The position numbers and the translations under genes were made by a program. The notes below the pieces were generated by a model, which did no database searches, was not told where the DNA came from, and saw only the letters and a list, made by a program, of their open reading frames with translations. A DNA stretch of 64,000 nt, taken from Escherichia coli (GTDB lineage Bacteria > Pseudomonadota > Gammaproteobacteria > Enterobacterales > Enterobacteriaceae). Below, one piece after another: positions 1 through 64,000 of this stretch. Location of the stretch: assembly GCF_050920415.1 (NCBI RefSeq), contig NZ_CP169309.1; one strand, written 5' to 3'. The first letter of the stretch is position 1. Every line of letters begins with the position of its first letter.

Positions 1-203
1 AGATGGGTTAATGCCTGTGAAGACGGGGCATCGGCGATAACGGTAAGGTAAAAAGTAAATCCGATCGTCATAAACACGCCTGCGGACATCGCCATTAAAA
101 AGACCGACACTTTGCTGCGGGCAATTTTATGGGCGGCAATCCGTTCAGCGATTGCCGCTTTTCTGGCGCTCAACTGCAAGTCGAAAGAGAGTTTGTTTCT
201 CAT
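1..203 (-). CDS. focB: Formate channel FocB, N-terminal part (gene runs off window start)
   Basis: Minus-strand translation from ATG at 201-203 gives MRNKLSFDLQLSARKAAIAERIAAHKIARSKVSVFLMAMSAGVF..., recognised as FocB N-terminus; position just downstream of hyfR as in K-12. Confidence 0.85.
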   Translation of the reverse strand, partial: MRNKLSFDLQLSARKAAIAERIAAHKIARSKVSVFLMAMSAGVFMTIGFTFYLTVIADAPSSQALTH

Positions 204-224
204 GCATACTCCTGCAAAAACAGA

Positions 225-2237
225 TTACAACACCTCGCGAACCGAGATCCCCAGCCGCTGCATTCGTGACAGCAGCGTGGTGCGCTTCATCCCTAATCGC
301 GTCGCCGCGCCACGGGGCCCGGCAACAATGCCATTGGTTTCTCGCAATACCTGAACAATGCGCTTACGTTCTTCTTCGTCATTCTCTGGCGTCGTCGGGT
401 GCAGTAACTGCGCCATTGAACTGCGAAGCGCTGAATCTTCATTTAGCGTCGGCAGTAAACGGCTTTGTCGGACATTAAGATGTAAATTCAGACTGTTACC
501 GCGAGTCAGTAGTACCGCTCGCTCAATCACGTTTTCCAGCTCGCGCACGTTGCCCGGCCAGTCCCACGACATCAACTGGCGTAGCGCTTCTGTTGGAATG
601 GCATCAATTGTGCGATTCATATGGCGAGCCATTTTTTGTGTAAAATGTTTTGCTAAAAGAGGGATATCTTCCGGACGGTCGCGTAGCGGCGGCAATTCCA
701 GTGGAAAGACGTTCAGGCGATAAAAGAGATCGCTGCGAAACTGGCGATCTTCTACCATTTGCCACAAATCACGGTTGGTGGCGGCAATGACTCTGACATT
801 CACCGGGATCGTTCTACTCCCACCGAGACGCTCAATTTCCCGCTCCTGTAATACGCGTAGCAGTTTGGGCTGAAGTTCTAACGGCAGATCGCCAATTTCA
901 TCGAGAAATAACGTGCCGCCATCGGCAATTTCAAAACGACCACGATGAGTGTTAATCGCGCCAGTAAATGCCCCTTTGTCGTGACCGAATAACTCACTTT
1001 CCAGAAGACTGGCGGGGATGGCAGCGCAGTTGATTTTGACCAGCGGCTTGTCGCGTCGTGGGCTAAGTTGATGGATCGCTCTGGCGATCACCTCTTTGCC
1101 GGTTCCGGTTTCACCACAAATCAACACCGTACTGTCGCTCTTCGCCACAATATCTACCTGCTGGAGCAAATCTTCCATTGCCTGGCTTTGATAGATAATG
1201 TCACCGACGCCCAGATTCGAAAGGAGCTGCTCGCTAAGCTGGTGGTTTTCTTGCTGCAAGCTTTCCTGCAAATCGGTCATGCTACGCCAGGCATCGGCAT
1301 TGCCAACGGCAATAGCGATGCGATCGGCAATATGTTGTAGTAGCTGGCAGTTTTCCTCCCCAAAGAGAGTGGAAGAGGTATGCGCCAGCAACAATGCACC
1401 CGGTGTATGGTTGCCAAAGGTGAGCGGTATAAGGAGCGCAGATTCGCAGCCGTTAGATGCAAGTAAGTGTAATAACGGGTCGCGTTGCCAGAGAAACAGA
1501 TCGTCTGCACGGTGCGTCAAGGTCGGTTGTCGGGTTTGTAGCGTTTGTGTCAGCAATACACTTTCGCCAGGCATACAGCGTGGCAGACTCGCACAATGTG
1601 AGGCAGAAAGATCGCTGCACCACAGGCTGAACTTCTCGTTCTTTCGATGATCGCCCAGTACCATACTGACTGAAGCCAGACCGAAAAAATGATGGATCTC
1701 ACGAGCGACGTCAGCGATCAGATCGTCGAGATCAAGATGTGACAACACTGCATTAGTGATATCCACCAGTACCCGATGATGATCGCGATCTTTCTCCAGC
1801 AAACGCAGCGCCACCTGCTGTTCTTCATCATTGAGCCATGATTGCAGAACCGGAGTGATTATGTGTGCCAGCCAGTTAAACAGTGTGCAATCCTGGGGAG
1901 TAAAACGATTGCCGTGGGTGCGAATAAAGCGTAGCTCCGCCATTCCACTACTGCCGAGAAGGACGGCGTGGCGCGAATAATCGACCATCTCGCCCTGATA
2001 CTCTGTTGTTGCCGTCACATCGCTGCCATCATCATGGTAGCGGTAATAGAAGTTGCTTTTGAGAACATGCAGTTCAATAAGTTGTACCGGGCTGAACGGC
2101 GGCGGCAGCGGGATGAAGGCGCGTAATAAAGACGCCTTGCCGTGTTTCTGCGCTAACCGCTCCGCGAGCATTCCGTTTACCGCTTCAATTGTTATTCCTT
2201 GTGGCGGGGCAAACATCGCCTCGTCTGACATAGCCAT
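225..2237 (-). CDS. hyfR: Sigma-54-dependent transcriptional activator of hyf operon
   Basis: 670-aa ORF; AAA+ sigma-54 activator motifs (GETGTGKE Walker A, GAFTGA), C-terminal HTH; FhlA-like GAF N-domain. Confidence 0.95.
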   Translation of the reverse strand: MAMSDEAMFAPPQGITIEAVNGMLAERLAQKHGKASLLRAFIPLPPPFSPVQLIELHVLKSNFYYRYHDDGSDVTATTEYQGEMVDYSRHAVLLGSSGMAELRFIRTHGNRFTPQDCTLFNWLAHIITPVLQSWLNDEEQQVALRLLEKDRDHHRVLVDITNAVLSHLDLDDLIADVAREIHHFFGLASVSMVLGDHRKNEKFSLWCSDLSASHCASLPRCMPGESVLLTQTLQTRQPTLTHRADDLFLWQRDPLLHLLASNGCESALLIPLTFGNHTPGALLLAHTSSTLFGEENCQLLQHIADRIAIAVGNADAWRSMTDLQESLQQENHQLSEQLLSNLGVGDIIYQSQAMEDLLQQVDIVAKSDSTVLICGETGTGKEVIARAIHQLSPRRDKPLVKINCAAIPASLLESELFGHDKGAFTGAINTHRGRFEIADGGTLFLDEIGDLPLELQPKLLRVLQEREIERLGGSRTIPVNVRVIAATNRDLWQMVEDRQFRSDLFYRLNVFPLELPPLRDRPEDIPLLAKHFTQKMARHMNRTIDAIPTEALRQLMSWDWPGNVRELENVIERAVLLTRGNSLNLHLNVRQSRLLPTLNEDSALRSSMAQLLHPTTPENDEEERKRIVQVLRETNGIVAGPRGAATRLGMKRTTLLSRMQRLGISVREVL

Positions 2238-2266
2238 TAACAGTCCTTATTAATGAGAAATCCTTC

Positions 2267-2680
2267 TCACGCAATTTTTCTGGCCATCAGATAGATGGCC
2301 GGTTCCTGCACAATTTCATCCAACAGATGAATGAATTGAATGCTACGCGCCTGCCACACAGACGTCGCGTCATCTGCCAGTGGCGCGAATGCCCGGGTCA
2401 ACAGGGCGGTGTGGCTGGCGTCAATAACAATCTCACCAAAGGTCATCACCCCCAGCATCTTACGTCGGGCTTGCTCCTCTTCGACCTGTGCAAGCCAATC
2501 TTCGTATTCCGTCTGTGGGCAGCGGAAGGCGACATTCAGACAATCAATCACGCCAACGTGATGACCGATAGCCAACGAGTAATACATTACCTGGGAGCTG
2601 TGTTCCGGCATCTCGTCGCTACTGGCGATAAATTTTTTTCGCAGTGTCCAGAAAACAATTTCCCCGCACTCCTCAGCCAT
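2267..2680 (-). CDS. hyfJ: Hydrogenase-4 maturation/assembly protein (HycH-like)
   Basis: 137-aa ORF at 3' end of hyf operon; length and position match HyfJ. Confidence 0.85.
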
Positions 2681-3431
2681 GTAACCCCCGGAGAACGCGA
2701 AAGAGTTGCTGAACGATACTATTGAGACGCGGATCGTCGGCTTCGCGCAACCAGGTGTTAACCCGATTTCCTGTAGGATCGTCGCTTAAATGGCGCAGGA
2801 GCCGATCGCAAATTTCTCGCCCCTGACGATAGCCCGCCAGCCGCCTCGCTTCTCGCTCAATGGCGATACGCTGTGATGGCGGGATATGCGGCCACAGCGG
2901 TTGCATGGTCACCCCGGTGGGATCGCGATAATCCACCGCGTGAATCTTCTGTTGTAGCAAACCGAGCGCCACGGCGAAACCGTGAATGGTGGCGGCCGGT
3001 GTTGGCGGGCAGCCGGGGATCCAAACATCAATGGGGACAATGGTGTCGCTGCCGCCCCAGACGCTGTAGAGATCGTGGAAAATACCGCCGCCGACACCGC
3101 ACGCGCCGTAGGAAACACAGATTTTATGATCGGGGGCAGACTCATATGCCCGAAGTGCAGGCATACGCATCGCCCGGGTGACTGCGCCAGTAAATAACAA
3201 AATATCGGCGTGACGAGGTGATGAAACAACCTTAATGCCAAAGCGTTCTGCGTCGAACACTGGCGTGATGGCGGCAAAAATTTCGATTTCACAGGCGTTG
3301 CAGCCGCCACAATCCACGCGATAAACGTAGGCCGAACGACGGATATCCTGTAGCAAATGCTGCTTCATCTTTTGCGTTTGTTCGTCCAGCGTGATGGGCT
3401 GGCTGACATGTTGCGTAAGCACTGGACTCAT
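2673..3431 (-). CDS. hyfI: Hydrogenase-4 small subunit (NuoB-like)
   Basis: 252-aa ORF; NuoB-type Fe-S cysteine motifs ([12 protein letters not shown]); overlaps hyfJ and hyfH by a few nt (coupled). Confidence 0.9.
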
Positions 3432-3973
3432 AGCTGCTCCTTAGCCACCAGCGGTTCATCTGTGTCGTCGTTGATCAGCGTCGCGCGTTGTTTGCATTCC
3501 GGGCAGACGCTCGCTTGCGCCCACAACATTTCGCGGTTTTGTGGTGCATTTTGTTGCTGTGCCAACAGTTCTGCAGCCAGTGCGACGGTTTTTTGCGGGG
3601 CAAACGGGCGTTCGCAACGGCTGCAACGTTGTAGATGGAACTTCGCGCGGGTATAGAGATCGGCTTTATTGGTGACGGTCAGTTCAAAGTTATCAGTAAG
3701 CTGAATGGCTCTGGTCGGGCACACTTCTTCACAACGTCCGCAGTAAATACAACGCCCCAGATAGAGCTGCCAGGTGCGCGTATTTTGCTGGTCGTCGGTC
3801 TGGATAGTCAGCGCATTTGCCGGACAAGCACAGGCGCAGGCACCGCAGGCAATACATTGGCTGGGCATCAGGTCCGGTTTCCCGCGAAAGCCTGGGCTGA
3901 CCTCCAGTGGCGCGAAGGGATATTTCACCGTCGCGGTTCCGGCGCGCATAATAGTTTTCAGTAACTTCAGCAT
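3428..3973 (-). CDS. hyfH: Hydrogenase-4 ferredoxin-type subunit (2x 4Fe-4S)
   Basis: 181-aa ORF with two CxxCxxCxxxCP motifs. Confidence 0.9.
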
Positions 3974-3982
3974 TTTCTGTCC

Positions 3983-5743
3983 TTACTTCAGCGGCGAACG
4001 GTTACGATCAATGCCGTAGCGTTCGATCTCTTTATACGGCACGGTTTTTGACTGGCGCTTGCGCACATCAACCAGCGTCACACGGTCGGTACAGGAGTAG
4101 CAGGGATCAAGGCTACCGATAATCAGCGGTGCGTCAGAAACGGTATTGCCGCGCAGCATGTAACGCAGCACTGGCCAGTTGGCGTAGGTGGCGGCACGAC
4201 AGCGCCAGCGGAACAATTTTTGGTTATCGCCGAGCATGCTCCAGTGCACGTCTTCACCGCGTGGCGCTTCAACAAAGCCCAGCGCGAATGCGTGAGGTTT
4301 ATAGCTAAAGCCTTCGGTCAGCAGTGGGGTATCCGGCATGTTGTCGAGGGCAAATTCCAGCATTGCCAGCGAATCAAACGTCTCTTTGACACGGACCATC
4401 ACGCGGGAGAAGACATCGCCGCCGGTAAAGGTAAACAGCGTTTTTGGAATATTGCCGTAGTCGGCGTAGGGGTGATCAAAGCGCAAATCACGGGCAAAAC
4501 CACTGCCACGGATCAGCGGCCCTACGGGGCTATAATCACGGGCGATTTGTCGGTCGAGAATGCCAATGCCCTGAGTGCGTTGTTCCATATTCGGCGTGGC
4601 AAGCAGCATCTCTACCAGCTCCGACACGTCGGCGCGCATCTCGCGCACCAGTTTCATCGTTTGCAGACGTTGCTCTTTGAGAATATCGCGGCGAACACCA
4701 CCAATCAGATTCAGACCGTAGGTTTTACGCGACCCGGTCAGCAATTCCGCCATCGTCATCGACTTTTCCCGCACGCGGAAAAATTGCATAAAACCGGTAT
4801 CAAAACCAACAAAATGGCAGGAGAGGCCAAGGTTGAGCAAATGACTATGCAGCCGTTCGACTTCCAGCAGAATCGAGCGAATAGTATGCGCTCGTTGCGG
4901 CACCTCAATCCCCAGTGCATTTTCAACCGAGTTGGTATAGGCCACACTGTGGGCAAAACCGCAAATCCCACACACGCGGTCCGACAAGAAGGTCACTTCG
5001 TTGTAGCCCATCCGCGTTTCTGCCAGTTTCTCCATGCCGCGATGGACATAAAACAGGCGGTAATCAGCATCGACAATATGCTCGCCATCCACAAACAAGC
5101 GGAAGTGACCTGGTTCATCGGAGGTGATATGCAGCGGGCCAACAGGGATCACCCGCGCATCGCTGTTGCCCTCGTTGATAAACGGATACGTTTCGGTATC
5201 AGTCGTCGGTTCAGGGCGCAGGCGATAATCCATCGCGTCTTTGCGCAGCGGATGCATATCTTCCGGCCAGTCATCGGGCAACACCAGGCGACGCTGATCC
5301 GGCAGGCCAACCGGAATCAGCCCGTACATATCGCGAATTTCTCGCTCGCCCCAGACCGCGGCAGGGACGCGCGGTGTGACTGACGGAAACTCCCGACTGT
5401 CGGCATCGACCAGTGCCTTCACCACGATCCAGCATTTTTCGGCCCCTTCCATTGAAAGGGCATAATAAACCGCGTAATGACCGTTAAGTGTCCGCTCGTC
5501 GTTGCCAAACAGGACCGGAAGCCAGCCATCATGTTGATAATAAAGATAATGTACAACGTCAGGCAGCAGATTTATTTTCACCGTAATGGTGACCTGTTCA
5601 GGCGTTTGTCGCTCTTCATCCAGCACCGCGCCGGGGAACTGCGTTTTCAGGGCGGCGAGAATCGCTTCGCCACGATTTGACGATGAATTAACGTTCACTG
5701 TGTTTCTCCGAAACAGATGCGGTGCCTGAAGGCAAAAAATCAT
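3983..5743 (-). CDS. hyfG: Hydrogenase-4 large (NiFe) subunit
   Basis: Longest ORF 586 aa; NuoD/HycE-like sequence. True start is probably an internal GTG near 5698 ([14 protein letters not shown]...). Confidence 0.9.
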
Positions 5744-7268
5744 GCCAGGTGCTACGTTGTGCAGGCAGGTCGTGCGTCCCTGAGAGGACTATAGTGGAAG
5801 CGCCCGCCAGGATCCTGATGACAGGTTGTGGAATATGCGTTCCCATCGCCAGCATCATGACCAGCAGAATCACCATTGGCGAGGTGGTCAACCAGCCAAG
5901 TTCACCCCGGTTAACGGCCTGCGGCGGTTTCGCCATTAACACCCGCGCAGCCATCCGTACCAGGCCCGCCAGCACCAGCGTTAACAGCAATAACAGCAGG
6001 ACGATAATCAACAGGTGATTACGAGCCAGTCCGGCGGTAACGGTCATAAATTCGCTAAGAAAAATGTTGAAGGGCGGCATCCCGGCCAGCGCCAGCGCAC
6101 CGCCGCCAAACAGCACGGCGGTAAATGGCATGATTTTGAGCATTCCGCAGACGACGTTGAGATCGCGCGTGCCGTACTTGAGCAGTACATTGCCGGAACC
6201 GCAGAACAGCAGCGTTTTTGCCAGACTGTGGTTTAAGGTGTGCAGCAGCGCAGCAAAAATTCCCAGCGGCCCGCCAATGCCTAGCGCCACCGCGACCAGT
6301 CCCATGTTCTCCACGCTGGAGTACGCCAGCAGACGCTTAATGTCCCGCTGTACCAGAATGAAAAATGCCGCCACGGCAACCGACAACATGCCGAAGATGA
6401 GCAACAACCGGTTGGGGAAATCGCTGCCGATGGCCTGGCAAATAATGATGTAATAGCGAATCAGCACCAACAGCGCGCAGTTCAGCAATACGGCGGAGAG
6501 CAGGGCGCTGACCGGACTCGGCGCTTCACTGTGAGCATCCGGCAGCCAGGCGTGCATGGGAAATAGCCCGGTTTTGGTGCCAAAGCCAATTAGCACAAAC
6601 ACAAAGGCCAACAGCATTAATGTTGGGTCAAGCAAGGACGATTGCTTAAGAACCTCGCTCCAGAATATCGCCATTTCTGCCTGCGGCATAACGCTGGCGG
6701 CGTTGGCGTATACCAGCACGGTACCGAACAGACCAAAAGCGACACCAACAGTACAAATAATGATGTACTTCCATGCAGCTTCCAGAGATGAACGCTGACC
6801 GTAAATGCCTACCAGAAACGCCGAGCTTAAGGTGGTGGCTTCGATTGCCGCCCACATCACAATCAGGTTATTGCTGGTAACAACCAGCAGCATGGTGAAC
6901 AAAAACAGATGGAAGAAACCGTAGTAATCGCACAGCGTAACGGGTGAAAGCTCGCCGTGAGCCACTTCATGACGCATGTAGCCAATCGAGTAAACACCGG
7001 TGAGAAAGCCAATCACACCAAGAATGGCGAGGAACAAACCGCCCAGACCATCAATATGAAGCCACAGTCCGGCGGCGAATATTTCTTCCGCATCCGCGGC
7101 GGTTTTGACCACCCAGAGTGCCAGAATCAGCAGCAGCGTGATCCCTAAGCTATGTAATACTGTCACCGTGCGAGTCGCAGAGTGTCCCCGTTTCCGGCAG
7201 GCAAAACAGAGCAGCGAAAAAAGCAGCGGCGTGAGCAGGAGTAAAGCGAACATCACAGAATAACTCAT
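5688..7268 (-). CDS. hyfF: Hydrogenase-4 membrane subunit (NuoL/M/N antiporter-like)
   Basis: 526-aa polytopic membrane ORF; operon position. Confidence 0.9.
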
Positions 7269-7272
7269 CTCA

Positions 7273-7923
7273 TTATCCCTTCAGCGCGGTCAAGTTGTTC
7301 ACGTCCAGCGTGCCGTGGGTACGCCATATTTTTCTTGCCAGCAACACCATCACAACGACGGCGAAAATGGCATCGGTAGCGATACCAATTTCCACCAGTT
7401 CCGGTGCACGCCAGGCAAGAAGTGCCAGCACCAGATGGGAGCCGTTTTCCATCAGGCAGTAACCAAAAATTTGCCGCAGGATATTGCGCTGGCTGACAAT
7501 GCACAGCAGGCCAAGCAGAAAATGACCTAACGCCACCGCCAGCGCCGGTTTCAGCCCGGTAGCCATCGGTAGCTTCACGGGCTGAACGACAAATGCGCAA
7601 AGCAGGACAATTAATGCCGCGAGCAATGCCATCATTGCCGGACCGAATAACGCTTTTTCCGGGAGGTTCTGGGGAATATTTCGTGCAGCGTAAATCATGA
7701 TTAACGGTACCATCAGTACTTTGGTGATAAAGGCGCTGGCGGACCAGATCAGCAGTTGCTCTGCGGCGAACAGGCACGAGAGGGTGGCGAAAATAGACAC
7801 CAGCACCAGCGACTGGCAGGCGTAAAATCCGCATGACAGGCGATAGCTTTTGACACTAATCACAAACAGCGATGTCAGCATCATCAGTCCCGCCAGATTA
7901 TTTACGATCATAGAACCGGTCAT
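7273..7923 (-). CDS. hyfE: Hydrogenase-4 membrane subunit
   Basis: 216-aa hydrophobic ORF; operon position. Confidence 0.9.
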
Positions 7924-7934
7924 TCATCATCTCC

Positions 7935-9374
7935 TTACTGCAACCAGGTCGCGGCGAATACGCTGGAAATCAGCGACATCACAATCAGTACAATCAACAC
8001 CAGGCGCATTGATCCTGGCAGCGGTGCGGCATCAGCGACGGCCTCGCTCGGTTTGCCAGGCACAACGCGACCAAACCAGCGAATAAACCAGGCGAAACTG
8101 GCAATCGATTCAATCATCAGCAGAATCATGGCGGGCAGCAGGATCCAGTACTCCACTGACAACGAAAAACCGGCAGCAAACAGTGGGAATTTACTGAAGA
8201 AGCCGTTGAACGGCGGCACGCCAGTAATCGCCAGCGCGGCCACGCAGAAACCCACGCCTGGCAACGGCAGGGTGTGCAATACGCCACGCAGACGCGGCAA
8301 CAAGCGCGTGCCGCAGCTGTAACTCAGCGCACCGGCTACAAGGAAAAACAGGCTTTTAGCGAACGCGTGGTTGACGATGTAGGCGATGCTGCCCTCCAGT
8401 GCCAGCCGCGAGCCGAAGATGGAGAGCGACAAGCCGAAGAACATCCAGCCAAGTTGAGTGATGGTCGACCAGGCCAGCAACCGCTTCATATCCTGCTGCG
8501 GCAAATACATCAGGAAGCCGTAAAGAATGGTGACCAGTGCCATGACCATGCCAACGCCGCCAATCACATGCGGGATATTGCCGCCGTCGATAATGGCGCG
8601 GGCAAAAATGTAAACGCCCACTTTCACCATCGATGCGGCGTGGAGATAGGCGCTGATCGGTGTTGGCGCTTCCATTGCATCCGGTAGCCACGCTTGCATC
8701 GGTAGCTGGGCCGATTTCCCCCACGCGGCAAACAGGATGCCACCATAAACCAGATAGCGTGCGTCGCCGTGTAACTCGCTCATCGCGCTAAGCGCAAACG
8801 TTCCGGTCTGCAAAAACAGCGTGGCGGCGGCAAGATACAACCCCAGCGAACCGATATGAGTGATAAGTAACGCTTTTAGTGCTGAACGTTGCGCTTTATC
8901 GCTCTGGTAATAACTGATCAACGCCCAGGAGCAGCCGCCCGTAATTTCAAAAAACAACAACTGACCGAGCAGCGTCGAGGAGAGTACCAGTCCCGCCATC
9001 GCGCCGATAAAAACCAGCAAAAATGCGTAATAACGATTCGTGCCGTTATGCGGGTGTTCGCGATTTTTATCCGTCAGATAACCCGTGGAGTAGATCGTGA
9101 CCAGCAAACCGAGGAACACCACCACAAACAGAATCAGCGTACTCACGCGATCAATGATCAGGCCAAACAACGCCACATCCCCCACGTTGACCAACGTCAA
9201 CGTGACGGCAACTTTATCGGCCTGATAAAACGCGGAGATCAGCGACAACATGCACAGCGTGGTCAGCGCGGCGAACAAAATCCCCCATTCGGCGGCCCGA
9301 CGTTGTGGCGAAAACGAAACGACCAGTGCGCCGATAAAAGGCAGCAATAACGTCGTCAGAGCAAGATTTTCCAT
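7935..9374 (-). CDS. hyfD: Hydrogenase-4 membrane subunit (NuoL/M/N antiporter-like)
   Basis: 479-aa polytopic membrane ORF. Confidence 0.9.
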   Translation of the reverse strand: MENLALTTLLLPFIGALVVSFSPQRRAAEWGILFAALTTLCMLSLISAFYQADKVAVTLTLVNVGDVALFGLIIDRVSTLILFVVVFLGLLVTIYSTGYLTDKNREHPHNGTNRYYAFLLVFIGAMAGLVLSSTLLGQLLFFEITGGCSWALISYYQSDKAQRSALKALLITHIGSLGLYLAAATLFLQTGTFALSAMSELHGDARYLVYGGILFAAWGKSAQLPMQAWLPDAMEAPTPISAYLHAASMVKVGVYIFARAIIDGGNIPHVIGGVGMVMALVTILYGFLMYLPQQDMKRLLAWSTITQLGWMFFGLSLSIFGSRLALEGSIAYIVNHAFAKSLFFLVAGALSYSCGTRLLPRLRGVLHTLPLPGVGFCVAALAITGVPPFNGFFSKFPLFAAGFSLSVEYWILLPAMILLMIESIASFAWFIRWFGRVVPGKPSEAVADAAPLPGSMRLVLIVLIVMSLISSVFAATWLQ

Positions 9375-9390
9375 ATTCCGTCAGTGCTCC

Positions 9391-10338
9391 TTACAGACCG
9401 GTTAACCAGAAGACCCAGGCAAGCGCAGCAAGGCTGAAGCCAAGCCAGGTCACATGGTGAATGAGTAAAAAACGCCCGCGTGCCAGCGTGTTTTCTGCGA
9501 TAGAGGCCAGAACAAAAATCAGCAAAACCTTGAGCAGCGTAACGACAAGTGAAGTCAGCAGGCAGGTGAGAGAAAGCTCTTGCGCGCGCCCAAAGGGCAG
9601 AAACAGGGCCACAAACAGTGCTGCCATCACGACCTGTTTCAGCCCCAGCCCCCATTTCGCCAACGCCAGCCCGGCACCGGAATATTCGGTCAGCGGGCCT
9701 TCCTGTAATTCCTGTTCTGCTTCAGCAACATCAAAGGGAATTTTTCCCATCTCAATGAAGCAGGCAAAACCACAGGCCAGTAACGCCAGTACGGTGGTTA
9801 GCGGCGAGTTCCAGCCCGTCGCCAGCGTCTTGCTGATCATCTCGATATGCGTGGAATCCGCTATCAGCGCCAATACCAGCAGTGAGAGAATGAGCATTGG
9901 TTCGACCAGAATGCCGAGCGTCAACTCGCGACTGGCACCGACACCCGCAAACGGACTTCCGGTATCCAGCCCGGAAAGAGCAAAGAAAAAACGAAACAGG
10001 GCAAGAAGATAGATAAGGGTGATCAGATCGCCGCCGCCCGCAAAAGGGGAAACAGTAATAAATAGTGGTAGGGCCATCGCCAGCACCAGCATGCTGCTGA
10101 TTAATACCCACGGCATCAGGCGGAACATCAGACCTGAAGATGTCGGCGCAACTTCCTGGCGTTTAAACAGTTTGTGGATATCGCGATAATCCTGCCAGAT
10201 CCCCGGTCCGCGACGGGAGTGCATACGCGCGCGTATCTGCCGGGAAATCCCCGTAAAAAGCGGGGTTAGCGCCAGCAGAATCACGGCCTGTGCTAACGCA
10301 AAAATGATCAGATATCCGTCGCAAAGAGTTTGTCTCAT
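9391..10338 (-). CDS. hyfC: Hydrogenase-4 membrane subunit (NuoH/HycD-like)
   Basis: ORF 322 aa; start taken at internal Met (MRQTLCDGYL...) giving 315 aa. Confidence 0.9.
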   Translation of the reverse strand: MRQTLCDGYLIIFALAQAVILLALTPLFTGISRQIRARMHSRRGPGIWQDYRDIHKLFKRQEVAPTSSGLMFRLMPWVLISSMLVLAMALPLFITVSPFAGGGDLITLIYLLALFRFFFALSGLDTGSPFAGVGASRELTLGILVEPMLILSLLVLALIADSTHIEMISKTLATGWNSPLTTVLALLACGFACFIEMGKIPFDVAEAEQELQEGPLTEYSGAGLALAKWGLGLKQVVMAALFVALFLPFGRAQELSLTCLLTSLVVTLLKVLLIFVLASIAENTLARGRFLLIHHVTWLGFSLAALAWVFWLTGL

Positions 10339-10348
10339 GGTGATTTCC

Positions 10349-12367
10349 TTAGACGGCAATAGCGATTAGCAGCACAACCAGTGCGGCGACCACATACAGG
10401 CAATAGAGACGAAAGTCGCCGCTTTGCAGATGCTGTATTTCTTTGGCCAGCCGTTGGGTGGCGCTCACGATGGGGCGGATCACCCGCTCATCCCAAAAGG
10501 GTTCTGTGCTCTGAGCCCTGGCGGTGATGTGCGCGAGACCTTTGTTCAGCCTCAGCGTAGGGTCGAGCTGTTGTCGTAGACGAAATAGCGCAGAAAAGAC
10601 CACACGCAGCGGCTGCATCACGCCATTGCCTGACGGGGCCATCGCATTTTCCCAGCCGTAGCCGCATGCCCAGGCATCTCCTGTGCGACGAAACGCTGCG
10701 CGGCGCGAACGACACCACAGCCAGTAAAGGCCAGGCAGCAAAGGCATCGCCAGTAGTAACAGCAACAGTAATGAGGGAGTGACCCGTGTATGAAACGTGC
10801 CGGGTACAAGTGCCATTCCGCTGGCGACAGTGACGGAAGGGGTATTGGTAAACGCATGGGCAATGTGCATTATCTTCGGTGCCAGCCAACTGGCACTAAG
10901 CGCAATGAATACGCAGAGTGCCGCGAGCAGTAGCATGGCGACGATCATCGTATTTGGCACTTCCTGTGCCTCTTCAGCGTGTGTACTGCGCGGCGCACCA
11001 CAGAAAGTAATGCCGTACATTTTGACGAAGCACATTACTGCCAGCCCACCAGTGACTGCCAGCATCACCATAGCAATAGGACCCGCAAGTTGTAGCGCTA
11101 CGGCTTCCACACGACTTAGTGAGAACAGCGACTGCCAGGTGTACCATTCGCTGATAAAACCATTCAGCGGAGGAATGGCTGATATCGCGAGGCAACCAAT
11201 CAGGCATGCTGCGGCTGTCCACGGCATCCGTTTTGCCAGTGCCCCCATTTTTTCCATGTCGTGGGTATGCAAACGCGAAATAATCGCACCCGCGCCGAGA
11301 AATAGCAGCCCTTTGAACAGCGCATGGTTGAGCAGATGAAACAGTGCGCCGAGCAGTCCAACCACGGTGAGCAGCGGGTCGTGCAGTGACAGACCGACCA
11401 TGGACACACCGACCGCCAGCAAAATAATGCCGACGTTTTCGACGGTACTCCAGGCCAGCAGCCGTTTGATATCCTGTTCCGCCAGCGCATACAGCACGCC
11501 CAGGAGCGCGGAGATTGCGCCGATCGCCATCACCAGAATGCCCCACCACAGCGGCAAACCCGTTTGCGCCAGCAGATCCATCGCCACTTTCAGGATGCCG
11601 AAAATACCGATTTTGACCATTACGCCAGACATCAACGCCGAAGCGTGCGATGGTGCGGCAGGGTGAGCGCGCGGCAACCAGCTGTGCAACGGCATCATCC
11701 CGGCTTTCGCGCCAAAACCGAAGAAGGCCAGCAGGAACACCGCCGACGCCAGCCCCGGAGAAAGTGAAAGCGTGCGGAAACTGGCAAAATCGAGGTTGCC
11801 GCTTTCGCGCCACATCAGCAAGAAGGCAATCATAATCAGCACCGATCCGGCGTGGGCGATAAAAAAGTAGAGCATGCCAGCGTTGATTGACGTTTTATCC
11901 TGCCTGGCAATGACCAGAAACCAGGAAGACAGCGACATCATTTCAAACAGCACGATGAACCAAAAAGCGTTGTCCATCACCAGCAGGGCAACCATCGATG
12001 CGATGAAAAGATTCATAAAGAAGCCCATCGCCGCCGCGCCTTTGCCCTCGTATTCGCGCATATAAGTCAATGAATAGAGCGAACAAACCACCACCAGCAA
12101 GGAGATAACCAGCACCATAAATGCCGAGAGGCTATCCATTCGCAGGGTTAAATCGGCAAAGTCAAAAGGCGTGGCAAAACGGGCGACTAAAGTTACGCCT
12201 GCATGTAATTGCGTAATTCCGCTGATGATGCCAATCGCGCCGCCCACCAGCGATGTGATGCCGGAAAGCTTAATAGCCAGTCTGTCCAGACCGAGTAAAA
12301 ACAGCGAAGCCAGACTGGCAAACAGATAGAGGATCAGCGACCAGGTTAATAATTGCAGGGCATCCAT
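10349..12367 (-). CDS. hyfB: Hydrogenase-4 membrane subunit (NuoL-like)
   Basis: 672-aa polytopic membrane ORF; stop overlaps hyfC start region. Confidence 0.9.
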   Translation of the reverse strand: MDALQLLTWSLILYLFASLASLFLLGLDRLAIKLSGITSLVGGAIGIISGITQLHAGVTLVARFATPFDFADLTLRMDSLSAFMVLVISLLVVVCSLYSLTYMREYEGKGAAAMGFFMNLFIASMVALLVMDNAFWFIVLFEMMSLSSWFLVIARQDKTSINAGMLYFFIAHAGSVLIMIAFLLMWRESGNLDFASFRTLSLSPGLASAVFLLAFFGFGAKAGMMPLHSWLPRAHPAAPSHASALMSGVMVKIGIFGILKVAMDLLAQTGLPLWWGILVMAIGAISALLGVLYALAEQDIKRLLAWSTVENVGIILLAVGVSMVGLSLHDPLLTVVGLLGALFHLLNHALFKGLLFLGAGAIISRLHTHDMEKMGALAKRMPWTAAACLIGCLAISAIPPLNGFISEWYTWQSLFSLSRVEAVALQLAGPIAMVMLAVTGGLAVMCFVKMYGITFCGAPRSTHAEEAQEVPNTMIVAMLLLAALCVFIALSASWLAPKIMHIAHAFTNTPSVTVASGMALVPGTFHTRVTPSLLLLLLLAMPLLPGLYWLWCRSRRAAFRRTGDAWACGYGWENAMAPSGNGVMQPLRVVFSALFRLRQQLDPTLRLNKGLAHITARAQSTEPFWDERVIRPIVSATQRLAKEIQHLQSGDFRLYCLYVVAALVVLLIAIAV

Positions 12368-12984
12368 TAGCGTTGCTCCTGAGTGAGGGAAAGGGGATCC
12401 TCCCCGCCATTGGCAAACCAGCTTGCGGCAAGGCGCTGTTTTTCTTTCATCTGACGTTGCAGGCTATCGTCGGTGATCAGCCGTAACGCATGATTCGGGC
12501 AAGCGCGAACGCAGGCCGGACCTTCTGGCAAGAAATCACACAGGTCGCATTTCACCGCGACGCTCTGGACACCCGGTTCCCAGCGCAGCAAAGCATGTTG
12601 GGTCGGCGCGTTTTCTTCGCCGTCTTTGAGTGAGCCGTCAGCCTGAAAAACATATTGCGCAGGGGCATTCACCGGACGGCTTCCTGAAGCGCTGATTGCG
12701 CCAAATGGGCAGACCACGGCGCAAAGCTTGCAGCCAATACAGAGGCTTTCGTTGAGTTGGATCGCATCATCTCTCTGGGAGATGGCATTGACCGGGCAGA
12801 CCTGCAGGCAAGGGGCTTCCTCACAGTGATGACACACGACAGGGGCAGTGAGTGTTGACGTCTTCGCCAGGGCCAGGCGCGGGTGTTGCTGTAAACCTTG
12901 CGTTTTATGCACGTCCGAACAGGCAGCGAGACAGGTATTACATCCTGTACACCACAGTGGTTCGGCCACCACAAAGCGGTTCAT
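12367..12984 (-). CDS. hyfA: Hydrogenase-4 Fe-S subunit (HycB-like, 4x 4Fe-4S)
   Basis: Start at Met of MNRFVVAEPLWCTGCNTC (205 aa) preceded by AAGGAG SD 5 nt upstream; multiple CxxCxxCxxxC motifs. Confidence 0.9.
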   Translation of the reverse strand: MNRFVVAEPLWCTGCNTCLAACSDVHKTQGLQQHPRLALAKTSTLTAPVVCHHCEEAPCLQVCPVNAISQRDDAIQLNESLCIGCKLCAVVCPFGAISASGSRPVNAPAQYVFQADGSLKDGEENAPTQHALLRWEPGVQSVAVKCDLCDFLPEGPACVRACPNHALRLITDDSLQRQMKEKQRLAASWFANGGEDPLSLTQEQR

Positions 12985-13025
12985 GTCGGCTCCTTGAAAA
13001 TGATATGAAACATTGCATTTCATAT

Positions 13026-13041
13026 TGCATAAAGGATGCCA
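13026..13041 (-). promoter_or_regulatory. Sigma-54 (-24/-12) promoter of hyf operon
   Basis: Minus-strand reads TGGCAT-CCTTT-ATGCA (consensus TGGCAC-N5-TTGCA) about 40 bp upstream of the hyfA ATG; consistent with the HyfR/FhlA-dependent hyf promoter. Confidence 0.65.
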
Positions 13042-13236
13042 GTCTGATTAATTTAATATATTCAATAAGTTATGTATTAACTGGATTCTGAACGGTACAA
13101 AAATGATGGTCATTAACGTTCAGCAATAAATGGATTCGACACCCGTGTCGCAGGGGAAAGCGAGAATGTGATCTTGATCACGAGAAGTGAGGTGTGCTGG
13201 CCGCAAGCGCAGCCAGCACTGAATGGAGCAAAGTAA

Positions 13237-13707
13237 TCAGGCGTGTTCTTTCAGCCAGTTCAGCACAACGTCGTGGTGATTGCTGGTTTTGAAATCGTCA
13301 AAGACATGTTCGATTTTGCCATCAGCGTCAATCAGGAAGCTGATGCGATGAATACCATCGTAGGTTTTGCCCATGAAGGACTTTTCACCCCAGACGCCGA
13401 ATTGTTCGCACACCTGGTGGTCCTCATCAGACAGGAGCGTAAAGTTAAGCAGCTCTTTTTCCGCAAAACGGGAGAGTTTTTCGGGTTTATCGGTGCTGAT
13501 ACCCAGCACATCAACGCCCGCTTTTTTCAATTCATCCATGTTATCGCGTAAGCCGCAGGCCTGTACGGTACAGCCGGGAGTCATGGCTTTTGGGTAAAAA
13601 TAAACCAGAACACGCTGTCCCTGGAAGTCGGTCAAATTAACTTGTTCTCCGTCTTGATCCGGCAAGCTAAATTTCGGTGCGATATCACCGGCTTTCAGTG
13701 GATTCAT
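13237..13707 (-). CDS. bcp: Thiol peroxidase / bacterioferritin comigratory protein (peroxiredoxin)
   Basis: 156-aa ORF; peroxiredoxin active-site motif PGCT. Confidence 0.95.
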   Translation of the reverse strand: MNPLKAGDIAPKFSLPDQDGEQVNLTDFQGQRVLVYFYPKAMTPGCTVQACGLRDNMDELKKAGVDVLGISTDKPEKLSRFAEKELLNFTLLSDEDHQVCEQFGVWGEKSFMGKTYDGIHRISFLIDADGKIEHVFDDFKTSNHHDVVLNWLKEHA

Positions 13708-14279
13708 TACTTAACTCCATCCTGTTCATCATGTGGGGAATAATTGACGACGTTTATACTGCCTTGTGCATTGAGTTCTGTACATAGGGCTTTAAACGCT
13801 TGCTCAATATTTGCTGCATCCGCAGAGGCGGGACTGTGGGCGGTTATCTGAATATGCAACTGTGCAGCCCGTTCATTTTCAGCAGGTTGCGTGCGCGACA
13901 CCAGCTCCGCAATGTTCATATGGTGCGCGTCGAAAAGTGCCGTGAAGCGTTCAATTAAATGCGGGGAGTCTGCCACATCGACCTGAACCCAGACAGATGC
14001 TGGCATTGGCGGACGCGGACGCGCCGTCGTGCGCTTCATCACGATTAAAAGATCCAGTTCGGCACCTTTCAACGGTAACGTTGATTCAATCAGAGTAATG
14101 GCATTCCATGAACCGGAAAGCAGCATGATAAACGTGAACTCTTCTCCCAGCATCGCCAGGCGACTGTCTTCAATATTACAGCCGCAACTACTGACATGAC
14201 GGGTGATGGTGTTCACAATTCCAGGGCGATCGGCACCCAACGCAGTGATCACCAGATAATGTTGCGATGACAGTGTCAA
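13707..14279 (-). CDS. gcvR: Glycine cleavage system transcriptional repressor
   Basis: ORF 212 aa; recognised GcvR sequence (TLSSQHYLVITALGADRPGIV...) begins at an apparent TTG start at 14279, giving 190 aa. Confidence 0.85.
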   Translation of the reverse strand: MTLSSQHYLVITALGADRPGIVNTITRHVSSCGCNIEDSRLAMLGEEFTFIMLLSGSWNAITLIESTLPLKGAELDLLIVMKRTTARPRPPMPASVWVQVDVADSPHLIERFTALFDAHHMNIAELVSRTQPAENERAAQLHIQITAHSPASADAANIEQAFKALCTELNAQGSINVVNYSPHDEQDGVK

Positions 14280-14424
14280 ACTGGTTATTCCTTTAAGGGG
14301 TGAGTTGTTCTTAAGGAAAGCATAAAAAAAACATGCATACAACAATCAGAACGGTTCTGTCTGCTTGCTTTTAATGCCTTACCAAACGTACCATTGAGAC
14401 ACTTGTTTGCACAGAGGATGGCCC

Positions 14425-15303
14425 ATGTTCACGGGAAGTATTGTCGCGATTGTTACTCCGATGGATGAAAAAGGTAATGTCTGTCGGGCTAGCTTGAAAA
14501 AACTGATTGATTATCATGTCGCCAGCGGTACTTCGGCGATCGTTTCTGTTGGCACCACTGGCGAGTCCGCTACCTTAAATCATGACGAACATGCTGATGT
14601 GGTGATGATGACGCTGGAGCTGGCTGACGGGCGCATTCCGGTAATTGCAGGGACCGGCGCTAACGCTACTGCGGAAGCCATTAGCCTGACGCAGCGCTTC
14701 AATGACAGTGGTATCGTCGGCTGTCTGACGGTAACCCCTTACTATAATCGTCCGTCGCAAGAAGGTTTGTATCAGCATTTCAAAGCCATCGCTGAACATA
14801 CTGACCTGCCACAAATTCTGTATAATGTGCCGTCCCGTACTGGTTGCGATCTGCTCCCGGAAACGGTGGGCCGTCTGGCGAAAGTAAAAAATATTATCGG
14901 AATCAAAGAGGCTACAGGGAACTTAACGCGTGTAAACCAGATCAAAGAGCTGGTTTCAGATGATTTTGTTCTGCTGAGCGGCGATGATGCGAGCGCGCTG
15001 GACTTCATGCAATTAGGCGGTCATGGGGTTATTTCCGTTACGGCTAACGTCGCAGCGCGTGATATGGCCCAGATGTGCAAACTGGCGGCAGAAGGGCATT
15101 TTGCCGAGGCACGCGTTATTAATCAGCGTCTGATGCCATTACACAACAAACTATTTGTCGAACCCAATCCAATCCCGGTGAAATGGGCATGTAAGGAATT
15201 GGGTCTTGTGGCGACCGATACGCTGCGCCTGCCAATGACTCCAATCACCGACAGTGGTCGTGAGACGGTCAGAGCGGCGCTTAAGCATGCCGGTTTGCTG
15301 TAA
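14425..15303 (+). CDS. dapA: 4-hydroxy-tetrahydrodipicolinate synthase
   Basis: Starts [17 protein letters not shown]; 292 aa; recognised DapA sequence. Confidence 0.95.
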
Positions 15304-15319
15304 AGTTTAGGGAGATTTG

Positions 15320-16354
15320 ATGGCTTACTCTGTTCAAAAGTCGCGCCTGGCAAAGGTTGCGGGTGTTTCGCTTGTTTTATTACTCGCAGCCTGTAGTTCT
15401 GACTCACGCTATAAGCGTCAGGTCAGTGGTGATGAAGCCTACCTGGAAGCGGCACCGCTTGCGGAGCTTCATGCCCCGGCTGGAATGATTTTGCCGGTGA
15501 CCTCCGGTGATTATGCAATCCCGGTGACCAACGGTAGTGGTGCTGTCGGTAAGGCGCTGGACATTCGTCCACCAGCCCAGCCGCTGGCACTGGTTTCTGG
15601 CGCGCGTACCCAGTTCACGGGCGATACCGCTTCATTGCTGGTGGAAAATGGTCGTGGCAATACTCTGTGGCCGCAGGTGGTTAGCGTGCTGCAGGCGAAA
15701 AACTACACCATCACCCAACGTGATGATGCGGGTCAGACGCTGACCACCGATTGGGTACAATGGAACCGTCTGGACGAAGACGAGCAGTATCGTGGTCGTT
15801 ATCAAATCTCTGTTAAGCCGCAGGGTTATCAGCAGGCGGTTACGGTTAAACTGCTGAACCTGGAACAGGCGGGCAAACCGGTTGCAGACGCGGCTTCCAT
15901 GCAGCGTTACAGCACGGAGATGATGAACGTTATTTCCGCCGGTCTGGATAAATCTGCCACTGACGCCGCGAACGCTGCGCAAAATCGTGCCTCCACCACT
16001 ATGGACGTACAAAGTGCAGCTGATGACACCGGTTTACCGATGCTGGTCGTACGCGGGCCGTTCAATGTGGTTTGGCAACGTCTGCCAGCGGCGCTGGAAA
16101 AAGTGGGCATGAAAGTGACCGACAGCACCCGTTCGCAGGGCAACATGGCCGTAACTTACAAGCCGCTGTCTGACAGCGACTGGCAGGAACTGGGCGCGAG
16201 CGATCCAGGCCTGGCATCCGGTGACTATAAACTGCAGGTTGGCGATTTAGATAACCGCAGCAGCCTACAGTTCATCGATCCGAAAGGTCATACTCTGACT
16301 CAGAGTCAGAACGACGCGCTGGTAGCTGTCTTCCAGGCTGCGTTTAGCAAGTAA
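15320..16354 (+). CDS. bamC: Outer-membrane protein assembly lipoprotein BamC (NlpB)
   Basis: Starts [27 protein letters not shown] (lipobox); 344 aa. Confidence 0.95.
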
Positions 16355-16362
16355 AAATACAG

Positions 16363-16388
16363 GGCTGGAGTCATCCGGCCCTTTTTTC
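16363..16388 (+). terminator. Rho-independent terminator after dapA-bamC
   Basis: Hairpin GGCTGGA-gtca-TCCGGCC followed by CTTTTTTC. Confidence 0.55.
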
Positions 16389-16397
16389 TGATATGAT

Positions 16398-16413
16398 ACG
16401 CAAACGTGTGCGT
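16398..16413. promoter_or_regulatory. PurR operator (PUR box) upstream of purC
   Basis: ACGCAAACGTGTGCGT matches the 16-bp palindromic PurR box consensus ACGCAAACGTTTGCGT. Confidence 0.7.
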
Positions 16414-16459
16414 CGGCAGAAAAATGCGATTTTGGCGGTAATTCGCACGAAATTTGTTT

Positions 16460-16500
16460 GTCGGACGTAGGGCGGATAAGGCGTTCTTGCCGCATCCGAC
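16460..16500. repeat. REP (repetitive extragenic palindromic) element
   Basis: GTCGGACGTAGGGCGGATAAGGCGTTCTTGCCGCATCCGAC, typical E. coli REP palindrome. Confidence 0.7.
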
Positions 16501-16566
16501 AAAACATCCGGCACACCAGACAGCAAAAGATTTTAAAACGTTAATTCACACCCAGGAGTGATAAAG

Positions 16567-17280
16567 ATGCAAAAGCAAGCTGAGTTGTATCGTGGTAAAG
16601 CGAAAACCGTATACAGCACGGAAAACCCGGACCTGTTGGTGCTCGAATTCCGCAATGATACGTCAGCAGGGGATGGCGCGCGCATTGAGCAGTTTGATCG
16701 CAAAGGTATGGTGAACAACAAGTTCAACTACTTCATTATGAGCAAACTGGCTGAAGCGGGTATCCCGACTCAAATGGAGCGTCTGCTCTCCGATACCGAA
16801 TGTCTGGTGAAAAAGCTGGATATGGTGCCGGTTGAGTGTGTCGTGCGTAACCGTGCTGCTGGCTCTCTGGTGAAACGTCTTGGAATCGAAGAAGGTATTG
16901 AGCTGAACCCGCCGCTGTTCGATCTGTTCCTGAAAAACGACGCCATGCACGATCCGATGGTCAACGAATCTTACTGCGAAACCTTTGGCTGGGTGAGCAA
17001 AGAGAATCTGGCGCGTATGAAAGAGCTAACCTACAAAGCGAACGACGTGCTGAAAAAACTGTTCGATGATGCTGGTCTCATTCTGGTCGACTTCAAGCTG
17101 GAGTTTGGTCTGTACAAAGGCGAAGTGGTTCTGGGCGATGAGTTCTCCCCGGACGGCAGCCGCCTGTGGGACAAAGAAACGCTGGAGAAAATGGATAAAG
17201 ACCGTTTCCGCCAGAGCCTCGGTGGCCTGATCGAAGCCTATGAAGCCGTTGCCCGCCGCCTGGGTGTACAGCTGGACTGA
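16567..17280 (+). CDS. purC: Phosphoribosylaminoimidazole-succinocarboxamide synthase
   Basis: Starts [31 protein letters not shown]; 237 aa. Confidence 0.95.
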
Positions 17281-17447
17281 TTTTTCTATTCATCATCTTG
17301 CCGTGCTGCTGGCACGGCAAGACAACCGCGCTCATAAGATGTGCATTGAACGCTCATTCCTCCGCCATTTCATTCCGCTTTCCTGTGGTAATCTTCCTCT
17401 GAACCACCTACGATCATTTCTATAATGAATATATTGTTGAGGTATCT

Positions 17448-18311
17448 ATGCGTTGGCAAGGGCGACGTGAAAGTGACAATGTTGAAGACAGGCGCAATAG
17501 CTCCGGTGGTCCGTCAATGGGCGGTCCCGGTTTCCGTCTGCCAAGCGGTAAAGGCGGGCTGATTTTACTGATAGTCGTGCTGGTTGCAGGCTACTATGGC
17601 GTTGATTTAACTGGGTTGATGACCGGACAGCCGGTTTCCCAACAGCAATCAACGCGGTCAATTAGCCCAAATGAAGACGAAGCCGCAAAATTCACCTCGG
17701 TGATTCTGGCAACCACCGAAGACACCTGGGGACAGCAGTTCGAGAAGATGGGTAAGACCTATCAGCAACCGAAGCTGGTCATGTACCGTGGAATGACGCG
17801 CACCGGCTGCGGGGCGGGCCAGTCCATTATGGGGCCGTTCTATTGCCCGGCGGATGGCACGGTTTATATCGATCTCTCCTTCTATGATGACATGAAAGAC
17901 AAACTTGGCGCGGATGGCGATTTTGCCCAGGGGTACGTTATCGCCCATGAAGTCGGTCATCATGTGCAGAAACTGTTAGGCATCGAGCCGAAAGTCCGTC
18001 AACTGCAACAAAACGCGACGCAGGCGGAAGTGAACCGCTTATCTGTACGTATGGAACTCCAGGCCGACTGTTTTGCCGGTGTCTGGGGGCATAGCATGCA
18101 GCAGCAAGGCGTTCTGGAAACCGGCGATCTGGAAGAAGCGCTGAACGCGGCGCAGGCCATCGGCGATGACCGTTTACAGCAGCAAAGTCAGGGGCGAGTC
18201 GTACCAGACAGTTTCACTCATGGCACTTCTCAGCAACGCTACAGCTGGTTTAAACGTGGTTTCGACAGCGGCGATCCGGCACAATGCAATACTTTTGGTA
18301 AAAGCATTTAA
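17448..18311 (+). CDS. ypfJ: Predicted zinc metalloprotease (neutral zinc metallopeptidase family)
   Basis: 287-aa ORF with HEVGHH zinc-binding motif and N-terminal TM segment. Confidence 0.9.
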
Positions 18312-18325
18312 CTTTCGGGGCAGGG

Positions 18326-20341
18326 ATGGCTGAACTGACTGCGCTTCACCCATTAACAGCGCAAATGAAACGTGAAGGGATCCGCCGCTTGCTGGTGTTG
18401 AGCGGGGAAGAACGTTGGTGCTTTAACCTTGCGCTTAAGTTGAGTGATGCCTTACCTGGCGACTGGTTGTGGGTTTCGCCGCAGCCAGTCGCTGAAAACC
18501 ACTGTACTCCCTCGGCGCTACAAACTTTACTTGGACGCGAATTCCGGCATGCGATATTCGACGCCCGCCAGGGCTTTGATGCCGCTGCCTTTGCTGCACT
18601 TAGCGGAACGTTGAAAGCCGGAAGCTGGCTGGTGTTGTTACTCCCTGTATGGGAAGAGTGGGAAAACCAACCTGATGCCGACTCGCTGCGCTGGAGTGAT
18701 TGCCCTGACCCTATTGCGACGCCGCATTTTGTCCGGCACCTCAAACGCGTACTTACGGCGGATCACGATGCTATCCTCTGGCGGCAAAACCAGCAGTTCA
18801 CGTTGACGCATTTTATTCCCCGTACTGACTGGCAACCCGCGACCGGCGCACCACAACCAGAACAACAGCAACTCTTACAGCAGCTACTCACCATGCCGCC
18901 GGGTGTGTCAGCGGTAACTGCTGCGCGTGGGCGCGGTAAGTCGGCGCTGGCAGGGCAACTCATTTCTCGTATTGCGGGCAGTGCGATTGTCACCGCGCCT
19001 GCAAAAGCGGCAACGGATGTACTGGCACAATTTGCGGGCGAAAAGTTTCGCTTTATTGCGCCGGATGCCTTGTTAGCCAGCGATGAGCAAGCCGACTGGC
19101 TGGTGGTCGATGAAGCCGCAGCCATACCTGCGCCGTTGTTGCATCAACTGGTATCGCGTTTTCCTCGAACGTTGTTAACCACTACGGTACAGGGCTACGA
19201 AGGTACCGGACGTGGTTTTTTGCTGAAATTTTGTGCGCGTTTCCCGCATTTACACCGTTTCGAATTGCAACAGCCGATCCGCTGGGCGCAGGGATGCCCG
19301 CTGGAAAAAATGGTCAGCGAGGCACTGGTTTTTGACGATGAAAACTTCACCCATACACCACAAGGCAATATCGTCATTTCCGCTTTTGAACAGACCTTAT
19401 GGCGAAGCGATCCGGATACACCGTTAAAGGTATATCAGCTATTGTCTGGCGCGCACTACCGGACCTCGCCGCTGGATTTACGCCGCATGATGGATGCACC
19501 TGGGCAACATTTTTTCCAGGCGGCTTGTGAAAACGAGATCGCCGGGGCGCTGTGGCTGGTGGATGAGGGCGGATTATCTCAAGAACTCAGCCAGGCGGTA
19601 TGGGCAGGTTTTCGTCGCCCGCGCGGTAATCTGGTAGCCCAGTCGCTGGCGGCGCACGGCAGCAATCCACAGGCAGCGACATTGCGCGGACGGCGGGTCA
19701 GCAGGATAGCAGTTCATCCAGCTCGTCAGCGTGAAGGCATTGGGCAACAGCTTATTGCCCGTGCTTTAAATTATACGCATGACCTCGACTATCTTTCGGT
19801 GAGTTTTGGCTACACCGCGGAGTTATGGCGTTTCTGGCAACGCTGCGGTTTTGTGCTGGTGCGAATGGGTAATCATCGTGAAGCCAGCAGCGGTTGCTAT
19901 ACGGCGATGGCACTGTTACCGATGAGTGATGCGGGTAAACAGCTGGCTGAACGTGAGCATTACCGTTTACGTCGCGATGTGCATGCTCTCACGCAGTGGA
20001 ATGGCGAAACGCTCCCCGTCGATCCACGAAATGATGCCGTCCTTTCTAAGGACGACTGGCTTGAACTGGCCGGTTTTGCTTTTGCTCATCGTCCGCTATT
20101 AACGTCGTTAGGTTGCTTAACGCGTCTGCTACAAACCAGTGAACTGGCATTACCGGCGCTGCGTGGTCGTTTACAGAAAAACGCCATTGACGCGCAGTTA
20201 TGTACCACACTTAAACTTTCAGGCCGCAAGATGTTACTGGCCCGTCAGCGAGAGGAGGCCGCGCAGGCGCTGTTCGCACTTGATAATGTTCGCACTGAGC
20301 GTCTGCGCGATCGCATAACGCAATGGCAATTTTTTCACTGA
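18326..20341 (+). CDS. tmcA: tRNA(Met) cytidine acetyltransferase
   Basis: 671-aa ORF; P-loop (GRGKS) helicase-like domain plus GNAT acetyltransferase domain. Confidence 0.9.
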   Translation: MAELTALHPLTAQMKREGIRRLLVLSGEERWCFNLALKLSDALPGDWLWVSPQPVAENHCTPSALQTLLGREFRHAIFDARQGFDAAAFAALSGTLKAGSWLVLLLPVWEEWENQPDADSLRWSDCPDPIATPHFVRHLKRVLTADHDAILWRQNQQFTLTHFIPRTDWQPATGAPQPEQQQLLQQLLTMPPGVSAVTAARGRGKSALAGQLISRIAGSAIVTAPAKAATDVLAQFAGEKFRFIAPDALLASDEQADWLVVDEAAAIPAPLLHQLVSRFPRTLLTTTVQGYEGTGRGFLLKFCARFPHLHRFELQQPIRWAQGCPLEKMVSEALVFDDENFTHTPQGNIVISAFEQTLWRSDPDTPLKVYQLLSGAHYRTSPLDLRRMMDAPGQHFFQAACENEIAGALWLVDEGGLSQELSQAVWAGFRRPRGNLVAQSLAAHGSNPQAATLRGRRVSRIAVHPARQREGIGQQLIARALNYTHDLDYLSVSFGYTAELWRFWQRCGFVLVRMGNHREASSGCYTAMALLPMSDAGKQLAEREHYRLRRDVHALTQWNGETLPVDPRNDAVLSKDDWLELAGFAFAHRPLLTSLGCLTRLLQTSELALPALRGRLQKNAIDAQLCTTLKLSGRKMLLARQREEAAQALFALDNVRTERLRDRITQWQFFH

Positions 20342-20414
20342 CTCCTTCAATTTTCTCCCATGGTCATTGTGAGTCAGCGGCGTAAAATTAATGACATCAG
20401 TTAAGGAGTTCGCC

Positions 20415-21116
20415 ATGAAACATGACCATTTTGTTGTTCAAAGCCCGGATAAACCTGCACAACAGTTGTTACTGCTTTTCCACGGTGTCGGGGATAACCC
20501 GGTAGCGATGGGTGAGATCGGCAGCTGGTTTGCGCCGCTGTTTCCTGATGCACTGGTGGTGAGCGTCGGTGGCGCGGAGCCGAGCGGTAATCCGGCGGGG
20601 CGTCAGTGGTTTTCGGTACAGGGTATTACGGAAGATAATCGCCAGGCGCGTGTGGATGCCATCATGCCGACGTTTATTGAGACGGTGCGCTACTGGCAGA
20701 AACAGAGCGGAGTAGGGGCTAACGCCACGGCGCTAATCGGTTTCTCACAAGGCGCGATTATGGCACTGGAGAGCATTAAAGCCGAACCGGGTCTTGCTTC
20801 GCGCGTCATTGCCTTTAACGGACGTTACGCCAGCTTGCCGGAAACCGCGTCTACAGCCACGACAATTCACCTGATTCATGGCGGTGAAGATCCGGTTATC
20901 GATCTGGCGCATGCGGTTGCGGCGCAGGAAGCGTTAATCAGTGCCGGTGGTGACGTGACGCTGGATATTGTGGAGGATTTAGGCCATGCAATCGACAATC
21001 GCAGTATGCAATTTGCCCTGGATCACTTGCGTTATACCATACCGAAACATTATTTCGACGAAGCGCTAAGTGGTGGCAAACCTGGCGATGATGATGTAAT
21101 TGAAATGATGCAATAA
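20415..21116 (+). CDS. ypfH: Esterase (phospholipase/carboxylesterase family)
   Basis: Starts MKHDHFVVQSPDKP; alpha/beta hydrolase GFSQG nucleophile elbow. Confidence 0.9.
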   Translation: MKHDHFVVQSPDKPAQQLLLLFHGVGDNPVAMGEIGSWFAPLFPDALVVSVGGAEPSGNPAGRQWFSVQGITEDNRQARVDAIMPTFIETVRYWQKQSGVGANATALIGFSQGAIMALESIKAEPGLASRVIAFNGRYASLPETASTATTIHLIHGGEDPVIDLAHAVAAQEALISAGGDVTLDIVEDLGHAIDNRSMQFALDHLRYTIPKHYFDEALSGGKPGDDDVIEMMQ

Positions 21117-21120
21117 TAGC

Positions 21121-21205
21121 CTGGTAGGCCTGATAAGACGCGTGAGCGTCGCATCAGGCATCGTTCACCATTGCCGGATGCGGCATTAACGCCTTATCCG
21201 GCCAC
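21121..21205. repeat. REP elements (pair)
   Basis: GCCTGATAAGACGCGTGAGCGTCGCATCAGGC and GCCGGATGCGGCATTAACGCCTTATCCGGCC palindromes between convergent ypfH and ypfN. Confidence 0.7.
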
Positions 21206-21210
21206 TTAGC

Positions 21211-21411
21211 TTACTTCTTCGGTTGATCCTTTTTCGGCCAATCGTCGTCATCGTCCCACTTATCGTTGAAATCACGATGCGGGGGAAGCTCCGGCTTGTT
21301 GGCGAGAAATTTCTTATGGTCGACGCGCTTGAGATCTTTAATCACGTTCAGCAGGACGCCAACCAAAAAGACAATCACCAGAATCCACCAATATTTAGCC
21401 AGCCAGTCCAT
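21211..21411 (-). CDS. ypfN: Small membrane protein YpfN (UPF0370)
   Basis: Starts [26 protein letters not shown]; 66 aa with one TM helix and acidic tail. Confidence 0.85.
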
Positions 21412-21438
21412 GCTTATTTCCTCTTGCAGAACCACTCA

Positions 21439-22566
21439 TCAGGCGACGAGCTGTTCCATGATACGTTGATACATACGGGCAAGTAGCTGCAGGTCGGCAG
21501 CGTTCACACATTCATTAATTTTATGAATAGTGGCATTGACCGGCCCGAGTTCCACCACCTGCGCCCCCATGCGGGCAATAAAGCGCCCGTCAGACGTTCC
21601 GCCTGTGGTCAGTAGCTGCGGTTTAATTTCATTATAGTGCTCAACCGCGTTAACGACCGCATCCACCAGTTTGCCGCGCGCGGTCAAAAATGGCTGCCCG
21701 GAAAGCCACCAATCCACCGTATAACGCAGTTGATGTTTTTCAAGCAGGGCAAGCACCTGCGCTTTGATCATCTCATCCGTCAGTTCGGTGCTAAAGCGGA
21801 AGTTAAACTGCACAAACAGTTCACCCGGAATAACGTTGTTACTGCCCGTTCCCGCCTGAATATTGGCAATCTGCATACTGGTCGCCGGGAAAAATTCATT
21901 ACCCTGATCCCACTCGATAGCCACTAGCTCATTTAGGAAAGGTGCTGCGCGATGTACCGGGTTGTCAGCCAGATGCGGGTAGGCTACATGCCCCTGCACG
22001 CCATGAATGGTGAGGTTGCAGGTTAACGATCCGCGACGACCATTTTTCACCACGTCACCAACCACTTCGATGCTCGATGGTTCGCCGACCAGGCAGTAAT
22101 CGAGACGCTCATTACGCGCCATTAACGCTTCGACGACTTTTACCGTACCGTTGTGGGCACTGGCTTCTTCATCAGAAGTGATCAGGAATGCCAGTCGACC
22201 TGTATGGTTGGGATGTTGCGCGACAAAACGTTCTGCTGCTACCACCATCGCCGCCAGTGAGCCTTTCATATCTGCCGCGCCGCGCCCGAACAACATGCCG
22301 TCACGAATGGTTGGTTCAAACGGCGGATTAATCCAACGGTCTGCGTCGCCAGGCGGTACCACGTCGGTATGTCCGGCAAAGGCTAACGTTTCGCCCTGCC
22401 CACGCCACGCCCAAAAGTTTTGCGTATCGGCAAAGTCCATGCGTTCAACGGTAAAACCGATCGCCTGCAGACGTTCGATCATGATTGCCTGACATCCCGC
22501 ATCATCAGGGCTTAAGGATGGGCGGCGAATAAGCTGCTGGGTCAGCTCAATAACCGGGCACGACAT
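21439..22566 (-). CDS. dapE: Succinyl-diaminopimelate desuccinylase
   Basis: 375-aa M20 peptidase family ORF starting [20 protein letters not shown]. Confidence 0.95.
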
Positions 22567-22569
22567 AGA

Positions 22570-22944
<375 letters not shown>

Positions 22945-23306
22945 TTATGAGAATAAATACTCATTTAAGGGTGAAAACATTTTGCCTGCAAATCATTATC
23001 AAGAAATATAACATTATCGAAGTATTCAAATTAACAACTATTAAATAATATTAAACATTTTTAACGTAAGCATTAAGAATATTCATCTTGTTATCTGCCT
23101 GTATTTTAAACAGAATTAAACCAGTACTAGATTCCGTATGAATATCTCGAAATGTTGCTGTGTATCACATACAAATCATTGCTGCAGGACCATAGTATTT
23201 ACATAAAGTTTGTCCCCCGGAGGTAGTCATCGCAGCAATCGAGTAAATTAGCTTCACCACGGTATATTGTTTCCGTAGAATACCCATAATTATAAGAGAG
23301 GTTGTT

Positions 23307-23366
23307 ATGATTGAACGTGAACTGGGGAACTGGAAAGACTTTATCGAAGTTATGCTTCGTAAGTAA
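23307..23366 (+). CDS. ypfM: Small protein YpfM (19 aa)
   Basis: ATG...TAA encodes MIERELGNWKDFIEVMLRK with GAGAGG SD 6 nt upstream; not in ORF track because it is under the length cutoff; recognised as K-12 ypfM. Confidence 0.7.
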   Translation: MIERELGNWKDFIEVMLRK

Positions 23367-23425
23367 TTCCTGAGACAAAGTACAAACAGAAAGTACCTGC
23401 TGAACAGGTTCTTTATCGGAAAGTT

Positions 23426-23458
23426 GAAAAAGGCGACACATTGGTATGTCGCCTTTTT
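23426..23458. terminator. Bidirectional rho-independent terminator (ypfM / acrD convergent)
   Basis: AAAAAGGCGACA-cattggta-TGTCGCCTTTTT: GC-rich stem flanked by A-run and T-run. Confidence 0.75.
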
Positions 23459-23464
23459 AATTGC

Positions 23465-26400
23465 TTATTCCGGGCGTGGCTTCAGCGGGAAGCGGCGGCG
23501 TACCAACACAAAGAACAGCGGCACGAAGTAAATAGCCAGAATCGTGGCCGAAATCATCCCGCCCATTACGCCAGTACCCACCGCATGCTGGCCACCGGAA
23601 CCGGCCCCTGTGCTGGTTGCCATTGGCAATACGCCGAAGATAAAGGCCAGAGAGGTCATCAGAATCGGACGTAAACGCTGACGGCAGGCGTGGAGCGTCG
23701 CTTCAAACAGGTCGTGGCCTTTTTGGTTCATCTCGTTAGCAAACTCGACGATAAGGATGGCGTTTTTCGCCGATAAACCAATCACCGTTAACAGGCCTAC
23801 CTGGAAGTAAACGTCGTTTTCCAGCCCGCGCAGCCATGTTGCCAGCAGCGCGCCGATAACGCCCAGCGGCACGACCAGCATCACCGAGAACGGCACCGAC
23901 CAGCTTTCATACAGCGCCGCCAGACACAGGAATACCACCAGCAATGAAATGGCATACAGCGCCGGAGCCTGCGCGCCGGAGAGTCGCTCCTGATACGACA
24001 TCGCCGTCCATTCCAAACCAAAGCCGCTTGGCAACTGCTTCACTAACGATTCCATAATATCCATTGCCGTACCGGTGCTGACCCCCGGCGCGGCTTCCCC
24101 GACAATCTCTACCGCTGAATAACCGTTATAGCGTTCCAGACGCGGCGAGCCTGTTTCCCAGCGTGAGGTCGCGAAAGCAGAGAAGGGGACCATGCCACCA
24201 TCTTTATTTCGTACATACCAGAGATTGATGTCATCTGGCAGCATGCGATATGGCGCAGCTGCCTGCACATAGACTTTCTTCACGCGACCGCGATCCATAA
24301 AGTCATTCACATAGCTCGAACCCCACGCGGTTTGCAGCGTGTCGTTAATATCGTCGATAGCAACGCCCAGCGCCTGAGCTTTACGCTGATCGATATCAAT
24401 CTGCAACTGCGGACTGTCGTCGAGGCCGTTATGGCGTACACGGGTTAACTCCGGATTTTCCGCCGCCAGAGCCAGCAACTGGTTACGTGCTGCCATCAGC
24501 GCATCGTGACCCGCACCAGCGTGGTCCTGCAACTCCATATCAAAACCCGCAGAACTGCCAAGGCCACTAATTGCTGGCGGGCTGCTGGCGATAACGCGAG
24601 CTTCTTTAATCTTATTAAATTCCTTCGTTGCACGTTCGATAATGGCAAACGAGGTGCCGGTCTTACTGTCGCGTTCGCTCCAGTCTTTCAGGCGGATAAA
24701 CATTCGCGCCACGTTTTGCCCGTTACCCCCAGGGCCAGAACCAACGGTGGCAAACACTGACATGATGTTGTCTTTTTCATGGGTGAAGTAATATTTCTCG
24801 ATTTGCTCAACGACTTTCAGGGTCTGTTGTTGGGTTGAACCGCTGGGCAACTGTACCGAGGTAGTAAACATGCCACGGTCTTCCAGCGGCAAGAACGACG
24901 TCGGCAAACGCAGGAACAGGAACACCATGCCGCCAAGCAGCAGGACATAAATCACAATCCAGCGCAGGCTACGGTGGAGAATTTTTGCTACCCCTTTTTC
25001 GTAGCGTTCGGCGTTGCGGTTAAACATCTGGTTAAACCAGGCAAAAAAGCCTTTTTGCCCGTGATGCTCACCTTTTTTCAGTGGCTTAAGTAGCGTGGCG
25101 CACAGAGCCGGAGTGAGGATCATCGCTACCAGTACTGACAGCACCATCGCCGCAACAATGGTAATAGAGAACTGGCGATAGATAGCTCCGGTGGTGCCGC
25201 CGAAGAAGGCCATTGGCACAAATACCGCCGACAGCACCATCGCAATCCCGACCAGTGCTCCCTGGATCTGCCCCATCGATTTACGTGTGGCTTCGCGAGG
25301 AGTGAGTCCTTCCTCACTCATAATACGTTCGACGTTTTCCACCACCACGATGGCGTCATCCACCAGCAGACCGATCGCCAGCACCATCGCGAACATGGTT
25401 AAGGTGTTGACGCTGTAACCGAAGGCGTAAAGTACGGAGAAGGTTCCCATCAACACCACCGGCACGGCGATAGTTGGTATCAGCGTGGCACGGAAGTTTT
25501 GCAAGAACAGATACATAACGAGGAAAACCAGGGCGATAGCTTCCAGCAGCGTTTTCACCACGTCTTCAATGGAGGCTTTAACAAATGAGGTGGTTTCATA
25601 TGCCACCTTGTATTCCAGTCCATGTGGGAAGTACTGCGCCAGTTCGTCGAGACGATTGAGTACCAGCTCCGCTGTTGCCATTTCGTTCGCGCCGGAGGCC
25701 AGTTTTACCCCCAGCCCGGAGGCTGGCTTACCGTTGAAGCGGCTGAGATAATCGTATTTCTCTGCCCCCATTTCGACGGTGGCGACATCGCCCAGCCTTA
25801 CTTCTGAGCCGTCCTGATTCACCCGTAAGGTGATATCGCGGAACTGTTCTGGTGTTTGCAGCAGTGACTGGGCGTTAATGGTGGCGTTGAGCGCCTGCTT
25901 ATCGACGGAAGGCGTACCACCAAGTTGCCCAACCGCAATCTGCGCGTTCTGTGACTCAATGGCATCAGTGACATCTTTAGCCGTCATCTGAAAACTGTTG
26001 AGTTTCGCCGGGTCCAGCCAGATACGCATTGAATATTGCGAACCATAGGCATCGATATCCCCGACGCCATTCACGCGGCTTAATGGGTCCTGAATATTAC
26101 TGGCAACGTAATCGGCAATATCCTGCTTATCCATCGAACCATCGGTAGAGACGAAGGCAATGGTAAGAATGTTGGTATCGCCGGTTTTACGCACCGTCAC
26201 GCCCTGATTTTGCACCGCCTGCGGCAACTTTCGCATGGCTGATTGCAGCTGGTTTTGTACTTGCTGCACTGCTTCGTCCGGATCGGTGCCCGCTTTAAAA
26301 CTTAAGGTGACAGATGCCTGACCGGTGCCACTGCTTTGAGACGACATATACATGATATTATCGAGGCCGGTCATATTTTGCTCGATAACCTGGGTCACGG

Positions 26401-26578
26401 TGTTTTCCAGCGTCTGAGCCGATGCGCCGGGGTAGTTAGCGGTTACTCGCACGTTAGGCGGTGCAAGATCCGGGTATTGTTCAACGGGCAATGAGAAAAT
26501 CGCCAGGGTTCCTGTCAGACACAACAGGATTGCCAGCACCCAGGCAAAAATGGGGCGATCAATAAAGAAATTCGCCAT
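23465..26578 (-). CDS. acrD: RND aminoglycoside/multidrug efflux pump
   Basis: 1037-aa ORF, 12-TM RND transporter, starts [19 protein letters not shown]. Confidence 0.95.
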
Positions 26579-26741
26579 TAAAAGAGGACCTCGTGTTTCT
26601 GCGTATTGTTGTTGGCATGCCTTGCTTCACTGTAGCGGCAAGGTACGGACCAATCGTGGAGAAAAAAAGGAGTTAATGTAAATTATCATGCCCTTTTATA
26701 CTGAACCTTAAGTGCAAGTATTCTTTGGTAAGTAGGTGGCA

Positions 26742-28442
26742 TTACATTAGCTGGCTTTCCTCACCCTCCGCAGAGCGAAAGCTAATACTCACTAACGTGC
26801 CGCCACCGGAAGGTTGTGAAAAAGTCAGCGTTCCACCCAGTCGTTCCGCGCGTTCGCGCATAATATTCAGACCATAGTGACCTTCGGGTTCTTTCGGTTC
26901 TCCGATGCCAATCCCGTTATCACGGATATAGACTGTGTGATTGCCGTCCGGCGCGGTGACGCAACTAACGGCTATTTCGCTGGCGTTGGCGTGCTTCATC
27001 GCATTGAGTACCGCTTCGCGAATAATTTGCAACAAATGCACCTGCATTTGCGCATCCAGCGCCAGTGTTGGCAGACGGCAGTCGAGAGTCAGTTTTGCGC
27101 TGGTTTGATTTTGTAACGTATCCAGCATTTCCCGCAACGCGGAGGGAAGATCCGCTTGCTGCAGCGTCAGGCGGAACGTGGTCAACAGCTCGCGTAACTG
27201 TCGATAAGCATCATTCAATGCCTGGGAGAAATCGGCCATGATATTTTGTGCGGTGGCGTTATCTTCCGGTATCGAACGTTTAAGTAACGTCAACTGGATA
27301 CGTAAGTAAGAAAGCACCTGGGCCAGCGAATCATGTAATTCCCGTGCGATGGTGGCACGTTCTTCCATCAACAGTAACTGCTGAAAATGCTTCTGCGCCT
27401 GATTAAAGTACAAACCGCGCCCCAGCATCGACGAAACGCTGTTAAGCAGCGGTTCTGATGATGACACGTGGCTATTTTGCCAGTGCAGTTCGCCGTAAAC
27501 CGTCTCTTGCATCGTTACCGGTAAAATCTGCATCGGCAATTCGGGGTTTGGTTTCCCTTCACTAATCCGCCAGTTTTCACCGACATTCAACTCCAGATAT
27601 TCAGCCGCTTCATTGTCGCGAACAATCTGCAAAATATGGCGGAAACAATGCACATCTATCTGGCTGGTGTTCAGCGCCTGCGAACACTGATACAACACCT
27701 CCAGGCGACGCTTGGCCTCGTGGAGATCACGGGTTTTTTCTTCTACTGAAGCTTCCAGCGAACGATACAATTTATGCAGCTCGCTCGACATCTGGTTAAA
27801 GGTTTTGGCCAACAGTCCCAGCTCATTGGGCAGACTGGTATCCAGCGGCGGCGAATCGAACTGGCCGTGTTCAATACGCTGACTGGCGGTAACCAGCTGA
27901 TTCAGCGGGGCAACCACCTGATGGCGTATGCGGCGCAGAGTAAAAAAGACCAGCGTGAAAATACCGATGCCGCCAGCCAGGGAGATCGCCACCACCAGCA
28001 GCATTTTGCGTTCGGCGTAGTGCTGTAAAGCCAGCACGAACAGGTCTATCTGATTAACATAATTATTAATATTGGCCTGATACCACGGCAAATCGCCCTT
28101 GCTGAGCCGATTATTCATCTCCAGCCAGTTGGCATTCAGATGCGCATAGCGGGTTTTTACTGCCTCTGGCACATACCAGACGTTGAGATTGGTTAACACC
28201 GGTGAGTGCAGTGCCTGTTGGAACAGCTGGCGATGCGCATTGAGTTGTGGACTGCCGCTTTGCAAGTCGTAGCCCAGGCGGTAACTCTGCATACGCAACG
28301 ATCCGGCAATATTGATAGCCTCAGCGTCGCGCAAACTGCTCGCCAGAGTTAGCAGTGCGATACCCGTGGAAAGAATCGACAGCAGCACAATGTAAAAAAA
28401 GGCCCGGGCCAGACTGGCCGAGACGGGGCGTTTAACAATCAC
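26742..28442 (-). CDS. narQ: Nitrate/nitrite sensor histidine kinase
   Basis: ORF 571 aa; recognised NarQ (566 aa) would start at GTG 28440-28442 (IVKRPVSASL...); HAMP and HisKA_3 (ELHDSLAQ) domains. Confidence 0.9.
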   Translation of the reverse strand: MIVKRPVSASLARAFFYIVLLSILSTGIALLTLASSLRDAEAINIAGSLRMQSYRLGYDLQSGSPQLNAHRQLFQQALHSPVLTNLNVWYVPEAVKTRYAHLNANWLEMNNRLSKGDLPWYQANINNYVNQIDLFVLALQHYAERKMLLVVAISLAGGIGIFTLVFFTLRRIRHQVVAPLNQLVTASQRIEHGQFDSPPLDTSLPNELGLLAKTFNQMSSELHKLYRSLEASVEEKTRDLHEAKRRLEVLYQCSQALNTSQIDVHCFRHILQIVRDNEAAEYLELNVGENWRISEGKPNPELPMQILPVTMQETVYGELHWQNSHVSSSEPLLNSVSSMLGRGLYFNQAQKHFQQLLLMEERATIARELHDSLAQVLSYLRIQLTLLKRSIPEDNATAQNIMADFSQALNDAYRQLRELLTTFRLTLQQADLPSALREMLDTLQNQTSAKLTLDCRLPTLALDAQMQVHLLQIIREAVLNAMKHANASEIAVSCVTAPDGNHTVYIRDNGIGIGEPKEPEGHYGLNIMRERAERLGGTLTFSQPSGGGTLVSISFRSAEGEESQLM

Positions 28443-28647
28443 ACGCGTCTTCTCCACATAAAATCATTAATGTTCCAGTTTGCTGAAATGCAATTTAATC
28501 AGTGATGGGATTATTTGATCTGCCACAGTTTATAGCGAAATAGTGACTTATTCTGGGCACATGAACATTGCCGATTCCCCTGTAAGTCGGGTAATAACAA
28601 CACTCATATAAAGAATAAGGTTTTTACAACCAAAAAAGAAGGTCGTT

Positions 28648-30627
28648 ATGAATCGTTTTATTATGGCCAACAGTCAGCAATGTCTGGGTTGTCATGCTTG
28701 TGAAATCGCCTGTGTCATGGCTCACAATGATGAGCAACATGTCCTGAGCCAACACCATTTTCATCCCCGAATTACGGTTATCAAACATCAGCAGCAACGT
28801 AGTGCGGTGACCTGTCACCATTGCGAAGATGCGCCCTGCGCCCGTAGTTGCCCTAATGGCGCGATCAGCCATGTTGATGACAGCATTCAGGTCAATCAGC
28901 AAAAGTGTATTGGCTGTAAATCCTGCGTGGTTGCTTGTCCATTTGGTACGATGCAAATCGTCCTGACACCCGTCGCGGCAGGCAAAGTTAAAGCCACGGC
29001 GCATAAATGCGACCTTTGTGCAGGTCGCGAAAGCGGTCCTGCCTGTGTCGAGAATTGTCCGGCGGACGCTCTGCAATTGGTCACTGACGCCGCACTCTCC
29101 GGCATAGCGAAATCTCGCCGCCTGCGCACCTCACGTCAGGAGCATCAACCGTGGCATGCCAGTACTGGGGCACCAGAAATGCCGGCGATGAGTAAAGTCG
29201 AGCAAATGCAGGCAACCCCCGCGCGAGGCGAGCCGGATAAACTGGCGATTGAAGCGCGCAAAACTGGTTTTGATGAAATTTATCTGCCATTTCGCGCCGA
29301 CCAGGCACAACGGGAAGCCTCGCGTTGCCTGAAGTGCGGCGAGCACAGCGTTTGTGAATGGACCTGCCCTCTGCATAACCACATTCCGCAGTGGATAGAG
29401 CTGGTGAAAGCCGGAAATATCGACGCCGCCGTCGAGCTTTCTCACCAGACCAACACCCTGCCAGAAATTACCGGACGTGTTTGCCCGCAAGACCGTCTGT
29501 GCGAAGGAGCCTGCACCATTCGCGATGAGCACGGAGCGGTAACTATCGGCAACATCGAACGCTACATTTCGGATCAGGCGTTGGCGAAAGGTTGGCGTCC
29601 TGACTTAAGCCATGTCATCAAAGTGGATAAGCGGGTGGCGATTATCGGTGCAGGTCCGGCAGGGCTAGCCTGTGCGGATGTTCTGATCCGCAATGGCGTG
29701 GAGGTGACGGTGTATGATCGCCATCCAGAAATCGGTGGCCTGCTCACCTTCGGCATTCCTTCTTTCAAACTGGATAAGTCCCTGCTGGCGCGTCGCCGGG
29801 AAATCTTCAGCGCGATGGGGATTCACTTCGAACTCAATTGTGAAGTGGGTAAAGATGTCACTTTGGATTCGCTTTTGGAACAATACGACGCGGTCTTCGT
29901 TGGCGTAGGCACTTACCGTTCCATGAAAGCGGGTTTACCTAATGAAGATGCGCCGGGCGTTTATGACGCGCTGCCATTCCTCATCGCCAACACTAAACAG
30001 GTGATGGGACTTGAAGAGTTACCTGAAGAGCCGTTTATCAATACCGCCGGACTCAATGTCGTGGTACTGGGCGGTGGCGACACCGCGATGGACTGTGTGC
30101 GTACCGCGCTGCGCCATGGCGCGAGTAATGTCACCTGTGCCTATCGTCGTGATGAAGCTAACATGCCTGGCTCGAAGAAGGAGGTGAAAAACGCCCGCGA
30201 AGAGGGGGCAAACTTCGAATTTAACGTCCAGCCGGTGGCGCTTGAGCTGAATGAGCAAGGTCATGTTTGCGGAATTCGTTTCCTGCGTACGCGTCTTGGC
30301 GAGCCGGATGCCCAGGGGCGTCGGCGTCCGGTGCCGGTGGAAGGCAGTGAGTTTGTGATGCCAGCCGATGCGGTGATCATGGCATTTGGTTTTAATCCTC
30401 ATGGTATGCCGTGGTTGGAGTCGCACGGTGTAACGGTGGATAAATGGGGCCGCATCGTAGCGGACGTTGAAAGCCAGTACCGTTACCAGACCACGAATCC
30501 GAAAATCTTCGCCGGTGGCGATGCCGTGCGTGGTGCGGATCTGGTGGTTACCGCAATGGCAGAAGGACGTCATGCGGCACAGGGGATCATTGACTGGCTG
30601 GGGGTAAAATCAGTCAAATCTCACTAA
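28648..30627 (+). CDS. aegA: Fe-S / FAD-NAD(P) oxidoreductase (glutamate-synthase beta-subunit-like), anaerobically expressed
   Basis: 659-aa ORF: N-terminal 4x4Fe-4S ferredoxin motifs, C-terminal GxGxxG (IIGAGPAGLACA) pyridine nucleotide-disulfide oxidoreductase domain. Confidence 0.9.
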   Translation: MNRFIMANSQQCLGCHACEIACVMAHNDEQHVLSQHHFHPRITVIKHQQQRSAVTCHHCEDAPCARSCPNGAISHVDDSIQVNQQKCIGCKSCVVACPFGTMQIVLTPVAAGKVKATAHKCDLCAGRESGPACVENCPADALQLVTDAALSGIAKSRRLRTSRQEHQPWHASTGAPEMPAMSKVEQMQATPARGEPDKLAIEARKTGFDEIYLPFRADQAQREASRCLKCGEHSVCEWTCPLHNHIPQWIELVKAGNIDAAVELSHQTNTLPEITGRVCPQDRLCEGACTIRDEHGAVTIGNIERYISDQALAKGWRPDLSHVIKVDKRVAIIGAGPAGLACADVLIRNGVEVTVYDRHPEIGGLLTFGIPSFKLDKSLLARRREIFSAMGIHFELNCEVGKDVTLDSLLEQYDAVFVGVGTYRSMKAGLPNEDAPGVYDALPFLIANTKQVMGLEELPEEPFINTAGLNVVVLGGGDTAMDCVRTALRHGASNVTCAYRRDEANMPGSKKEVKNAREEGANFEFNVQPVALELNEQGHVCGIRFLRTRLGEPDAQGRRRPVPVEGSEFVMPADAVIMAFGFNPHGMPWLESHGVTVDKWGRIVADVESQYRYQTTNPKIFAGGDAVRGADLVVTAMAEGRHAAQGIIDWLGVKSVKSH

Positions 30628-30694
30628 TAGCCTGCGCAGACAAATCCGGCTTCCCAGCGTAAGATAATTGTTCATTTCGCGCAGTGGAGTCGGT

Positions 30695-31270
30695 ATGACG
30701 CAACAAATCACCCTCATCAAAGACAAAATTCTCTCCGATAACTATTTCACCCTGCACAACATAACTTACGATCTCACGCGAAAAGATGGCGAAGTTATCC
30801 GCCATAAACGTGAAGTTTACGATCGCGGTAATGGTGCGACGATCCTCCTGTACAACGCGAAGAAAAAGACCGTCGTTCTGATTCGTCAGTTCCGCGTCGC
30901 TACCTGGGTTAATGGCAATGACAGCGGGCAGCTGATTGAAACCTGCGCCGGGCTGCTGGATAACGACGAACCGGAAGTGTGTATTCGCAAAGAAGCGATT
31001 GAAGAGACGGGGTATGAAGTTGGCGAAGTCCGCAAATTATTTGAACTGTATATGTCGCCAGGCGGTGTGACTGAGCTAATCCACTTTTTTATCGCCGAAT
31101 ACAGTGACAGCCAGCGCGCTAATGCGGGCGGTGGTGTCGAAGATGAAGATATTGAAGTGCTCGAGCTGCCGTTCAGCCAGGCGCTGGAGATGATCAAAAG
31201 CGGCGAAATACGTGACGGTAAGACGGTGTTATTGCTTAACTATTTGCAAATGTCACATTTAATGGACTGA
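30695..31270 (+). CDS. nudK: GDP-mannose pyrophosphatase (Nudix hydrolase)
   Basis: Starts [23 protein letters not shown]; Nudix box [21 protein letters not shown]; 191 aa. Confidence 0.9.
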
Positions 31271-31395
31271 AAAATAACAATAATATTTCGTTGTTTATTA
31301 TTGGCTCAATCCGATAAATCCGATTGAGCCGCGCTACCTGCGCAACGAAGATACGACTTGTGCTGTTTGTTTGAACTTCTGGGGTCGTACCGTCC

Positions 31396-32439
31396 ATGCG
31401 CTATCGCATTTTTCTTCTCTTTTTTTTCGCTTTATTGCCGACGTCTTTGGTGTGGGCGGCACCAGCGCAACGGGCATTTTCCGACTGGCAGGTCACCTGT
31501 AATAATCAAAATTTCTGTGTGGCGCGCAATACGGGCAATCATAATGGACTGGTGATGACCCTGAGCCGCAGCGCCGGGGCGCATACCGATGCCGTTTTAC
31601 GTATTGAGCGCGGCGGGTTGAAGTCGCCGGATGCGTCGGAAGGGGAGATAGCGCCACGGCTGCTGTTAGATGGCGAGCCGTTGGCGTTGAGTGGTAACAC
31701 GTGGCGGATTTCACCATGGTTATTAGTAACCGATGATACGACAACCATCACCGCGTTTTTGCAGATGATTCAGGAAGGGAAAGCGATCACCTTACGCGAC
31801 GGCGATCAGACCATTTCACTGAGTGGCTTAAAAGCAGCGTTGTTGTTTATTGATGCCCAGCAAAAGCGCCTCGGCAGTGAAACCGCGTGGATCAAGAAAG
31901 GGGACGAACCGCCGCTCAGCGTACCGCCAGCGCCTGCGCTAAAAGAGGTCGCGGTAGTGAACCCGACGCCGACCCCACTTTCTCGTGAAGAACGTAACGA
32001 TTTGCTGGATTACGGTAACTGGCGGATGAATGGTCTGCGCTGTTCGCTTGATCCGTTGCGTCGTGAAGTGAGCGTTACGGCGCTGACCGACGATAAAGCA
32101 TTAATGATGATTAGCTGTGAAGCAGGCGCGTATAACACCATTGATCTTGCGTGGATTGTGTCGCGTAAAAAGCCACTGGCTTCGCGCCCGGTACGGTTGC
32201 GTTTGCCGTTCAACAACGGTCAGGAGACCAATGAACTCGAACTGATGAACGCAACATTCGATGAAAAATCGCGTGAACTGGTGACCTTAGCGAAAGGGCG
32301 AGGATTAAGCGATTGTGGCATTCAGGCGCGCTGGCGCTTTGACGGTCAGCGTTTTCGCCTGGTGCGTTACGCTGCAGAACCCACCTGCGATAACTGGCAT
32401 GGACCAGACGCCTGGCCCACGTTGTGGATCACCCGTTAA
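31396..32439 (+). CDS. ypfG: DUF1176 family secreted protein
   Basis: 347-aa ORF with N-terminal signal peptide (MRYRIFLLFFFALLPTSLVWA). Confidence 0.85.
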   Translation: MRYRIFLLFFFALLPTSLVWAAPAQRAFSDWQVTCNNQNFCVARNTGNHNGLVMTLSRSAGAHTDAVLRIERGGLKSPDASEGEIAPRLLLDGEPLALSGNTWRISPWLLVTDDTTTITAFLQMIQEGKAITLRDGDQTISLSGLKAALLFIDAQQKRLGSETAWIKKGDEPPLSVPPAPALKEVAVVNPTPTPLSREERNDLLDYGNWRMNGLRCSLDPLRREVSVTALTDDKALMMISCEAGAYNTIDLAWIVSRKKPLASRPVRLRLPFNNGQETNELELMNATFDEKSRELVTLAKGRGLSDCGIQARWRFDGQRFRLVRYAAEPTCDNWHGPDAWPTLWITR

Positions 32440-32460
32440 ACATAATAGCGGGAACATGTC

Positions 32461-32552
32461 AGCCTGATAAGACGCGTCAGGCCGGATAAGACGCGGTAGG
32501 CCGGATAAGACGCGTCAGCGTCGCATCCGGCAATCAGCATCCGGCGATCACC
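32461..32552. repeat. REP element cluster
   Basis: Three tandem GATAAGACGCG-containing REP units followed by GCATCCGGC repeats between convergent ypfG and tktB. Confidence 0.7.
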
Positions 32553-32553
32553 A

Positions 32554-34557
32554 TCAGGCACCTTTCACTCCCAGTACCTTATGCGCTTTTGCCACAATAT
32601 TCTCGGCGGTAAAGCCAAAGAACGGGAACAGCTTATCCGCAGGAGCAGATTCCCCATAACCCGTCATCCCGACAATTGCCCCTTTCAGACCAACATATTT
32701 GTACCAGTAATCGGCGATGCCTGCTTCCACCGCCACGCGAGCCGCAACGTTAGAAGGCAACACCGACTCCCGATATTCCTCATCCTGGGCGTCGAAAATA
32801 TCGGTCGAGGGCAGGGAAACTACGCGTACATTGCGACCTTCTCCCGCTAATTTCTCCGCTGCTTGCAAGGTGATTTCCATCTCTGAACCAGTGGCAATCA
32901 AAATAATATCCGGCTTGCCGCCGCTGTCTTTCAACACATAACCACCGCGGGCAATCTCTTTTACCTGATCTGGCGTACGTTCCACCTGGGCCAGATTCTG
33001 CCTTGAGAGGATAAGCGCCGTCGGCCCGTTGTGACGCTCGACCGCCAGCTTCCAGCCCACCGCAGCTTCCACCTGATCACACGGTCGCCAGGTGCTAAAA
33101 TTCGGCGTCAAGCGCAGACTGGCCAGTTGCTCAACGGCCTGGTGGGTCGGACCATCTTCCCCTAAGCCAATTGAGTCGTGGGTATAAACCATAATCTGCC
33201 GCGCTTTCATCAGTGCCGCCATCCGCGCGGCGTTACGAGCGTATTCAACAAACATCAGGAACGTCGCGGTATACGGCACGAAGCCGCCGTGGTGCGCAAT
33301 GCCATTGGCGATAGCGGTCATACCAAATTCACGCACCCCGTAGTGAATATAATTCCCCGCCGGATCTTCCTTCAGCGACACAGAACCTTTCCAGATGGTG
33401 AGGTTGCTGGGAGCCAGATCCGCCGAACCGCCGAGCAACTCAGGCAGCATCGGCCCGTAAGCGTTAAGCGTATTTTGTGAAGCCTTACGGGTAGCGATTT
33501 TCGCCGGATTCGCCTGCAACTCATTGATATATTTCTGAGTCGTTTTCTCCCAGTCTTTTGGTAAACCACCGCTCATCCGGCGAGTAAACTCTTCTGCCAG
33601 TCGCGGATGAGCCTTTTTATACGCGGCAAACTTCTCATTCCAGCTCTGCTGTGCTTTATCGCCTTTTTCGCGGGCATCCCAGGCGTGATAAATCTCTTTG
33701 GGGATCTCAAATGGCGGATGATGCCAGCCCAGTTTCTGTCGTGCCAGCGCCACCTCTTCTTCACCCAGCGGTGCACCGTGGGCCTCTTCTTTACCCGCTT
33801 TATTGGGTGAACCAAAGCCAATCACCGTACGGCAGATAATCAACGACGGCTTATCTTTTACGCTTTGCGCTTCAAGAATCGCTTCCTTCACCGCCTGCGG
33901 ATCGTGACCGTCGATTTCATGGATCACATGCCAGTGATAGGCTTCAAAACGTTTTGCCGTATCGTCGGTAAACCAGCCTTCGGTTTCACCGTCGATGGAA
34001 ATACCATTGTGATCGTAAAAACCAATCAGCTTGCCCAGCCCCAGCGTGCCCGCCAGCGAACAGACTTCGTGAGAAATACCTTCCATCAGGCAGCCGTCGC
34101 CCATAAACACATAGGTGAAGTGATCGACAATTTCATGATCCGGCTGGTTAAACTGCGCCGCCAGTGTACGTTCTGCTATCGCCAGTCCGACCGCGTTCGC
34201 CAAACCTTGTCCAAGTGGACCGGTGGTGGTTTCAACACCAGGCGTATAGCCAATCTCCGGGTGACCAGGGGTTTTCGAATGCAACTGACGGAAGTTCTTC
34301 AGCTCTTCCAGCGGCAGGTCGTAACCGGTCAGATGAAGCAAACTGTAGAGCAGCATCGACGCGTGACCGTTGGAGAGAATAAAGCGGTCGCGATCATACC
34401 AGGTTGGATCGTTGGGGCTATGTTTAAGAAAATCGTTCCACAGCACTTCGGCAATATCGGCCATGCCCATCGGCGCGCCGGGATGACCAGAATTGGCTTT
34501 TTGCACCGCATCCATACTGAGCGCGCGAATCGCATTGGCAAGGTCTTTTCGGGACAT
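32554..34557 (-). CDS. tktB: Transketolase 2
   Basis: Starts [27 protein letters not shown]; 667 aa. Confidence 0.95.
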
Positions 34558-34576
34558 ATAACACTCCGTGGCTGGT

Positions 34577-35527
34577 TTATAGTTTGACGGCAAGAAGATC
34601 TTCCAGTTTGCGTTGATCAACGGCGAACAGGCGGATGCCTTCAGAGAGTTTTTCTACCGCCATTGCATCCTGATTGTGCTCCCAACGGAACTCCGCTTCG
34701 CTCATCGGGGCTGGGCGTGGGAACGTCTGAGAAGGCGGGATTAATTTACGCACTACTGGAGAAACTTTTTCCTGCAGCTCCTTCAGCAAATTCGGCGCAA
34801 TAGTCAGTCGATCACAGCCGGTTAAGGCGAGGATTTGTTCGGTGCGACGGAAGCTCGCGCCCATTACAATGGTTTCGTAGTGGTGTTGCTTATAGTAGTC
34901 GTAGATATTGCGCACTGACTTAACGCCCGGATCTTCTTCCACCACATACGGGTCCATCGGCTTACGCGCCTGATACCAGTCATAAATACGCCCGACAAAC
35001 GGCGAAATCAGAAAAACGCCTGCTTCTGCACAGGCCCGCGCCTGAGCAAAAGAAAACAGTAGCGTCAGGTTGCAGTTAATACCTTCTTTTTCCAGTTCTT
35101 CTGCCGCGCGAATTCCTTCCCAGGTTGAAGCCAGCTTGATCAGAATACGTGATTTCTCAACGCCTTGTTGCTGATACAGGTCCACCAAATGGCGCGCCTT
35201 CTCAATACTTTTTTCTTTATCAAAAGAGAGGCGTGCATCAACTTCTGTTGACACGCGACCGGGTACGATTTTGAGAATTTCAGTGCCGAAATTGACCGCC
35301 AGTTTGTCACATGCAGCGACCACCTGTTGTTCCTGGGTCTTGCCATTTTTTTTACCCCAGGCGATAGCATCGTCTATTAAATGCTCATATTGTGATAATC
35401 CGGCAGCCTTGAGTAACAGCGAAGGATTGGTGGTGGCATCCTGGGGATGATAATGGCGAATGGACTCAATATCACCACTGTCTGCCACGACAGTGGTGAA
35501 CTGTTTGATGCCGTCTAACTCGTTCAT
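34577..35527 (-). CDS. talA: Transaldolase A
   Basis: 316-aa ORF starting [21 protein letters not shown]. Confidence 0.95.
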
Positions 35528-35815
35528 AGGAAATACTCCTTGAAAAGTAAAGTGTTAGATGAGTGCGTTAATTCACACTTCTGAGAAATTTCGCTAAACG
35601 CATCAAAAAAGCATAGCAGACAGGCATGGTATTGCTGGATTAAGCAGGTAACATCAGTGTTATAGGATTATTACCAAAACATTATATTAATGGTGAGAGT
35701 TTGGACTTGCTCAAAGTCTGTAGACTCCGGCAAGGTAATAATGTGCGCCACGTTGTGGGCAGGGGCTGTTGCCCACACACTTTATTTGTGAACGTTACGT
35801 GAAAGGAACAACCAA

Positions 35816-38095
35816 ATGGATGACCAGTTAAAACAAAGTGCACTTGATTTCCATGAATTTCCAGTTCCAGGGAAAATCCAGGTTTCTCCAACCAAGCCTC
35901 TGGCAACGCAGCGCGATCTGGCGCTGGCCTACTCACCAGGCGTTGCCGCACCTTGTCTTGAAATCGAAAAAGACCCGTTAAAAGCCTACAAATATACCGC
36001 TCGTGGTAACCTGGTGGCGGTGATCTCTAACGGTACGGCGGTGCTGGGGTTAGGCAACATTGGCGCGCTGGCAGGCAAACCGGTGATGGAAGGCAAGGGC
36101 GTTCTGTTTAAGAAATTCGCCGGGATTGATGTATTTGACATTGAAGTTGATGAACTTGACCCGGACAAATTTATTGAAGTCGTCGCTGCGCTCGAACCGA
36201 CCTTCGGCGGCATCAACCTCGAAGACATTAAAGCGCCAGAATGTTTCTATATTGAACAGAAACTGCGCGAGCGGATGAATATTCCAGTATTCCACGACGA
36301 TCAGCACGGCACGGCAATTATCAGCACTGCAGCCATCCTCAACGGATTGCGCGTGGTGGAGAAAAACATCTCCGACGTGCGGATGGTGGTTTCCGGCGCG
36401 GGTGCAGCAGCAATTGCCTGTATGAACCTGCTGGTGGCGCTGGGGCTGCAAAAACATAACATCGTGGTTTGTGATTCAAAAGGCGTTATCTATCAGGGCC
36501 GTGAGCCAAATATGGCGGAAACCAAAGCCGCATATGCGGTGGTGGATGACGGCAAACGTACCCTCGATGATGTAATTGAAGGCGCGGATATTTTCCTGGG
36601 CTGTTCCGGCCCGAAAGTGCTGACCCAGGAAATGGTTAAGAAAATGGCTCGTGCGCCGATGATCCTGGCGCTTGCAAACCCGGAACCAGAAATTCTGCCG
36701 CCGCTGGCAAAAGAAGTGCGTCCGGATGCCATCATCTGTACCGGCCGTTCCGACTACCCGAACCAGGTTAATAACGTGCTTTGCTTCCCATTCATCTTCC
36801 GTGGCGCGTTGGACGTTGGTGCAACAGCCATCAACGAGGAAATGAAACTGGCGGCGGTACGCGCGATTGCAGAACTGGCCCATGCGGAACAGAGCGAAGT
36901 CGTTGCTTCGGCGTATGGCGATCAAGATCTGAGCTTCGGCCCGGAATACATCATTCCAAAACCGTTTGATCCGCGTTTGATCGTTAAGATCGCTCCTGCG
37001 GTCGCTAAAGCGGCGATGGAGTCGGGCGTGGCGACGCGTCCGATTGCTGATTTCGACGTCTACATCGACAAGCTGACTGAGTTCGTTTACAAAACCAACC
37101 TGTTTATGAAGCCGATTTTCTCCCAGGCCCGCAAAGCGCCGAAGCGCGTTGTTTTACCGGAAGGGGAAGAGGCACGCGTTCTGCATGCTACTCAGGAACT
37201 GGTGACTCTGGGACTGGCGAAACCGATCCTTATCGGTCGTCCGAACGTGATCGAAATGCGCATTCAAAAACTGGGCTTGCAGATCAAAGCGGGCGTTGAT
37301 TTTGAGATCGTCAATAACGAATCCGATCCGCGTTTTAAAGAATACTGGACCGAATACTTCCAGATCATGAAGCGCCGTGGTGTAACTCAGGAGCAGGCAC
37401 AGCGGGCGCTGATCAGTAACCCGACAGTGATCGGCGCGATCATGGTTCAGCGTGGCGAAGCCGATGCAATGATTTGCGGTACGGTGGGTGATTATCATGA
37501 ACACTTCAGCGTGGTGAAAAATGTCTTTGGTTATCGCGATGGCGTTCACACCGCAGGTGCAATGAACGCGCTGCTATTGCCGAGTGGTAACACTTTTATT
37601 GCCGATACCTACGTCAATGATGAGCCAGACGCAGAAGAGCTGGCGGAGATCACCTTGATGGCGGCAGAAACTGTTCGTCGTTTTGGTATTGAGCCGCGTG
37701 TGGCTCTGTTGTCGCACTCCAACTTTGGTTCTTCTGACTGCCCGTCGTCGAGCAAAATGCGTCAAGCGCTGGAACTGGTCAGAGAGCGTGCGCCAGAACT
37801 GATGATTGATGGTGAAATGCACGGCGATGCAGCGCTGGTGGAAGCGATTCGCAGCGATCGTATGCCGGACAGCCCTTTGAAAGGTTCCGCCAATATTCTG
37901 GTGATGCCGAACATGGAAGCTGCCCGTATTAGTTACAACTTACTGCGCGTTTCCAGCTCGGAAGGTGTGACTGTCGGTCCGGTGCTGATGGGTGTGGCGA
38001 AACCGGTTCACGTGTTAACACCAATCGCATCCGTACGTCGTATCGTCAACATGGTGGCGCTGGCCGTGGTTGAAGCGCAAACCCAACCGCTGTAA
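35816..38095 (+). CDS. maeB: NADP-dependent malic enzyme (malic enzyme + phosphotransacetylase-like domain)
   Basis: 759-aa ORF starting [23 protein letters not shown]. Confidence 0.95.
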
Positions 38096-38112
38096 TTCAT
38101 TCTTAACTCTCA

Positions 38113-38146
38113 CGCTTACCCTGAATATTCAGGGTAAGCGGTTTTA
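38113..38146 (+). terminator. Rho-independent terminator of maeB
   Basis: Perfect 13-bp inverted repeat CGCTTACCCTGAA-tat-TTCAGGGTAAGCG followed by GTTTT. Confidence 0.8.
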
Positions 38147-38387
38147 CTATAATATATTAGTAAAGCTTATTACTAAGTTTTCGAATAATAAAAAAAGCAG
38201 CATATAAACTATCTCGATATCATTTTATTTATATTCATGCGTTGCATATGAAAGTTTATGCATCACAGTAAATATCTCTCCATTCTTAGTGATCTACCTC
38301 ACCTTTTAAACGCGCTTGCCGAATTTTGTTATTTACTCTGACGAAAAATTGTCACGATACACGCAAGTTTTTCACAGGCGGCGACTT

Positions 38388-38723
38388 ATGGATAAAGAAC
38401 GCATCATTCAGGAATTTGTGCCCGGCAAACAGGTCACACTGGCGCATCTCATTGCGCATCCCGGCGAAGAACTGGCGAAGAAAATCGGCGTTCCGGATGC
38501 GGGCGCAATCGGCATTATGACGCTAACTCCCGGCGAAACGGCGATGATCGCCGGTGATTTAGCACTGAAAGCTGCCGATGTGCATATCGGTTTCCTCGAC
38601 CGTTTTAGCGGCGCACTAGTGATTTATGGCTCGGTGGGCGCAGTAGAAGAAGCGTTATCACAAACCGTCAGTGGTTTAGGTCGTTTATTAAATTATACGC
38701 TTTGTGAAATGACCAAAAGTTAA
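38388..38723 (+). CDS. eutS: Ethanolamine microcompartment shell protein (BMC)
   Basis: Starts [21 protein letters not shown]; 111 aa; first gene of eut operon. Confidence 0.9.
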
Positions 38724-38735
38724 TACGAGGCATTC

Positions 38736-39215
38736 ATGAAACGAATTGCGTTTGTGGGTACCGTCGGGGCAGGAAAAACAACGTTATTTAATGCGTTGCA
38801 GGGGAATTATACCCTCGCCAGAAAAACACAGGCCGTGGAATTTAATGATAAGGGTGATATTGATACGCCGGGTGAATATTTTAGCCATCCCCGCTGGTAT
38901 CACGCCTTAATTACCACGCTACAGGATGTGGACATGCTGATTTATGTCCACGGCGCGAATGACCCGGAAAGCCGATTGCCTGCCGGGTTGCTGGATATTG
39001 GTGCCAGCAAACGGCAAATCGCCGTCATCAGTAAAACGGACATGCCGGATGCTGACGTCGCAGCAACGCGAAAGTTATTGCTTGAAACTGGTTTTGAAGA
39101 GCCGATTTTCGAGCTAAACAGCCACGACCCGCAAAGCGTGCAGCAACTGGTGGATTATCTGGCATCTCTCACCGAACAGGAGGAAGCAGGTGAAAAAACT
39201 CATCACAGCGAATGA
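38736..39215 (+). CDS. eutP: Ethanolamine utilisation GTPase-like protein
   Basis: 159 aa; P-loop GTVGAGKTT. Confidence 0.9.
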   Translation: MKRIAFVGTVGAGKTTLFNALQGNYTLARKTQAVEFNDKGDIDTPGEYFSHPRWYHALITTLQDVDMLIYVHGANDPESRLPAGLLDIGASKRQIAVISKTDMPDADVAATRKLLLETGFEEPIFELNSHDPQSVQQLVDYLASLTEQEEAGEKTHHSE

Positions 39216-39891
39216 TATTCGTGAAGCACATGCGCGCGGCGAACAGGCAATGTCTGTGGTTCTGCGCGCCAGCATTATTACCCCGGAAGCCCGCGAAGTG
39301 GCGGACTTGCTGGGGTTTACCATCACCGAATGCACTGAATCGACGCCAGTAGCGGCATCTGTTCCCGTCAGCGTGCCTGCCGATAAAACTGAAAGCCAGC
39401 GTATCCGCGAAACCATCATCGCCCAGCTGCCGGAAGGCCAGTTTACCGAAAGCCTGGTCGCGCAGCTGATGGAAAAAGTGATAAAGGAAAAACAGTCGCT
39501 GGAGCAGGGTGCAATGCAGCCGAGTTTTAAATCGGTGACCGGCAAAGGCGGCATCAAAGTTATTGATGGCAGCAGCGTGAAGTTTGGTCGTTTCGATGGC
39601 GCGGAACCGCACTGCGTAGGCTTGACTGATCTCGTGACCGGAGACGACGGCAGCAGCATGGCCGCCGGTTTTATGCAGTGGGAGAACGCCTTCTTCCCGT
39701 GGACCCTGAACTACGACGAAATCGACATGGTACTGGAAGGGGAGCTTCATGTTCGCCATGAAGGCGAAACCATGATCGCTAAAGCAGGCGACGTGATGTT
39801 TATCCCGAAAGGTTCCAGCATCGAATTTGGTACGACATCCAGCGTGAAATTCCTGTATGTCGCCTGGCCGGCTAACTGGCAATCCCTATGA
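39190..39891 (+). CDS. eutQ: Ethanolamine utilisation cupin protein / acetate kinase
   Basis: 233-aa ORF overlapping eutP 3' end. Confidence 0.9.
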   Translation: MKKLITANDIREAHARGEQAMSVVLRASIITPEAREVADLLGFTITECTESTPVAASVPVSVPADKTESQRIRETIIAQLPEGQFTESLVAQLMEKVIKEKQSLEQGAMQPSFKSVTGKGGIKVIDGSSVKFGRFDGAEPHCVGLTDLVTGDDGSSMAAGFMQWENAFFPWTLNYDEIDMVLEGELHVRHEGETMIAKAGDVMFIPKGSSIEFGTTSSVKFLYVAWPANWQSL

Positions 39892-40691
39892 AAGATTTCA
39901 TCACCGAAGCATGGCTAAGAGCGAACCATACGCTCAGCGAAGGCGCAGAGATCCATCTCCCTGCGGACAGTCGCCTGACGCCCTCTGCCCGGGAGTTACT
40001 GGAAAGCCGCCATCTGCGCATCAAGTTTATTGACGAGCAGGGCCGCCTGTTTGTTGACGATGAACAGCAGCAGCTACAGCCCGTTCACGTGCTGACCAGT
40101 AGTGATGAACATCCGCAGGCGTGCTGCGAACTGTGTCACCAGCCAGTGGCGAAAAAGCCGGACACGCTGACTCACCTGTCGGCGGAAAAAATGGTCGCCA
40201 AAAGCGATCCGCGCCTGGGTTTTCGCGCTGTTCTCGACAGCACCATTGCGCTGGTAGTGTGGCTGCAAATTGAACTGACAGAACCGTGGCAGCCGTGGCT
40301 GGCGGACATCCGTTCGCGTCTTGGCAACATTATGCGTGCCGATGTGTTGGGCGAACCGCTGGGCTGCCAGGCGATTGTCGGGTTTTCTGACGAAGATCTG
40401 CATCGACTTTCTCACCAGCCACTGCGTTATCTCGACCACGATCATCTGGTGCCGGAAGCCAGCCACGGGCGCGATGCGGCGTTGCTGAATCTGCTACGCA
40501 CCAAAGTGCGGGAAACCGAAACCGTCGCGGCGCAGGTGTTTATTACCCGTAGTTTTGAAGTATTACGCCCGGACATCTTGCAGGCGCTGAACCGCCTTTC
40601 CAGCACGGTTTACGTGATGATGATTTTGAGCGTAACGAAGCAGCCGCTAACGGTGAAGCAGATCCAACAACGACTGGGGGAAACGCAATGA
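39888..40691 (+). CDS. eutT: Ethanolamine utilisation cobalamin adenosyltransferase
   Basis: 267-aa ORF; 4-nt overlaps with eutQ and eutD. Confidence 0.9.
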
Positions 40692-41704
40692 TTATTGAAC
40701 GTTGTCGTGAACTGGCGTTGCGAGCGCCCGCCAGAGTGGTTTTTCCTGATGCGTTAGACCAACGCGTGCTGAAAGCCGCGCAATATCTGTATCAACAAAG
40801 TCTGGCGACGCCCGTTCTTATCGCCAATCCGTTTGAACTTCGCCAGTTTGCGCTCAGCCACGGCGTGGCGATGGACGGGCTACTGGTGATTGATCCTCGT
40901 AGCAACCTCGCAATGCGGGAAGAATTTGCTGACCGCTGGCAGGCCCGTGCGGGAGATAAAACGCCGTCGGATGCGCTGGAAAAACTTACCGATCCACTAA
41001 TGTTCGCCGCTGCGATGGTTAGCGCTGGTAAAGCGGATGTCTGTATTGCAGGCAACCTCTCTTCAACGGCAAATGTACTACGTGCCGGATTACGCGTTAT
41101 CGGCTTGCAGCCTGGCTGTAAAACGCTCTCCTCCATTTTCCTGATGCTGCCACAGTACAGCGGTCCAGCATTGGGCTTTGCCGATTGCAGCGTAGTGCCA
41201 CAGCCGACGGCGGCGCAGTTGGCGGATATCGCGCTTGCCAGCGCCGAAACCTGGCGAGCCATCACCGGAGAAGAGCCGCGCGTGGCGATGTTGTCGTTTT
41301 CCAGTAACGGCAGCGCCCGTCACCCCTGCGTTGCCAACGTGCAGCAAGCGACAGAAATCGTCCGTGAGCGCGCACCAAAGCTGGTCGTCGATGGCGAGTT
41401 GCAGTTTGACGCCGCCTTTGTGCCGGAAGTGGCGGCGCAAAAAGCGCCAGCCAGCCCGCTACAAGGCAAAGCCAATGTGATGGTTTTTCCGTCGCTGGAG
41501 GCGGGAAATATTGGCTACAAAATCGCACAACGACTTGGCGGATATCGTGCCGTCGGGCCATTGATACAAGGACTTGCCGCGCCGATGCACGATCTCTCTC
41601 GTGGTTGTAGCGTGCAGGAAATTATCGAGCTGGCGCTGGTGGCAGCCGTGCCGCGTCAGACAAAAGTGAACCGCGAAAGCAGTTTACAAACACTGGTTGA
41701 ATGA
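40688..41704 (+). CDS. eutD: Phosphotransacetylase (ethanolamine utilisation)
   Basis: 338-aa Pta-family ORF. Confidence 0.9.
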
Positions 41705-41742
41705 ACGGTCCCGTTCTGGACCCCTATAAAGAGGAAAACACA

Positions 41743-42036
41743 ATGGAAGCATTAGGAATGATCGAAACCCGGGGCCTGGTTGCACTGATTGAGGCTTCTG
41801 ATGCGATGGTGAAAGCTGCGCGCGTCAAACTGGTTGGTGTTAAGCAGATTGGCGGCGGCCTGTGTACTGCCATGGTTCGCGGTGATGTTGCAGCCTGTAA
41901 AGCCGCGACCGATGCCGGTGCCGCAGCGGCACAGCGTATCGGTGAACTGGTATCCGTACATGTTATTCCGCGTCCGCACGGCGATCTGGAAGAGGTCTTC
42001 CCGATCGGCCTGAAAGGCGATAGCAGCAACCTGTAA
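41743..42036 (+). CDS. eutM: Microcompartment shell protein (BMC hexamer)
   Basis: Starts [26 protein letters not shown] (BMC domain); 97 aa. Confidence 0.9.
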
Positions 42037-42142
42037 TCACCCTGTGTGACGTCGATTCGGGCGTCACGCTCTCTCCTTTTTCAGTTTACCTTCCGCGGAG
42101 GGTAGGGGGAGCTTTTACCTGAAATACGCCACGGAGGCGGGT

Positions 42143-42430
42143 ATGAAACTGGCAGTCGTCACTGGACAAATTGTTTGTACCGTACGCCATCACGGACTGG
42201 CGCATGACAAATTGCTGATGGTGGAAATGATTGATCCACAAGGTAATCCTGACGGGCAATGCGCCGTCGCCATCGACAATATTGGCGCGGGAACCGGGGA
42301 GTGGGTGTTGCTGGTGAGTGGCAGTTCCGCCCGCCAGGCGCATAAAAGCGAAACGTCACCGGTCGATCTGTGCGTGATTGGCATCGTCGATGAGGTGGTC
42401 TCTGGCGGTCAGGTAATTTTCCACAAATAA
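42143..42430 (+). CDS. eutN: Microcompartment vertex protein (EutN/CcmL)
   Basis: 95-aa ORF starting MKLAVVTGQIVCTVRHHGL. Confidence 0.9.
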   Translation: MKLAVVTGQIVCTVRHHGLAHDKLLMVEMIDPQGNPDGQCAVAIDNIGAGTGEWVLLVSGSSARQAHKSETSPVDLCVIGIVDEVVSGGQVIFHK

Positions 42431-42441
42431 GGCAGAACATC

Positions 42442-43845
42442 ATGAATCAACAGGATATTGAACAGGTGGTGAAAGCGGTACTGCTGAAAATGCAAAGCAG
42501 TGACACGTCGCCCGCCGCCGTTCATGAGATGGGCGTTTTTGCTTCCCTGGATGACGCTGTTGCGGCAGCCAAAATTGCCCAGCAAGGGTTAAAAAGCGTG
42601 GCAATGCGCCAGTTAGCCATTGCTGCCATTCGTGAAGCAGGCGAAAAACACGCCAGAGATTTAGCGGAACTTGCCGTCAGTGAAACGGGTATGAGCCGCG
42701 TAGAAGATAAATTTGCCAAAAACGTCGCTCAGGCACGCGGTACGCCAGGCGTTGAGTGCCTCTCTCCACAGGTGCTGACCGGTGACAACGGCCTGACTTT
42801 AATTGAAAACGCGCCCTGGGGCGTGGTGGCTTCGGTGACGCCTTCCACTAACCCGGCGGCAACCGTAATTAATAACGCCATCAGCCTGATTGCCGCGGGC
42901 AACAGCGTCATTTTTGCCCCGCATCCGGCGGCGAAAAAAGTCTCTCAACGGGCTATTACGTTGCTCAACCAGGCGATTGTTGCCGCAGGCGGGCCGGAAA
43001 ACTTACTGGTTACTGTGGCAAATCCAGATATCGAAACCGCGCAACGTTTGTTCAAGTTCCCGGGTATCGGCCTGCTGGTGGTGACCGGCGGCGAAGCGGT
43101 AGTGGAAGCGGCGCGCAAACACACCAATAAACGTCTGATTGCCGCAGGTGCTGGCAACCCGCCGGTGGTGGTGGATGAAACCGCCGACCTCGCCCGTGCC
43201 GCTCAGTCTATCGTCAAAGGCGCTTCTTTCGATAACAACATCATTTGTGCCGATGAAAAGGTACTGATTGTTGTTGATAGCGTAGCCGATGAACTGATGC
43301 GTCTGATGGAAGGCCAGCACGCGGTGAAACTGACCGCAGAACAGGCGCAGCGACTGCAACCGGTGTTGCTGAAAAATATCGACGAGCGCGGAAAAGGCAC
43401 CGTCAGCCGTGACTGGGTGGGTCGCGATGCGGCGAAAATCGCGGCGGCAATCGGCCTGAACGTGCCGCAAGAAACGCGCTTGCTGTTTGTAGAAACCCCC
43501 GCAGAACATCCGTTTGCCGTGACCGAACTGATGATGCCAGTGCTGCCGGTCGTGCGCGTCGCCAACGTGGCGGATGCCATTGCGCTGGCGGTGAAACTGG
43601 AAGGCGGTTGCCACCACACGGCGGCAATGCACTCGCGCAATATCGAGAACATGAACCAAATGGCGAACGCCATTGATACCAGTATTTTCGTTAAGAACGG
43701 ACCGTGCATTGCCGGGCTGGGGCTGGGCGGGGAAGGCTGGACCACGATGACCATCACTACGCCAACCGGTGAAGGGGTAACCAGCGCGCGTACGTTTGTC
43801 CGTCTGCGTCGCTGTGTATTAGTCGATGCGTTTCGCATTGTTTAA
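42442..43845 (+). CDS. eutE: Acetaldehyde dehydrogenase (CoA-acetylating)
   Basis: 467-aa aldehyde dehydrogenase family ORF. Confidence 0.9.
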   Translation: MNQQDIEQVVKAVLLKMQSSDTSPAAVHEMGVFASLDDAVAAAKIAQQGLKSVAMRQLAIAAIREAGEKHARDLAELAVSETGMSRVEDKFAKNVAQARGTPGVECLSPQVLTGDNGLTLIENAPWGVVASVTPSTNPAATVINNAISLIAAGNSVIFAPHPAAKKVSQRAITLLNQAIVAAGGPENLLVTVANPDIETAQRLFKFPGIGLLVVTGGEAVVEAARKHTNKRLIAAGAGNPPVVVDETADLARAAQSIVKGASFDNNIICADEKVLIVVDSVADELMRLMEGQHAVKLTAEQAQRLQPVLLKNIDERGKGTVSRDWVGRDAAKIAAAIGLNVPQETRLLFVETPAEHPFAVTELMMPVLPVVRVANVADAIALAVKLEGGCHHTAAMHSRNIENMNQMANAIDTSIFVKNGPCIAGLGLGGEGWTTMTITTPTGEGVTSARTFVRLRRCVLVDAFRIV

Positions 43846-43855
43846 GGAGTAACCG

Positions 43856-44692
43856 ATGGCGCACGACGAACAATGGCTTACCCCGCGGCTGCAAACGGCG
43901 GCAACGCTGTGTAACCAGACGCCCGCCGCGTCGGAATCTCCGCTGTGGCTGGGGGTAGATCTGGGCACCTGCGATGTGGTGTCGATGGTTGTCGACTGCG
44001 ACGGTCAGCCGGTGGCGGTATGTCTCGACTGGGCCGATGTGGTCCGCGACGGCATCGTCTGGGATTTCTTCGGTGCTGTCACCATTGTTCGTCGCCATCT
44101 CGATACCCTTGAGCAGCAATTTGGTCGCCGTTTTAGCCATGCGGCGACCTCATTTCCTCCTGGTACGGACCCGCGTATTTCCATCAACGTGCTGGAGTCT
44201 GCCGGGCTGGAAGTGAGCCATGTGCTTGATGAGCCAACCGCAGTCGCGGATCTACTGCAACTGGACAACGCCGGTGTAGTGGATATTGGCGGCGGCACTA
44301 CCGGAATTGCCATCGTGAAAAAGGGCAAGGTGACTTATTCAGCGGATGAAGCGACCGGCGGACATCACATTTCTCTGACTCTCGCCGGAAATCGCCGTAT
44401 TTCGCTGGAAGAGGCAGAGCAGTACAAGCGCGGTCACGGTGACGAGATTTGGCCTGCGGTGAAGCCGGTGTACGAAAAAATGGCGGACATTGTTGCCCGG
44501 CATATTGAAGGGGAGGGCATTACTGATTTATGGCTGGCGGGCGGCTCTTGTATGCAACCGGGCGTGGCGGAACTGTTTCGCAAACAATTCCCGGCGTTAC
44601 AGGTGCATTTACCGCAGCACAGTTTGTTTATGACCCCGCTGGCGATCGCCAGTAGCGGGCGAGAGAAAGCGGAGGGGCTATATGCAAAATGA
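43856..44692 (+). CDS. eutJ: Ethanolamine utilisation chaperone-like protein (actin/Hsp70 fold)
   Basis: 278-aa ORF. Confidence 0.9.
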   Translation: MAHDEQWLTPRLQTAATLCNQTPAASESPLWLGVDLGTCDVVSMVVDCDGQPVAVCLDWADVVRDGIVWDFFGAVTIVRRHLDTLEQQFGRRFSHAATSFPPGTDPRISINVLESAGLEVSHVLDEPTAVADLLQLDNAGVVDIGGGTTGIAIVKKGKVTYSADEATGGHHISLTLAGNRRISLEEAEQYKRGHGDEIWPAVKPVYEKMADIVARHIEGEGITDLWLAGGSCMQPGVAELFRKQFPALQVHLPQHSLFMTPLAIASSGREKAEGLYAK

Positions 44693-45869
44693 ATTGCAGA
44701 CCGCGCTCTTTCAGGCGTTCGATACCCTGAATCTGCAACGGGTAAAAACATTTAGCGTTCCACCGGTGACGCTTTGCGGTCCGGGCGCGGTGAGCAGTTG
44801 TGGGCAGCAAGCGCAAACGCGTGGGCTGAAACATCTGTTCGTGATGGCAGACAGCTTTTTGCATCAGGCGGGGATGACCGCCGGGCTGACGCGCAGTCTG
44901 GCAGTAAAAGGCATCGCCATGACGCTCTGGCCGTGTCCGGTGGGCGAACCGTGCATCACTGACGTGTGTGCAGCCGTGGCGCAGTTGCGTGAATCAGGCT
45001 GTGATGGGGTGATCGCGTTTGGCGGTGGCTCGGTGCTGGATGCGGCAAAAGCCGTGGCGTTGCTGGTAACGAATCCCGATAGCACGCTGGCAGAAATGTC
45101 AGAAACCAGCGTTCTGCAACCGCGCCTGCCGTTGATTGCCATTCCAACTACCGCCGGAACCGGCTCTGAAACCACCAATGTAACGGTGATTATCGACGCG
45201 GTGAGCGGGCGCAAGCAGGTGTTAGCACATGCCTCGTTGATGCCGGATGTGGCGATTCTCGACGCCGCGCTGACCGAAGGTGTGCCGTCGCATGTCACGG
45301 CAATGACCGGTATCGACGCGTTAACTCATGCTATTGAAGCGTACAGCGCGCTGAACGCTACACCGTTTACAGACAGCCTGGCGATTGGCGCAATTGCGAT
45401 GATTGGTAAATCACTGCCGAAAGCAGTGGGCTACGGTCATGACCTTGCCGCGCGCGAGAGTATGTTGCTCGCATCATGCATGGCGGGAATGGCATTTTCC
45501 AGTGCCGGACTTGGGTTATGTCACGCGATGGCGCATCAGCCGGGGGCGGCGCTGCATATTCCGCACGGACTGGCGAACGCCATGCTGCTGCCCACGGTGA
45601 TGGAGTTTAACCGGATGGTCTGTCGCGAACGGTTTAGTCAGATTGGTCGGGCGCTGCGAACTAAAAAATCCGACGATCGTGATGCTATTAACGCGGTAAG
45701 TGAGCTGATTGCGGAAGTCGGGATTGGTAAACGGCTGGGCGATGTTGGCGCGACATCTGCGCATTACGGTGCATGGGCGCAGGCTGCGCAGGACGATATT
45801 TGTCTGCGTAGCAACCCGCGTACTGCCAGCCTGGAGCAGATCGTCGGCCTGTACGCGGCGGCGCAATAA
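44682..45869 (+). CDS. eutG: Iron-containing alcohol dehydrogenase
   Basis: 395-aa ORF; Fe-ADH family. Confidence 0.9.
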   Translation: MQNELQTALFQAFDTLNLQRVKTFSVPPVTLCGPGAVSSCGQQAQTRGLKHLFVMADSFLHQAGMTAGLTRSLAVKGIAMTLWPCPVGEPCITDVCAAVAQLRESGCDGVIAFGGGSVLDAAKAVALLVTNPDSTLAEMSETSVLQPRLPLIAIPTTAGTGSETTNVTVIIDAVSGRKQVLAHASLMPDVAILDAALTEGVPSHVTAMTGIDALTHAIEAYSALNATPFTDSLAIGAIAMIGKSLPKAVGYGHDLAARESMLLASCMAGMAFSSAGLGLCHAMAHQPGAALHIPHGLANAMLLPTVMEFNRMVCRERFSQIGRALRTKKSDDRDAINAVSELIAEVGIGKRLGDVGATSAHYGAWAQAAQDDICLRSNPRTASLEQIVGLYAAAQ

Positions 45870-45870
45870 A

Positions 45871-46057
<187 letters not shown>

Positions 46058-46085
46058 AAATAACAACTAACAGGGAGTAAAGGCG

Positions 46086-47312
46086 ATGGGAATTAACGAA
46101 ATCATCATGTACATCATGATGTTCTTTATGCTGATAGCTGCCGTGGACAGGATCCTGTCGCAGTTCGGCGGTTCTGCTCGTTTCCTCGGTAAGTTCGGTA
46201 AAAGTATCGAAGGATCCGGCGGCCAGTTCGAAGAAGGCTTTATGGCAATGGGCGCACTGGGCCTGGCGATGGTCGGTATGACCGCACTGGCACCAGTTCT
46301 GGCCCACGTACTTGGGCCGGTGATTATCCCGGTTTACGAAATGCTCGGTGCTAACCCATCGATGTTCGCCGGAACACTGCTGGCGTGCGACATGGGCGGC
46401 TTCTTCCTCGCGAAAGAGCTGGCGGGCGGCGATGTGGCAGCGTGGCTATACTCTGGGTTAATTCTCGGATCGATGATGGGGCCAACGATTGTGTTTTCCA
46501 TTCCGGTGGCGCTCGGCATTATCGAACCTTCTGACCGTCGTTATCTGGCGCTCGGCGTGCTGGCGGGCATTGTGACCATTCCAATTGGCTGTATCGCTGG
46601 AGGTCTGGTAGCTATGTATTCCGGTGTGCAGATCAACGGGCAGCCGGTGGAATTCACCTTTGCGCTTATCCTGATGAATATGATCCCGGTACTTATCGTC
46701 GCGGTGCTGGTGGCGCTGGGGCTGAAATTCATCCCGGAAAAAATGATCAACGGCTTCCAGATCTTCGCCAAATTCCTCGTTGCATTGATCACCCTCGGTC
46801 TTGCCGCTGCGGTAGTGAAATTCCTCCTTGGCTGGGAACTGATCCCCGGTCTGGATCCGATCTTCATGGCTCCAGGCGACAAACCCGGTGAAGTGATGCG
46901 CGCCATTGAAGTTATCGGTTCTATCTCCTGCGTTCTGTTAGGGGCGTATCCGATGGTGCTGCTGCTGACACGCTGGTTTGAAAAACCGCTGATGAGCGTC
47001 GGTAAAGTGCTGAATATGAACAATATCGCGGCAGCCGGCATGGTGGCAACGCTTGCCAACAACATCCCGATGTTTGGCATGATGAAGCAGATGGATACCC
47101 GCGGCAAAGTCATCAACTGTGCCTTCGCCGTTTCCGCTGCTTTCGCCCTGGGTGACCACTTAGGCTTCGCCGCTGCCAACATGAACGCCATGATCTTCCC
47201 GATGATTGTCGGCAAGTTGATCGGCGGCGTAACGGCGATTGGCGTGGCGATGATGCTGGTGCCAAAAGAAGACGCGACCGCGGCTAAAACCGAAGCGGAG
47301 GCACAATCGTGA
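46086..47312 (+). CDS. eutH: Ethanolamine permease
   Basis: 408-aa polytopic membrane ORF. Confidence 0.9.
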   Translation: MGINEIIMYIMMFFMLIAAVDRILSQFGGSARFLGKFGKSIEGSGGQFEEGFMAMGALGLAMVGMTALAPVLAHVLGPVIIPVYEMLGANPSMFAGTLLACDMGGFFLAKELAGGDVAAWLYSGLILGSMMGPTIVFSIPVALGIIEPSDRRYLALGVLAGIVTIPIGCIAGGLVAMYSGVQINGQPVEFTFALILMNMIPVLIVAVLVALGLKFIPEKMINGFQIFAKFLVALITLGLAAAVVKFLLGWELIPGLDPIFMAPGDKPGEVMRAIEVIGSISCVLLGAYPMVLLLTRWFEKPLMSVGKVLNMNNIAAAGMVATLANNIPMFGMMKQMDTRGKVINCAFAVSAAFALGDHLGFAAANMNAMIFPMIVGKLIGGVTAIGVAMMLVPKEDATAAKTEAEAQS

Positions 47313-48712
47313 ACACTCGCCAGCTACTGAGCGTCGGTATCGATATCGGCACTACCACCACCCAGGTGATCTTCTCCCACCTGGAGCTGGTTAACCGTGC
47401 GGCGGTGTCGCAGGTGCCGCGCTACGAATTCATCAAACGCGAAATTAGCTGGCAAAGCCCGGTGTTCTTTACCCCTGTCGATAAACAGGGCGGTTTAAAA
47501 GAAGAGGAACTGAAATCCTTAATCCTCGAGCAATATCAGGCTGCGGGCATTGCGCCGGAAAGTGTGGATTCCGGTGCCATCATCATCACCGGCGAAAGCG
47601 CGAAAACCCGCAATGCTCGCCCGGCGGTGATGACGCTCTCTCAGTCGCTGGGCGATTTTGTCGTTGCCAGCGCTGGGCCGCATCTCGAATCCGTGATCGC
47701 CGGTCACGGTGCCGGGGCGCAAACCCTTTCTGAACAACGGTTATGTCGGGTACTGAATATCGACATCGGCGGTGGCACCGCGAACTACGCTTTGTTCGAT
47801 GCCGGAAAAATCAGCGGCACTGCCTGCCTTAACGTCGGCGGCCGCCTGCTGGAAACCGACAGCCAGGGACGCGTGGTTTACGCTCATATACCGGGGCAGA
47901 TGATTGTGGATGAGTGCTTCGGTGCAGGCACTGACGCCTGTTCACTGACCGGCGCGCAGCTGGTGCAGGTTACCCGGCGGATGGCGGAACTGATTGTCGA
48001 AGTGATTGACGGAACGCTCTCGCCGCTCGCGCAGGCATTGATGCAAACCGGTTTGCTGCCCGCAGGTGTTACGCCCGAAATCATTACGCTTTCTGGCGGC
48101 GTGGGCGAATGTTATCGCCACCAGCCCGCTGACCCGTTCTGTTTTGCCGATATTGGCCCGCTTCTGGCAACGGCGCTGCATGAGCATCCTCGTCTGCGTG
48201 AGATGAACGTGCAGTTTCCAGCGCAAACCGTGCGCGCCACGGTGATTGGCGCAGGCGCACATACCCTTTCGCTCTCTGGCAGCACAATCTGGCTGGAGGG
48301 GGTACAACTGCCGCTGCGCAATTTGCCGGTGGCGATCCCAATTGATGAAACGGATCTGGTGAGTGCCTGGCAACAAGCGCTAATTCAACTGGATCTTTGC
48401 CCCAAAACTGACGCGTACGTGCTGGCGCTTCCCGCCTCGCTGCCTGTGCGTTACGCCGCGGTACTGACGGTCATCAACGCGCTGGTCGATTTCGTCGCGC
48501 GTTTTCCGAATCCGCATCCCCTGCTGGTGGTGGCCGGGCAGGACTTTGGTAAAGCTCTGGGCATGTTGTTGCGTCCACAGCTACAACAACTCCCGTTGGC
48601 AGTCATTGACGAAGTGATTGTCCGCGCGGGGGACTATATCGACATTGGTACGCCTCTTTTTGGCGGATCGGTTGTGCCGGTGACGGTGAAATCACTCGCA
48701 TTTCCTTCCTGA
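47309..48712 (+). CDS. eutA: Ethanolamine ammonia-lyase reactivase
   Basis: 467-aa ORF; 4-nt overlap with eutH. Confidence 0.9.
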   Translation: MNTRQLLSVGIDIGTTTTQVIFSHLELVNRAAVSQVPRYEFIKREISWQSPVFFTPVDKQGGLKEEELKSLILEQYQAAGIAPESVDSGAIIITGESAKTRNARPAVMTLSQSLGDFVVASAGPHLESVIAGHGAGAQTLSEQRLCRVLNIDIGGGTANYALFDAGKISGTACLNVGGRLLETDSQGRVVYAHIPGQMIVDECFGAGTDACSLTGAQLVQVTRRMAELIVEVIDGTLSPLAQALMQTGLLPAGVTPEIITLSGGVGECYRHQPADPFCFADIGPLLATALHEHPRLREMNVQFPAQTVRATVIGAGAHTLSLSGSTIWLEGVQLPLRNLPVAIPIDETDLVSAWQQALIQLDLCPKTDAYVLALPASLPVRYAAVLTVINALVDFVARFPNPHPLLVVAGQDFGKALGMLLRPQLQQLPLAVIDEVIVRAGDYIDIGTPLFGGSVVPVTVKSLAFPS

Positions 48713-48723
48713 GGGAACGACTT

Positions 48724-50085
48724 ATGAAACTAAAGACCACATTGTTCGGCAATGTATATCAGTTTAAGGATGTAAAAGAGGTGCTGGCTAAAGCCAACGA
48801 ACTGCGTTCGGGGGATGTGCTGGCGGGCGTTGCAGCGGCAAGCTCACAGGAGCGCGTGGCGGCAAAGCAGGTGTTGTCGGAAATGACCGTAGCGGACATC
48901 CGCAATAATCCGGTGATTGCCTATGAAGATGACTGCGTTACGCGGTTGATTCAGGACGACGTTAACGAAACGGCATACAACCAGATTAAAAACTGGAGCA
49001 TCAGCGAACTGCGTGAGTATGTGCTGAGTGATGAAACCAGCGTTGACGACATTGCTTTTACCCGCAAAGGGCTGACCTCGGAAGTGGTCGCGGCGGTAGC
49101 GAAGATTTGCTCTAACGCGGACCTGATCTACGGCGCGAAGAAAATGCCGGTAATCAAAAAGGCCAATACAACTATTGGTATTCCGGGCACCTTCAGCGCC
49201 CGTTTGCAGCCAAACGATACCCGCGACGACGTGCAAAGTATCGCCGCGCAAATCTACGAAGGGCTTTCTTTCGGGGTGGGCGATGCGGTGATCGGCGTTA
49301 ACCCGGTGACTGACGACGTGGAAAACTTAAGCCGCGTGCTGGATACCATCTATGGCGTGATCGACAAATTCAACATTCCGACCCAGGGCTGCGTGCTGGC
49401 GCACGTTACTACCCAGATTGAAGCGATCCGTCGCGGCGCGCCGGGCGGGCTGATTTTCCAGAGCATCTGCGGCAGCGAAAAAGGGCTGAAAGAATTTGGC
49501 GTGGAGCTGGCGATGCTCGATGAAGCACGCGCAGTGGGCGCAGAGTTTAACCGTATCGCCGGGGAAAACTGCCTCTACTTCGAAACCGGGCAGGGTTCTG
49601 CGCTATCGGCGGGCGCTAACTTCGGTGCAGATCAGGTAACGATGGAAGCGCGTAACTACGGGCTGGCACGTCATTACGATCCGTTTATCGTCAACACCGT
49701 AGTGGGCTTTATTGGGCCAGAGTATCTCTACAACGACCGGCAGATTATCCGTGCGGGCTTAGAAGATCACTTTATGGGCAAACTGAGCGGCATTTCTATG
49801 GGCTGTGACTGCTGCTACACCAACCACGCTGACGCTGACCAGAACCTCAACGAAAACCTGATGATCCTGCTCGCCACCGCAGGCTGTAACTACATCATGG
49901 GGATGCCGCTGGGTGATGACATCATGCTCAACTACCAGACTACGGCCTTCCACGACACCGCCACTGTGCGTCAGTTACTCAACCTGCGCCCGTCACCGGA
50001 GTTTGAACGCTGGCTGGAAAGCATGGGCATTATGGCAAACGGTCGCCTGACCAAACGGGCGGGCGATCCGTCACTGTTCTTCTGA
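48724..50085 (+). CDS. eutB: Ethanolamine ammonia-lyase large subunit
   Basis: 453-aa ORF starting MKLKTTLFGNVYQFKDVKEVLAKANE; only 11 bp after eutA. Confidence 0.95.
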   Translation: MKLKTTLFGNVYQFKDVKEVLAKANELRSGDVLAGVAAASSQERVAAKQVLSEMTVADIRNNPVIAYEDDCVTRLIQDDVNETAYNQIKNWSISELREYVLSDETSVDDIAFTRKGLTSEVVAAVAKICSNADLIYGAKKMPVIKKANTTIGIPGTFSARLQPNDTRDDVQSIAAQIYEGLSFGVGDAVIGVNPVTDDVENLSRVLDTIYGVIDKFNIPTQGCVLAHVTTQIEAIRRGAPGGLIFQSICGSEKGLKEFGVELAMLDEARAVGAEFNRIAGENCLYFETGQGSALSAGANFGADQVTMEARNYGLARHYDPFIVNTVVGFIGPEYLYNDRQIIRAGLEDHFMGKLSGISMGCDCCYTNHADADQNLNENLMILLATAGCNYIMGMPLGDDIMLNYQTTAFHDTATVRQLLNLRPSPEFERWLESMGIMANGRLTKRAGDPSLFF

Positions 50086-50105
50086 TGACGCGGAGATAAC
50101 ACATC

Positions 50106-50993
50106 ATGGATCAAAAACAGATTGAAGAAATTGTACGCAGCGTGATGGCGTCAATGGGACAAGCGGCCCCCGCGCCGTCAGAAGCAAAATGCGCCACTAC
50201 CACCTGTGCAGCACCGGTGACCTCGGAAAGCTGCGCGCTGGATTTAGGTTCCGCAGAAGCAAAAGCGTGGATTGGCGTTGAAAACCCGCATCGCGCAGAC
50301 GTATTAACAGAACTGCGCCGCAGCACCGTGGCTCGCGTCTGTACCGGTCGTGCCGGTCCGCGTCCGCGTACCCAGGCGTTGCTGCGTTTCCTGGCCGATC
50401 ACTCTCGTTCGAAAGACACCGTACTGAAAGAAGTGCCGGAGGAGTGGGTGAAAGCGCAGGGCTTGCTGGAAGTCCGCTCTGAAATTAGCGACAAAAATCT
50501 CTATCTGACTCGCCCGGATATGGGCCGCCGCTTGTGTGCAGAGGCTGTTGAAGCGCTGAAAGCGCAGTGTGTTGCCAATCCGGACGTACAGGTGGTTATT
50601 TCCGATGGTCTATCTACTGATGCGATCACCGTGAACTATGAAGAGATTCTGCCACCGCTGATGGCGGGCCTGAAACAGGCCGGGTTGAAAGTCGGCACAC
50701 CGTTCTTTGTGCGTTACGGTCGCGTGAAGATTGAAGATCAGATTGGCGAACTTCTTGGCGCGAAAGTGGTGATCCTGCTGGTGGGTGAACGTCCGGGGTT
50801 GGGGCAGTCAGAAAGTCTCTCCTGCTACGCCGTTTACTTGCCGCGTATGGCAACCACCGTTGAGGCCGACCGTACCTGTATCTCTAACATTCACCAGGGC
50901 GGCACGCCGCCGGTTGAAGCCGCAGCCGTCATTGTGGATTTGGCGAAACGTATGCTGGAGCAGAAAGCATCCGGCATCAACATGACCCGATAA
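50106..50993 (+). CDS. eutC: Ethanolamine ammonia-lyase small subunit
   Basis: 295-aa ORF. Confidence 0.95.
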
Positions 50994-51002
50994 GGAGGCA
51001 TC

Positions 51003-51662
51003 ATGCCAGCTTTAGATTTGATTCGACCGTCGGTAACCGCCATGCGGGTGATTGCCTCTGTTAACGCCGAATTTGCGCGTGAACTGAAATTGCCGCCGCA
51101 TATTCGTAGCCTCGGGCTGATTTCTGCTGATTCCGATGACGTCACCTACATTGCGGCTGACGAAGCGACCAAGCAGGCGATGGTTGAAGTCGTGTATGGT
51201 CGCTCGCTGTATGCGGGAGCTGCACACGGGCCGTCACCGACTGCCGGTGAAGTGCTGATTATGCTCGGGGGGCCAAACCCGGCGGAAGTGCGTGCCGGTC
51301 TGGATGCGATGGTTGCGCATATTGAAAATGGCGCTGCTTTCCAGTGGGCTAATGATGCAGAAAACACAGCCTTCCTGGCGCATGTCGTTTCGCGTACCGG
51401 CTCTTATCTCTCATCAACCGCCGGGATCACGCTTGGCGATCCGCTGGCGTATCTGGTGGCACCGCCGCTGGAAGCGACCTACGGCATTGATGCAGCGTTG
51501 AAATCTGCCGACGTGCAGCTGGTGACCTATGTCCCGCCACCGTCTGAAACCAACTACTCGGCAGCATTTTTAACCGGTAGCCAGGCCGCGTGTAAAGCAG
51601 CCTGTAACGCCTTTACCGATGCAGTGCTGGAAATCGCGCGTAATCCAATCCAGCGTGCGTAA
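51003..51662 (+). CDS. eutL: Microcompartment shell protein (tandem BMC)
   Basis: 219-aa ORF. Confidence 0.9.
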
Positions 51663-51674
51663 CGGAGGTTGCCG

Positions 51675-52175
51675 ATGATCAATGCACTGGGATTGCTGGA
51701 AGTGGACGGCATGGTCGCCGCGATAGATGCAGCTGATGCCATGCTCAAAGCAGCTAACGTTCGTCTGCTCAGTCACGAAGTGCTTGACCCTGGTCGCCTA
51801 ACGCTGGTGGTGGAAGGCGATCTGGCGGCGTGTCGTGCGGCGCTGGACGCAGGTTGTGCTGCCGCGATGCGTACCGGGCGTGTCATCAGCCGTAAGGAGA
51901 TCGGTCGGCCAGACGATGACACCCAGTGGCTGGTTACTGGCTTTAACCGCCAACCGAAGCAACCCGTAAAGGAACCCGACGCGCCAGTTATCGTCGCGGA
52001 ATCTGCTGACGAGTTGTTGGCGCTGTTAACATCAGTACGTCAGGGAATGACGGCAGGAGAAGTGGCTGCCCACTTTGGCTGGCCGCTGGAAAAAGCCAGA
52101 AATGCGCTCGAACAGCTCTTTTCTGCCGGGACGTTACGTAAACGCAGTAGTCGTTATCGTCTCAAGCCCCATTAA
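51675..52175 (+). CDS. eutK: Microcompartment shell protein
   Basis: Starts MINALGLLEVDGMVAAIDAADAMLKAA (BMC domain); 166 aa. Confidence 0.9.
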   Translation: MINALGLLEVDGMVAAIDAADAMLKAANVRLLSHEVLDPGRLTLVVEGDLAACRAALDAGCAAAMRTGRVISRKEIGRPDDDTQWLVTGFNRQPKQPVKEPDAPVIVAESADELLALLTSVRQGMTAGEVAAHFGWPLEKARNALEQLFSAGTLRKRSSRYRLKPH

Positions 52176-52220
52176 CCTGTCGGAGGTGCCGGGTGTCCTA
52201 CAACACCCGGCATTAACATC

Positions 52221-53273
52221 ATGAAAAAGACCCGTACAGCCAATTTGCACCATCTTTATCATGAACCCTTACCCGAAAACCTGAAGCTCACGCCGAAGGT
52301 CGAAGTGGATAATGTTCATCAACGACAGACAACGGATGTCTATGAACATGCTTTGACGATTACCGCCTGGCAGCAGATTTACGATCAGCTGCATCCGGGC
52401 AAGTTTCATGGTGAATTTACGGAAATTCTACTCGATGATATTCAGGTTTTTCGTGAATACACCGGTCTGGCGCTGCGTCAGTCGTGCCTGGTCTGGCCGA
52501 ACTCGTTCTGGTTTGGCATTCCGGCGACGCGCGGTGAGCAGGGATTTATCGGTTCGCAATGTCTGGGAAGCGCAGAAATTGCGACACGCCCTGGAGGAAC
52601 CGAGTTTGAATTAAGTACGCCGGACGATTACACGATCCTTGGCGTGGTGCTTTCTGAAGATGTCATCACCCGTCAGGCTAACTTTTTGCATAACCCGGAA
52701 AGGGTGCTGCATATGTTACGTAACCAGTCGGCGCTGGAAGTGAAAGAGCAGCATAAAGCCGCGCTGTGGGGCTTTGTCCAACAGGCTCTGGCGACATTTT
52801 GCGAGAACCCGGAAAATCTCCATCAGCCTGCAGTGCGAAAAGTGCTGGGGGATAATTTGCTAATGGCGATGGGGGCGATGCTGGAAGAAGCGCAGCCAAT
52901 GGTGACGGCGGAAAGTATCAGCCACCAGAGTTACCGTCGCTTGTTGACCCGCGCGCGTGAATATGTGCTGGAGAATATGTCCGAACCGGTAACCGTGCTG
53001 GATTTGTGCAATCAACTGCATGTCAGCCGCCGCACGCTACAAAACGCGTTTCACGCTCTTTTAGGCATTGGCCCAAACGCGTGGCTGAAACGCATTCGCC
53101 TGAACGCCGTGCGCCGCGAACTGATAAGCCCGTGGTCGCAAAGTACAACGGTCAAAGATGCCGCCATGCAGTGGGGATTCTGGCATCTGGGGCAATTCGC
53201 CACGGATTACCAGCAACTGTTTGCCGAGAAGCCGTCTCTGACGCTACATCAGCGGATGCAGGAACTGGAGTGA
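52221..53273 (+). CDS. eutR: AraC-family transcriptional activator of eut operon
   Basis: 350-aa ORF with C-terminal AraC-type HTH. Confidence 0.9.
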
Positions 53274-53349
53274 GGGTGAGGGCCGGATGAGGATGGTGTT
53301 TGATCCGGTCCATAGTGAAGTTACAAATTACGTTGAATTGCTATGTATT

Positions 53350-53667
53350 TTATTGCCCAACGGGATAGGCGATAAACAAACCGACAATTGTCAGAATACA
53401 CGCCAGCAGGAATACCAACATACAATTTACGCGCTTTCGCGAAATTTTAAATAAATAGCAAAATAGTGTTGTTACCACGATCACTACCGGGATAGTCATA
53501 AAATTAATAACGATGAGTGCTATCAATCCAAAACTTGCTCCTCCACCGTGGGGAATAAAAATGTGTTCTTCAAAATAAACTTCTATAGCAAATGCCAGCA
53601 CACATCCCAGAAAACTCATATCCAGATGAGGGTGCCATTTACTTTCTTTATTTGATGTGTCTGACAT
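53350..53667 (-). CDS. Hypothetical small membrane protein (3 predicted TM helices), accessory
   Basis: 105-aa ORF in markedly AT-rich DNA; GGGAG SD ~9 nt upstream of ATG; hydrophobic segments; no K-12 counterpart at this position that I recognise. Confidence 0.6.
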   Translation of the reverse strand: MSDTSNKESKWHPHLDMSFLGCVLAFAIEVYFEEHIFIPHGGGASFGLIALIVINFMTIPVVIVVTTLFCYLFKISRKRVNCMLVFLLACILTIVGLFIAYPVGQ

Positions 53668-53707
53668 TCTTAAATGCTCCCGTGAGCAAACTGGCGCAAA
53701 ATAATTT

Positions 53708-54970
53708 CTAAGATTGCTGATAAGACGTCGCTGTTGTCCGGCACTCCGGGCAGATAAACGCGTAAATTATCCCTTCGCCATATTGTTCAATATCGGCATA
53801 ATCCAGTTGCGCAAGAAACATCATTGTGTGGGAACATTGCGGACAGAGAGGATATTCCGCGTCCTGAATCCAGGTTGGATGCCCGCCAAGTTGCGAGAAA
53901 GAGACAGGTAAAAATGGGTCTGCGGCAAATAACGGTGACCTAAGGTTTCCCTGTCTCATGCTGTTTACAGGGAGTCGACGCCATTCCGATACATCATCCG
54001 GCAGCCAGGCAGGCGGGATATTTTTTGCAGACAAATGAGCGTTACCCTTTGAGTCCATGTAGCCGAAAATGGTGCTGTAGGCGGTGCAACATTCGCAAGT
54101 CACGACGCGAAAACTGCCGTTATCGCTAAGACCCGTTGCCTTCAGGTCAACGTCGAAAAGATTTGTTAGGGGCAATGCGCACTTTGGACAGGTATCGCTG
54201 CGTTCATCAACAACACGCAAAGCTTCGCAAGACCCGGTGCTTTTCATCTCCAGATGAAAACATTGAGGAAAATAGAGATTACGCCTTTGATCTTCAGCGG
54301 TTAACTCCCAACCGGCCTCATGCGCATATTCTTCTGGCGCGATGTAAAGTGAACTGCGCCACAGCGGCGGGTTATTGCGCCAGTAGGCAAAACGTTCAAC
54401 AACAACGTCATCCCCAATCCATGCCAGACATTGCAGAATACAATTTCTGTTTTCTGCATCATCCTCAACCCGTTCTAACAGCGTATCGCGAACATCCGCT
54501 GGGGCGCGGTGGAAAGGCAGAGGAGAATAAGCGTCTAAATCATCATAAGAGATCCACTCTCGTAAATATGCATCCAGATTTGCCTGGGTAAACGCCGCCA
54601 GACAAAGACAAATCTCCTGAGCGTGTTCATATTCACCAGACGCAAAGCGTTCTGTGGCGTAATCAGCCATTTGCTGCGCTTGCTCGGCGGTCAACTGTTG
54701 ATACAGGGCATCGGTGGGAACGGGGCAGGGAGTCCAGTCGATTAACGCATCGAATTTCCGCGGTTGGTGAATTAATTTAAGCATGGCAACCGGATCGCTT
54801 AACCCAGCAAACGCATTCACGATCTTTTTGTTTTTCTTGATATATTCGTCGTGCTCACGCTGCTGTTGGGCCTGCTCGCAGGGCATGCAGTATCCGTTAG
54901 TACGCGCTGCGGTTTCCGGAAGAATGGTTGATGTACAAGCGGGGCTTTTACAGGGAATACGGTGAGTCAT
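53708..54970 (-). CDS. Hypothetical cytoplasmic protein with CxxC zinc-ribbon-like motifs and C-terminal DUF1963 (YwqG-like)-type region, accessory
   Basis: 420-aa ORF with AAGGAG SD 8 nt upstream; C-terminus LGGHPTWIQDAEYPLCPQC...MMFLAQLD...GEGIIYAFICPEC resembles the DUF1963 signature as I recall it; additional CxxC pairs at the N-terminus and mid-protein; absent from K-12 at this position. Confidence 0.7.
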   Translation of the reverse strand: MTHRIPCKSPACTSTILPETAARTNGYCMPCEQAQQQREHDEYIKKNKKIVNAFAGLSDPVAMLKLIHQPRKFDALIDWTPCPVPTDALYQQLTAEQAQQMADYATERFASGEYEHAQEICLCLAAFTQANLDAYLREWISYDDLDAYSPLPFHRAPADVRDTLLERVEDDAENRNCILQCLAWIGDDVVVERFAYWRNNPPLWRSSLYIAPEEYAHEAGWELTAEDQRRNLYFPQCFHLEMKSTGSCEALRVVDERSDTCPKCALPLTNLFDVDLKATGLSDNGSFRVVTCECCTAYSTIFGYMDSKGNAHLSAKNIPPAWLPDDVSEWRRLPVNSMRQGNLRSPLFAADPFLPVSFSQLGGHPTWIQDAEYPLCPQCSHTMMFLAQLDYADIEQYGEGIIYAFICPECRTTATSYQQS

Positions 54971-55107
54971 AGAGGCGCTCCTTGCCTGAGGATATTAAGT
55001 CGAAAGAGATTATTATTAGATATTAGGGTGTCACTATGGCACACAAATTAAACAGAATTAATTTCAAGCCACAAACATAGGGTTATTTTTCTTTTATTTT
55101 CATGATA

Positions 55108-56010
<903 letters not shown>

Positions 56011-56880
56011 TTACCGCTTTCTCGAGTGTGCTTTCTGGTTGTCAAACCAGTGGAAATAACTGATCACGCCTTCGGCAATGGCTGTGGCGATTTTCTGGCG
56101 AAATGCCGCCGTGCCTAACAGCCGCTCTTCTTCCGGGTTGGTGATAAAAGAAGTTTCCACCAGCACCGAAGGAACAGATGGCGATTTCAACACTACAAAC
56201 GCGGCTTGTTCGGTATTGCGACTGTGCAGCTTATGCACCGGCTTAATCTTCTTCAGAATATGCGAGCCAAGCGTCAGGCTGTTTTTAATGGTATCGGTTT
56301 GCACCAGATCAAACAGCACTTGCTGCAATAGGTGATCCTTGTCAGTCGCTTTTTTACCGGCAACTTCATCAGCGCGGTTTTCGCGTTCAGACAGGTATTT
56401 CGCCATTGCGCTACTTGCGCCGCGGTTAGAGAGAGCAAATACCGAAGCACCGGCAGCTTTCGGGTTAGTAAAGCCGTCGGCGTGAATTGACATAAACAGG
56501 TCAGCGCCATGTTTATGGGCGATTTCAACGCGATCGTACAGCGGGATAAACGTATCGCCAGAACGCGTTAAACGCGCATCAATGCCATGATTACGCAATA
56601 TGGAACGGACGTTTTTGGCAATCGCCAGCACCACATGTTTTTCTTTCGATCCATTGCGACCAATCGCTCCGGTATCAATTCCGCCGTGGCCTGGATCGAG
56701 AACAACGACACGTTTGCCGCCGCTTTTTTTGGCTTTCGGCTTACTGTGTCCGTTACTGGTTTTTAAAGGTTCTTCTTTGGCGATGGCTTGCGACATTCCT
56801 GACAACGTCAGGGCAGCCAATCCGGCTTTCAGCACCTGGCGGCGCGAAGTGAGTGTTTTTAGTGGTTTAAAAGTGCTCAT
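56011..56880 (-). CDS. amiA: N-acetylmuramoyl-L-alanine amidase A
   Basis: 289-aa ORF with Tat signal (SRRQVLKAG); 3 bp upstream of hemF (operon). Confidence 0.95.
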   Translation of the reverse strand: MSTFKPLKTLTSRRQVLKAGLAALTLSGMSQAIAKEEPLKTSNGHSKPKAKKSGGKRVVVLDPGHGGIDTGAIGRNGSKEKHVVLAIAKNVRSILRNHGIDARLTRSGDTFIPLYDRVEIAHKHGADLFMSIHADGFTNPKAAGASVFALSNRGASSAMAKYLSERENRADEVAGKKATDKDHLLQQVLFDLVQTDTIKNSLTLGSHILKKIKPVHKLHSRNTEQAAFVVLKSPSVPSVLVETSFITNPEEERLLGTAAFRQKIATAIAEGVISYFHWFDNQKAHSRKR

Positions 56881-57093
56881 ACGGCCTGAGTTGTAATAAT
56901 AAAGTTCCAGATGTTATATCGTATCGCGTAATCCGTTACGACCGTTTGCTGTTGAGAATTGTTTTACTTTTCATTTCAATAGTTGACAACTCCCCATTAT
57001 GCCACTTTTTTAACCGATTTTCGTCAGATATTGGCTAATTCGACCGTTCACGCCATAATCAGCCTTTTAACCCGCAAAAAGGTAACGAATACC

Positions 57094-57519
57094 ATGGAGA
57101 TACGCGTATTTCGCCAGGAAGATTTCGAAGAGGTCATCACCCTTTGGGAGCGTTGCGACTTGCTGCGTCCGTGGAACGATCCGGAAATGGACATCGAGCG
57201 CAAAATGAACCATGACGTCAGTCTGTTTCTGGTCGCTGAGGTAAACGGTGAAGTGGTCGGAACGGTGATGGGCGGTTATGACGGGCATCGCGGGTCTGCT
57301 TATTATCTTGGCGTGCATCCAGAGTTTCGTGGGCGTGGGATTGCTAATGCGTTGCTTAATCGGCTGGAGAAAAAGCTGATTGCTCGCGGCTGCCCGAAAA
57401 TTCAGATCAATGTGCCGGAAGATAACGACATGGTGCTCGGAATGTATGAACGCCTTGGATATGAACACGCCGACGTGCTGAGTCTGGGCAAGCGTTTGAT
57501 TGAAGATGAAGAGTACTGA
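57094..57519 (+). CDS. ypeA: GNAT-family acetyltransferase
   Basis: Starts [19 protein letters not shown]; 141 aa; ORF-track N-terminal extension is unlikely to be real. Confidence 0.9.
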
Positions 57520-57955
57520 GTTTCATCCTGCCCATTATGATGCGCACGGACGCCTGCGTTTACCTTTTCTCTTCTGGCTTGTGCTGTTGCTTCAGGCGCG
57601 AACCTGGGTGCTGTTTGTCATTGCCGGTGCGTCGCGTGAGCAGGGTACTGCGCTGTTGAATCTGTTTTATCCCGATCACGATAATTTCTGGCTGGGGTTA
57701 ATTCCTGGCATTCCTGCGGTGCTGGCGTTTTTGTTGAGCGGTCGGCGGGCTACGTTTCCTCGCATCTGGTATGTACTCTATTTTCTGTTGCTGTTGGCGC
57801 AGCTCGTTTTGCTTTGCTGGCAACCGTGGTTGTGGCTGAACGGTGAATCCGTTAGCGGTATCGGTCTGGCGCTGGTAGTGGCGGATATTGTGGCGTTAAT
57901 CTGGCTGCTGACCAATCGACGTTTACGCGCTTGTTTTAATGAAGAAAAAGAATAA
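57506..57955 (+). CDS. yfeZ: Inner-membrane protein YfeZ
   Basis: ~149-aa hydrophobic ORF overlapping ypeA 3' end. Confidence 0.85.
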
Positions 57956-58015
57956 CGGCACTTTTTGGTGAATTTGCACTCCAAGCAACGTTATTGAATA
58001 ACCAAAGGAAGTGAC

Positions 58016-58591
58016 ATGAAATCGCTGCGTTTAATGTTATGCGCTATGCCGTTGATGCTGACCGGCTGTTCCACGATGTCGTCAGTTAACTGGTCTGCCG
58101 CTAACCCGTGGAACTGGTTTGGGTCGTCCACCAAAGTGAGCGAGCAGGGCGTTGGTGAATTAACGGCGTCCACACCACTGCAAGAACAAGCCATTGCCGA
58201 TGCGCTTGATGGCGATTATCGCCTGCGCAGCGGAATGAAAACCGCGAACGGCAACGTGGTGCGCTTTTTTGAAGTGATGAAAGGCGACAACGTGGCGATG
58301 GTGATTAACGGCGATCAGGGCACGATCAGCCGCGTTGATGTGCTGGATAGCGATATTCCAGCTGACTCCGGTGTTAAAATCGGTACACCGTTTAGCGACC
58401 TTTACAGCAAAGCATTTGGCAATTGCCAAAAAGCTGATGGTGATGATAATCGTGCCGTCGAATGTAAAGCCGAAGGCAGTCAACATATTAGCTACCAGTT
58501 CAGCGGGGAATGGAGTGGTCCTGAAGGGTTAATGCCTTCGGACGATACCCTGAAAAACTGGAAAGTCAGTAAAATTATCTGGCGGCGTTAA
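58016..58591 (+). CDS. yfeY: Lipoprotein (RpoE-regulated)
   Basis: 191-aa ORF with lipobox (LMLTGCSTM). Confidence 0.9.
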   Translation: MKSLRLMLCAMPLMLTGCSTMSSVNWSAANPWNWFGSSTKVSEQGVGELTASTPLQEQAIADALDGDYRLRSGMKTANGNVVRFFEVMKGDNVAMVINGDQGTISRVDVLDSDIPADSGVKIGTPFSDLYSKAFGNCQKADGDDNRAVECKAEGSQHISYQFSGEWSGPEGLMPSDDTLKNWKVSKIIWRR

Positions 58592-58602
58592 TTTGCGTCT
58601 GA

Positions 58603-59586
<984 letters not shown>

Positions 59587-59607
59587 GCGCTTCTGATTCG
59601 ATGATTA

Positions 59608-59642
59608 AAGGCCAGCCAGTATCACAACTGACTGGCCTTTTT
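59608..59642. terminator. Terminator hairpin between convergent yfeX and yfeW
   Basis: AAAGGCCAGCCAGT...ACTGGCCTTTTT stem-loop followed by T-run. Confidence 0.7.
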
Positions 59643-59643
59643 A

Positions 59644-60945
59644 TTACTGCTTTAACGCCGCATACACCTGATCCACCACCCAACCATAAGTTGCAATCGG
59701 TAGCTGACCGCTTTCGAACATATTGGGATTTTTGTGTGGATCGGCAACTGGTGAATGTGGCTTGTTGCTTAACATCACAATCGCCATATGATTGATAGGA
59801 TCGATAACGGTCACCGTCCCGGTCCAGCCAGTGTGACCGTAGGTTTGCGGGCTTGCCAGCGTGCCAAACGTCGGCGTCATGGTGGCATTACCATTCACGC
59901 GCCAGCCGAGGCCAAAAGTAGCATCTTCCTTAGAGCTGGTGGTGAACATCTTCACCGTTTCCGCACTGAACAGCTGCACATCGCCATAGCCGCCGCCGTT
60001 CAGCATCGTTTGCATTAACACCGCAATATCGCCGGTATTGGAAAACAAACCTGCGTGCCCGGAAACGCCGCCCATCGAATAGAATGCTTTTTCATCGTGC
60101 ACCTGACCCCAGAGAGTGGAGGTGCGGATATTCGGGAAGTGAATCACGCCATCGCGGGTATTGCCGTTCAGTTCCGTGGCGGCAATTTGCTGTGGTTTAA
60201 AGCCTTTCAGCAGCGGATTAAACACCGTATGCGTCAGGCCGAGCGGGCGATAAATCGACTCTTCAACATAGCGGTCAAGCGGCTGACCAGTAACTGACTC
60301 GACGATAAATCCAAGCAGCATATAATCGACATCGCTGTAGATATGTTTGCTGCCGGGCTGATATTCCAGGGGCGTGCGCTTGATCATTTCCAGCGTCTGG
60401 CCTTTATCCTGGGAATATAACGCGCCCGCGACGGCTTTATTTGGGTATTGCGGGTCTGCCGGGAAACCGCCGCTGTGATGCAGCAGATCAGAAATCCGCA
60501 GCGTGTTTTTGCCTTTGATGGTGTCATTTGGACTGTCGGCAAATCCCGGAATATATTTCGCAATCCGATCGTCAGGATGTAGTTTGCCTTCGCTCATTAG
60601 CTTTTGTAGGGCGAAGTTAGTGGCGTACATTTTTGTGTTTGAGGCCAGGTCATACAGCGTCTCGGTGGTTGCTTTTACTGGCTGCTTCATTAACACGCTG
60701 CCATCGTACTTTTTCGCCGCGCCCCAGGCTTTGCGATACACAATCTGATTATCTTTAATGATCAGCAGGTTAACGCCGGGATAACCGGCATCAACTTGCT
60801 GGCTAATCCAGCGATCCATCTGATTAAGCCGTTCGACGTTAAACCCTGCTTTCTCTGGCGAACTTTCTGTCAGAACAGGGTATTTTGCGGCGCTGACGCT
60901 ACAGCTGACAGCCAGCAGAGAAAAATAGAGCATTGTCCGTTTCAT
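59644..60945 (-). CDS. yfeW: Penicillin-binding protein 4B (class C beta-lactamase-like)
   Basis: 433-aa ORF with signal peptide and SxxK (SNTK) active-site motif. Confidence 0.9.
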   Translation of the reverse strand: MKRTMLYFSLLAVSCSVSAAKYPVLTESSPEKAGFNVERLNQMDRWISQQVDAGYPGVNLLIIKDNQIVYRKAWGAAKKYDGSVLMKQPVKATTETLYDLASNTKMYATNFALQKLMSEGKLHPDDRIAKYIPGFADSPNDTIKGKNTLRISDLLHHSGGFPADPQYPNKAVAGALYSQDKGQTLEMIKRTPLEYQPGSKHIYSDVDYMLLGFIVESVTGQPLDRYVEESIYRPLGLTHTVFNPLLKGFKPQQIAATELNGNTRDGVIHFPNIRTSTLWGQVHDEKAFYSMGGVSGHAGLFSNTGDIAVLMQTMLNGGGYGDVQLFSAETVKMFTTSSKEDATFGLGWRVNGNATMTPTFGTLASPQTYGHTGWTGTVTVIDPINHMAIVMLSNKPHSPVADPHKNPNMFESGQLPIATYGWVVDQVYAALKQ

Positions 60946-60947
60946 AA

Positions 60948-62372
<1,425 letters not shown>

Positions 62373-62375
62373 GGG

Positions 62376-63272
62376 TTATTCCTTGTCTAAAACCTGACGA
62401 ATAAAGCCGCCGTGTTGATCCAGGCGTTTTTTTGCTTCTGCGGCATCGAGATTTTTCAGCACCATCACAATGGCCGTTTTGCAGTTGCGCTCGCAGGCAA
62501 TTAACGCCGCTTCCGCTTGTTCGGCGTTACATCCGGTGGCGTTTTTAACGATATTGACCTGGCGCACATGCAATTTTTCGTTGGTGGCGACCACATCGAC
62601 CATCAGGTTGCCGAACACTTTGCCGGATTTAATCATCAGCCCGGTAGAAAGCATATTGAGCACCAGTTTCTGCGCTGTGCCTGCTTTCATTCGCGAAGAA
62701 CCGGTAACCACTTCGGCACCAACCACCGGAGTAATAGCAAACTCAGCGGTGGTTGAAACGGCGCTCCCCGGATTACAGGAAATGCCCACTGTGCGGCAAC
62801 CGAGTTGGCGTGCGTATTCCAGCCCGGCAATCACATACGGTGTGCGACCGCTGGCAGCAATACCAACCACCACATCCTGTGCGGTTAAGCCGATATTTTT
62901 TAGATCGTTAACACCACCTTCCCGGCTATCTTCTGCGCCTTCCACCGCGTGCTGAATGGCATATTCACCGCCAGCAATCAAACCAACCACCAGGTCCGGT
63001 TTGACGCCGTAGGTCGGCGGACATTCGCTGGCATCAAGAATACCCAGACGACCGGAAGTCCCCGCACCGATGTAAATCAGTCGACCGCCGCCGCTTACCT
63101 GGGCGTGGATAACATCGATCGCTGCGGCGATATCCGGCAGTACACGCTCAACGGCAAGTGGTACGGTTTTATCTTCATCGTTGATAATCCGGCACATTTC
63201 CAGCGTTGATACGCGGTCAATTTCAGCCGAAGCGGCGTTCGAGCCTTCGGTAATCATCTTTTCAAGTTGCAT
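62376..63272 (-). CDS. murQ: N-acetylmuramic acid 6-phosphate etherase
   Basis: 298-aa SIS-domain ORF starting [26 protein letters not shown]. Confidence 0.95.
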
Positions 63273-63435
63273 CGGTGGTGACCTTACTATTTACGATCAA
63301 ATAATTGCAGATGGATGGAATCATATATCCCGAATTGACAGACTTAAAGGAATCATTGAGTCTACACTCGCAGAGTGTGAAGAGCGTCATAAGAACTTAA
63401 GCGGAATTTTTGCTGCCAGCCCAGGAGAGTGGAAG

Positions 63436-64000
63436 ATGTTGTACCTGACGAAAATACGCAATGCAGAAAGTGAATTTACCGAGAACGAGCAAAAAATAGC
63501 TGACTTTCTGCAGGCTAAAGTGAGTGAGCTGAAATCCGTCTCTTCGCGCAAGATGGCGAAACAGCTCGGTATCAGCCAGTCGAGTATTGTGAAGTTTGCC
63601 CAGAAGCTCGGCGCGCAAGGATTTACTGAATTGCGTATGGCGTTAATTGGCGAATACAGTGCCAGCCGGGAGAAAACGAATGCCACGGCGCTGCACTTGC
63701 ACAGTTCGATTACCAGTGACGATTCGCTGGAAGTGATTGCCCGCAAACTGAATCGCGAAAAAGAGCTGGCACTGGAGCAAACCTGCGCCTTACTCGATTA
63801 CGCGCGGCTGCAAAAAATCATTGAGGTCATCAGTAAAGCGCCGTTTATCCAGATAACAGGCCTGGGCGGGTCGGCGCTGGTGGGGCGCGATCTTTCATTC
63901 AAACTGATGAAAATTGGTTATCGCGTGGCCTGTGAAGCCGACACGCACGTACAAGCTACCGTTTCCCAGGCGTTGAAAAAAGGTGATGTACAAATCGCTA
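63436..64000 (+). CDS. murR: RpiR-family transcriptional regulator MurR, 5' part (runs off window end)
   Basis: Translation from ATG 63436: [26 protein letters not shown]... with HTH and start of SIS domain; divergent from murQP. Confidence 0.85.

Follow-up and report, generated by a model that had tools for sequence, protein, structure and literature searches.

The eut operon and the eutA-eutB junction

The stretch of DNA analyzed in this study (hereafter the window; 64,000 nt) carries a eut operon on its plus strand at 38388..53273. The operon comprises 17 genes, all of full length, in the order eutSPQTDMNEJGHABCLKR (Table 1). An earlier note on this DNA had claimed a contiguous 17-gene operon in this order, and NCBIfam matches, the order and strand of the open reading frames (ORFs), and PGAP annotation all agreed with the claim. 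Gene lengths equaled those of MG1655 for the 16 genes compared (eutP to eutR). PGAP flagged no eut pseudogenes in a near-identical record, which has 5 differences from the window in 64000 positions. Only one of these SNPs falls within the operon, at 42694 in eutE, and it does not disrupt the 467-aa ORF.

Table 1. Features of the eut locus in the window (all NCBIfam matches cited in the table are above the curated cutoff)
Feature	Coordinates	Strand	Description
eutS	38388-38723	+	End-to-end NCBIfam match
eutP	38736-39215	+	End-to-end NCBIfam match
eutQ	39190-39891	+	End-to-end NCBIfam match
eutT	39888-40691	+	End-to-end NCBIfam match
eutD	40688-41704	+	End-to-end NCBIfam match
eutM	41743-42036	+	End-to-end NCBIfam match
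eutN	42143-42430	+	End-to-end NCBIfam match
eutE	42442-43845	+	End-to-end NCBIfam match
eutJ	43856-44692	+	End-to-end NCBIfam match
eutG	44682-45869	+	End-to-end NCBIfam match
eutH	46086-47312	+	End-to-end NCBIfam match
eutA	47309-48712	+	Ethanolamine ammonia-lyase reactivase, 467 aa; GTG start overlapping eutH stop
Synonymous-site island	48622-48822	+	Near-invariant, about 200 nt, straddling the eutA/eutB junction
attB core CTTCCTGA	48705-48712	+	Unoccupied; formed by the final 8 nt of eutA, stop codon included
eutA-eutB spacer GGGAACGACTT	48713-48723	+	11 nt, read directly from the sequence
eutB	48724-50085	+	Ethanolamine ammonia-lyase large subunit, 453 aa; ATG start
eutC	50106-50993	+	End-to-end NCBIfam match
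eutL	51003-51662	+	End-to-end NCBIfam match
eutK	51675-52175	+	End-to-end NCBIfam match
eutR	52221-53273	+	End-to-end NCBIfam match

The ORFs on the two sides of the junction were identified as EutA (NCBIfam NF007991, 1062.8 bits; cutoff 799) and EutB (NCBIfam NF011649, 664.7 bits; cutoff 554), with a match over the whole profile in both cases. The eutA stop and eutB start given in the earlier note coincided with those in the ORF list, which leaves a spacer of 11 nt. The same spacer occurs in MG1655 (on the eutB side) and in all 35 species representatives examined. The Shine-Dalgarno sequence of eutB (GAGG, 48711-48714) overlaps the stop codon of eutA. A scan of both strands of 48300-49100 revealed no sigma-70-like promoter, and the plus strand contained no terminator-like site in this range. 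Given the 11-nt distance between eutA and eutB and the overlap of the eutB ribosome-binding site with the eutA stop codon, eutBCLK can be co-transcribed with eutS to eutA; the transcript could originate from an inducible promoter upstream of eutS.

Comparison with CPZ-55 and other IntZ-family elements

The earlier note had stated that K-12 carries CPZ-55 between eutA and eutB. The MG1655 annotation confirmed this statement: CPZ-55 (intZ and yffL to yffS) occupies 2558691..2565480, with the eutB start on one side and the eutA stop on the other, and intZ adjoins eutB. The element measures 6,790 bp and its genes lie on the opposite strand, so that 6,801 nt separate the eutA stop from the eutB ATG in MG1655, compared with 11 nt in the window. 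The genes on both sides are colinear in the two loci and have identical lengths.

We aligned the window with MG1655 across the junction by using blastn and located the attachment site, the check that the earlier note had proposed. MG1655 was colinear with the window on both sides, and the two alignments overlapped by 23 bp at 48690-48712, which corresponds to a wider, imperfect att similarity. The core of the site, CTTCCTGA, is duplicated at both ends of CPZ-55 in K-12, whereas the window holds a single copy at the junction, with the native spacer and eutB immediately after it. No duplicated core bracketing foreign DNA between eutA and eutB was present in the window. The only other plus-strand copy of CTTCCTGA in the window, at 12680 in the hyf operon region, is unrelated. 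The integrase of CPZ-55 and the 8-bp direct repeat on its two sides identify the element as an insertion. The K-12 arrangement is the derived one, in which a tyrosine-integrase element recombined into the core and split the operon. The same 8-bp duplication has been reported as TCAGGAAG on the other strand, with a prevalence of 8% (PMC6379469), and the site has been described as a "prophage insertion hot spot" (PMC6652756).

Full CPZ-55 was detected in only 213 of the complete E. coli genomes, nearly always at 99% identity or more, and the carriers among the matches listed were mostly K-12 laboratory strains and their derivatives. Approximately 200 genomes carry IntZ-like integrases with 80-90% identity to intZ and different cargo; both of the two cases inspected adjoin eutB. 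In NZ_CP076704, the eutA stop and the eutB ATG are 13,003 nt apart, and the 13,003-bp element, which encodes an IntZ homologue, is bracketed by two copies of the same core. This element and that of strain U71 (PMC6652756) use the att core that is intact in the window, which has no such element.

Search for phage and mobile genes in the window

The 64-kb window yielded no integrase, phage, IS, or tRNA gene. The PGAP annotation of the near-identical record lists chromosomal genes only, with no integrase among them. All CPZ-55 genes and the genes of the related 13-kb element were compared with the window by using tblastn and blastn, and only chance-level matches were obtained (E >= 0.05); with IntZ and its L005 homologue as tblastn queries, the best E-value was 2.4. 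Two unnamed ORFs at 53350-54970 had no PHROGs or PADLOC match. The earlier note's claim that the window lacks integrase and phage genes is thus upheld by the PGAP annotation and the chance-level searches. Phage or integrase sequence at the junction, the one observation that the note had named as contrary to its reading, was looked for and not found.

Lineage of the source strain

The identity of the window to MG1655 was 95.1-96.1% over approximately 20 kb, with the divergence spread evenly, and only 5 SNPs in 64000 positions separated it from strain MFDS1022581. For positions 14000-34000, the best 18 records listed matched at 98.5-100% and included the previously published clade I strains EC42405 and 2013C-4282, and the next records listed did not exceed 95.8%; these values are local identities and not whole-genome ANI. 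Membership of clade I has been defined by more than 98.3% ANI to clade I and approximately 96% to E. coli sensu stricto (Okuno et al. 2023, PMC10100065). On local identity, the host groups with the strains of Escherichia cryptic clade I, a sister lineage of E. coli sensu stricto, and probably belongs to it. The earlier note's description of the source as non-K-12 was correct but understated.

The absence of CPZ-55 alone does not prove a non-K-12 origin, because the record H115, which is labeled K-12, has a contiguous junction. The existence of such a record also favors the alternative that the window comes from a K-12 derivative from which CPZ-55 was deleted, by engineering or by curing. This alternative is refuted by the evenly distributed divergence of approximately 5% from MG1655, which proves a non-K-12 origin. 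Two further observations stand against the alternative: the window has a two-gene insert of 1.8 kb between eutR and hemF that is absent from MG1655, and it agrees with MFDS1022581 at all but those 5 positions.

Frequency and ancestral state of the contiguous junction

Of 5426 complete E. coli genomes, 4964 (about 91%) had a contiguous eutA-eutB junction, as did 35 of 35 species representatives from Citrobacter, Klebsiella, Salmonella, Escherichia, and other genera. The 26-mer spanning the junction was exact in 34 of these representatives, across at least eight enterobacterial genera, and the 35th differed by one base. In the Salmonella arizonae, Citrobacter, and Klebsiella representatives, the end of eutA, the spacer, and the start of eutB were nucleotide-identical to those of the window. 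The E. coli frequency and the conserved 26-mer indicate that the uninterrupted state is both ancestral and the majority state. The term "ancestral" in the earlier note is therefore supported by the outgroup genera and the E. coli frequency, together with the insertion marks of the K-12 element.

The same data bear on whether contiguity in the window might be an assembly artefact, with an inserted element collapsed or omitted. An independent complete genome shows the same junction, as do the 4964 contiguous E. coli genomes, and the junction matches the conserved 26-mer without any irregularity; we consider an artefact to be almost inconceivable. Alternatively, the lineage may once have held an IntZ-type element that was lost by precise integrase-mediated excision, which restored contiguity secondarily. 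The site is a recurrent target, as the IntZ-like integrases in approximately 200 genomes indicate, and precise excision leaves no scar and restores an identical attB. Nevertheless, no remnant, duplicated core, or phage-derived base was present at 48690-48723, the 26-mer is exact in 34 of 35 representatives, and parsimony favors no event; past excision is thus highly improbable. The observed gene content, contiguity, position of the att core, population frequency, and outgroup state strongly support the reading that the window holds the native, uninterrupted long enterobacterial eut operon with one unoccupied attB copy in a probable clade I host, and that the K-12 arrangement is derived.

A synonymous-site conservation island at the junction

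Across 30 non-Escherichia loci, third codon positions had an identity of 0.95 over the final 90 nt of eutA and 0.91 over the initial 90 nt of eutB, compared with an operon background of 0.61 (sd 0.11). A second near-invariant stretch was found at the eutB/eutC junction (49998-50159), and the synonymous sites of both stretches were almost invariant over at least eight enterobacterial genera.

No Rfam match at E <= 1 was obtained within the eutA/eutB island; the only Rfam matches in the scanned range were to the REP-type naRNA4, in the eutG-eutH spacer. RNA folding of 48632-48823 revealed no strong thermodynamic signal (plus strand, z = -0.13; minus strand, z = -1.62). The end of eutA might pair with the eutB Shine-Dalgarno sequence in a 7-bp hairpin at 48701-48717; this hairpin appeared in the MFE structure only and was absent from the centroid. 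Long-range pairing between the two islands was rejected (z = -0.2; rank 33 of 39 among natural segments). An antisense ORF at 48603-48752 (49 aa, TTG start) overlaps the island and, as its second positions fall on the third positions of eutA, could constrain the latter. This ORF is not a sufficient cause, since the conservation extends beyond its start codon and since the eutB third positions are also its own third positions, so that their conservation is not explained. Homogenization by element-mediated transfer around attB is disfavored by the sharp left border of the junction island and by the similar island at eutB/eutC, where no att site is known. Searches of the literature yielded nothing relevant on a known element or internal promoter at the eutA/eutB junction.

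Both stretches might conceivably mark an undescribed cis-acting nucleic-acid element, a suggestion that we offer tentatively. Candidates may include an mRNA structure that couples or meters the translation of the lyase subunits, a processing site, or an antisense transcript. The synonymous conservation could also explain why IntZ-type elements chose this site as attB. The island is the only item of this analysis that might repay further work.

Implications for ethanolamine utilization

The empty site is an ordinary finding that was already known: the 8-bp duplication, the hot-spot status, and the lost eutB induction of K-12 have all been published. In K-12, eutB induction and microcompartments are lost through the insertion; by contrast, Nissle 1917 and Salmonella have an intact operon and grow on ethanolamine (PMC7617246). 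The operons of Salmonella enterica, Nissle 1917, and UPEC share the 17 genes, order, and strand of the window, and eutA and eutB are contiguous, as here; for the long Salmonella-type operon, PMC7617246 cites Kofoid et al. 1999. The window differs from this type in its probable cryptic clade I host, approximately 5% divergent from K-12, and in the rare two-gene insert after eutR. By analogy, the operon of the source strain would be expressed as one unit and would support ethanolamine catabolism and microcompartment formation, as in Nissle 1917, UPEC, and Salmonella. Its induction by ethanolamine and AdoCbl through EutR would likewise be expected from strains of the same architecture (PMC7617246).

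In practice, these findings serve as a sanity check of the annotation, with an intact operon, an empty attB, and a source that is probably clade I. The K-12 reference is atypical at the eut locus. The strain has the genetic capacity to catabolize ethanolamine with microcompartments, and this trait has been linked to fitness in the gut and the urinary tract.

Organization of the eut operon

The ORF list and the NCBIfam profiles showed that the coordinates and gene identities first noted for eutA and eutB were correct. EutJ, EutG, and EutH were the upstream neighbors of this pair and EutC, EutL, EutK, and EutR the downstream ones, and EutS, EutP, EutQ, EutT, EutD, EutM, EutN, and EutE were placed farther upstream. 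All of the eut matches were end-to-end on the profile and above the curated cutoff, and the operon extended over 38388-53273 in the gene order eutSPQTDMNEJGHABCLKR. The GAGG Shine-Dalgarno sequence of eutB overlapped the eutA stop codon. Around the junction, neither strand had a sigma-70-like promoter in the promoter scan, and the plus strand had no terminator-like site. Because of this overlap, the 11-nt gap, and the lack of promoter- or terminator-like sites, eutB to eutK could share a transcript with the upstream genes and be translated in tandem. Separately, the eutG-eutH spacer (45846-46064) was filled by REP-type repeats, in which Rfam identified naRNA4 copies and blastn an inverted self-match.

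Features of the eut region and of the neighboring insert
Feature	Position	Strand	Description
eutA	47309-48712	+	GTG start, 467 aa; NCBIfam EutA NF007991, 1062.8 bits
eutA-eutB spacer			11 nt, GGGAACGACTT, read from the sequence
eutB	48724-50085	+	ATG start, 453 aa; NCBIfam EutB NF011649, 664.7 bits
naRNA4 (RF02564)	45924-46005		73.4 bits, gathering score 59.5
naRNA4, partial	45846-45905		weaker copy
naRNA4, partial	46024-46064		weaker copy
Insert ORF 1	53350-53667	-	105 aa
Insert ORF 2	53708-54970	-	420 aa

An empty attachment site for CPZ-55

In MG1655 (NC_000913.3), CPZ-55 is annotated at 2558691-2565480, where it fills the interval from the eutB start codon to the eutA stop codon, with intZ and yffL to yffS encoded on the opposite strand from eut; this annotation bears out the earlier note, which had placed the prophage between these genes in K-12. 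We aligned the window with the MG1655 eut region by using blastn and obtained two colinear blocks, one (39193-48712) reaching the eutA stop and the other (48690-53276) beginning just upstream of eutB. Their 23-nt overlap (48690-48712) is an imperfect att repeat. Direct reading of the junctions located the CPZ-55 attachment site at 48705-48712, where the exact shared core, CTTCCTGA, forms the final 8 nt of eutA, stop codon included. The first K-12 copy of the core lies at the end of eutA and the second 11 nt upstream of eutB, adjoining intZ. The junction in the window is an empty attB, since it holds a single core copy followed by the native spacer. The core agrees with the 8-bp target duplication that Ramisetty and Sudhakari (2019, PMC6379469) described for this site, given there for the complementary strand as 5'-TCAGGAAG-3'.

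The earlier statement that no integrase or phage gene occurs anywhere in the window also held. Except for five substitutions (26356, 30633, 36161, 37225, and 42694), the window is identical to 1413861-1477860 of NZ_CP169399.1 (E. coli MFDS1022581), and the PGAP annotation of that interval marks nothing as an integrase, transposase, phage protein, or pseudogene. It lists chromosomal genes only: focB, the hyf operon, bcp, gcvR, dapA, bamC, purC, tmcA, dapE, acrD, narQ, aegA, nudK, tkt, tal, maeB, eut, two unnamed genes, hemF, amiA, ypeA, yfeZYX, pbp4b, and murPQR. Searches of the window with CPZ-55 (9 proteins) and a related element (16 proteins) by tblastn, and with the DNA of both by blastn, yielded no hit with an E value below 0.05, and the window has no tRNA gene.

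Source lineage

The earlier description of the source as a non-K-12 strain was correct but understated. Identity to MG1655 was 95.1-96.1%, with evenly spread divergence. For window positions 14000-34000, the best 18 among the matches listed were at 98.5-100%, and the next listed were at 95.8% or less. Two members of the near group, EC42405 and 2013C-4282, belong to Escherichia cryptic clade I (Okuno et al. 2023, PMC10100065), a clade with an ANI of >98.3% internally and >95.9% to E. coli sensu stricto (PMC10100065). Because the near group holds published clade I strains and all other listed matches fall at or below 95.8%, local identity over the window points to a strain of this deep-branching lineage as the source.

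Between eutR and hemF, the window carries a two-gene insert (53274-55107) that is lacking in MG1655, where these flanking genes are 5 bp apart. One product showed a weak match to DUF1963 at its C terminus (25.2 bits), and the second is hypothetical; neither matched PHROGs or PADLOC. Of 5426 complete E. coli genomes, only 28 have the insert; most of these are of clade I, with a few outside it, such as EPEC E2348/69 at approximately 91% identity.

Occupancy of the junction in E. coli and its ancestral state

The eutA/eutB junction was contiguous in 4964 of the 5426 complete E. coli genomes (91.5%), as defined by at least 80% coverage in one place of a 411-nt query centered on the junction; a 2.8-kb query gave an identical count. 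In 459 further genomes, the 411-nt query matched but was split or partly deleted. Full-length CPZ-55 was found in 213 genomes (212 at ≥99% identity), and the carriers among the matches listed were mostly K-12 laboratory strains and derivatives. Partial matches in 204 more genomes were mostly to an intZ homologue at 80-90% identity. An IntZ-like integrase with different cargo adjoined eutB in both genomes inspected. In NZ_CP076704.1, 13,003 nt (11990-24992) separate the eutA stop from the eutB ATG, flanked by the identical CTTCCTGA core and carrying a gene for an HNH endonuclease along with many hypothetical ones; in NZ_CP024147.1 (14990-24178), the element is followed by IS1, and eutS to eutA are deleted. 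Dadswell et al. (2019, PMC6652756) termed the site a "prophage insertion hot spot," and CPZ-55 was reported at the eut locus in 8% of 638 genomes (PMC6379469). The name "terminase small subunit-like," given to yffO in some annotations, is a hint of a family of satellite-like elements. The eutA and eutB genes are also contiguous in NZ_CM170063.1, a 4.57-Mb genome labelled E. coli K-12; therefore, a missing CPZ-55 alone is not diagnostic of non-K-12 origin.

We ran a degenerate pattern matching eutB codons 8-20 against a set of genomes in which each GTDB species had a single representative. It hit 35 loci, in Citrobacter, Klebsiella, Salmonella enterica subsp. arizonae, Escherichia (including E. 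whittamii), Pluralibacter, Yokenella, Pseudocitrobacter, and Intestinirhabdus. None of them carried an insertion at the junction. The exact 26-mer TTTCCTTCCTGAGGGAACGACTTATG, which runs from the end of eutA through the spacer to the eutB ATG, was present in 34, and the E. whittamii locus differed by one base. Because these 35 loci are uninterrupted and the K-12 element carries an integrase of its own and is flanked by a repeat, contiguous eutA-eutB is ancestral and the K-12 arrangement derived. Together with the 17 NCBIfam matches in order, this bears out the ancestral contiguous 17-gene operon proposed earlier. In Citrobacter koseri NCTC10786, an apparent 1-nt insertion approximately 60 nt upstream of the eutA stop (GGATCGGGTTG versus GGATCGGTTG) would frameshift the eutA end and leaves the junction sequence intact; it may reflect a sequencing error or mark a genuine pseudogene.

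Constrained synonymous sites at the junction

We aligned 30 non-Escherichia loci to the window and scored third-codon-position identity, which had an operon-wide mean of 0.61 (sd 0.11, 60-nt bins). At the eutA/eutB junction, this identity was 0.95 for the final 90 nt of eutA and 0.91 for the initial 90 nt of eutB; it was 0.90 and 0.79 at the eutB/eutC junction and 0.88 at the eutH start (about 46086-46157); most remaining junctions were close to the operon background (0.55-0.81). Around the eutA/eutB and eutB/eutC (49998-50159) junctions, third-codon sites were 90-100% conserved over at least eight enterobacterial genera. The att core lies within the eutA/eutB island (approximately 48622-48822), whose left edge is sharp. 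The island had no Rfam family, no promoter-like site in the promoter scan, and no plus-strand fold-energy signal, with a weak one on the minus strand; a duplex test detected no complementarity with the eutB/eutC island. An antisense 49-aa ORF was rejected as a sufficient cause, as it cannot explain the conservation within eutB. A small hairpin (48701-48717), in which the eutA end pairs with the eutB Shine-Dalgarno sequence, appeared only in the MFE structure, and the sequence is invariant. The default reading is a generic translation-initiation and coupling constraint around highly expressed lyase genes; the Rfam, folding, promoter, duplex, and overlapping-ORF tests did not account for the island.

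Functional implications of the intact operon

In K-12 BW25113, which carries the insertion, eutS and eutR are still inducible, and eutB induction, microcompartments, and growth on ethanolamine are lost; all three are present in Nissle 1917 and Salmonella, in which the operon is intact (PMC7617246). The observation of an uninterrupted operon is confirmed and its interpretation supported. The uninterrupted eut locus is the default, ancestral state, as already published, and we infer that the clade I strain would behave like Nissle 1917 and Salmonella.

What the first reader, a model, noticed from the sequence alone, without database searches (positions are those of the whole stretch)
53274..55107. 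Two-gene accessory cassette between the convergent 3' ends of eutR and hemF
Seen in sequence: a 1.8-kb segment with two co-oriented minus-strand genes (420 aa, then 105 aa 40 bp downstream), each with a good Shine-Dalgarno, lies between the stops of eutR and hemF. From my recollection of K-12, eutR and hemF are essentially adjacent there, so this is an indel relative to K-12. The downstream part is strongly AT-rich compared with the flanking core genes. Neither protein matches any characterised E. coli protein I recognise. A soluble multi-zinc-ribbon protein paired with a small membrane protein is an architecture seen in some phage-defence and toxin/immunity modules, but this is inference only.
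Basis: partly seen in the sequence, partly recalled or inferred. Interest (0 to 1): 0.72.

Follow-up and report, generated by a model that had tools for sequence, protein, structure and literature searches.

The report
Old TYPP-protein gene pair, mostly lost
The two genes are real, but they are an old enterobacterial gene pair that over 99% of E. coli have deleted, not a newly inserted cassette: one encodes a zinc-binding protein-binding protein related to the eukaryotic chaperone PDCD2/Tsr4, the other a small membrane protein, and neither has a known function.

Summary
Two co-oriented minus-strand genes lie between the stops of eutR and hemF: A (53708-54970, 420 aa) and B (53350-53667, 105 aa). 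K-12 has 5 bp there.

The "inserted accessory cassette" reading does not hold. The same genes sit at the 3' side of hemF in E. albertii, E. fergusonii-like contigs, Kluyvera, Klebsiella, Citrobacter and Salmonella. Their synonymous divergence tracks that of hemF. No integrase, tRNA or flanking repeats mark the segment, and A has no phage or full-length plasmid copy. Only 28 of 5426 complete E. coli genomes keep the segment, so the K-12 state is a deletion.

A has an N-terminal Cys4 zinc ribbon, a HEAT-like helical domain and a two-repeat zinc-bearing TYPP (DUF1963/YwqG/PDCD2/Tsr4) domain. This matches "TYPP family two" of Burroughs and Aravind (2014). B is a three-helix membrane protein of Pfam YpfK, found only in Enterobacteriaceae. 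Each gene occurs without the other, so they are not an obligate pair.

No known defence family matches. Outside Paenibacillus, however, A homologues recur beside immunity and conflict genes. My best guess, at moderate confidence, is a non-enzymatic protein binder with an immunity-like role. Function is untested and interest is modest.

The parts
53708..54970 (-). Gene A, 420 aa: cytoplasmic protein with a zinc ribbon, a HEAT-like helical domain and a TYPP domain. RefSeq WP_000149701.1, 'DUF1963 domain-containing protein'.
   Evidence: ORF. RefSeq annotation. AF2 model with pLDDT 96.3 and pTM 0.91. 1419 representative clusters at E<=1e-3. dN/dS 0.09-0.31.
54878..54970 (-). A residues 1-31: N-terminal Cys4 zinc ribbon (C7, C12, C28, C31).
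   Evidence: The four Cys are invariant in alignments A3 and A5. The AF2 model has short strands at 5-6 and 15-16, a short helix at 18-23 and a long helix from residue 29. No Pfam zinc-finger family matches this region.
54311..54877 (-). A residues about 32-220: alpha-helical repeat domain, HEAT/ARM-like.
53711..54310 (-). A residues 221-420: two-repeat all-beta TYPP (DUF1963/YwqG-like) domain with two Cys4 sites and the GGHP...Q motif.
53350..53667 (-). Gene B, 105 aa: small inner-membrane protein with three predicted TM helices, Pfam YpfK (PF26378). RefSeq WP_001285748.1, 'hypothetical protein'.
   Evidence: ORF. Homologues carry precomputed PF26378. Helices at B residues 13-33, 45-73 and 79-104 in the linked AF2 model. 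Conserved IFIPxGGGxSFG and LACxLTIxGLFIAYP motifs. dN/dS 0.15-0.29.
54971..55107 (-). 137-bp AT-rich spacer between the hemF stop and the A start. It contains A's Shine-Dalgarno sequence. In other strains cargo is inserted here.
   Evidence: Sequence. GC 0.365-0.40. No consensus promoter found. TacA/GNAT is inserted here in E7-1N7 and SNF2 plus a 223-aa gene in E2348/69.
53668..53707 (-). 40-bp A-B spacer with B's Shine-Dalgarno sequence (GGGAG).
   Evidence: Sequence.
53274..53349 (.). 76-bp spacer between the B stop and the eutR stop. The K-12 deletion boundary lies within about 10 bp of its eutR end.
   Evidence: No terminator-like site lies in this spacer; the only one found on the minus strand (53394-53381) lies inside B.
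52221..53273 (+). eutR, flanking core gene. Its last four residues are QELE here and REWG in K-12.
55108..56007 (-). hemF, flanking core gene and the conserved upstream neighbour of A across Enterobacteriaceae.

Best explanation
Shown: the segment is an ancestral, chromosomally fixed enterobacterial locus at the 3' side of hemF. It is not a mobile insertion. Most E. coli lost it through a clean deletion of about 1.83 kb between the hemF and eutR stop codons.

Gene A encodes a cytoplasmic, non-enzymatic protein with three parts: an N-terminal Cys4 zinc ribbon, a HEAT-like helical repeat domain, and a two-repeat zinc-stabilised TYPP domain. The TYPP domain is the fold of B. subtilis YwqG and of the eukaryotic uS5 chaperones PDCD2/Tsr4. 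The architecture is that of 'TYPP family two'. Gene B encodes a three-helix membrane protein restricted to Enterobacteriaceae. Each gene occurs without the other, so they are neighbours and not an obligate pair.

Inferred: A works by binding a protein ligand. The conserved GGHP...Q pocket of the TYPP domain would capture an extended peptide segment, and the HEAT-like surface would add contacts, by analogy with PDCD2 binding the FxxGFG segment of uS5. The most likely biological role is immunity-like: sequestering or neutralising a foreign or toxic protein such as an interbacterial toxin. On this reading the hemF-eutR gap is a small orphan-immunity and conflict-gene hotspot, and B may be an independent membrane-type immunity protein.

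Confidence in identity, architecture and evolutionary polarity is about 0.9. Confidence in the immunity-like role is about 0.35-0.4.
For: Synteny. hemF-A-B occurs in E. albertii, collinear at 87% identity across cassette and flanks. hemF-A-B-maeB occurs in E. fergusonii-like contigs, Kluyvera and Klebsiella. Citrobacter has hemF-Ank-A-eutR. Salmonella has hemF-B-A.

Descent. dS of A tracks dS of hemF: 0.60 vs 0.55 against E. albertii and 0.11 vs 0.14 against L017. There are no flanking repeats above chance. There is no phage or viral-contig copy, and the only plasmid match is a weak partial one (residues 359-420, 36% identity, on a 1.1-Mb Gemmatirosa replicon).

Separability. A occurs without B in Citrobacter, in E. 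coli WL297 and in all non-enterobacterial homologues. B occurs with A deleted in Salmonella L015. The B family is confined to Enterobacteriaceae.

Immunity or conflict context of A homologues:
- A co-oriented array of DUF4274, Barstar/Imm50, DMP19, SUKH, Colicin_Pyocin immunity and HEAT genes on an integrase-bearing element (L085).
- Fusion to (P0103) and adjacency to (L066) DUF2625, which also scores as SUKH_6 at E 8.4e-5.
- An SMI1_KNR4 gene two genes upstream and a TIR protein convergent in Shewanella.
- A Tli3-family T6SS immunity gene plus TPR genes beside A in E. coli WL297.
- McrBC and Wadjet nearby in L083.
- A macro-domain gene downstream in Clostridium L056.
Against: No toxin gene lies next to A in the window or in any locus examined.

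In the largest group of homologues (Paenibacillus) the neighbours are ordinary housekeeping and regulatory genes. Pfam scans of 150 neighbours showed no recurrent immunity family, and no neighbour family is conserved. SUKH genes are numerous in some genomes, so single adjacencies could be chance.

A is large and unusually conserved for an immunity protein: 38-50% identity between Firmicutes and Proteobacteria, with an invariant pocket. That fits a conserved endogenous ligand better than an arms race.

Zhang et al. 2012 do not list DUF1963 or PDCD2 among immunity families. PADLOC, NCBIfam and PHROGs give nothing for A or B. The ligand is unknown and nothing here tests binding.
Confidence: 0.4

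Rival explanations
1. A is a dedicated chaperone or adaptor for an endogenous bacterial protein, the direct analogue of PDCD2/Tsr4 with uS5. In Enterobacteriaceae, B is its client or its membrane anchor.
For: The TYPP domain of PDCD2 binds a disordered client segment co-translationally. Burroughs and Aravind proposed a chaperone-like role for bacterial TYPP proteins. A is highly conserved, with an invariant pocket, across phyla. A-B adjacency is kept in two different gene orders, A-B and B-A, over saturated dS. Most Paenibacillus contexts are housekeeping.
Against: The phyletic distribution is very patchy, with full-length or near-full-length matches in roughly 50 of about 100,000 species representatives under strict patterns. 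That is odd for a chaperone of a conserved client. There is no conserved neighbour outside Enterobacteriaceae. A and B occur separately. The linked AF2 model gave no confident docking: B's N-terminal tail has pLDDT below 50 and pTM fell from 0.91 to 0.73. That test is weak, because the paired alignment was shallow and a monomer model was used.
Confidence: 0.25
2. A and B together form a two-gene anti-phage defence system, with a cytoplasmic sensor and a membrane effector.
For: The pair is a soluble zinc-ribbon protein next to a small membrane protein, and it is rare in E. coli. In other strains and lineages the locus or A's neighbourhood holds defence-type genes. These are an SNF2 helicase resembling the ZorD/DpdE helicase half in E2348/69, a TacA/GNAT toxin-antitoxin pair, a TIR protein, and McrBC plus Wadjet.
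Against: No PADLOC model matches either protein. B is confined to Enterobacteriaceae, while A is widespread and usually has no membrane partner. Each gene persists without the other. The locus is vertically inherited and not in a mobile island. A has no nuclease, NTPase or other effector domain.
Confidence: 0.08
3. The pair is a decaying relic with no current function in E. coli, caught before deletion.
For: It is lost in more than 99% of E. coli. A is split into two ORFs in L016. A is reduced to a 150-bp remnant in Salmonella L015. Several truncated Salmonella versions appear in AFDB. B is replaced in three E. coli genomes.
Against: Both genes are intact here and under purifying selection, including within Escherichia: dN/dS 0.18 and 0.29 against L017, 0.16 and 0.29 against E. 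albertii. A keeps every invariant residue of the family.
Confidence: 0.1
4. A is an enzyme that modifies peptides or proteins, using the conserved glutamine pocket as an active site. Burroughs and Aravind called this the 'radical' reading.
For: Q388 and the GGHP motif are invariant, and there is a deep conserved pocket in the family. Stand-alone occurrence fits a self-contained activity.
Confidence: 0.05

Closest known systems
TYPP superfamily, bacterial 'family two' (Burroughs and Aravind 2014, PMC4275035); Pfam DUF1963 (PF09234); B. subtilis YwqG (PDB 1PV5)
   Different: The Pfam DUF1963 model matches only its first 51 positions, on the C-terminal repeat (E 5.8e-5). YwqG itself lacks the zinc ribbon, the HEAT-like domain and the Cys4 sites. 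The N-terminal zinc finger is not recognised by Pfam as dksA/traR-type. No member of family two has an experimentally known function.
Eukaryotic PDCD2 / Tsr4 / PDCD2L, dedicated chaperones of ribosomal protein uS5
   Same: They share the TYPP domain, with GGxP, CxxC and Gln motifs in two repeats. Their established mechanism is binding of a disordered client segment in hydrophobic pockets of the TYPP domain. This is the model for how A would bind a ligand.
   Different: PDCD2 carries a MYND zinc finger inserted between the repeats and has no HEAT-like domain. [quoted passage not shown] A is non-essential and patchily distributed. No client is known.
Immunity proteins of polymorphic toxin systems and heterogeneous polyimmunity loci (Zhang et al. 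2012, PMC3482391), including Imm-HEAT, Imm-Ank and SUKH
   Same: A homologue sits in a co-oriented array of Barstar, DMP19, SUKH and colicin-immunity genes. Another homologue is fused to a SUKH-like domain (DUF2625). The E. coli locus also hosts a Tli3-family T6SS immunity gene, TPR and Ank genes in other strains. A contains a HEAT-like repeat, and there is precedent for HEAT immunity proteins. Small multi-TM proteins such as B resemble immunity proteins against membrane-acting toxins.
   Different: No adjacent toxin was seen anywhere. DUF1963/TYPP is not among the immunity families listed in that study. A is far more conserved than typical immunity proteins. Most contexts are uninformative. 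Neutralisation is untested.
Pfam YpfK (PF26378)
   Same: B and all 33 homologue clusters found carry, or align with, this family. They are 95-109 aa and have the conserved IFIPxGGGxSFG and LFIAYP motifs.
   Different: The family has no described function. It is limited to Enterobacteriaceae and always lies in the hemF-eutR or hemF-maeB gap. The Pfam-A copy available for direct scanning did not contain the model, so membership rests on precomputed annotation.

Membership tests
TYPP superfamily (DUF1963 / YwqG / PDCD2 / Tsr4) | Two-repeat, strand-swapped all-beta fold as in YwqG (PDB 1PV5) | tested here: met
TYPP superfamily (DUF1963 / YwqG / PDCD2 / Tsr4) | GGxP motif and a highly conserved Gln in the repeat | tested here: met
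   G362, G363 and Q388 are invariant and P365 is at least 90% conserved across 93 homologues; H364 is invariant in the closer 18-sequence set. The first repeat carries the conserved AGWE motif.
TYPP superfamily (DUF1963 / YwqG / PDCD2 / Tsr4) | Pair of CxxC motifs per repeat (present in a subset of the superfamily) | tested here: met
   C261/C264 with C292/C295, and C376/C379 with C407/C410, are invariant or at least 90% conserved.
TYPP superfamily (DUF1963 / YwqG / PDCD2 / Tsr4) | Match to the Pfam DUF1963 profile | tested here: met
   E 5.8e-5, 24 bits, residues 359-406 against model positions 1-51 of 216 only. Precomputed PF09234 on many homologues. The match is partial and weak.
TYPP superfamily (DUF1963 / YwqG / PDCD2 / Tsr4) | Binds a protein or peptide ligand through the TYPP pocket | not testable with these tools
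   Known only for PDCD2/Tsr4. No ligand is known for any bacterial member.
TYPP 'family two' (Burroughs and Aravind 2014) | Uncharacterised N-terminal alpha-helical domain fused to the TYPP domain | tested here: met
TYPP 'family two' (Burroughs and Aravind 2014) | N-terminal C4 zinc finger of the dksA/traR type (in several members) | tested here: inconclusive
   A Cys4 cluster (C7, C12, C28, C31) is conserved. Pfam gives no zf-dskA_traR hit even at E<=10, and the spacing is C-x4-C-x15-C-x2-C.
Pfam YpfK (PF26378), for protein B | Match to the family profile | tested here: met
   Precomputed PF26378 on B's cluster representative and on nearly all homologues and on the neighbouring genes in other species. 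The local Pfam-A scan lacked the model.
Known anti-phage defence systems (PADLOC-DB 2.0) | Any component protein matching a defence-system model | tested here: not met
   No families for A or B at E<=1. Nothing in PHROGs or NCBIfam either.
Polymorphic-toxin immunity proteins (criteria of Zhang et al. 2012) | Gene immediately downstream of, or next to, a toxin-domain gene | tested here: not met
   The neighbours in the window are eut genes, hemF and amiA. No toxin gene was seen in any of the loci examined.
Polymorphic-toxin immunity proteins (criteria of Zhang et al. 2012) | Occurrence in heterogeneous polyimmunity loci | tested here: met
   Met for a homologue, not for the window. P0082 (41% identity, full length) lies in an array with DUF4274, Barstar/Imm50, DMP19, SUKH_5/SMI1_KNR4, Colicin_Pyocin and HEAT genes. 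There is only one such clear locus.
Polymorphic-toxin immunity proteins (criteria of Zhang et al. 2012) | Fusion to other immunity domains | tested here: inconclusive
   P0103 is DUF2625 fused to a full-length A. DUF2625 also lies adjacent in L066 and scores as SUKH_6 at E 8.4e-5. DUF2625 itself has no demonstrated immunity role.
Polymorphic-toxin immunity proteins (criteria of Zhang et al. 2012) | Neutralises a cognate toxin | not testable with these tools
   Requires co-expression or competition experiments.
Mobile genomic island or cassette | Integrase or transposase, tRNA or att site, flanking direct or inverted repeats, copies on phages or plasmids | tested here: not met
   No such genes in the annotated neighbourhood. 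Only chance-level short repeats. No Rfam hit. No relatives in IMG/VR or phage records, and one weak partial match (residues 359-420) on a Gemmatirosa megaplasmid.

The most novel reading that the evidence does not exclude
TYPP-family-2 proteins (zinc ribbon, HEAT-like domain and TYPP domain) are a previously unrecognised class of bacterial immunity or conflict proteins that neutralise a protein toxin or effector by capturing a peptide segment. On this reading the eukaryotic ribosomal-protein chaperones PDCD2/Tsr4 descend from such a bacterial conflict module, as has been argued for the SUKH and SuFu immunity domains. The E. coli presence/absence polymorphism, which includes the well-studied strain E2348/69, would make this directly testable.
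Probability: 0.27. Interest if true: 0.6.

Novelty: new member of a known kind. Interest (0 to 1): 0.33.

Why it matters
The bacterial function of the TYPP domain is an open question. Its eukaryotic descendants, PDCD2 and Tsr4, are essential chaperones, but no bacterial member has a known ligand or phenotype. This locus offers a natural knockout series in a tractable organism: intact in 25 complete E. coli genomes including E2348/69, lacking B in three, and absent in more than 5,000. The recurring immunity and conflict neighbours of homologues give a concrete hypothesis to test. For genome annotation, the practical lesson is that a gap relative to K-12 can be an ancestral locus deleted in the reference lineage and not an acquired island. 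If the genes turn out to be ordinary, nothing important changes.

Tried and rejected
- PADLOC, NCBIfam and PHROGs on A and B gave no usable hit.
- The promoter and terminator scan found nothing above shuffled expectation, so the transcription unit is unresolved.
- Rfam found nothing.
- The repeat search found no target-site duplication or terminal repeats. A 17-nt 76% direct repeat near both ends (53323-53339 and 55043-55059) is at chance level and cannot explain the K-12 junction.
- I looked for a conserved partner of A outside Enterobacteriaceae by ORF calling and all-against-all BLAST of neighbours in 47 loci. None was found, and no B homologue either.
- A Pfam scan of 150 neighbour proteins showed only housekeeping and regulator families recurring.
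- AF2 of A joined to B by a 40-residue linker gave no confident docking. I regard this as a weak negative.
- Scans of IMG/VR and phage records found no relatives. The plasmid search gave only one weak partial hit.
- Literature searches for ypfK, DUF2625 and STM2452/STM2453 found nothing relevant.
- A first attempt to scan genome contigs with the 93-sequence alignment failed for lack of a conserved word. It was repeated with 18 closer sequences.
- I rejected a type II toxin-antitoxin reading: there is no toxin-like domain and the sizes and architecture are wrong.
- I could not decide between retention and re-import by homologous recombination in individual E. coli lineages, because the whole neighbourhood is unusually diverse.
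Full report
**1. The observation**

The ORF list shows gene A at 53708-54970 (minus strand, 420 aa) and gene B at 53350-53667 (minus strand, 105 aa). They lie between eutR (52221-53273, plus strand) and hemF (55108-56007, minus strand). Both genes have good Shine-Dalgarno sequences and they are separated by 40 bp. GC drops to 0.375-0.39 over B and to 0.365-0.40 over the hemF-A spacer. A itself is at about 0.47-0.515 and the flanking genes at 0.53-0.585. In K-12 MG1655 the stops of hemF and eutR are 5 bp apart, and window 53277-55107 has no K-12 counterpart. The window is identical to E. coli MFDS1022581, where RefSeq calls A "DUF1963 domain-containing protein" and B "hypothetical protein". The description is therefore correct in every particular.

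**2. Distribution in E. coli**

The 1.83-kb segment is found in 28 of 5426 complete E. coli genomes, at 91-100% identity and always on the chromosome. Twenty-five genomes carry at least 80% of it, and three lack the B part. A K-12-type junction, or an insert smaller than about 800 bp, is present in 5394 genomes. Within E. coli the segment is rare and K-12 represents the common state.

**3. Polarity: an ancestral locus, not an insertion**

Homologues of A and B occupy the same position immediately downstream of hemF, on the same strand, in several relatives:
- E. albertii: hemF-A-B, then the eut operon. The region is collinear with the window at 87% identity through cassette and flanks.
- E. 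fergusonii-like contigs: hemF-A-B-maeB, with no eut operon.
- Kluyvera georgiana and an unclassified Klebsiella: hemF-A-B-maeB.
- Citrobacter sp. S2-9: hemF, an ankyrin-repeat gene, A, eutR, with no B.
- Superficieibacter and an uncultured Enterobacteriaceae genome: a hemF-sized ORF (about 300 aa) followed by A; coproporphyrinogen oxidase was confirmed in two of the neighbour proteins scanned.
- Salmonella: hemF-B-A in Paratyphi A, so the order is swapped on the same strand. Another Salmonella contig has hemF-B followed by a 150-bp remnant of the 3' end of A.

Synonymous divergence of A follows that of hemF: 0.60 vs 0.55 against E. albertii and 0.11 vs 0.14 against the E. fergusonii-like contig. 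No integrase, transposase or tRNA is annotated nearby. Flanking repeats are at chance level and there is no Rfam match. A has no relatives in IMG/VR contigs or phage records, and only a weak partial match on one megaplasmid. The simplest history is an old enterobacterial locus that most E. coli lost by a clean deletion between two stop codons. The deletion end lies within about 10 bp of the eutR stop, and the last four EutR residues differ (QELE here, REWG in K-12).

I could not decide whether individual carrier lineages retained the locus or regained it by homologous recombination. The whole neighbourhood is unusually diverse:
- The window is only about 95% identical to K-12 over 45 kb.
- Its eutR 3' allele is at least 99% identical in just 2 of 5426 genomes.
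- hemF-side identities among carrier strains, K-12 and the E. fergusonii-like contig all fall in the range 94-98%.

**4. Both genes are real and are maintained**

Pairwise dN/dS is 0.09-0.31 for A and 0.15-0.29 for B, against 0.05-0.12 for hemF. The locus does decay repeatedly. A is split into two ORFs in one E. fergusonii-like contig. A is deleted or truncated in many Salmonella. B is replaced in three E. coli genomes.

**5. What A is**

A exhaustive HMMER search of 1.84 billion representative proteins found 1419 clusters at E<=1e-3 and 273 at E<=1e-30. Full-length homologues of about 420 aa, at 35-55% identity, occur in Paenibacillus (many species), Clostridium, Chitinimonas, Shewanella electrica, Planctomycetes and Verrucomicrobia. 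With a 93-sequence alignment, AlphaFold2 gives pLDDT 96.3 and pTM 0.91. The model has three parts:
- Residues 1-31: a zinc ribbon.
- Residues about 32-220: a helical repeat domain.
- Residues 221-420: a beta domain made of two similar units.

These are the features Burroughs and Aravind (2014) used to define the TYPP superfamily (Tsr4, YwqG, PDCD2L, PDCD2): a GGxP motif, a conserved Gln and optional CxxC pairs in two repeats. Their "family two" is described as fused to an uncharacterised N-terminal alpha-helical domain, often with an N-terminal C4 zinc finger. AFDB neighbours of the model include the Campylobacter proteins they used as seeds. I therefore place A in TYPP family two. One caveat is that Pfam does not recognise the N-terminal finger as dksA/traR-type.

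**6. What B is**

B has three hydrophobic helices. In the linked AF2 model they are B residues 13-33, 45-73 and 79-104. The basic loop KISRKRVN lies between helices 2 and 3. The most conserved motifs are IFIPxGGGxSFG, between helices 1 and 2, and LACxLTIxGLFIAYP. All homologues carry Pfam YpfK (PF26378) in the precomputed annotation. Single-sequence and profile searches found only 19 and 33 clusters, all from Escherichia, Salmonella, Kluyvera and related Enterobacteriaceae. The family has no literature.

**7. Are A and B a system?**

Adjacency is conserved across genera whose dS is saturated, and in two different orders (A-B and B-A). That argues for some linkage. Several points argue against an obligate pair:
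- A lacks B in Citrobacter and in three E. coli genomes.
- Outside Enterobacteriaceae, neighbour clustering in 47 loci found no conserved partner and no B homologue.
- B persists where A is deleted.
- An AF2 model of A joined to B by a flexible linker left the linker and B's N-terminal tail below pLDDT 50, and pTM fell to 0.73. This gives no support for a complex, but it is a weak test.

I conclude that they are neighbours and separable.

**8. Mechanism**

What is established for the fold comes from eukaryotes. PDCD2/Tsr4 binds the disordered N-terminal extension of ribosomal protein uS5 through its TYPP domain. Mutations in either repeat abolish binding, and two phenylalanines of an FxxGFG motif insert into hydrophobic pockets (PMC7736825, PMC13127195). 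Those authors note that bacterial TYPP proteins must have other clients. By inference, A is a non-enzymatic protein binder in which the HEAT-like domain adds a second surface.

For the biological role, context gives a lead. In Paenibacillus the neighbours are ordinary. In other lineages, conflict-type genes recur:
- A full-length homologue (41% identity) sits in a co-oriented array of DUF4274, Barstar/Imm50, DMP19, SUKH/SMI1_KNR4, colicin/pyocin immunity and HEAT genes. The array lies downstream of an integrase, a replication-initiator gene (Rep_O) and DnaB. This is a heterogeneous polyimmunity locus in the sense of Zhang et al. 2012.
- One Paenibacillus homologue is fused to DUF2625. In another genome DUF2625 is the adjacent gene, and it scores secondarily as SUKH_6.
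- In Shewanella electrica the order is an SMI1_KNR4 gene, a 95-aa zinc-ribbon membrane protein, then A, then a convergent CAP12/Pycsar-type TIR protein.
- McrBC and Wadjet lie within 8 kb in another genome.
- A macro-domain, DarG-like gene follows A in Clostridium faecium.

The E. coli hotspot itself acquires similar cargo in other strains:
- A Tli3-family T6SS immunity gene plus two TPR genes in WL297.
- A TacA/GNAT toxin-antitoxin pair in E7-1N7.
- An SNF2 helicase resembling the helicase half of ZorD/DpdE in E2348/69.
- A 221/223-aa protein shared by WL297 and E2348/69 at 58% identity.
- An ankyrin-repeat gene at the same site in Citrobacter.

My best guess is therefore an immunity-like role: binding and neutralising a foreign protein. 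B may be an independent membrane-type immunity protein.

The counter-evidence is real. No toxin gene is adjacent anywhere. Most contexts are uninformative. A is unusually conserved for an immunity protein. Zhang et al. do not list DUF1963 or PDCD2 among immunity families. No PADLOC model matches. I put this role at about 0.35-0.4, an endogenous chaperone or adaptor role at 0.25, and a two-gene phage-defence system at under 0.1.

**9. Novelty and verdict**

The sequences are already in RefSeq and UniProt in hundreds of Escherichia and Salmonella genomes. The superfamily and this architecture were described computationally in 2014, and B has a Pfam family. What remains unknown is function. The finding is a real and correctly described feature, but its framing as a novel inserted defence or toxin cassette is largely not supported. 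It is a member of a known but uncharacterised family at an ancestral locus that the reference strain lost. The immunity or conflict association of family-two TYPP proteins is, as far as I could find, not stated in the papers I read, and it is testable in E2348/69. That keeps the interest above the floor.

Noticed in passing
window 19186-64000 (whole aligned part): The window is only about 95% identical to K-12 over 45 kb, uniformly. hemF dS against K-12 is 0.24. The last 800 bp of eutR are at least 99% identical in only 2 of 5426 complete E. coli genomes (MFDS1022581 and EC42405); all others are at 90-95%. The strain appears to be a deeply divergent 'E. coli' lineage, or this neighbourhood carries very old haplotypes.
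   Followed up: partly
L002 (E. coli E2348/69) 6795-10912: Between A and hemF, E2348/69 carries an 1149-aa SNF2-family helicase and a convergent 223-aa protein with no family hit. The helicase matches the helicase half of PADLOC ZorD/DpdE (E 2.5e-124) and NCBIfam SCO1167/SCO6262 helicase (679 bits, below the 1200 cut-off). This could be an uncharacterised defence-like insertion.
   Followed up: partly
L080 (E. coli WL297) 146-2440: In three E. coli genomes B is replaced by a 221-aa protein plus, on the other strand, a 'T6SS immunity protein Tli3 family' gene and two TPR/Sel1-like genes. The 221-aa protein is 58% identical to the E2348/69 223-aa protein. The same unknown gene therefore recurs at different positions in this hotspot.
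   Followed up: partly
L079 (E. coli E7-1N7) 3293-4085: A TacA antitoxin and GNAT (TacT-like) toxin pair is inserted in the hemF-A spacer of one strain.
   Followed up: no
window 53262-53285 and L003 4126-4145: EutR ends in QELE in the window and REWG in K-12, at the same length of 350 aa. K-12 lacks 6 nt and reads through the first TGA to a second one. The deletion boundary lies within about 10 bp of this point.
   Followed up: partly
window about 47500-50200 (eutA-eutB junction; L001 36-2812): eutA and eutB are adjacent here, so the eut operon is uninterrupted. K-12 carries the 6.8-kb CPZ-55 cryptic prophage between them.
   Followed up: no
L085 1769-15827 (sediment metagenome contig): An integrase, Rep_O and DnaB element is followed by at least nine co-oriented genes. 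They include the A homologue, DUF4274, Barstar/Imm50, DMP19, SUKH, a colicin/pyocin immunity protein and a 577-aa HEAT protein. This is a mobile heterogeneous polyimmunity array.
   Followed up: partly
L057 (Shewanella electrica) 3126-6389: The order is SMI1_KNR4 (178 aa), then a 95-aa protein with an N-terminal CxxC...CxxC zinc ribbon and two TM helices, then the A homologue, then a convergent TIR-domain protein (Pfam CAP12-PCTIR_TIR, E 1.6e-38). This is a second, unrelated small membrane protein next to A.
   Followed up: partly
L016 3698-4960; L015 5041-5190: Gene A is split into 128-aa and 289-aa ORFs in one E. fergusonii-like contig. It is reduced to a 150-bp 3' remnant in a Salmonella contig that keeps B intact. 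AFDB holds several truncated Salmonella versions of 255-364 aa.
   Followed up: partly
window 53323-53339 and 55043-55059: A 17-nt imperfect direct repeat (76% identity) lies just inside both ends of the segment. It is probably chance in AT-rich DNA, and it cannot explain the K-12 junction, which keeps no copy.
   Followed up: yes
B residues 36-47 (window about 53527-53562): The most conserved motif of B, IFIPxGGGxSFG, loosely recalls the FxxGFG segment of uS5 that PDCD2's TYPP domain binds. By the positive-inside rule it should face the periplasm or membrane, and it has low pLDDT in the linked model. I regard the resemblance as coincidental.
   Followed up: partly

What the first reader, a model, noticed from the sequence alone, without database searches (positions are those of the whole stretch)
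53350..53667. AT-rich gene for a 105-aa three-helix membrane protein immediately downstream of the DUF1963-like gene
Seen in sequence: the ORF encodes hydrophobic stretches (LGCVLAFAIEVYF, FGLIALIVINFMTIPVVIVVTTLFCYLF, CMLVFLLACILTIVGLFIAY) consistent with about 3 TM helices, has a plausible GGGAG ribosome-binding site, and sits in DNA much more AT-rich than the neighbouring genes. That composition suggests horizontal origin. Small membrane proteins co-transcribed with a soluble partner often act as effectors, holin-like toxins or immunity factors, but this is inference.
Basis: partly seen in the sequence, partly recalled or inferred. Interest (0 to 1): 0.55.

Follow-up and report, generated by a model that had tools for sequence, protein, structure and literature searches.

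The report
Small YpfK-family membrane protein gene
The 105-codon ORF is a real, conserved gene for a small inner-membrane protein of the catalogued but unstudied YpfK family; it is a rare accessory gene always found just downstream of hemF in a few enterobacteria, and nothing suggests it is a holin-like toxin.

Summary
ORF 53350-53667 (- strand) encodes 105 aa with a GGGAG site 9 nt before the ATG. It lies 40 nt after the 420-aa gene and has 38% GC (GC3 36%, against 59% in eutR and hemF).

It is a real gene. Orthologs in Escherichia, Salmonella, Kluyvera and Klebsiella (44-97% aa identity) keep the frame, with dN/dS of 0.11-0.35. They carry Pfam PF26378 'YpfK'. RefSeq annotates an identical 'hypothetical protein' (WP_001285748.1). 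No paper was found.

The family is tiny: 8 clusters among 1.84 billion representatives. It is rare: 25 of 5,426 complete E. coli genomes, always chromosomal, with no copy on plasmids or phages.

Helices 2 and 3 are clearly membrane-spanning; helix 1 is marginal.

The neighbour is a TYPP 'family 2' protein (C4 zinc finger, HEAT-like helices, YwqG-like beta domain). The pairing is historical, not obligatory. That family occurs widely without ypfK. Salmonella and one other lineage keep ypfK intact beside a destroyed copy of the neighbour.

No holin, defence-system, colicin-immunity or PDB similarity was found. Function is unknown. My best guess, held weakly, is a stand-alone, non-lytic protective or immunity-like membrane protein.

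The parts
53350..53667 (-). ypfK-family CDS, 105 aa. Predicted small inner-membrane protein with helices at about 13-31 (marginal), 43-73 and 77-100.
   Evidence: ORF list. Homologs carry PF26378 YpfK. Alignment A1 has 26 invariant columns. dN/dS is 0.11-0.35. AF2 gives three helices. Hydropathy profiles.
53677..53681 (-). GGGAG Shine-Dalgarno-like site, 9 nt upstream of the ATG.
   Evidence: Read directly from the sequence. Similar purine-rich sites precede the orthologs in E2348/69, L011 and Kluyvera. The site is weak in Salmonella.
53668..53707 (-). 40-nt spacer between the TYPP gene stop and the ypfK start. No promoter-like or terminator-like site, so co-transcription is plausible but inferred.
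   Evidence: Promoter/terminator scan. Spacing to whichever gene lies upstream is also short in orthologs: 15-92 nt.
53708..54970 (-). Upstream neighbour, 420 aa: a TYPP (DUF1963/YwqG superfamily) 'family 2' protein with an N-terminal C4 zinc finger, a HEAT-like helical domain and a C-terminal YwqG-like beta domain carrying GGxP, Q and CxxC motifs.
53274..55107 (.). 1,834-bp accessory segment (ypfK plus the TYPP gene) that replaces the 5-bp hemF/eutR spacer of E. coli K-12.
   Evidence: K-12 annotation. 28 of 5,426 complete E. coli genomes match the segment, 25 of them in full. No flanking direct or inverted repeats of note.
55108..56007 (-). hemF, the constant upstream anchor of every ypfK locus seen (same strand). 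amiA lies at 56011-56880, further upstream.
   Evidence: Annotation of the identical RefSeq region. Loci L005-L011, L014, L022 and L024.
52221..53273 (+). eutR, convergent with ypfK, with a 76-bp gap that holds only a weak hairpin.
   Evidence: RNA fold of the gap has z-score -0.39.

Best explanation
Shown:
- The ORF is a genuine protein-coding gene of the YpfK family (Pfam PF26378). The family is taxonomically tiny and confined to a few Enterobacteriaceae.
- In every locus examined, the gene sits on the hemF strand just downstream of hemF.
- It is an accessory gene, kept under purifying selection.

Inferred from sequence:
- It encodes a small inner-membrane protein with two firm transmembrane helices and one marginal N-terminal helix.
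- The most likely topology is N-terminus in, C-terminus out. All six Lys/Arg residues then fall on the cytoplasmic side.
- The best-conserved parts are an invariant Glu in helix 1, an invariant Asn in helix 2, the IFIPxxGGxSFG loop and the LLACxLTIxGxFIAYP end of helix 3. The loop and the helix 3 end face the periplasmic side.
- It is probably read through from the upstream gene: TYPP here, hemF directly in Salmonella.

Inferred from comparative context:
- YpfK works on its own, not as an obligate partner of the TYPP protein. Its link to that gene is historical co-residence at one variable locus.

Mechanism (a weak commitment, about 0.3):
- A non-lytic, membrane-embedded binding or protective protein, like an orphan immunity factor against a membrane-targeting toxin. 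It is not a toxin or holin.
For: Real gene:
- The frame is intact in orthologs from Escherichia, Salmonella, Kluyvera, Klebsiella and a metagenome, at 44-97% aa identity with 26 invariant columns.
- dN/dS is 0.11-0.35 between genera, and 0.45 within the Salmonella-type pair that lacks an intact TYPP gene.
- PGAP annotates the gene in all 25 E. coli genomes that carry it.

Family and rarity:
- Homologs carry PF26378 'YpfK'.
- A profile search of 1.84 billion representatives found only 8 clusters.
- It occurs in 25 of 5,426 E. coli genomes, one chromosomal copy each, and in no plasmid or phage record.

Constant hemF anchor.

Membrane character.

Autonomy from TYPP:
- Salmonella loci have ypfK 20 nt after hemF, followed only by a degraded C-terminal TYPP fragment. 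Even so, that ypfK cluster has 308 member sequences from many serovars; 14 of the 15 members listed are 109 aa, and one is a partial 92-aa entry.
- L011 keeps ypfK after a 55-codon TYPP stub.
- TYPP occurs without ypfK in Citrobacter, Yokenella, S. Typhimurium, Chitinimonas and Paenibacillus.

Variable-locus context:
- The same site also holds a TacA/GNAT toxin-antitoxin pair, a Tli3-family T6SS immunity gene with TPR genes, and an ankyrin gene.
Against: - No direct functional evidence exists, and no paper was found.
- The protective or immunity-like role rests only on size, membrane location, patchy distribution and the nature of the locus.
- No toxin gene is nearby.
- hhalign against the ColE1 immunity protein gives a probability of 0.8%.
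- Fixed synteny across genera is unusual for orphan immunity genes.
- Every ypfK locus seen still has at least a trace of the TYPP gene, and all 25 E. coli carriers have it intact. A functional link is therefore not excluded.
- dN/dS rises to 0.45 in the lineage lacking intact TYPP, though on only 33 substitutions.
- Frameshifted or truncated alleles exist, as does an allele with a 12-residue deletion in helix 2.
- Helix 1 may not span the membrane, so the topology is uncertain.
- Co-transcription was not measured.
Confidence: 0.55

Rival explanations
1. YpfK is the membrane partner of the TYPP family-2 protein. The cytoplasmic zinc-finger/HEAT/TYPP scaffold docks on, chaperones or regulates the small membrane protein, and the two form one operon-encoded module.
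For: - The two genes are adjacent on the same strand, 15-92 nt apart, in E. coli, E2348/69, Kluyvera, Klebsiella and a metagenome.
- All 25 E. coli ypfK carriers have TYPP.
- Every ypfK locus shows at least a TYPP remnant.
- The two genes diverge in parallel.
- YwqG-family TYPP domains are sometimes fused to TM helices, and the domain is predicted to mediate protein-protein interactions (PMC4275035).
Against: - TYPP family 2 spans Proteobacteria and Firmicutes, while YpfK is confined to a few enterobacteria.
- TYPP is found alone in five other contexts.
- ypfK is kept intact beside TYPP pseudogene fragments.
- ypfK is replaced by an unrelated 221-aa gene in three E. coli genomes.
- YpfK exposes only about 16 variable N-terminal residues and an 8-residue loop to the cytoplasm.
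Confidence: 0.2
2. YpfK is an accessory component linked to the amiA-hemF operon. It would be a small membrane protein that modulates an envelope or haem-related process, expressed by read-through from hemF.
For: - hemF is the only gene that is always next to or near ypfK on the same strand.
- In Salmonella-type loci, ypfK starts 20 nt after the hemF stop.
- No promoter-like site was found upstream of ypfK or of TYPP in the window.
Against: - hemF and amiA are core genes, whereas ypfK is present in 0.5% of complete E. coli genomes.
- The association can be explained by one variable insertion site bounded by conserved flanks.
- No sequence feature links YpfK to haem or peptidoglycan.
Confidence: 0.1
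3. YpfK is a holin-like or otherwise toxic small membrane protein that permeabilises the inner membrane: the effector of a defence, abortive-infection or toxin-antitoxin-like pair.
For: - The size (105 aa) and the count of three hydrophobic helices resemble class I holins.
- The locus lies in a variable region that elsewhere holds a toxin-antitoxin pair.
Against: - No PHROG holin, Pfam, PADLOC or NCBIfam match.
- The protein ends 3-5 residues after helix 3, with no charged tail.
- The predicted topology is the opposite of lambda S105 (S105 topology recalled from memory).
- No dual-start motif, no endolysin or phage genes nearby, and no copy in 50,697 phage records.
- No antisense RNA family was detected.
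- The gene persists alone in Salmonella with no candidate antidote.
Confidence: 0.05
4. The ORF is a spurious open frame in AT-rich spacer DNA.
For: - Low GC.
- AlphaFold2 confidence is low.
- No match to any functionally characterised family was found.
Against: - The frame is conserved at 44-97% aa identity across genera, with dS saturated and dN/dS of 0.11-0.35.
- Conserved motifs are present.
- A Pfam family has been built on it.
Confidence: 0.02

Closest known systems
Pfam PF26378 'YpfK' (uncharacterised small membrane protein family); RefSeq WP_001285748.1 / WP_001285745.1 'hypothetical protein'
   Same: - The window protein is identical to the RefSeq protein annotated in strain MFDS1022581.
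- Its homologs at 55-97% identity all carry PF26378.
- Length, helices and motifs match.
   Different: Nothing differs. It is a member. The family itself has no assigned function and no paper in the searchable library.
TYPP superfamily proteins with membrane associations (YwqG/DUF1963; Burroughs and Aravind 2014, PMC4275035)
   Same: The upstream gene is a family-2 TYPP protein (C4 zinc finger, helical domain, TYPP domain). The paper notes YwqG-family members fused to TM helices and proposes a chaperone-like protein-interaction role.
   Different: Here the membrane element is a separate gene. It is separable from TYPP in both directions, and its family is far narrower than TYPP family 2.
Class I holins (e.g. 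phage lambda S105, 105 aa, three TM helices)
   Same: Similar length and number of hydrophobic helices.
   Different: - No HMM match.
- No charged C-terminal tail.
- Predicted N-in/C-out topology, against N-out/C-in for S105 (from memory).
- No lysis cassette, no phage context and no phage copy.
E1-type pore-forming-colicin immunity proteins (ColE1 Imm, 113 aa, three TM helices)
   Same: A small, AT-rich gene with three hydrophobic helices. Patchy distribution among strains fits a protective factor.
   Different: - hhalign probability 0.8% against ColE1 Imm taken from NC_001371.1.
- No Pfam colicin-immunity hit.
- No colicin gene nearby.
- Chromosomal, syntenic with hemF, and absent from 72,556 plasmid records.

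Membership tests
Pfam PF26378 YpfK | Significant match to the family model | tested here: met
   Tested indirectly. 18 of the 19 homologs, including ones 97% identical to the query, carry PF26378 in the precomputed annotation, and the loci label it 'YpfK'. The local Pfam-A copy used does not contain this model, so the window protein itself was not scored against it.
Pfam PF26378 YpfK | About 95-110 aa with three hydrophobic helices and the conserved motifs (SF[LI]GC, E in helix 1, IFIPxxGGxSFG, IN in helix 2, LLACxLTIxGxFIAYP) | tested here: met
   Alignment A1 has 26 invariant columns, all present in the window protein. Helices as.
Class I holin | Match to a holin profile (PHROGs or Pfam) | tested here: not met
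   No PHROG hit below E 0.2, and none annotated as a holin. No Pfam hit.
Class I holin | Highly charged cytoplasmic C-terminal tail and a dual-start motif | tested here: not met
   The sequence ends ...FIAYPVGQ directly after helix 3, and the N-terminus is MSDTS with no Met-Lys-Met start.
Class I holin | Location in a phage lysis cassette next to an endolysin | tested here: not met
   The neighbours are eutR, the TYPP gene and hemF. There is no tblastn match in 50,697 phage records.
Pore-forming colicin immunity protein (E1 type) | Sequence or profile similarity to known immunity proteins | tested here: not met
   hhalign of A1 against ColE1 Imm gives probability 0.8%. No Pfam hit. Only one reference immunity protein was compared.
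Pore-forming colicin immunity protein (E1 type) | Genetic linkage to a colicin or bacteriocin gene, usually on a plasmid | tested here: not met
   No toxin gene in any locus examined. No plasmid copy.
Pore-forming colicin immunity protein (E1 type) | Confers specific protection against a membrane-acting toxin | not testable with these tools
   This needs sensitivity assays with deletion and complementation strains.
Anti-phage defence system component (PADLOC) | Match of YpfK or its neighbour to a known defence-protein model | tested here: not met
   No PADLOC family matches either protein at E <= 1.
Type I toxin-antitoxin small membrane toxin | Peptide under about 60 aa with an overlapping antisense RNA | tested here: not met
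   The protein is 105 aa. No Rfam family matches 52900-55300 at E <= 1. No promoter-like site was found on the opposite strand within the ORF.
Obligate TYPP-YpfK two-gene module | Consistent co-occurrence of both intact genes | tested here: not met
   ypfK lies beside TYPP pseudogene fragments in Salmonella and in L011. TYPP is found without ypfK in seven or more contexts. Within E. coli, however, co-occurrence is 25 of 25.
TYPP / DUF1963 (neighbour gene only) | GGxP motif, conserved Q, paired CxxC motifs and a YwqG-like two-repeat beta fold | tested here: met

The most novel reading that the evidence does not exclude
The hemF-proximal locus may encode a previously unrecognised modular system. 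A conserved TYPP family-2 scaffold or chaperone would be paired with alternative narrow-range downstream 'cargo' genes: the YpfK membrane protein, the orphan 221-223-aa cytosolic protein, or both. YpfK would be the membrane-acting or membrane-protecting component, for example an orphan immunity protein against a still unidentified enterobacterial membrane toxin. The evidence does not exclude this. In E. coli, both YpfK and the 221-223-aa family occur only in TYPP-bearing loci. The swap point lies at the TYPP stop codon.
Probability: 0.12. Interest if true: 0.5.

Novelty: already known. Interest (0 to 1): 0.22.

Why it matters
As it stands, very little. The gene is already annotated as a hypothetical protein and already has a Pfam family, and it is a rare accessory gene.

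Three points have modest value:
- The ORF is firmly validated as a selected gene.
- Its apparent pairing with the DUF1963/TYPP gene reflects locus history rather than an obligate partnership.
- The hemF-eutR (or hemF-maeB) junction is a recombination-exchanged variable site in enterobacteria. It collects narrow-range orphan genes, a toxin-antitoxin pair and immunity-type genes.

If YpfK proved to be an immunity or protective factor, it would point to an unidentified membrane-targeting toxin circulating among Escherichia, Salmonella and Kluyvera. EPEC E2348/69 carries the locus and is a convenient test strain.

Tried and rejected
Searches on YpfK that found nothing:
- Pfam-A, NCBIfam, PADLOC and PHROGs scans gave no significant match.
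- A PDB sequence-profile search gave 0 hits at E <= 10.
- Rfam over 52900-55300 gave nothing.
- A peptide-pattern scan of 100,044 species-representative genomes confirmed no relative. Either the gene is accessory even in species that have it, or the patterns were too narrow.
- tblastn against plasmids and phages gave nothing.
- Literature searches for ypfK, PF26378 and the RefSeq accessions gave nothing relevant.
- hhalign against the ColE1 immunity protein gave a probability of 0.8%.

Structure work:
- The AlphaFold2 model of YpfK from 13 sequences reached only pLDDT 59. I did not use it for a fold search, because a low-confidence three-helix model gives meaningless matches.

Local features:
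- The promoter/terminator scan found nothing above shuffled expectation. The one terminator-like hit lies inside the ypfK coding sequence.
- The hairpin between eutR and ypfK is not better than shuffles (z -0.39).
- No flanking repeats suggest a mobile element.
- No ypfK remnants were found in loci that lack it.

Considered and rejected:
- SMR-type transporter (about 105 aa, Glu in helix 1): there are only three helices and no Pfam hit.
- Signal peptide or lipoprotein: the N-terminus is polar and variable.

Full report
**Where the window is.** The region is the distal end of the E. coli eut operon. eutA, eutB, eutC, eutL and eutK lie upstream, and eutR is at 52221-53273 on the + strand. On the - strand come hemF (55108-56007) and amiA (56011-56880). 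The 1,834 bp between eutR and hemF (53274-55107) are 100% identical to E. coli MFDS1022581. RefSeq annotates two genes there: a 'hypothetical protein' (WP_001285748.1, the ORF in question) and a 'DUF1963 domain-containing protein'. In K-12, hemF and eutR are 5 bp apart, so the two genes form an accessory segment.

**Checking the observation.**
- The ORF lies at 53350-53667 on the - strand, encodes 105 aa and starts with ATG.
- The three quoted hydrophobic stretches are present.
- GGGAG lies 9 nt before the ATG.
- The gene begins 40 nt after the stop of the 420-aa gene.
- GC is 0.38 and GC3 is 0.36. hemF has 0.55/0.59, eutR 0.53/0.59 and the 420-aa gene 0.50/0.49.

One qualification concerns the helices. 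AlphaFold2, at low confidence (pLDDT 59), gives three helices at 13-31, 43-73 and 77-100. Helices 2 and 3 are strongly hydrophobic. Helix 1 contains E29, E33 and E34 and is marginal by Kyte-Doolittle and by a simple Hessa-scale sum (scale values from memory). All six Lys/Arg residues lie in the N-terminal tail and the K74-R79 loop. That fits an N-in/C-out three-pass topology (inference).

**Is it a real gene?** Yes.
- A search of 5.8 billion proteins found 19 clusters. They come from E. coli, E. fergusonii, E. albertii, Salmonella enterica and Kluyvera georgiana. An ortholog next to a Klebsiella TYPP gene and a metagenome ortholog were found separately.
- Identity to the query is 55-97% in that search, and 44% for the metagenome ortholog.
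- The alignment has 26 invariant columns. They include C22, E29, the IFIPxxGGxSFG segment, N55 and LLACxLTIxGxFIAYP.
- Nei-Gojobori dN/dS is 0.11-0.35 between genera, with dS near or beyond saturation.
- PGAP calls the gene in all 25 complete E. coli genomes that have it.

**What family?** The precomputed Pfam annotation of the homologs is PF26378, named 'YpfK'. The local Pfam-A copy lacks that model, so the direct scan returned nothing.
- The family is extremely narrow. A profile built from 13 members, scored against 1.84 billion cluster representatives, found only 8 clusters, several of them fragments.
- No paper in the searchable library mentions it.
- There is no match to NCBIfam, PADLOC, PHROGs or PDB sequences.

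**Distribution.** ypfK is in 25 of 5,426 complete E. coli genomes, with one chromosomal copy each. Several of those assemblies are of the same strain or clone. It is absent from 72,556 plasmid and 50,697 phage records. In Salmonella it is also accessory. One 90% cluster has 308 member sequences from many serovars, while S. Typhimurium-type loci lack it. A scan of species-representative genomes found none.

**Context.** In every locus examined, ypfK is on the hemF strand downstream of hemF. The arrangements seen are:
- hemF-TYPP-ypfK-eutR: E. coli, 16 genomes. One of them has a TacA/GNAT toxin-antitoxin pair inserted after hemF.
- hemF-P222, SNF2 (opposite strand), TYPP-ypfK-eutR: E2348/69 type, 9 genomes.
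- hemF-TYPP-ypfK-maeB: Kluyvera, Klebsiella sp. and a metagenome.
- hemF-ypfK-(degraded C-terminal TYPP fragment)-eutR: Salmonella.
- hemF-(55-codon TYPP stub)-ypfK-P222, SNF2 (opposite strand)-eutR: L011.

Conversely, the TYPP gene occurs without ypfK in several places:
- Citrobacter, where an ankyrin gene is present instead.
- Yokenella.
- S. Typhimurium-type loci; that Salmonella TYPP cluster has 1,074 member sequences.
- Chitinimonas and Paenibacillus.
- Three E. coli genomes. There a 221-aa gene takes ypfK's place, beside TPR genes and a Tli3-family T6SS immunity gene.

No ypfK remnants are detectable in loci that lack it. No repeats or mobility genes flank the segment. Exchange by homologous recombination through the conserved flanks is therefore the simplest route (inference).

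**The neighbour.** The 420-aa protein gives a high-confidence model (pLDDT 92).
- Invariant residues include four N-terminal Cys, GGxP, Q369 and paired CxxC motifs.
- This is the architecture Burroughs and Aravind describe for TYPP 'family 2': a dksA/traR-type C4 zinc finger, an uncharacterised helical domain and the TYPP domain. They predict a protein-interaction or chaperone-like role (PMC4275035).

**Interpretation.** The data separate two questions.

First, history. ypfK has never been seen without at least a trace of TYPP beside it, and the two genes diverge in parallel. They have long shared this locus.

Second, function. TYPP family 2 is far broader than YpfK and usually stands alone. 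ypfK is maintained intact in lineages where TYPP is reduced to fragments. dN/dS within such a pair is 0.45, on 33 substitutions. YpfK also exposes very little to the cytoplasm. I therefore favour an autonomous membrane protein whose link to TYPP is positional (about 0.65 against about 0.2 for a true partnership).

Short spacing to whichever gene lies upstream (15-92 nt), and the lack of promoter-like sites, suggest read-through expression. That is inferred, not measured.

**Mechanism.** Nothing supports a holin or toxin:
- There is no profile match.
- There is no charged C-terminal tail.
- There is no phage context.
- The gene persists alone without a candidate antidote.

Conservation is concentrated in polar intramembrane residues (E29, N55) and in the predicted periplasm-facing loop and C-terminus. 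That looks like a specific binding surface rather than a generic membrane disruptor (inference).

The locus also collects immunity-type and toxin-antitoxin genes in other strains. Given that, my best but weak guess (about 0.3) is a protective, immunity-like membrane protein. The closest functional analogue, the three-helix ColE1-type immunity protein, shows no detectable homology. No toxin gene is linked. This is a 'works like' suggestion, not a membership claim.

**Verdict.** The ORF is a real, correctly described gene that is already catalogued, both as Pfam YpfK and as a RefSeq hypothetical protein. The partner and holin ideas are not borne out. Novelty is low and interest is modest.

Noticed in passing
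window 53708-54970 (- strand): The 420-aa neighbour is a well-folded TYPP 'family 2' protein (AF2 pLDDT 92). It has an N-terminal C4 zinc finger, a HEAT-like helical domain and a YwqG-like beta domain. Full-length homologs at 38-95% identity occur from Enterobacteriaceae to Chitinimonas and Paenibacillus. Its function is unknown.
   Followed up: partly
window 53274-55107; L003, L004, L013, L021: The hemF-eutR junction is 5 bp in K-12 but is a variable site elsewhere. Strain E7-1N7 has a TacA/GNAT toxin-antitoxin pair there. WL297 has two TPR genes and a Tli3-family T6SS immunity gene. A Citrobacter has an ankyrin-repeat gene. E2348/69 has a 1,149-aa SNF2-related helicase. No mobility genes or flanking repeats were seen.
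   Followed up: partly
L021 9313-9984; L003 3275-3940 (- strand); L011 6320-6991: A second narrow orphan family of 221-223-aa cytosolic proteins (56-62% identical to each other) has no Pfam, NCBIfam, PADLOC or PHROG match and only 8 clusters in 5.8 billion proteins. In E. coli it occurs only in TYPP-bearing hemF loci (12 genomes). It sits after TYPP in place of ypfK, directly after ypfK (1-nt gap), or after hemF convergent with the SNF2 gene.
   Followed up: partly
L010 4954-5190 and L009 6337-6576: Salmonella loci with ypfK carry a decayed C-terminal fragment of the resident TYPP gene downstream of ypfK. The fragment is 85-90% identical in DNA to the intact Typhimurium-type gene and has internal deletions, while the adjacent eutR flank is 99% identical. 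So ypfK replaced about 860 nt at the 5' end of TYPP in that lineage.
   Followed up: yes
L009 6001-6294 (protein P0017): Some Salmonella carry a 97-aa ypfK allele with an in-frame 12-residue deletion that removes half of helix 2. Single-genome frameshifted or extended variants also exist (P0008, P0009, P0015). These point to occasional decay of the gene.
   Followed up: no
L021 9981-13430 (E2348/69) and L011 7121-10564: The SNF2-related helicase at this locus matches the helicase cores of ZorD, DpdE and DrmD and an SCO1167/SCO6262-family model. All matches are below the curated cut-offs, so it is not assignable to a known defence system. It is always convergent with the 223-aa orphan gene.
   Followed up: partly
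L002 1-1717 (E2348/69): In EPEC E2348/69, eutC is annotated as a 5'-truncated pseudogene next to helix-turn-helix genes. The eut operon there is interrupted a few kb from the ypfK locus. In the window, eutA-eutB-eutC are contiguous and intact.
   Followed up: no
window 53279-53310: A REP-like inverted repeat (GGCCGGAT...ATCCGGTCC) lies in the 76-bp gap between the convergent eutR and ypfK genes. Its predicted stability is no better than that of shuffled sequence (z -0.39).
   Followed up: yes

Follow-up and report, generated by a model that had tools for sequence, protein, structure and literature searches.

The window analysed here, a stretch of 64,000 nucleotides of an Escherichia coli contig, carries a two-gene segment of 1831 bp (53277-55107) that lies exactly between the stop codons of eutR and hemF. 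The larger gene is a complete 420-aa ORF on the minus strand (53708-54970), with an ATG start, a stop codon at 53708-53710 and full-length homologues. A Shine-Dalgarno sequence, AGGAG, can be read on the minus strand at 54978-54982, 7 nt upstream of the ATG, and the start is supported by the N-terminal motif M-x-x-R-I-P-C, which is conserved in homologues. The gene is downstream of amiA-hemF and has the same direction. A scan of the minus strand of the gap between hemF and the ORF for promoters and terminators gave no convincing signal; transcription could start at a promoter of the gene's own or reach it by read-through from amiA-hemF. The smaller gene, a 105-aa ORF on the minus strand (53350-53667) encoding a small hydrophobic membrane protein, begins 40 bp after the stop of the 420-aa ORF. 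The two are co-directional, and the smaller gene is convergent with eutR.

The region 53200-55150 (1951 bp) is 100% identical to that of E. coli strain MFDS1022581 (NZ_CP169399.1), and the DNA of the 420-aa ORF is 100% identical to the gene of that genome that encodes RefSeq protein WP_000149701.1, named 'DUF1963 domain-containing protein' by RefSeq/PGAP. Among 5426 complete E. coli genomes, 25 carry the two-gene segment in full. Direct alignment with K-12 MG1655 shows 2 bp in place of window positions 53277-55107, and the hemF and eutR coding sequences of that strain are 5 bp apart. Other genes occupy the same spot elsewhere: a TacA/GNAT toxin-antitoxin pair in one strain and a 1149-aa SNF2-related gene in others. 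The intergenic spot downstream of hemF is variable and collects accessory genes.

Three Cys4 motifs, already pointed out in the preliminary description of this ORF, are confirmed in the sequence of the 420-aa protein. The N-terminal motif is C7-x4-C12 with C28-x2-C31 and the middle one is C261-x2-C264 with C292-x2-C295. The C-terminal region contains, in order, LGGHPTWIQ (361-369), C376-x2-C379, MMFLAQLD (382-389) and C407-x2-C410. In 26 aligned homologues (37-82% identity to the query; mean column identity 53%) the pairs are conserved, as had been expected. Eleven of the twelve motif cysteines are present in all 26 homologues and C410 in 25. The protein has 20 cysteines, and of the eight outside the motifs seven occur in just 1-11 of the 26 sequences. 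This selective conservation relative to the other cysteines indicates that the three motifs are meaningful and go beyond chance. G362, G363 and P365 of the GGxP motif and Q388 are also invariant. The three Cys4 sites probably bind zinc; they could hold iron or an Fe-S cluster instead. No membrane segment was found in the 420-aa protein (Kyte-Doolittle maximum 1.16, 19-residue window), as the preliminary description had stated, and the protein is most likely soluble and cytoplasmic.

An AlphaFold2 model built from the 26-sequence alignment has a mean pLDDT of 92.6 and a pTM of 0.86. Its layout is a zinc ribbon with a long helix (1-47), a short linker, ten helices (86-219) and an all-beta region (221-420). 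Residues 1-47 (54830-54970, minus strand) comprise the Cys4 ribbon formed by C7, C12, C28 and C31, followed by helix 29-47. The nearest structural zinc-ribbon match of this finger is NrdR. Residues 86-219 (54314-54715, minus strand) form an alpha-helical repeat domain that is HEAT/ARM-like. The N-terminal part had been described as resembling nothing recognised; its first ~220 residues are resolved here into the ribbon and helix and the HEAT-like domain. The remainder most likely consists of two repeats of the TYPP (TSR4/YwqG/PDCD2L/PDCD2) type in one compact domain. Repeat 1, defined from the alignment and the model (residues 220-345; 53936-54313, minus strand), has A-G-W (219-221) replacing GGxP and carries the Cys4 site C261, C264, C292, C295. 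Repeat 2 (residues 346-420; 53711-53935, minus strand) carries the segment S359-Q-x-G-G-x-P-x-W-x-Q-D, Q388 and the Cys4 site C376, C379, C407, C410, and its C-terminal end, T-A-T-x-Y-Q-Q-[ST], is conserved. Profiles of repeat 1 (taken as 215-345) and repeat 2 (346-420) align weakly, with their CxxC...CxxC units in register (E 1.2e-3, probability 19%). The modelling and structural comparison that had been suggested as a check support two repeats through the strand pattern of the model and a 161-residue structural alignment to the two-repeat protein YwqG. Since the whole of this region is all-beta in the model, the DUF1963-like part is the whole of ~220-420 and not the last 60 residues alone.

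The family to which the protein belongs is also indicated by sequence. There is one significant Pfam match, to DUF1963 (PF09234; 24.0 bits, i-E 5.8e-5), as had been anticipated. It is partial, covering the 48 residues 359-406 (53753-53896, minus strand) and positions 1-51 of the 216 of the model. The same profile matches 13 of the 26 homologues at E≤0.001 and all 26 at E≤0.1. When repeat 2 is compared by hhalign with the canonical DUF1963 proteins encoded near homologues (E 1.3e-7, probability 94%), its GGxP aligns to the canonical GGxP and Q388 to the Q of FLAQI. In global register the hhalign comparison of the C-terminal domain with canonical DUF1963 is not significant, and just the GGxP-Q segment aligns. 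Neither the single protein nor the family profile had a significant match in sequence searches of the PDB, and 1PV5, the structure of Bacillus subtilis YwqG, was missed; Foldseek searches of the PDB found nothing. There was no Pfam match to PDCD2_C, nor any direct sequence or structure match to PDCD2-type proteins in the PDB. Foldseek against AFDB50 found the same architecture across phyla. The relatives found there include the Campylobacter showae protein M5IMH0, from the species that supplied a sequence used as a bridge between families in the 2014 TYPP paper (PMC4275035).

In that paper Burroughs and Aravind merged DUF1963/YwqG with the eukaryotic TSR4, PDCD2 and PDCD2L proteins as the TYPP superfamily, defined by two repeats, GGxP, a conserved Q and sporadic CxxC pairs (PMC4275035). 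Their family two usually has an uncharacterised alpha-helical domain N-terminal to the TYPP domain and sometimes a C4 zinc finger before it. The 420-aa protein has this arrangement and all three of GGxP, the conserved Q and paired CxxC motifs, and it is most likely a member of the prokaryotic family two branch of the superfamily. The C-terminal domain is predicted from the model to share the fold of YwqG (1PV5). Sequence identity to YwqG is just 11%, however, and the TYPP domain of the 420-aa protein is shorter (~200 aa) and without the canonical second GGxP; unlike YwqG, the protein has two Cys4 sites together with an extra zinc ribbon and a helical domain. PDCD2, PDCD2L and Tsr4 likewise have two repeats with GGxP and CxxC-like motifs, and PDCD2 has an additional zinc module of its own (MYND). 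PDCD2 is an experimentally shown chaperone of the ribosomal protein uS5, and mutation of its GGxP or CxxC-like motifs abolishes client binding (PMC7736825). The statement that DUF1963 proteins have no established function thus needs qualification, as the superfamily is partly characterised (PMC4275035, PMC7736825). Overall, the initial interpretation of the ORF is supported, with its domain limits corrected and its family assignment sharpened. The DUF1963 annotation in RefSeq and the computational description of the architecture in 2014 are already known. What is added here is the recognition of a complete TYPP domain with two repeats that are probably pinned by zinc, the variable spot between hemF and eutR, and a recurrent polyimmunity-like context of the family that yields a testable functional hypothesis.

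A search at E≤0.001 returned 145 homologues of the 420-aa protein, mostly full-length at ~420-435 aa; their sources are Enterobacteriaceae, Chitinimonas, Paenibacillus and metagenomes. Among 1.84 billion cluster representatives, the family profile matched 2741 clusters at E≤0.001 and a further-restricted 538 at E≤1e-30; the ~2,700 clusters (50% identity) at the looser threshold probably include proteins that share the TYPP motif alone. The helical and TYPP core (profile positions ~85-423) is common to nearly all of the 150 relatives listed. Many of the profile-matched relatives are without the N-terminal ribbon or have extra helical repeats in its place, so that the conserved core is the helical arm and the TYPP domain. 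The variant N-termini are extra helical repeats only, and no enzymatic fusions were seen in these relatives.

Within the Enterobacteriaceae hemF always comes immediately before the TYPP gene. This is so in six lineages: E. coli, E. albertii, an uncultured Enterobacteriaceae bacterium, Superficieibacter, Klebsiella-like species and Salmonella. Identity between the protein and its counterparts in Klebsiella-like species, Salmonella and Superficieibacter is 55-60%; for hemF it is 86% with the Klebsiella-like and Superficieibacter copies and 92% over a partial Salmonella fragment. Five E. coli alleles, with DNA differences of up to 10%, are intact. Among them dN/dS is 0.22-0.33 for the TYPP gene versus 0.02-0.06 for eutR, at similar dS. 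The intact alleles and the dN/dS values indicate that the gene is real, under selection and functional, and a dS about that of eutR together with a higher dN/dS indicates a gene that is a long resident and fast evolving. Its place after hemF in six enterobacterial lineages, and a dS within E. coli equal to that of eutR, make recent horizontal acquisition less likely than ancestral presence with loss.

The 105-aa protein is 50% identical to the Klebsiella-like neighbour annotated as Pfam YpfK (PF26378). The Klebsiella-like and Salmonella orthologues have this label from precomputed annotation, which is its sole source, and the E. coli ORF itself had no match in the Pfam library used. A literature search for YpfK returned nothing relevant, and a search with the guessed Salmonella locus tags STM2452 and STM2453 returned nothing useful. 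The small gene and the TYPP gene are adjacent and co-directional, with a 40-bp gap, in E. coli and in the Klebsiella-like species. In Salmonella they are linked with their order swapped, and the small gene is absent beside the homologues in Superficieibacter, in UBA3516 and at every non-enterobacterial locus. The swapped order in Salmonella and the absence from Superficieibacter and UBA3516 show that the link between the two genes is loose. The GC content of the 105-aa ORF is 38%, which ancestral presence of the segment leaves without explanation.

For gene context outside the Enterobacteriaceae, 80 species loci were collected, and the neighbouring ORFs of 76 of them were clustered. By raw count the TYPP gene is within long co-directional arrays at 20 of the 76 loci, mostly in Bacillales; as the array loci are partly syntenic, they represent only a few independent events. 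The genera with arrays are mostly Sporosarcina, Lysinibacillus, Solibacillus and some Paenibacillus. According to precomputed Pfam annotation, the recurrent members of the arrays are SUFU, SMI1_KNR4/SUKH, Imm10, ankyrin repeats, canonical DUF1963 (two copies), DUF6138 and a pair of AAA_33-HD and RNA_ligase genes. A 224-aa protein without a family match is encoded directly upstream of the TYPP gene at 13 loci. The recurrent Bacillales neighbour clusters c3, c13, c4 and c11 and a 754-aa protein had no NCBIfam match, and c3 had no Pfam match. In Shewanella electrica, an SMI1_KNR4 gene, a 95-aa gene and the TYPP gene follow one another with gaps of 20-30 nt, on an island that also carries a canonical DUF1963 gene and a TIR-domain gene. 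This locus is from a distant lineage and is independent of the Bacillales arrays.

Heterogeneous polyimmunity loci have been defined as tandem genes of unrelated immunity families in one orientation, with short gaps and variable between strains (PMC3482391). The Bacillales and Shewanella arrays fit this definition, a context for family two that goes unmentioned in the 2014 analysis (PMC4275035); DUF1963/YwqG is not among the immunity families listed by Zhang et al. in 2012 (PMC3482391). No immunity context surrounds the gene at the other 56 of the 76 loci, and in Clostridium, Chitinimonas and most Paenibacillus it appears to stand alone. None of the loci examined had a toxin gene that could be recognised next to it. 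In the E. coli window there is no recognisable toxin or known immunity gene adjoining the TYPP gene, and its only neighbour is the YpfK-like ORF. The tentative link of DUF1963 proteins to polymorphic-toxin loci in Firmicutes, made in the preliminary description, has a counterpart in the polyimmunity-like arrays of the Bacillales homologues and does not extend to the E. coli copy.

The ribbon, the helical arm and the TYPP domain are all of protein-interaction module types, which favours a binding function, as do the variant N-termini of relatives, where no enzymatic fusions were seen. The 420-aa protein is most likely a binder of another protein and not an enzyme. The best explanation, which we hold tentatively and at a little short of an even chance, is that it is a TYPP-groove binder with structural metal sites and an immunity-type role. 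Each TYPP repeat would be pinned by its own Cys4 site, all three metal sites being structural. The working surface would be the groove of the TYPP domain, with the invariant SQxGGxPxWxQD segment and Q388 as its lining. Groove and HEAT-like helical arm together may clamp a partner protein at an extended or disordered segment, by analogy with the way PDCD2/Tsr4 holds the N-terminal tail of uS5. The action would be stoichiometric, that of a binder, and non-enzymatic. Judging by the Bacillales and Shewanella contexts, the most likely partner is a foreign toxin or another conflict protein, which the TYPP protein may neutralise or hold as it comes in. We know of no toxin partner for any TYPP protein. 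The E. coli copy would be a surviving orphan in the variable spot downstream of hemF.

The SUKH (SMI1/KNR4) and SuFu immunity proteins (PMC3482391) offer a close parallel in context. They are found in the same kind of gene neighbourhood in Bacillales and Shewanella, and they share with the TYPP proteins a patchy distribution, fast evolution, eukaryotic relatives in other roles and, as proposed here for TYPP, action as non-enzymatic binders. Their folds, in contrast, are unrelated to TYPP, and the E. coli copy stands outside such arrays.

A housekeeping role for the same kind of binding appears unlikely. The protein would then be a chaperone or assembly factor for an endogenous client, holding a disordered segment of a self-protein until assembly, as a bacterial analogue of PDCD2/Tsr4 and uS5. 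The sole experimentally studied TYPP proteins work in this way, and Tsr4 recognises an unstructured N-terminal segment of uS5, but the extension bound by Tsr4/PDCD2 is specific to eukaryotes (PMC7736825). For the superfamily as a whole, Burroughs and Aravind suggested that its members act like chaperones (PMC4275035), yet no conserved client gene adjoins the TYPP gene across taxa in the loci examined. The constant position directly downstream of hemF in Enterobacteriaceae, and a dS near that of eutR, suggest long vertical residence. The gene is nevertheless missing from 5401 of the 5426 complete E. coli genomes, K-12 included, and it evolves far faster than the flanking core genes. The copy of Salmonella Agona isolates is disrupted by a resistance island without apparent cost (PMC12054066). 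The eukaryotic PDCD2/Tsr4 proteins are essential and conserved, whereas the E. coli TYPP gene is rare and dispensable.

That the TYPP protein and the YpfK-like protein form a two-gene module is improbable. The TYPP protein would be a sensor and the membrane protein an effector, in phage defence or abortive infection, or the two would be a membrane-targeted immunity pair. Such a module would account for the adjacent, co-directional genes of E. coli and the Klebsiella-like species and for the linkage in Salmonella, where the swapped order, however, counts against tight translational coupling. The small gene is missing in Superficieibacter, in UBA3516 and at all non-enterobacterial loci. The spot between hemF and eutR also collects a toxin-antitoxin pair and an SNF2-related gene, and one homologue adjoins McrBC and a DUF3375 gene. 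Neither protein, on the other hand, matches any PADLOC model: no family of PADLOC-DB 2.0 was found at E≤1 for the 420-aa or the 105-aa protein, and NCBIfam, PADLOC and PHROGs scans of both gave nothing above noise.

A transcription-associated factor is very improbable. Its DksA/TraR-type C4 finger would enter the secondary channel of RNA polymerase, with the remainder of the protein as regulatory cargo. The N-terminal finger of some family-two members was classed as dksA/traR, a type that binds RNA polymerase (PMC4275035), and in the model the finger is followed by the long helix 29-47. Unlike those members, the finger of the 420-aa protein does not score as DksA/TraR (no PF01258, zf-dskA_traR, match at E≤10 in the query or E≤0.1 in the 26 homologues). 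Its spacing, C-x4-C-x15-C-x2-C, also speaks against this type, and the many relatives without the finger indicate that the function does not centre on it. An enzyme is likewise very improbable, whether one that modifies peptides, to take an example, with its active site around the invariant Q388, in what the 2014 analysis called a deep pocket in YwqG, or one with redox-active Fe-S clusters in the Cys4 sites: the authors who raised catalysis as a 'more radical' option judged it to be without enzymological precedent (PMC4275035), no invariant polar catalytic residues cluster in the alignment other than R344, S359, Q360 and Q388, and Pfam, NCBIfam and PDB searches gave no match to an enzyme family.

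If the TYPP protein is indeed a binder with an immunity-type role, this would be the first testable function for bacterial TYPP proteins, and it would suggest a bacterial conflict system as the origin of the essential eukaryotic PDCD2/TSR4 ribosome-assembly chaperones. For such work the E. coli allele is convenient, being small, soluble and confidently modelled, and gain-of-function tests would be clean because the gene is naturally absent from K-12. A broader idea, possible though doubtful, is that the TYPP proteins, both family two and canonical YwqG/DUF1963, make up a class of immunity or toxin-holding proteins of bacterial polyimmunity loci that is widespread but has not yet been listed, that PDCD2/TSR4 have a bacterial conflict protein as their ancestor, a descent already proposed for the SUKH and SuFu superfamilies, and that the E. 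coli gene is an orphan immunity cassette. This cassette, which may include the YpfK-like membrane protein, would then shield the rare strains that carry it from the toxin of a specific competitor.

Gene content at the eutR-hemF junction, between the stop codons of the two genes, varies among E. coli strains. Only 2-5 bp separate the two stop codons in K-12, and the strain from which the window derives carries a two-gene insert at the same position (window 53277-55107), made up of the TYPP gene, which encodes the DUF1963-like protein with three Cys4 motifs, and a YpfK-like gene. The content of the junction differs further among the other E. coli loci compared (L002 4867-5659; L097 and L099 from 4370). 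A TacA antitoxin/GNAT toxin pair is additionally present there in E7-1N7, and a gene for a 1149-aa SNF2-related protein adjoins the TYPP gene in strains A37 and A25.

The second gene of the insert is a 105-aa hydrophobic ORF on the minus strand (window 53350-53667), the GC content of which is only 38%, as against 53% for the window. Its product shares 50% identity with a Klebsiella-like protein that carries the Pfam annotation YpfK (PF26378) and 64% with its Salmonella counterpart, and the order of this counterpart and the TYPP gene is reversed in Salmonella. A search for a function of the YpfK-like ORF and for literature on it returned neither. The annotation of E. coli A25 lists eutR as a pseudogene interrupted by an internal stop (L099 1522-2574), and the TYPP/YpfK-like pair beside it is intact.

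The neighbors of family-two TYPP genes in the Bacillales arrays include a conserved pair (L095 1-1244; L096 1545-3144). One member is a kinase-like AAA_33 protein that also has an HD domain, the other an RNA_ligase (PF09414) protein, and the two look like an RNA-repair pair amid immunity-type genes. Members of two uncharacterized protein families (L051 7308-7982; L045 7557-7949; L095 9308-9982; L096 8893-9968) directly precede the TYPP gene, either overlapping it or separated from it by a very short gap. One, of 224 aa, is present at 13 Bacillales loci and has no match in Pfam or NCBIfam; the other, of 130 aa, is present at 7 loci, has no NCBIfam match and carries no precomputed Pfam annotation. 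Both families are candidate partners of the TYPP protein. In a 667-aa homolog from Paenibacillus sp. (P0103), a DUF2625 (PF10946) domain, on which no literature was found, is fused to the N-terminal side of an otherwise complete protein of zinc ribbon, helical domain and TYPP domain.

Shewanella electrica has a tightly packed, co-directional trio of SMI1_KNR4, 95-aa ORF and TYPP genes (L101 7126-9266 and surroundings). The island around the trio holds some 20 small genes that lack annotation, along with genes for a canonical DUF1963 protein, a DUF3916 protein and a CAP12-PCTIR TIR-domain protein. Another homolog (L012 7289-13269; GCA_030012885.1, contig JASCQV010014960.1) adjoins KptA/Tpt1 (PTS_2-RNA), McrB, McrC and DUF3375 genes. 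We take DUF3375 to be Wadjet JetA-like, and this setting would therefore be defense-island-like.

In five clinical isolates of Salmonella Agona, the 74.6-kb IS15DI-flanked resistance island RGI_SA5 interrupts a gene annotated as "DUF1963 domain-containing protein", and its coordinates place it beside a site labeled "etuA", where another island is inserted (PMC12054066). This label probably denotes eutA, and the interrupted gene is probably the Salmonella ortholog of the TYPP gene. The location of RGI_SA5 inside this probable ortholog suggests that the gene is dispensable.
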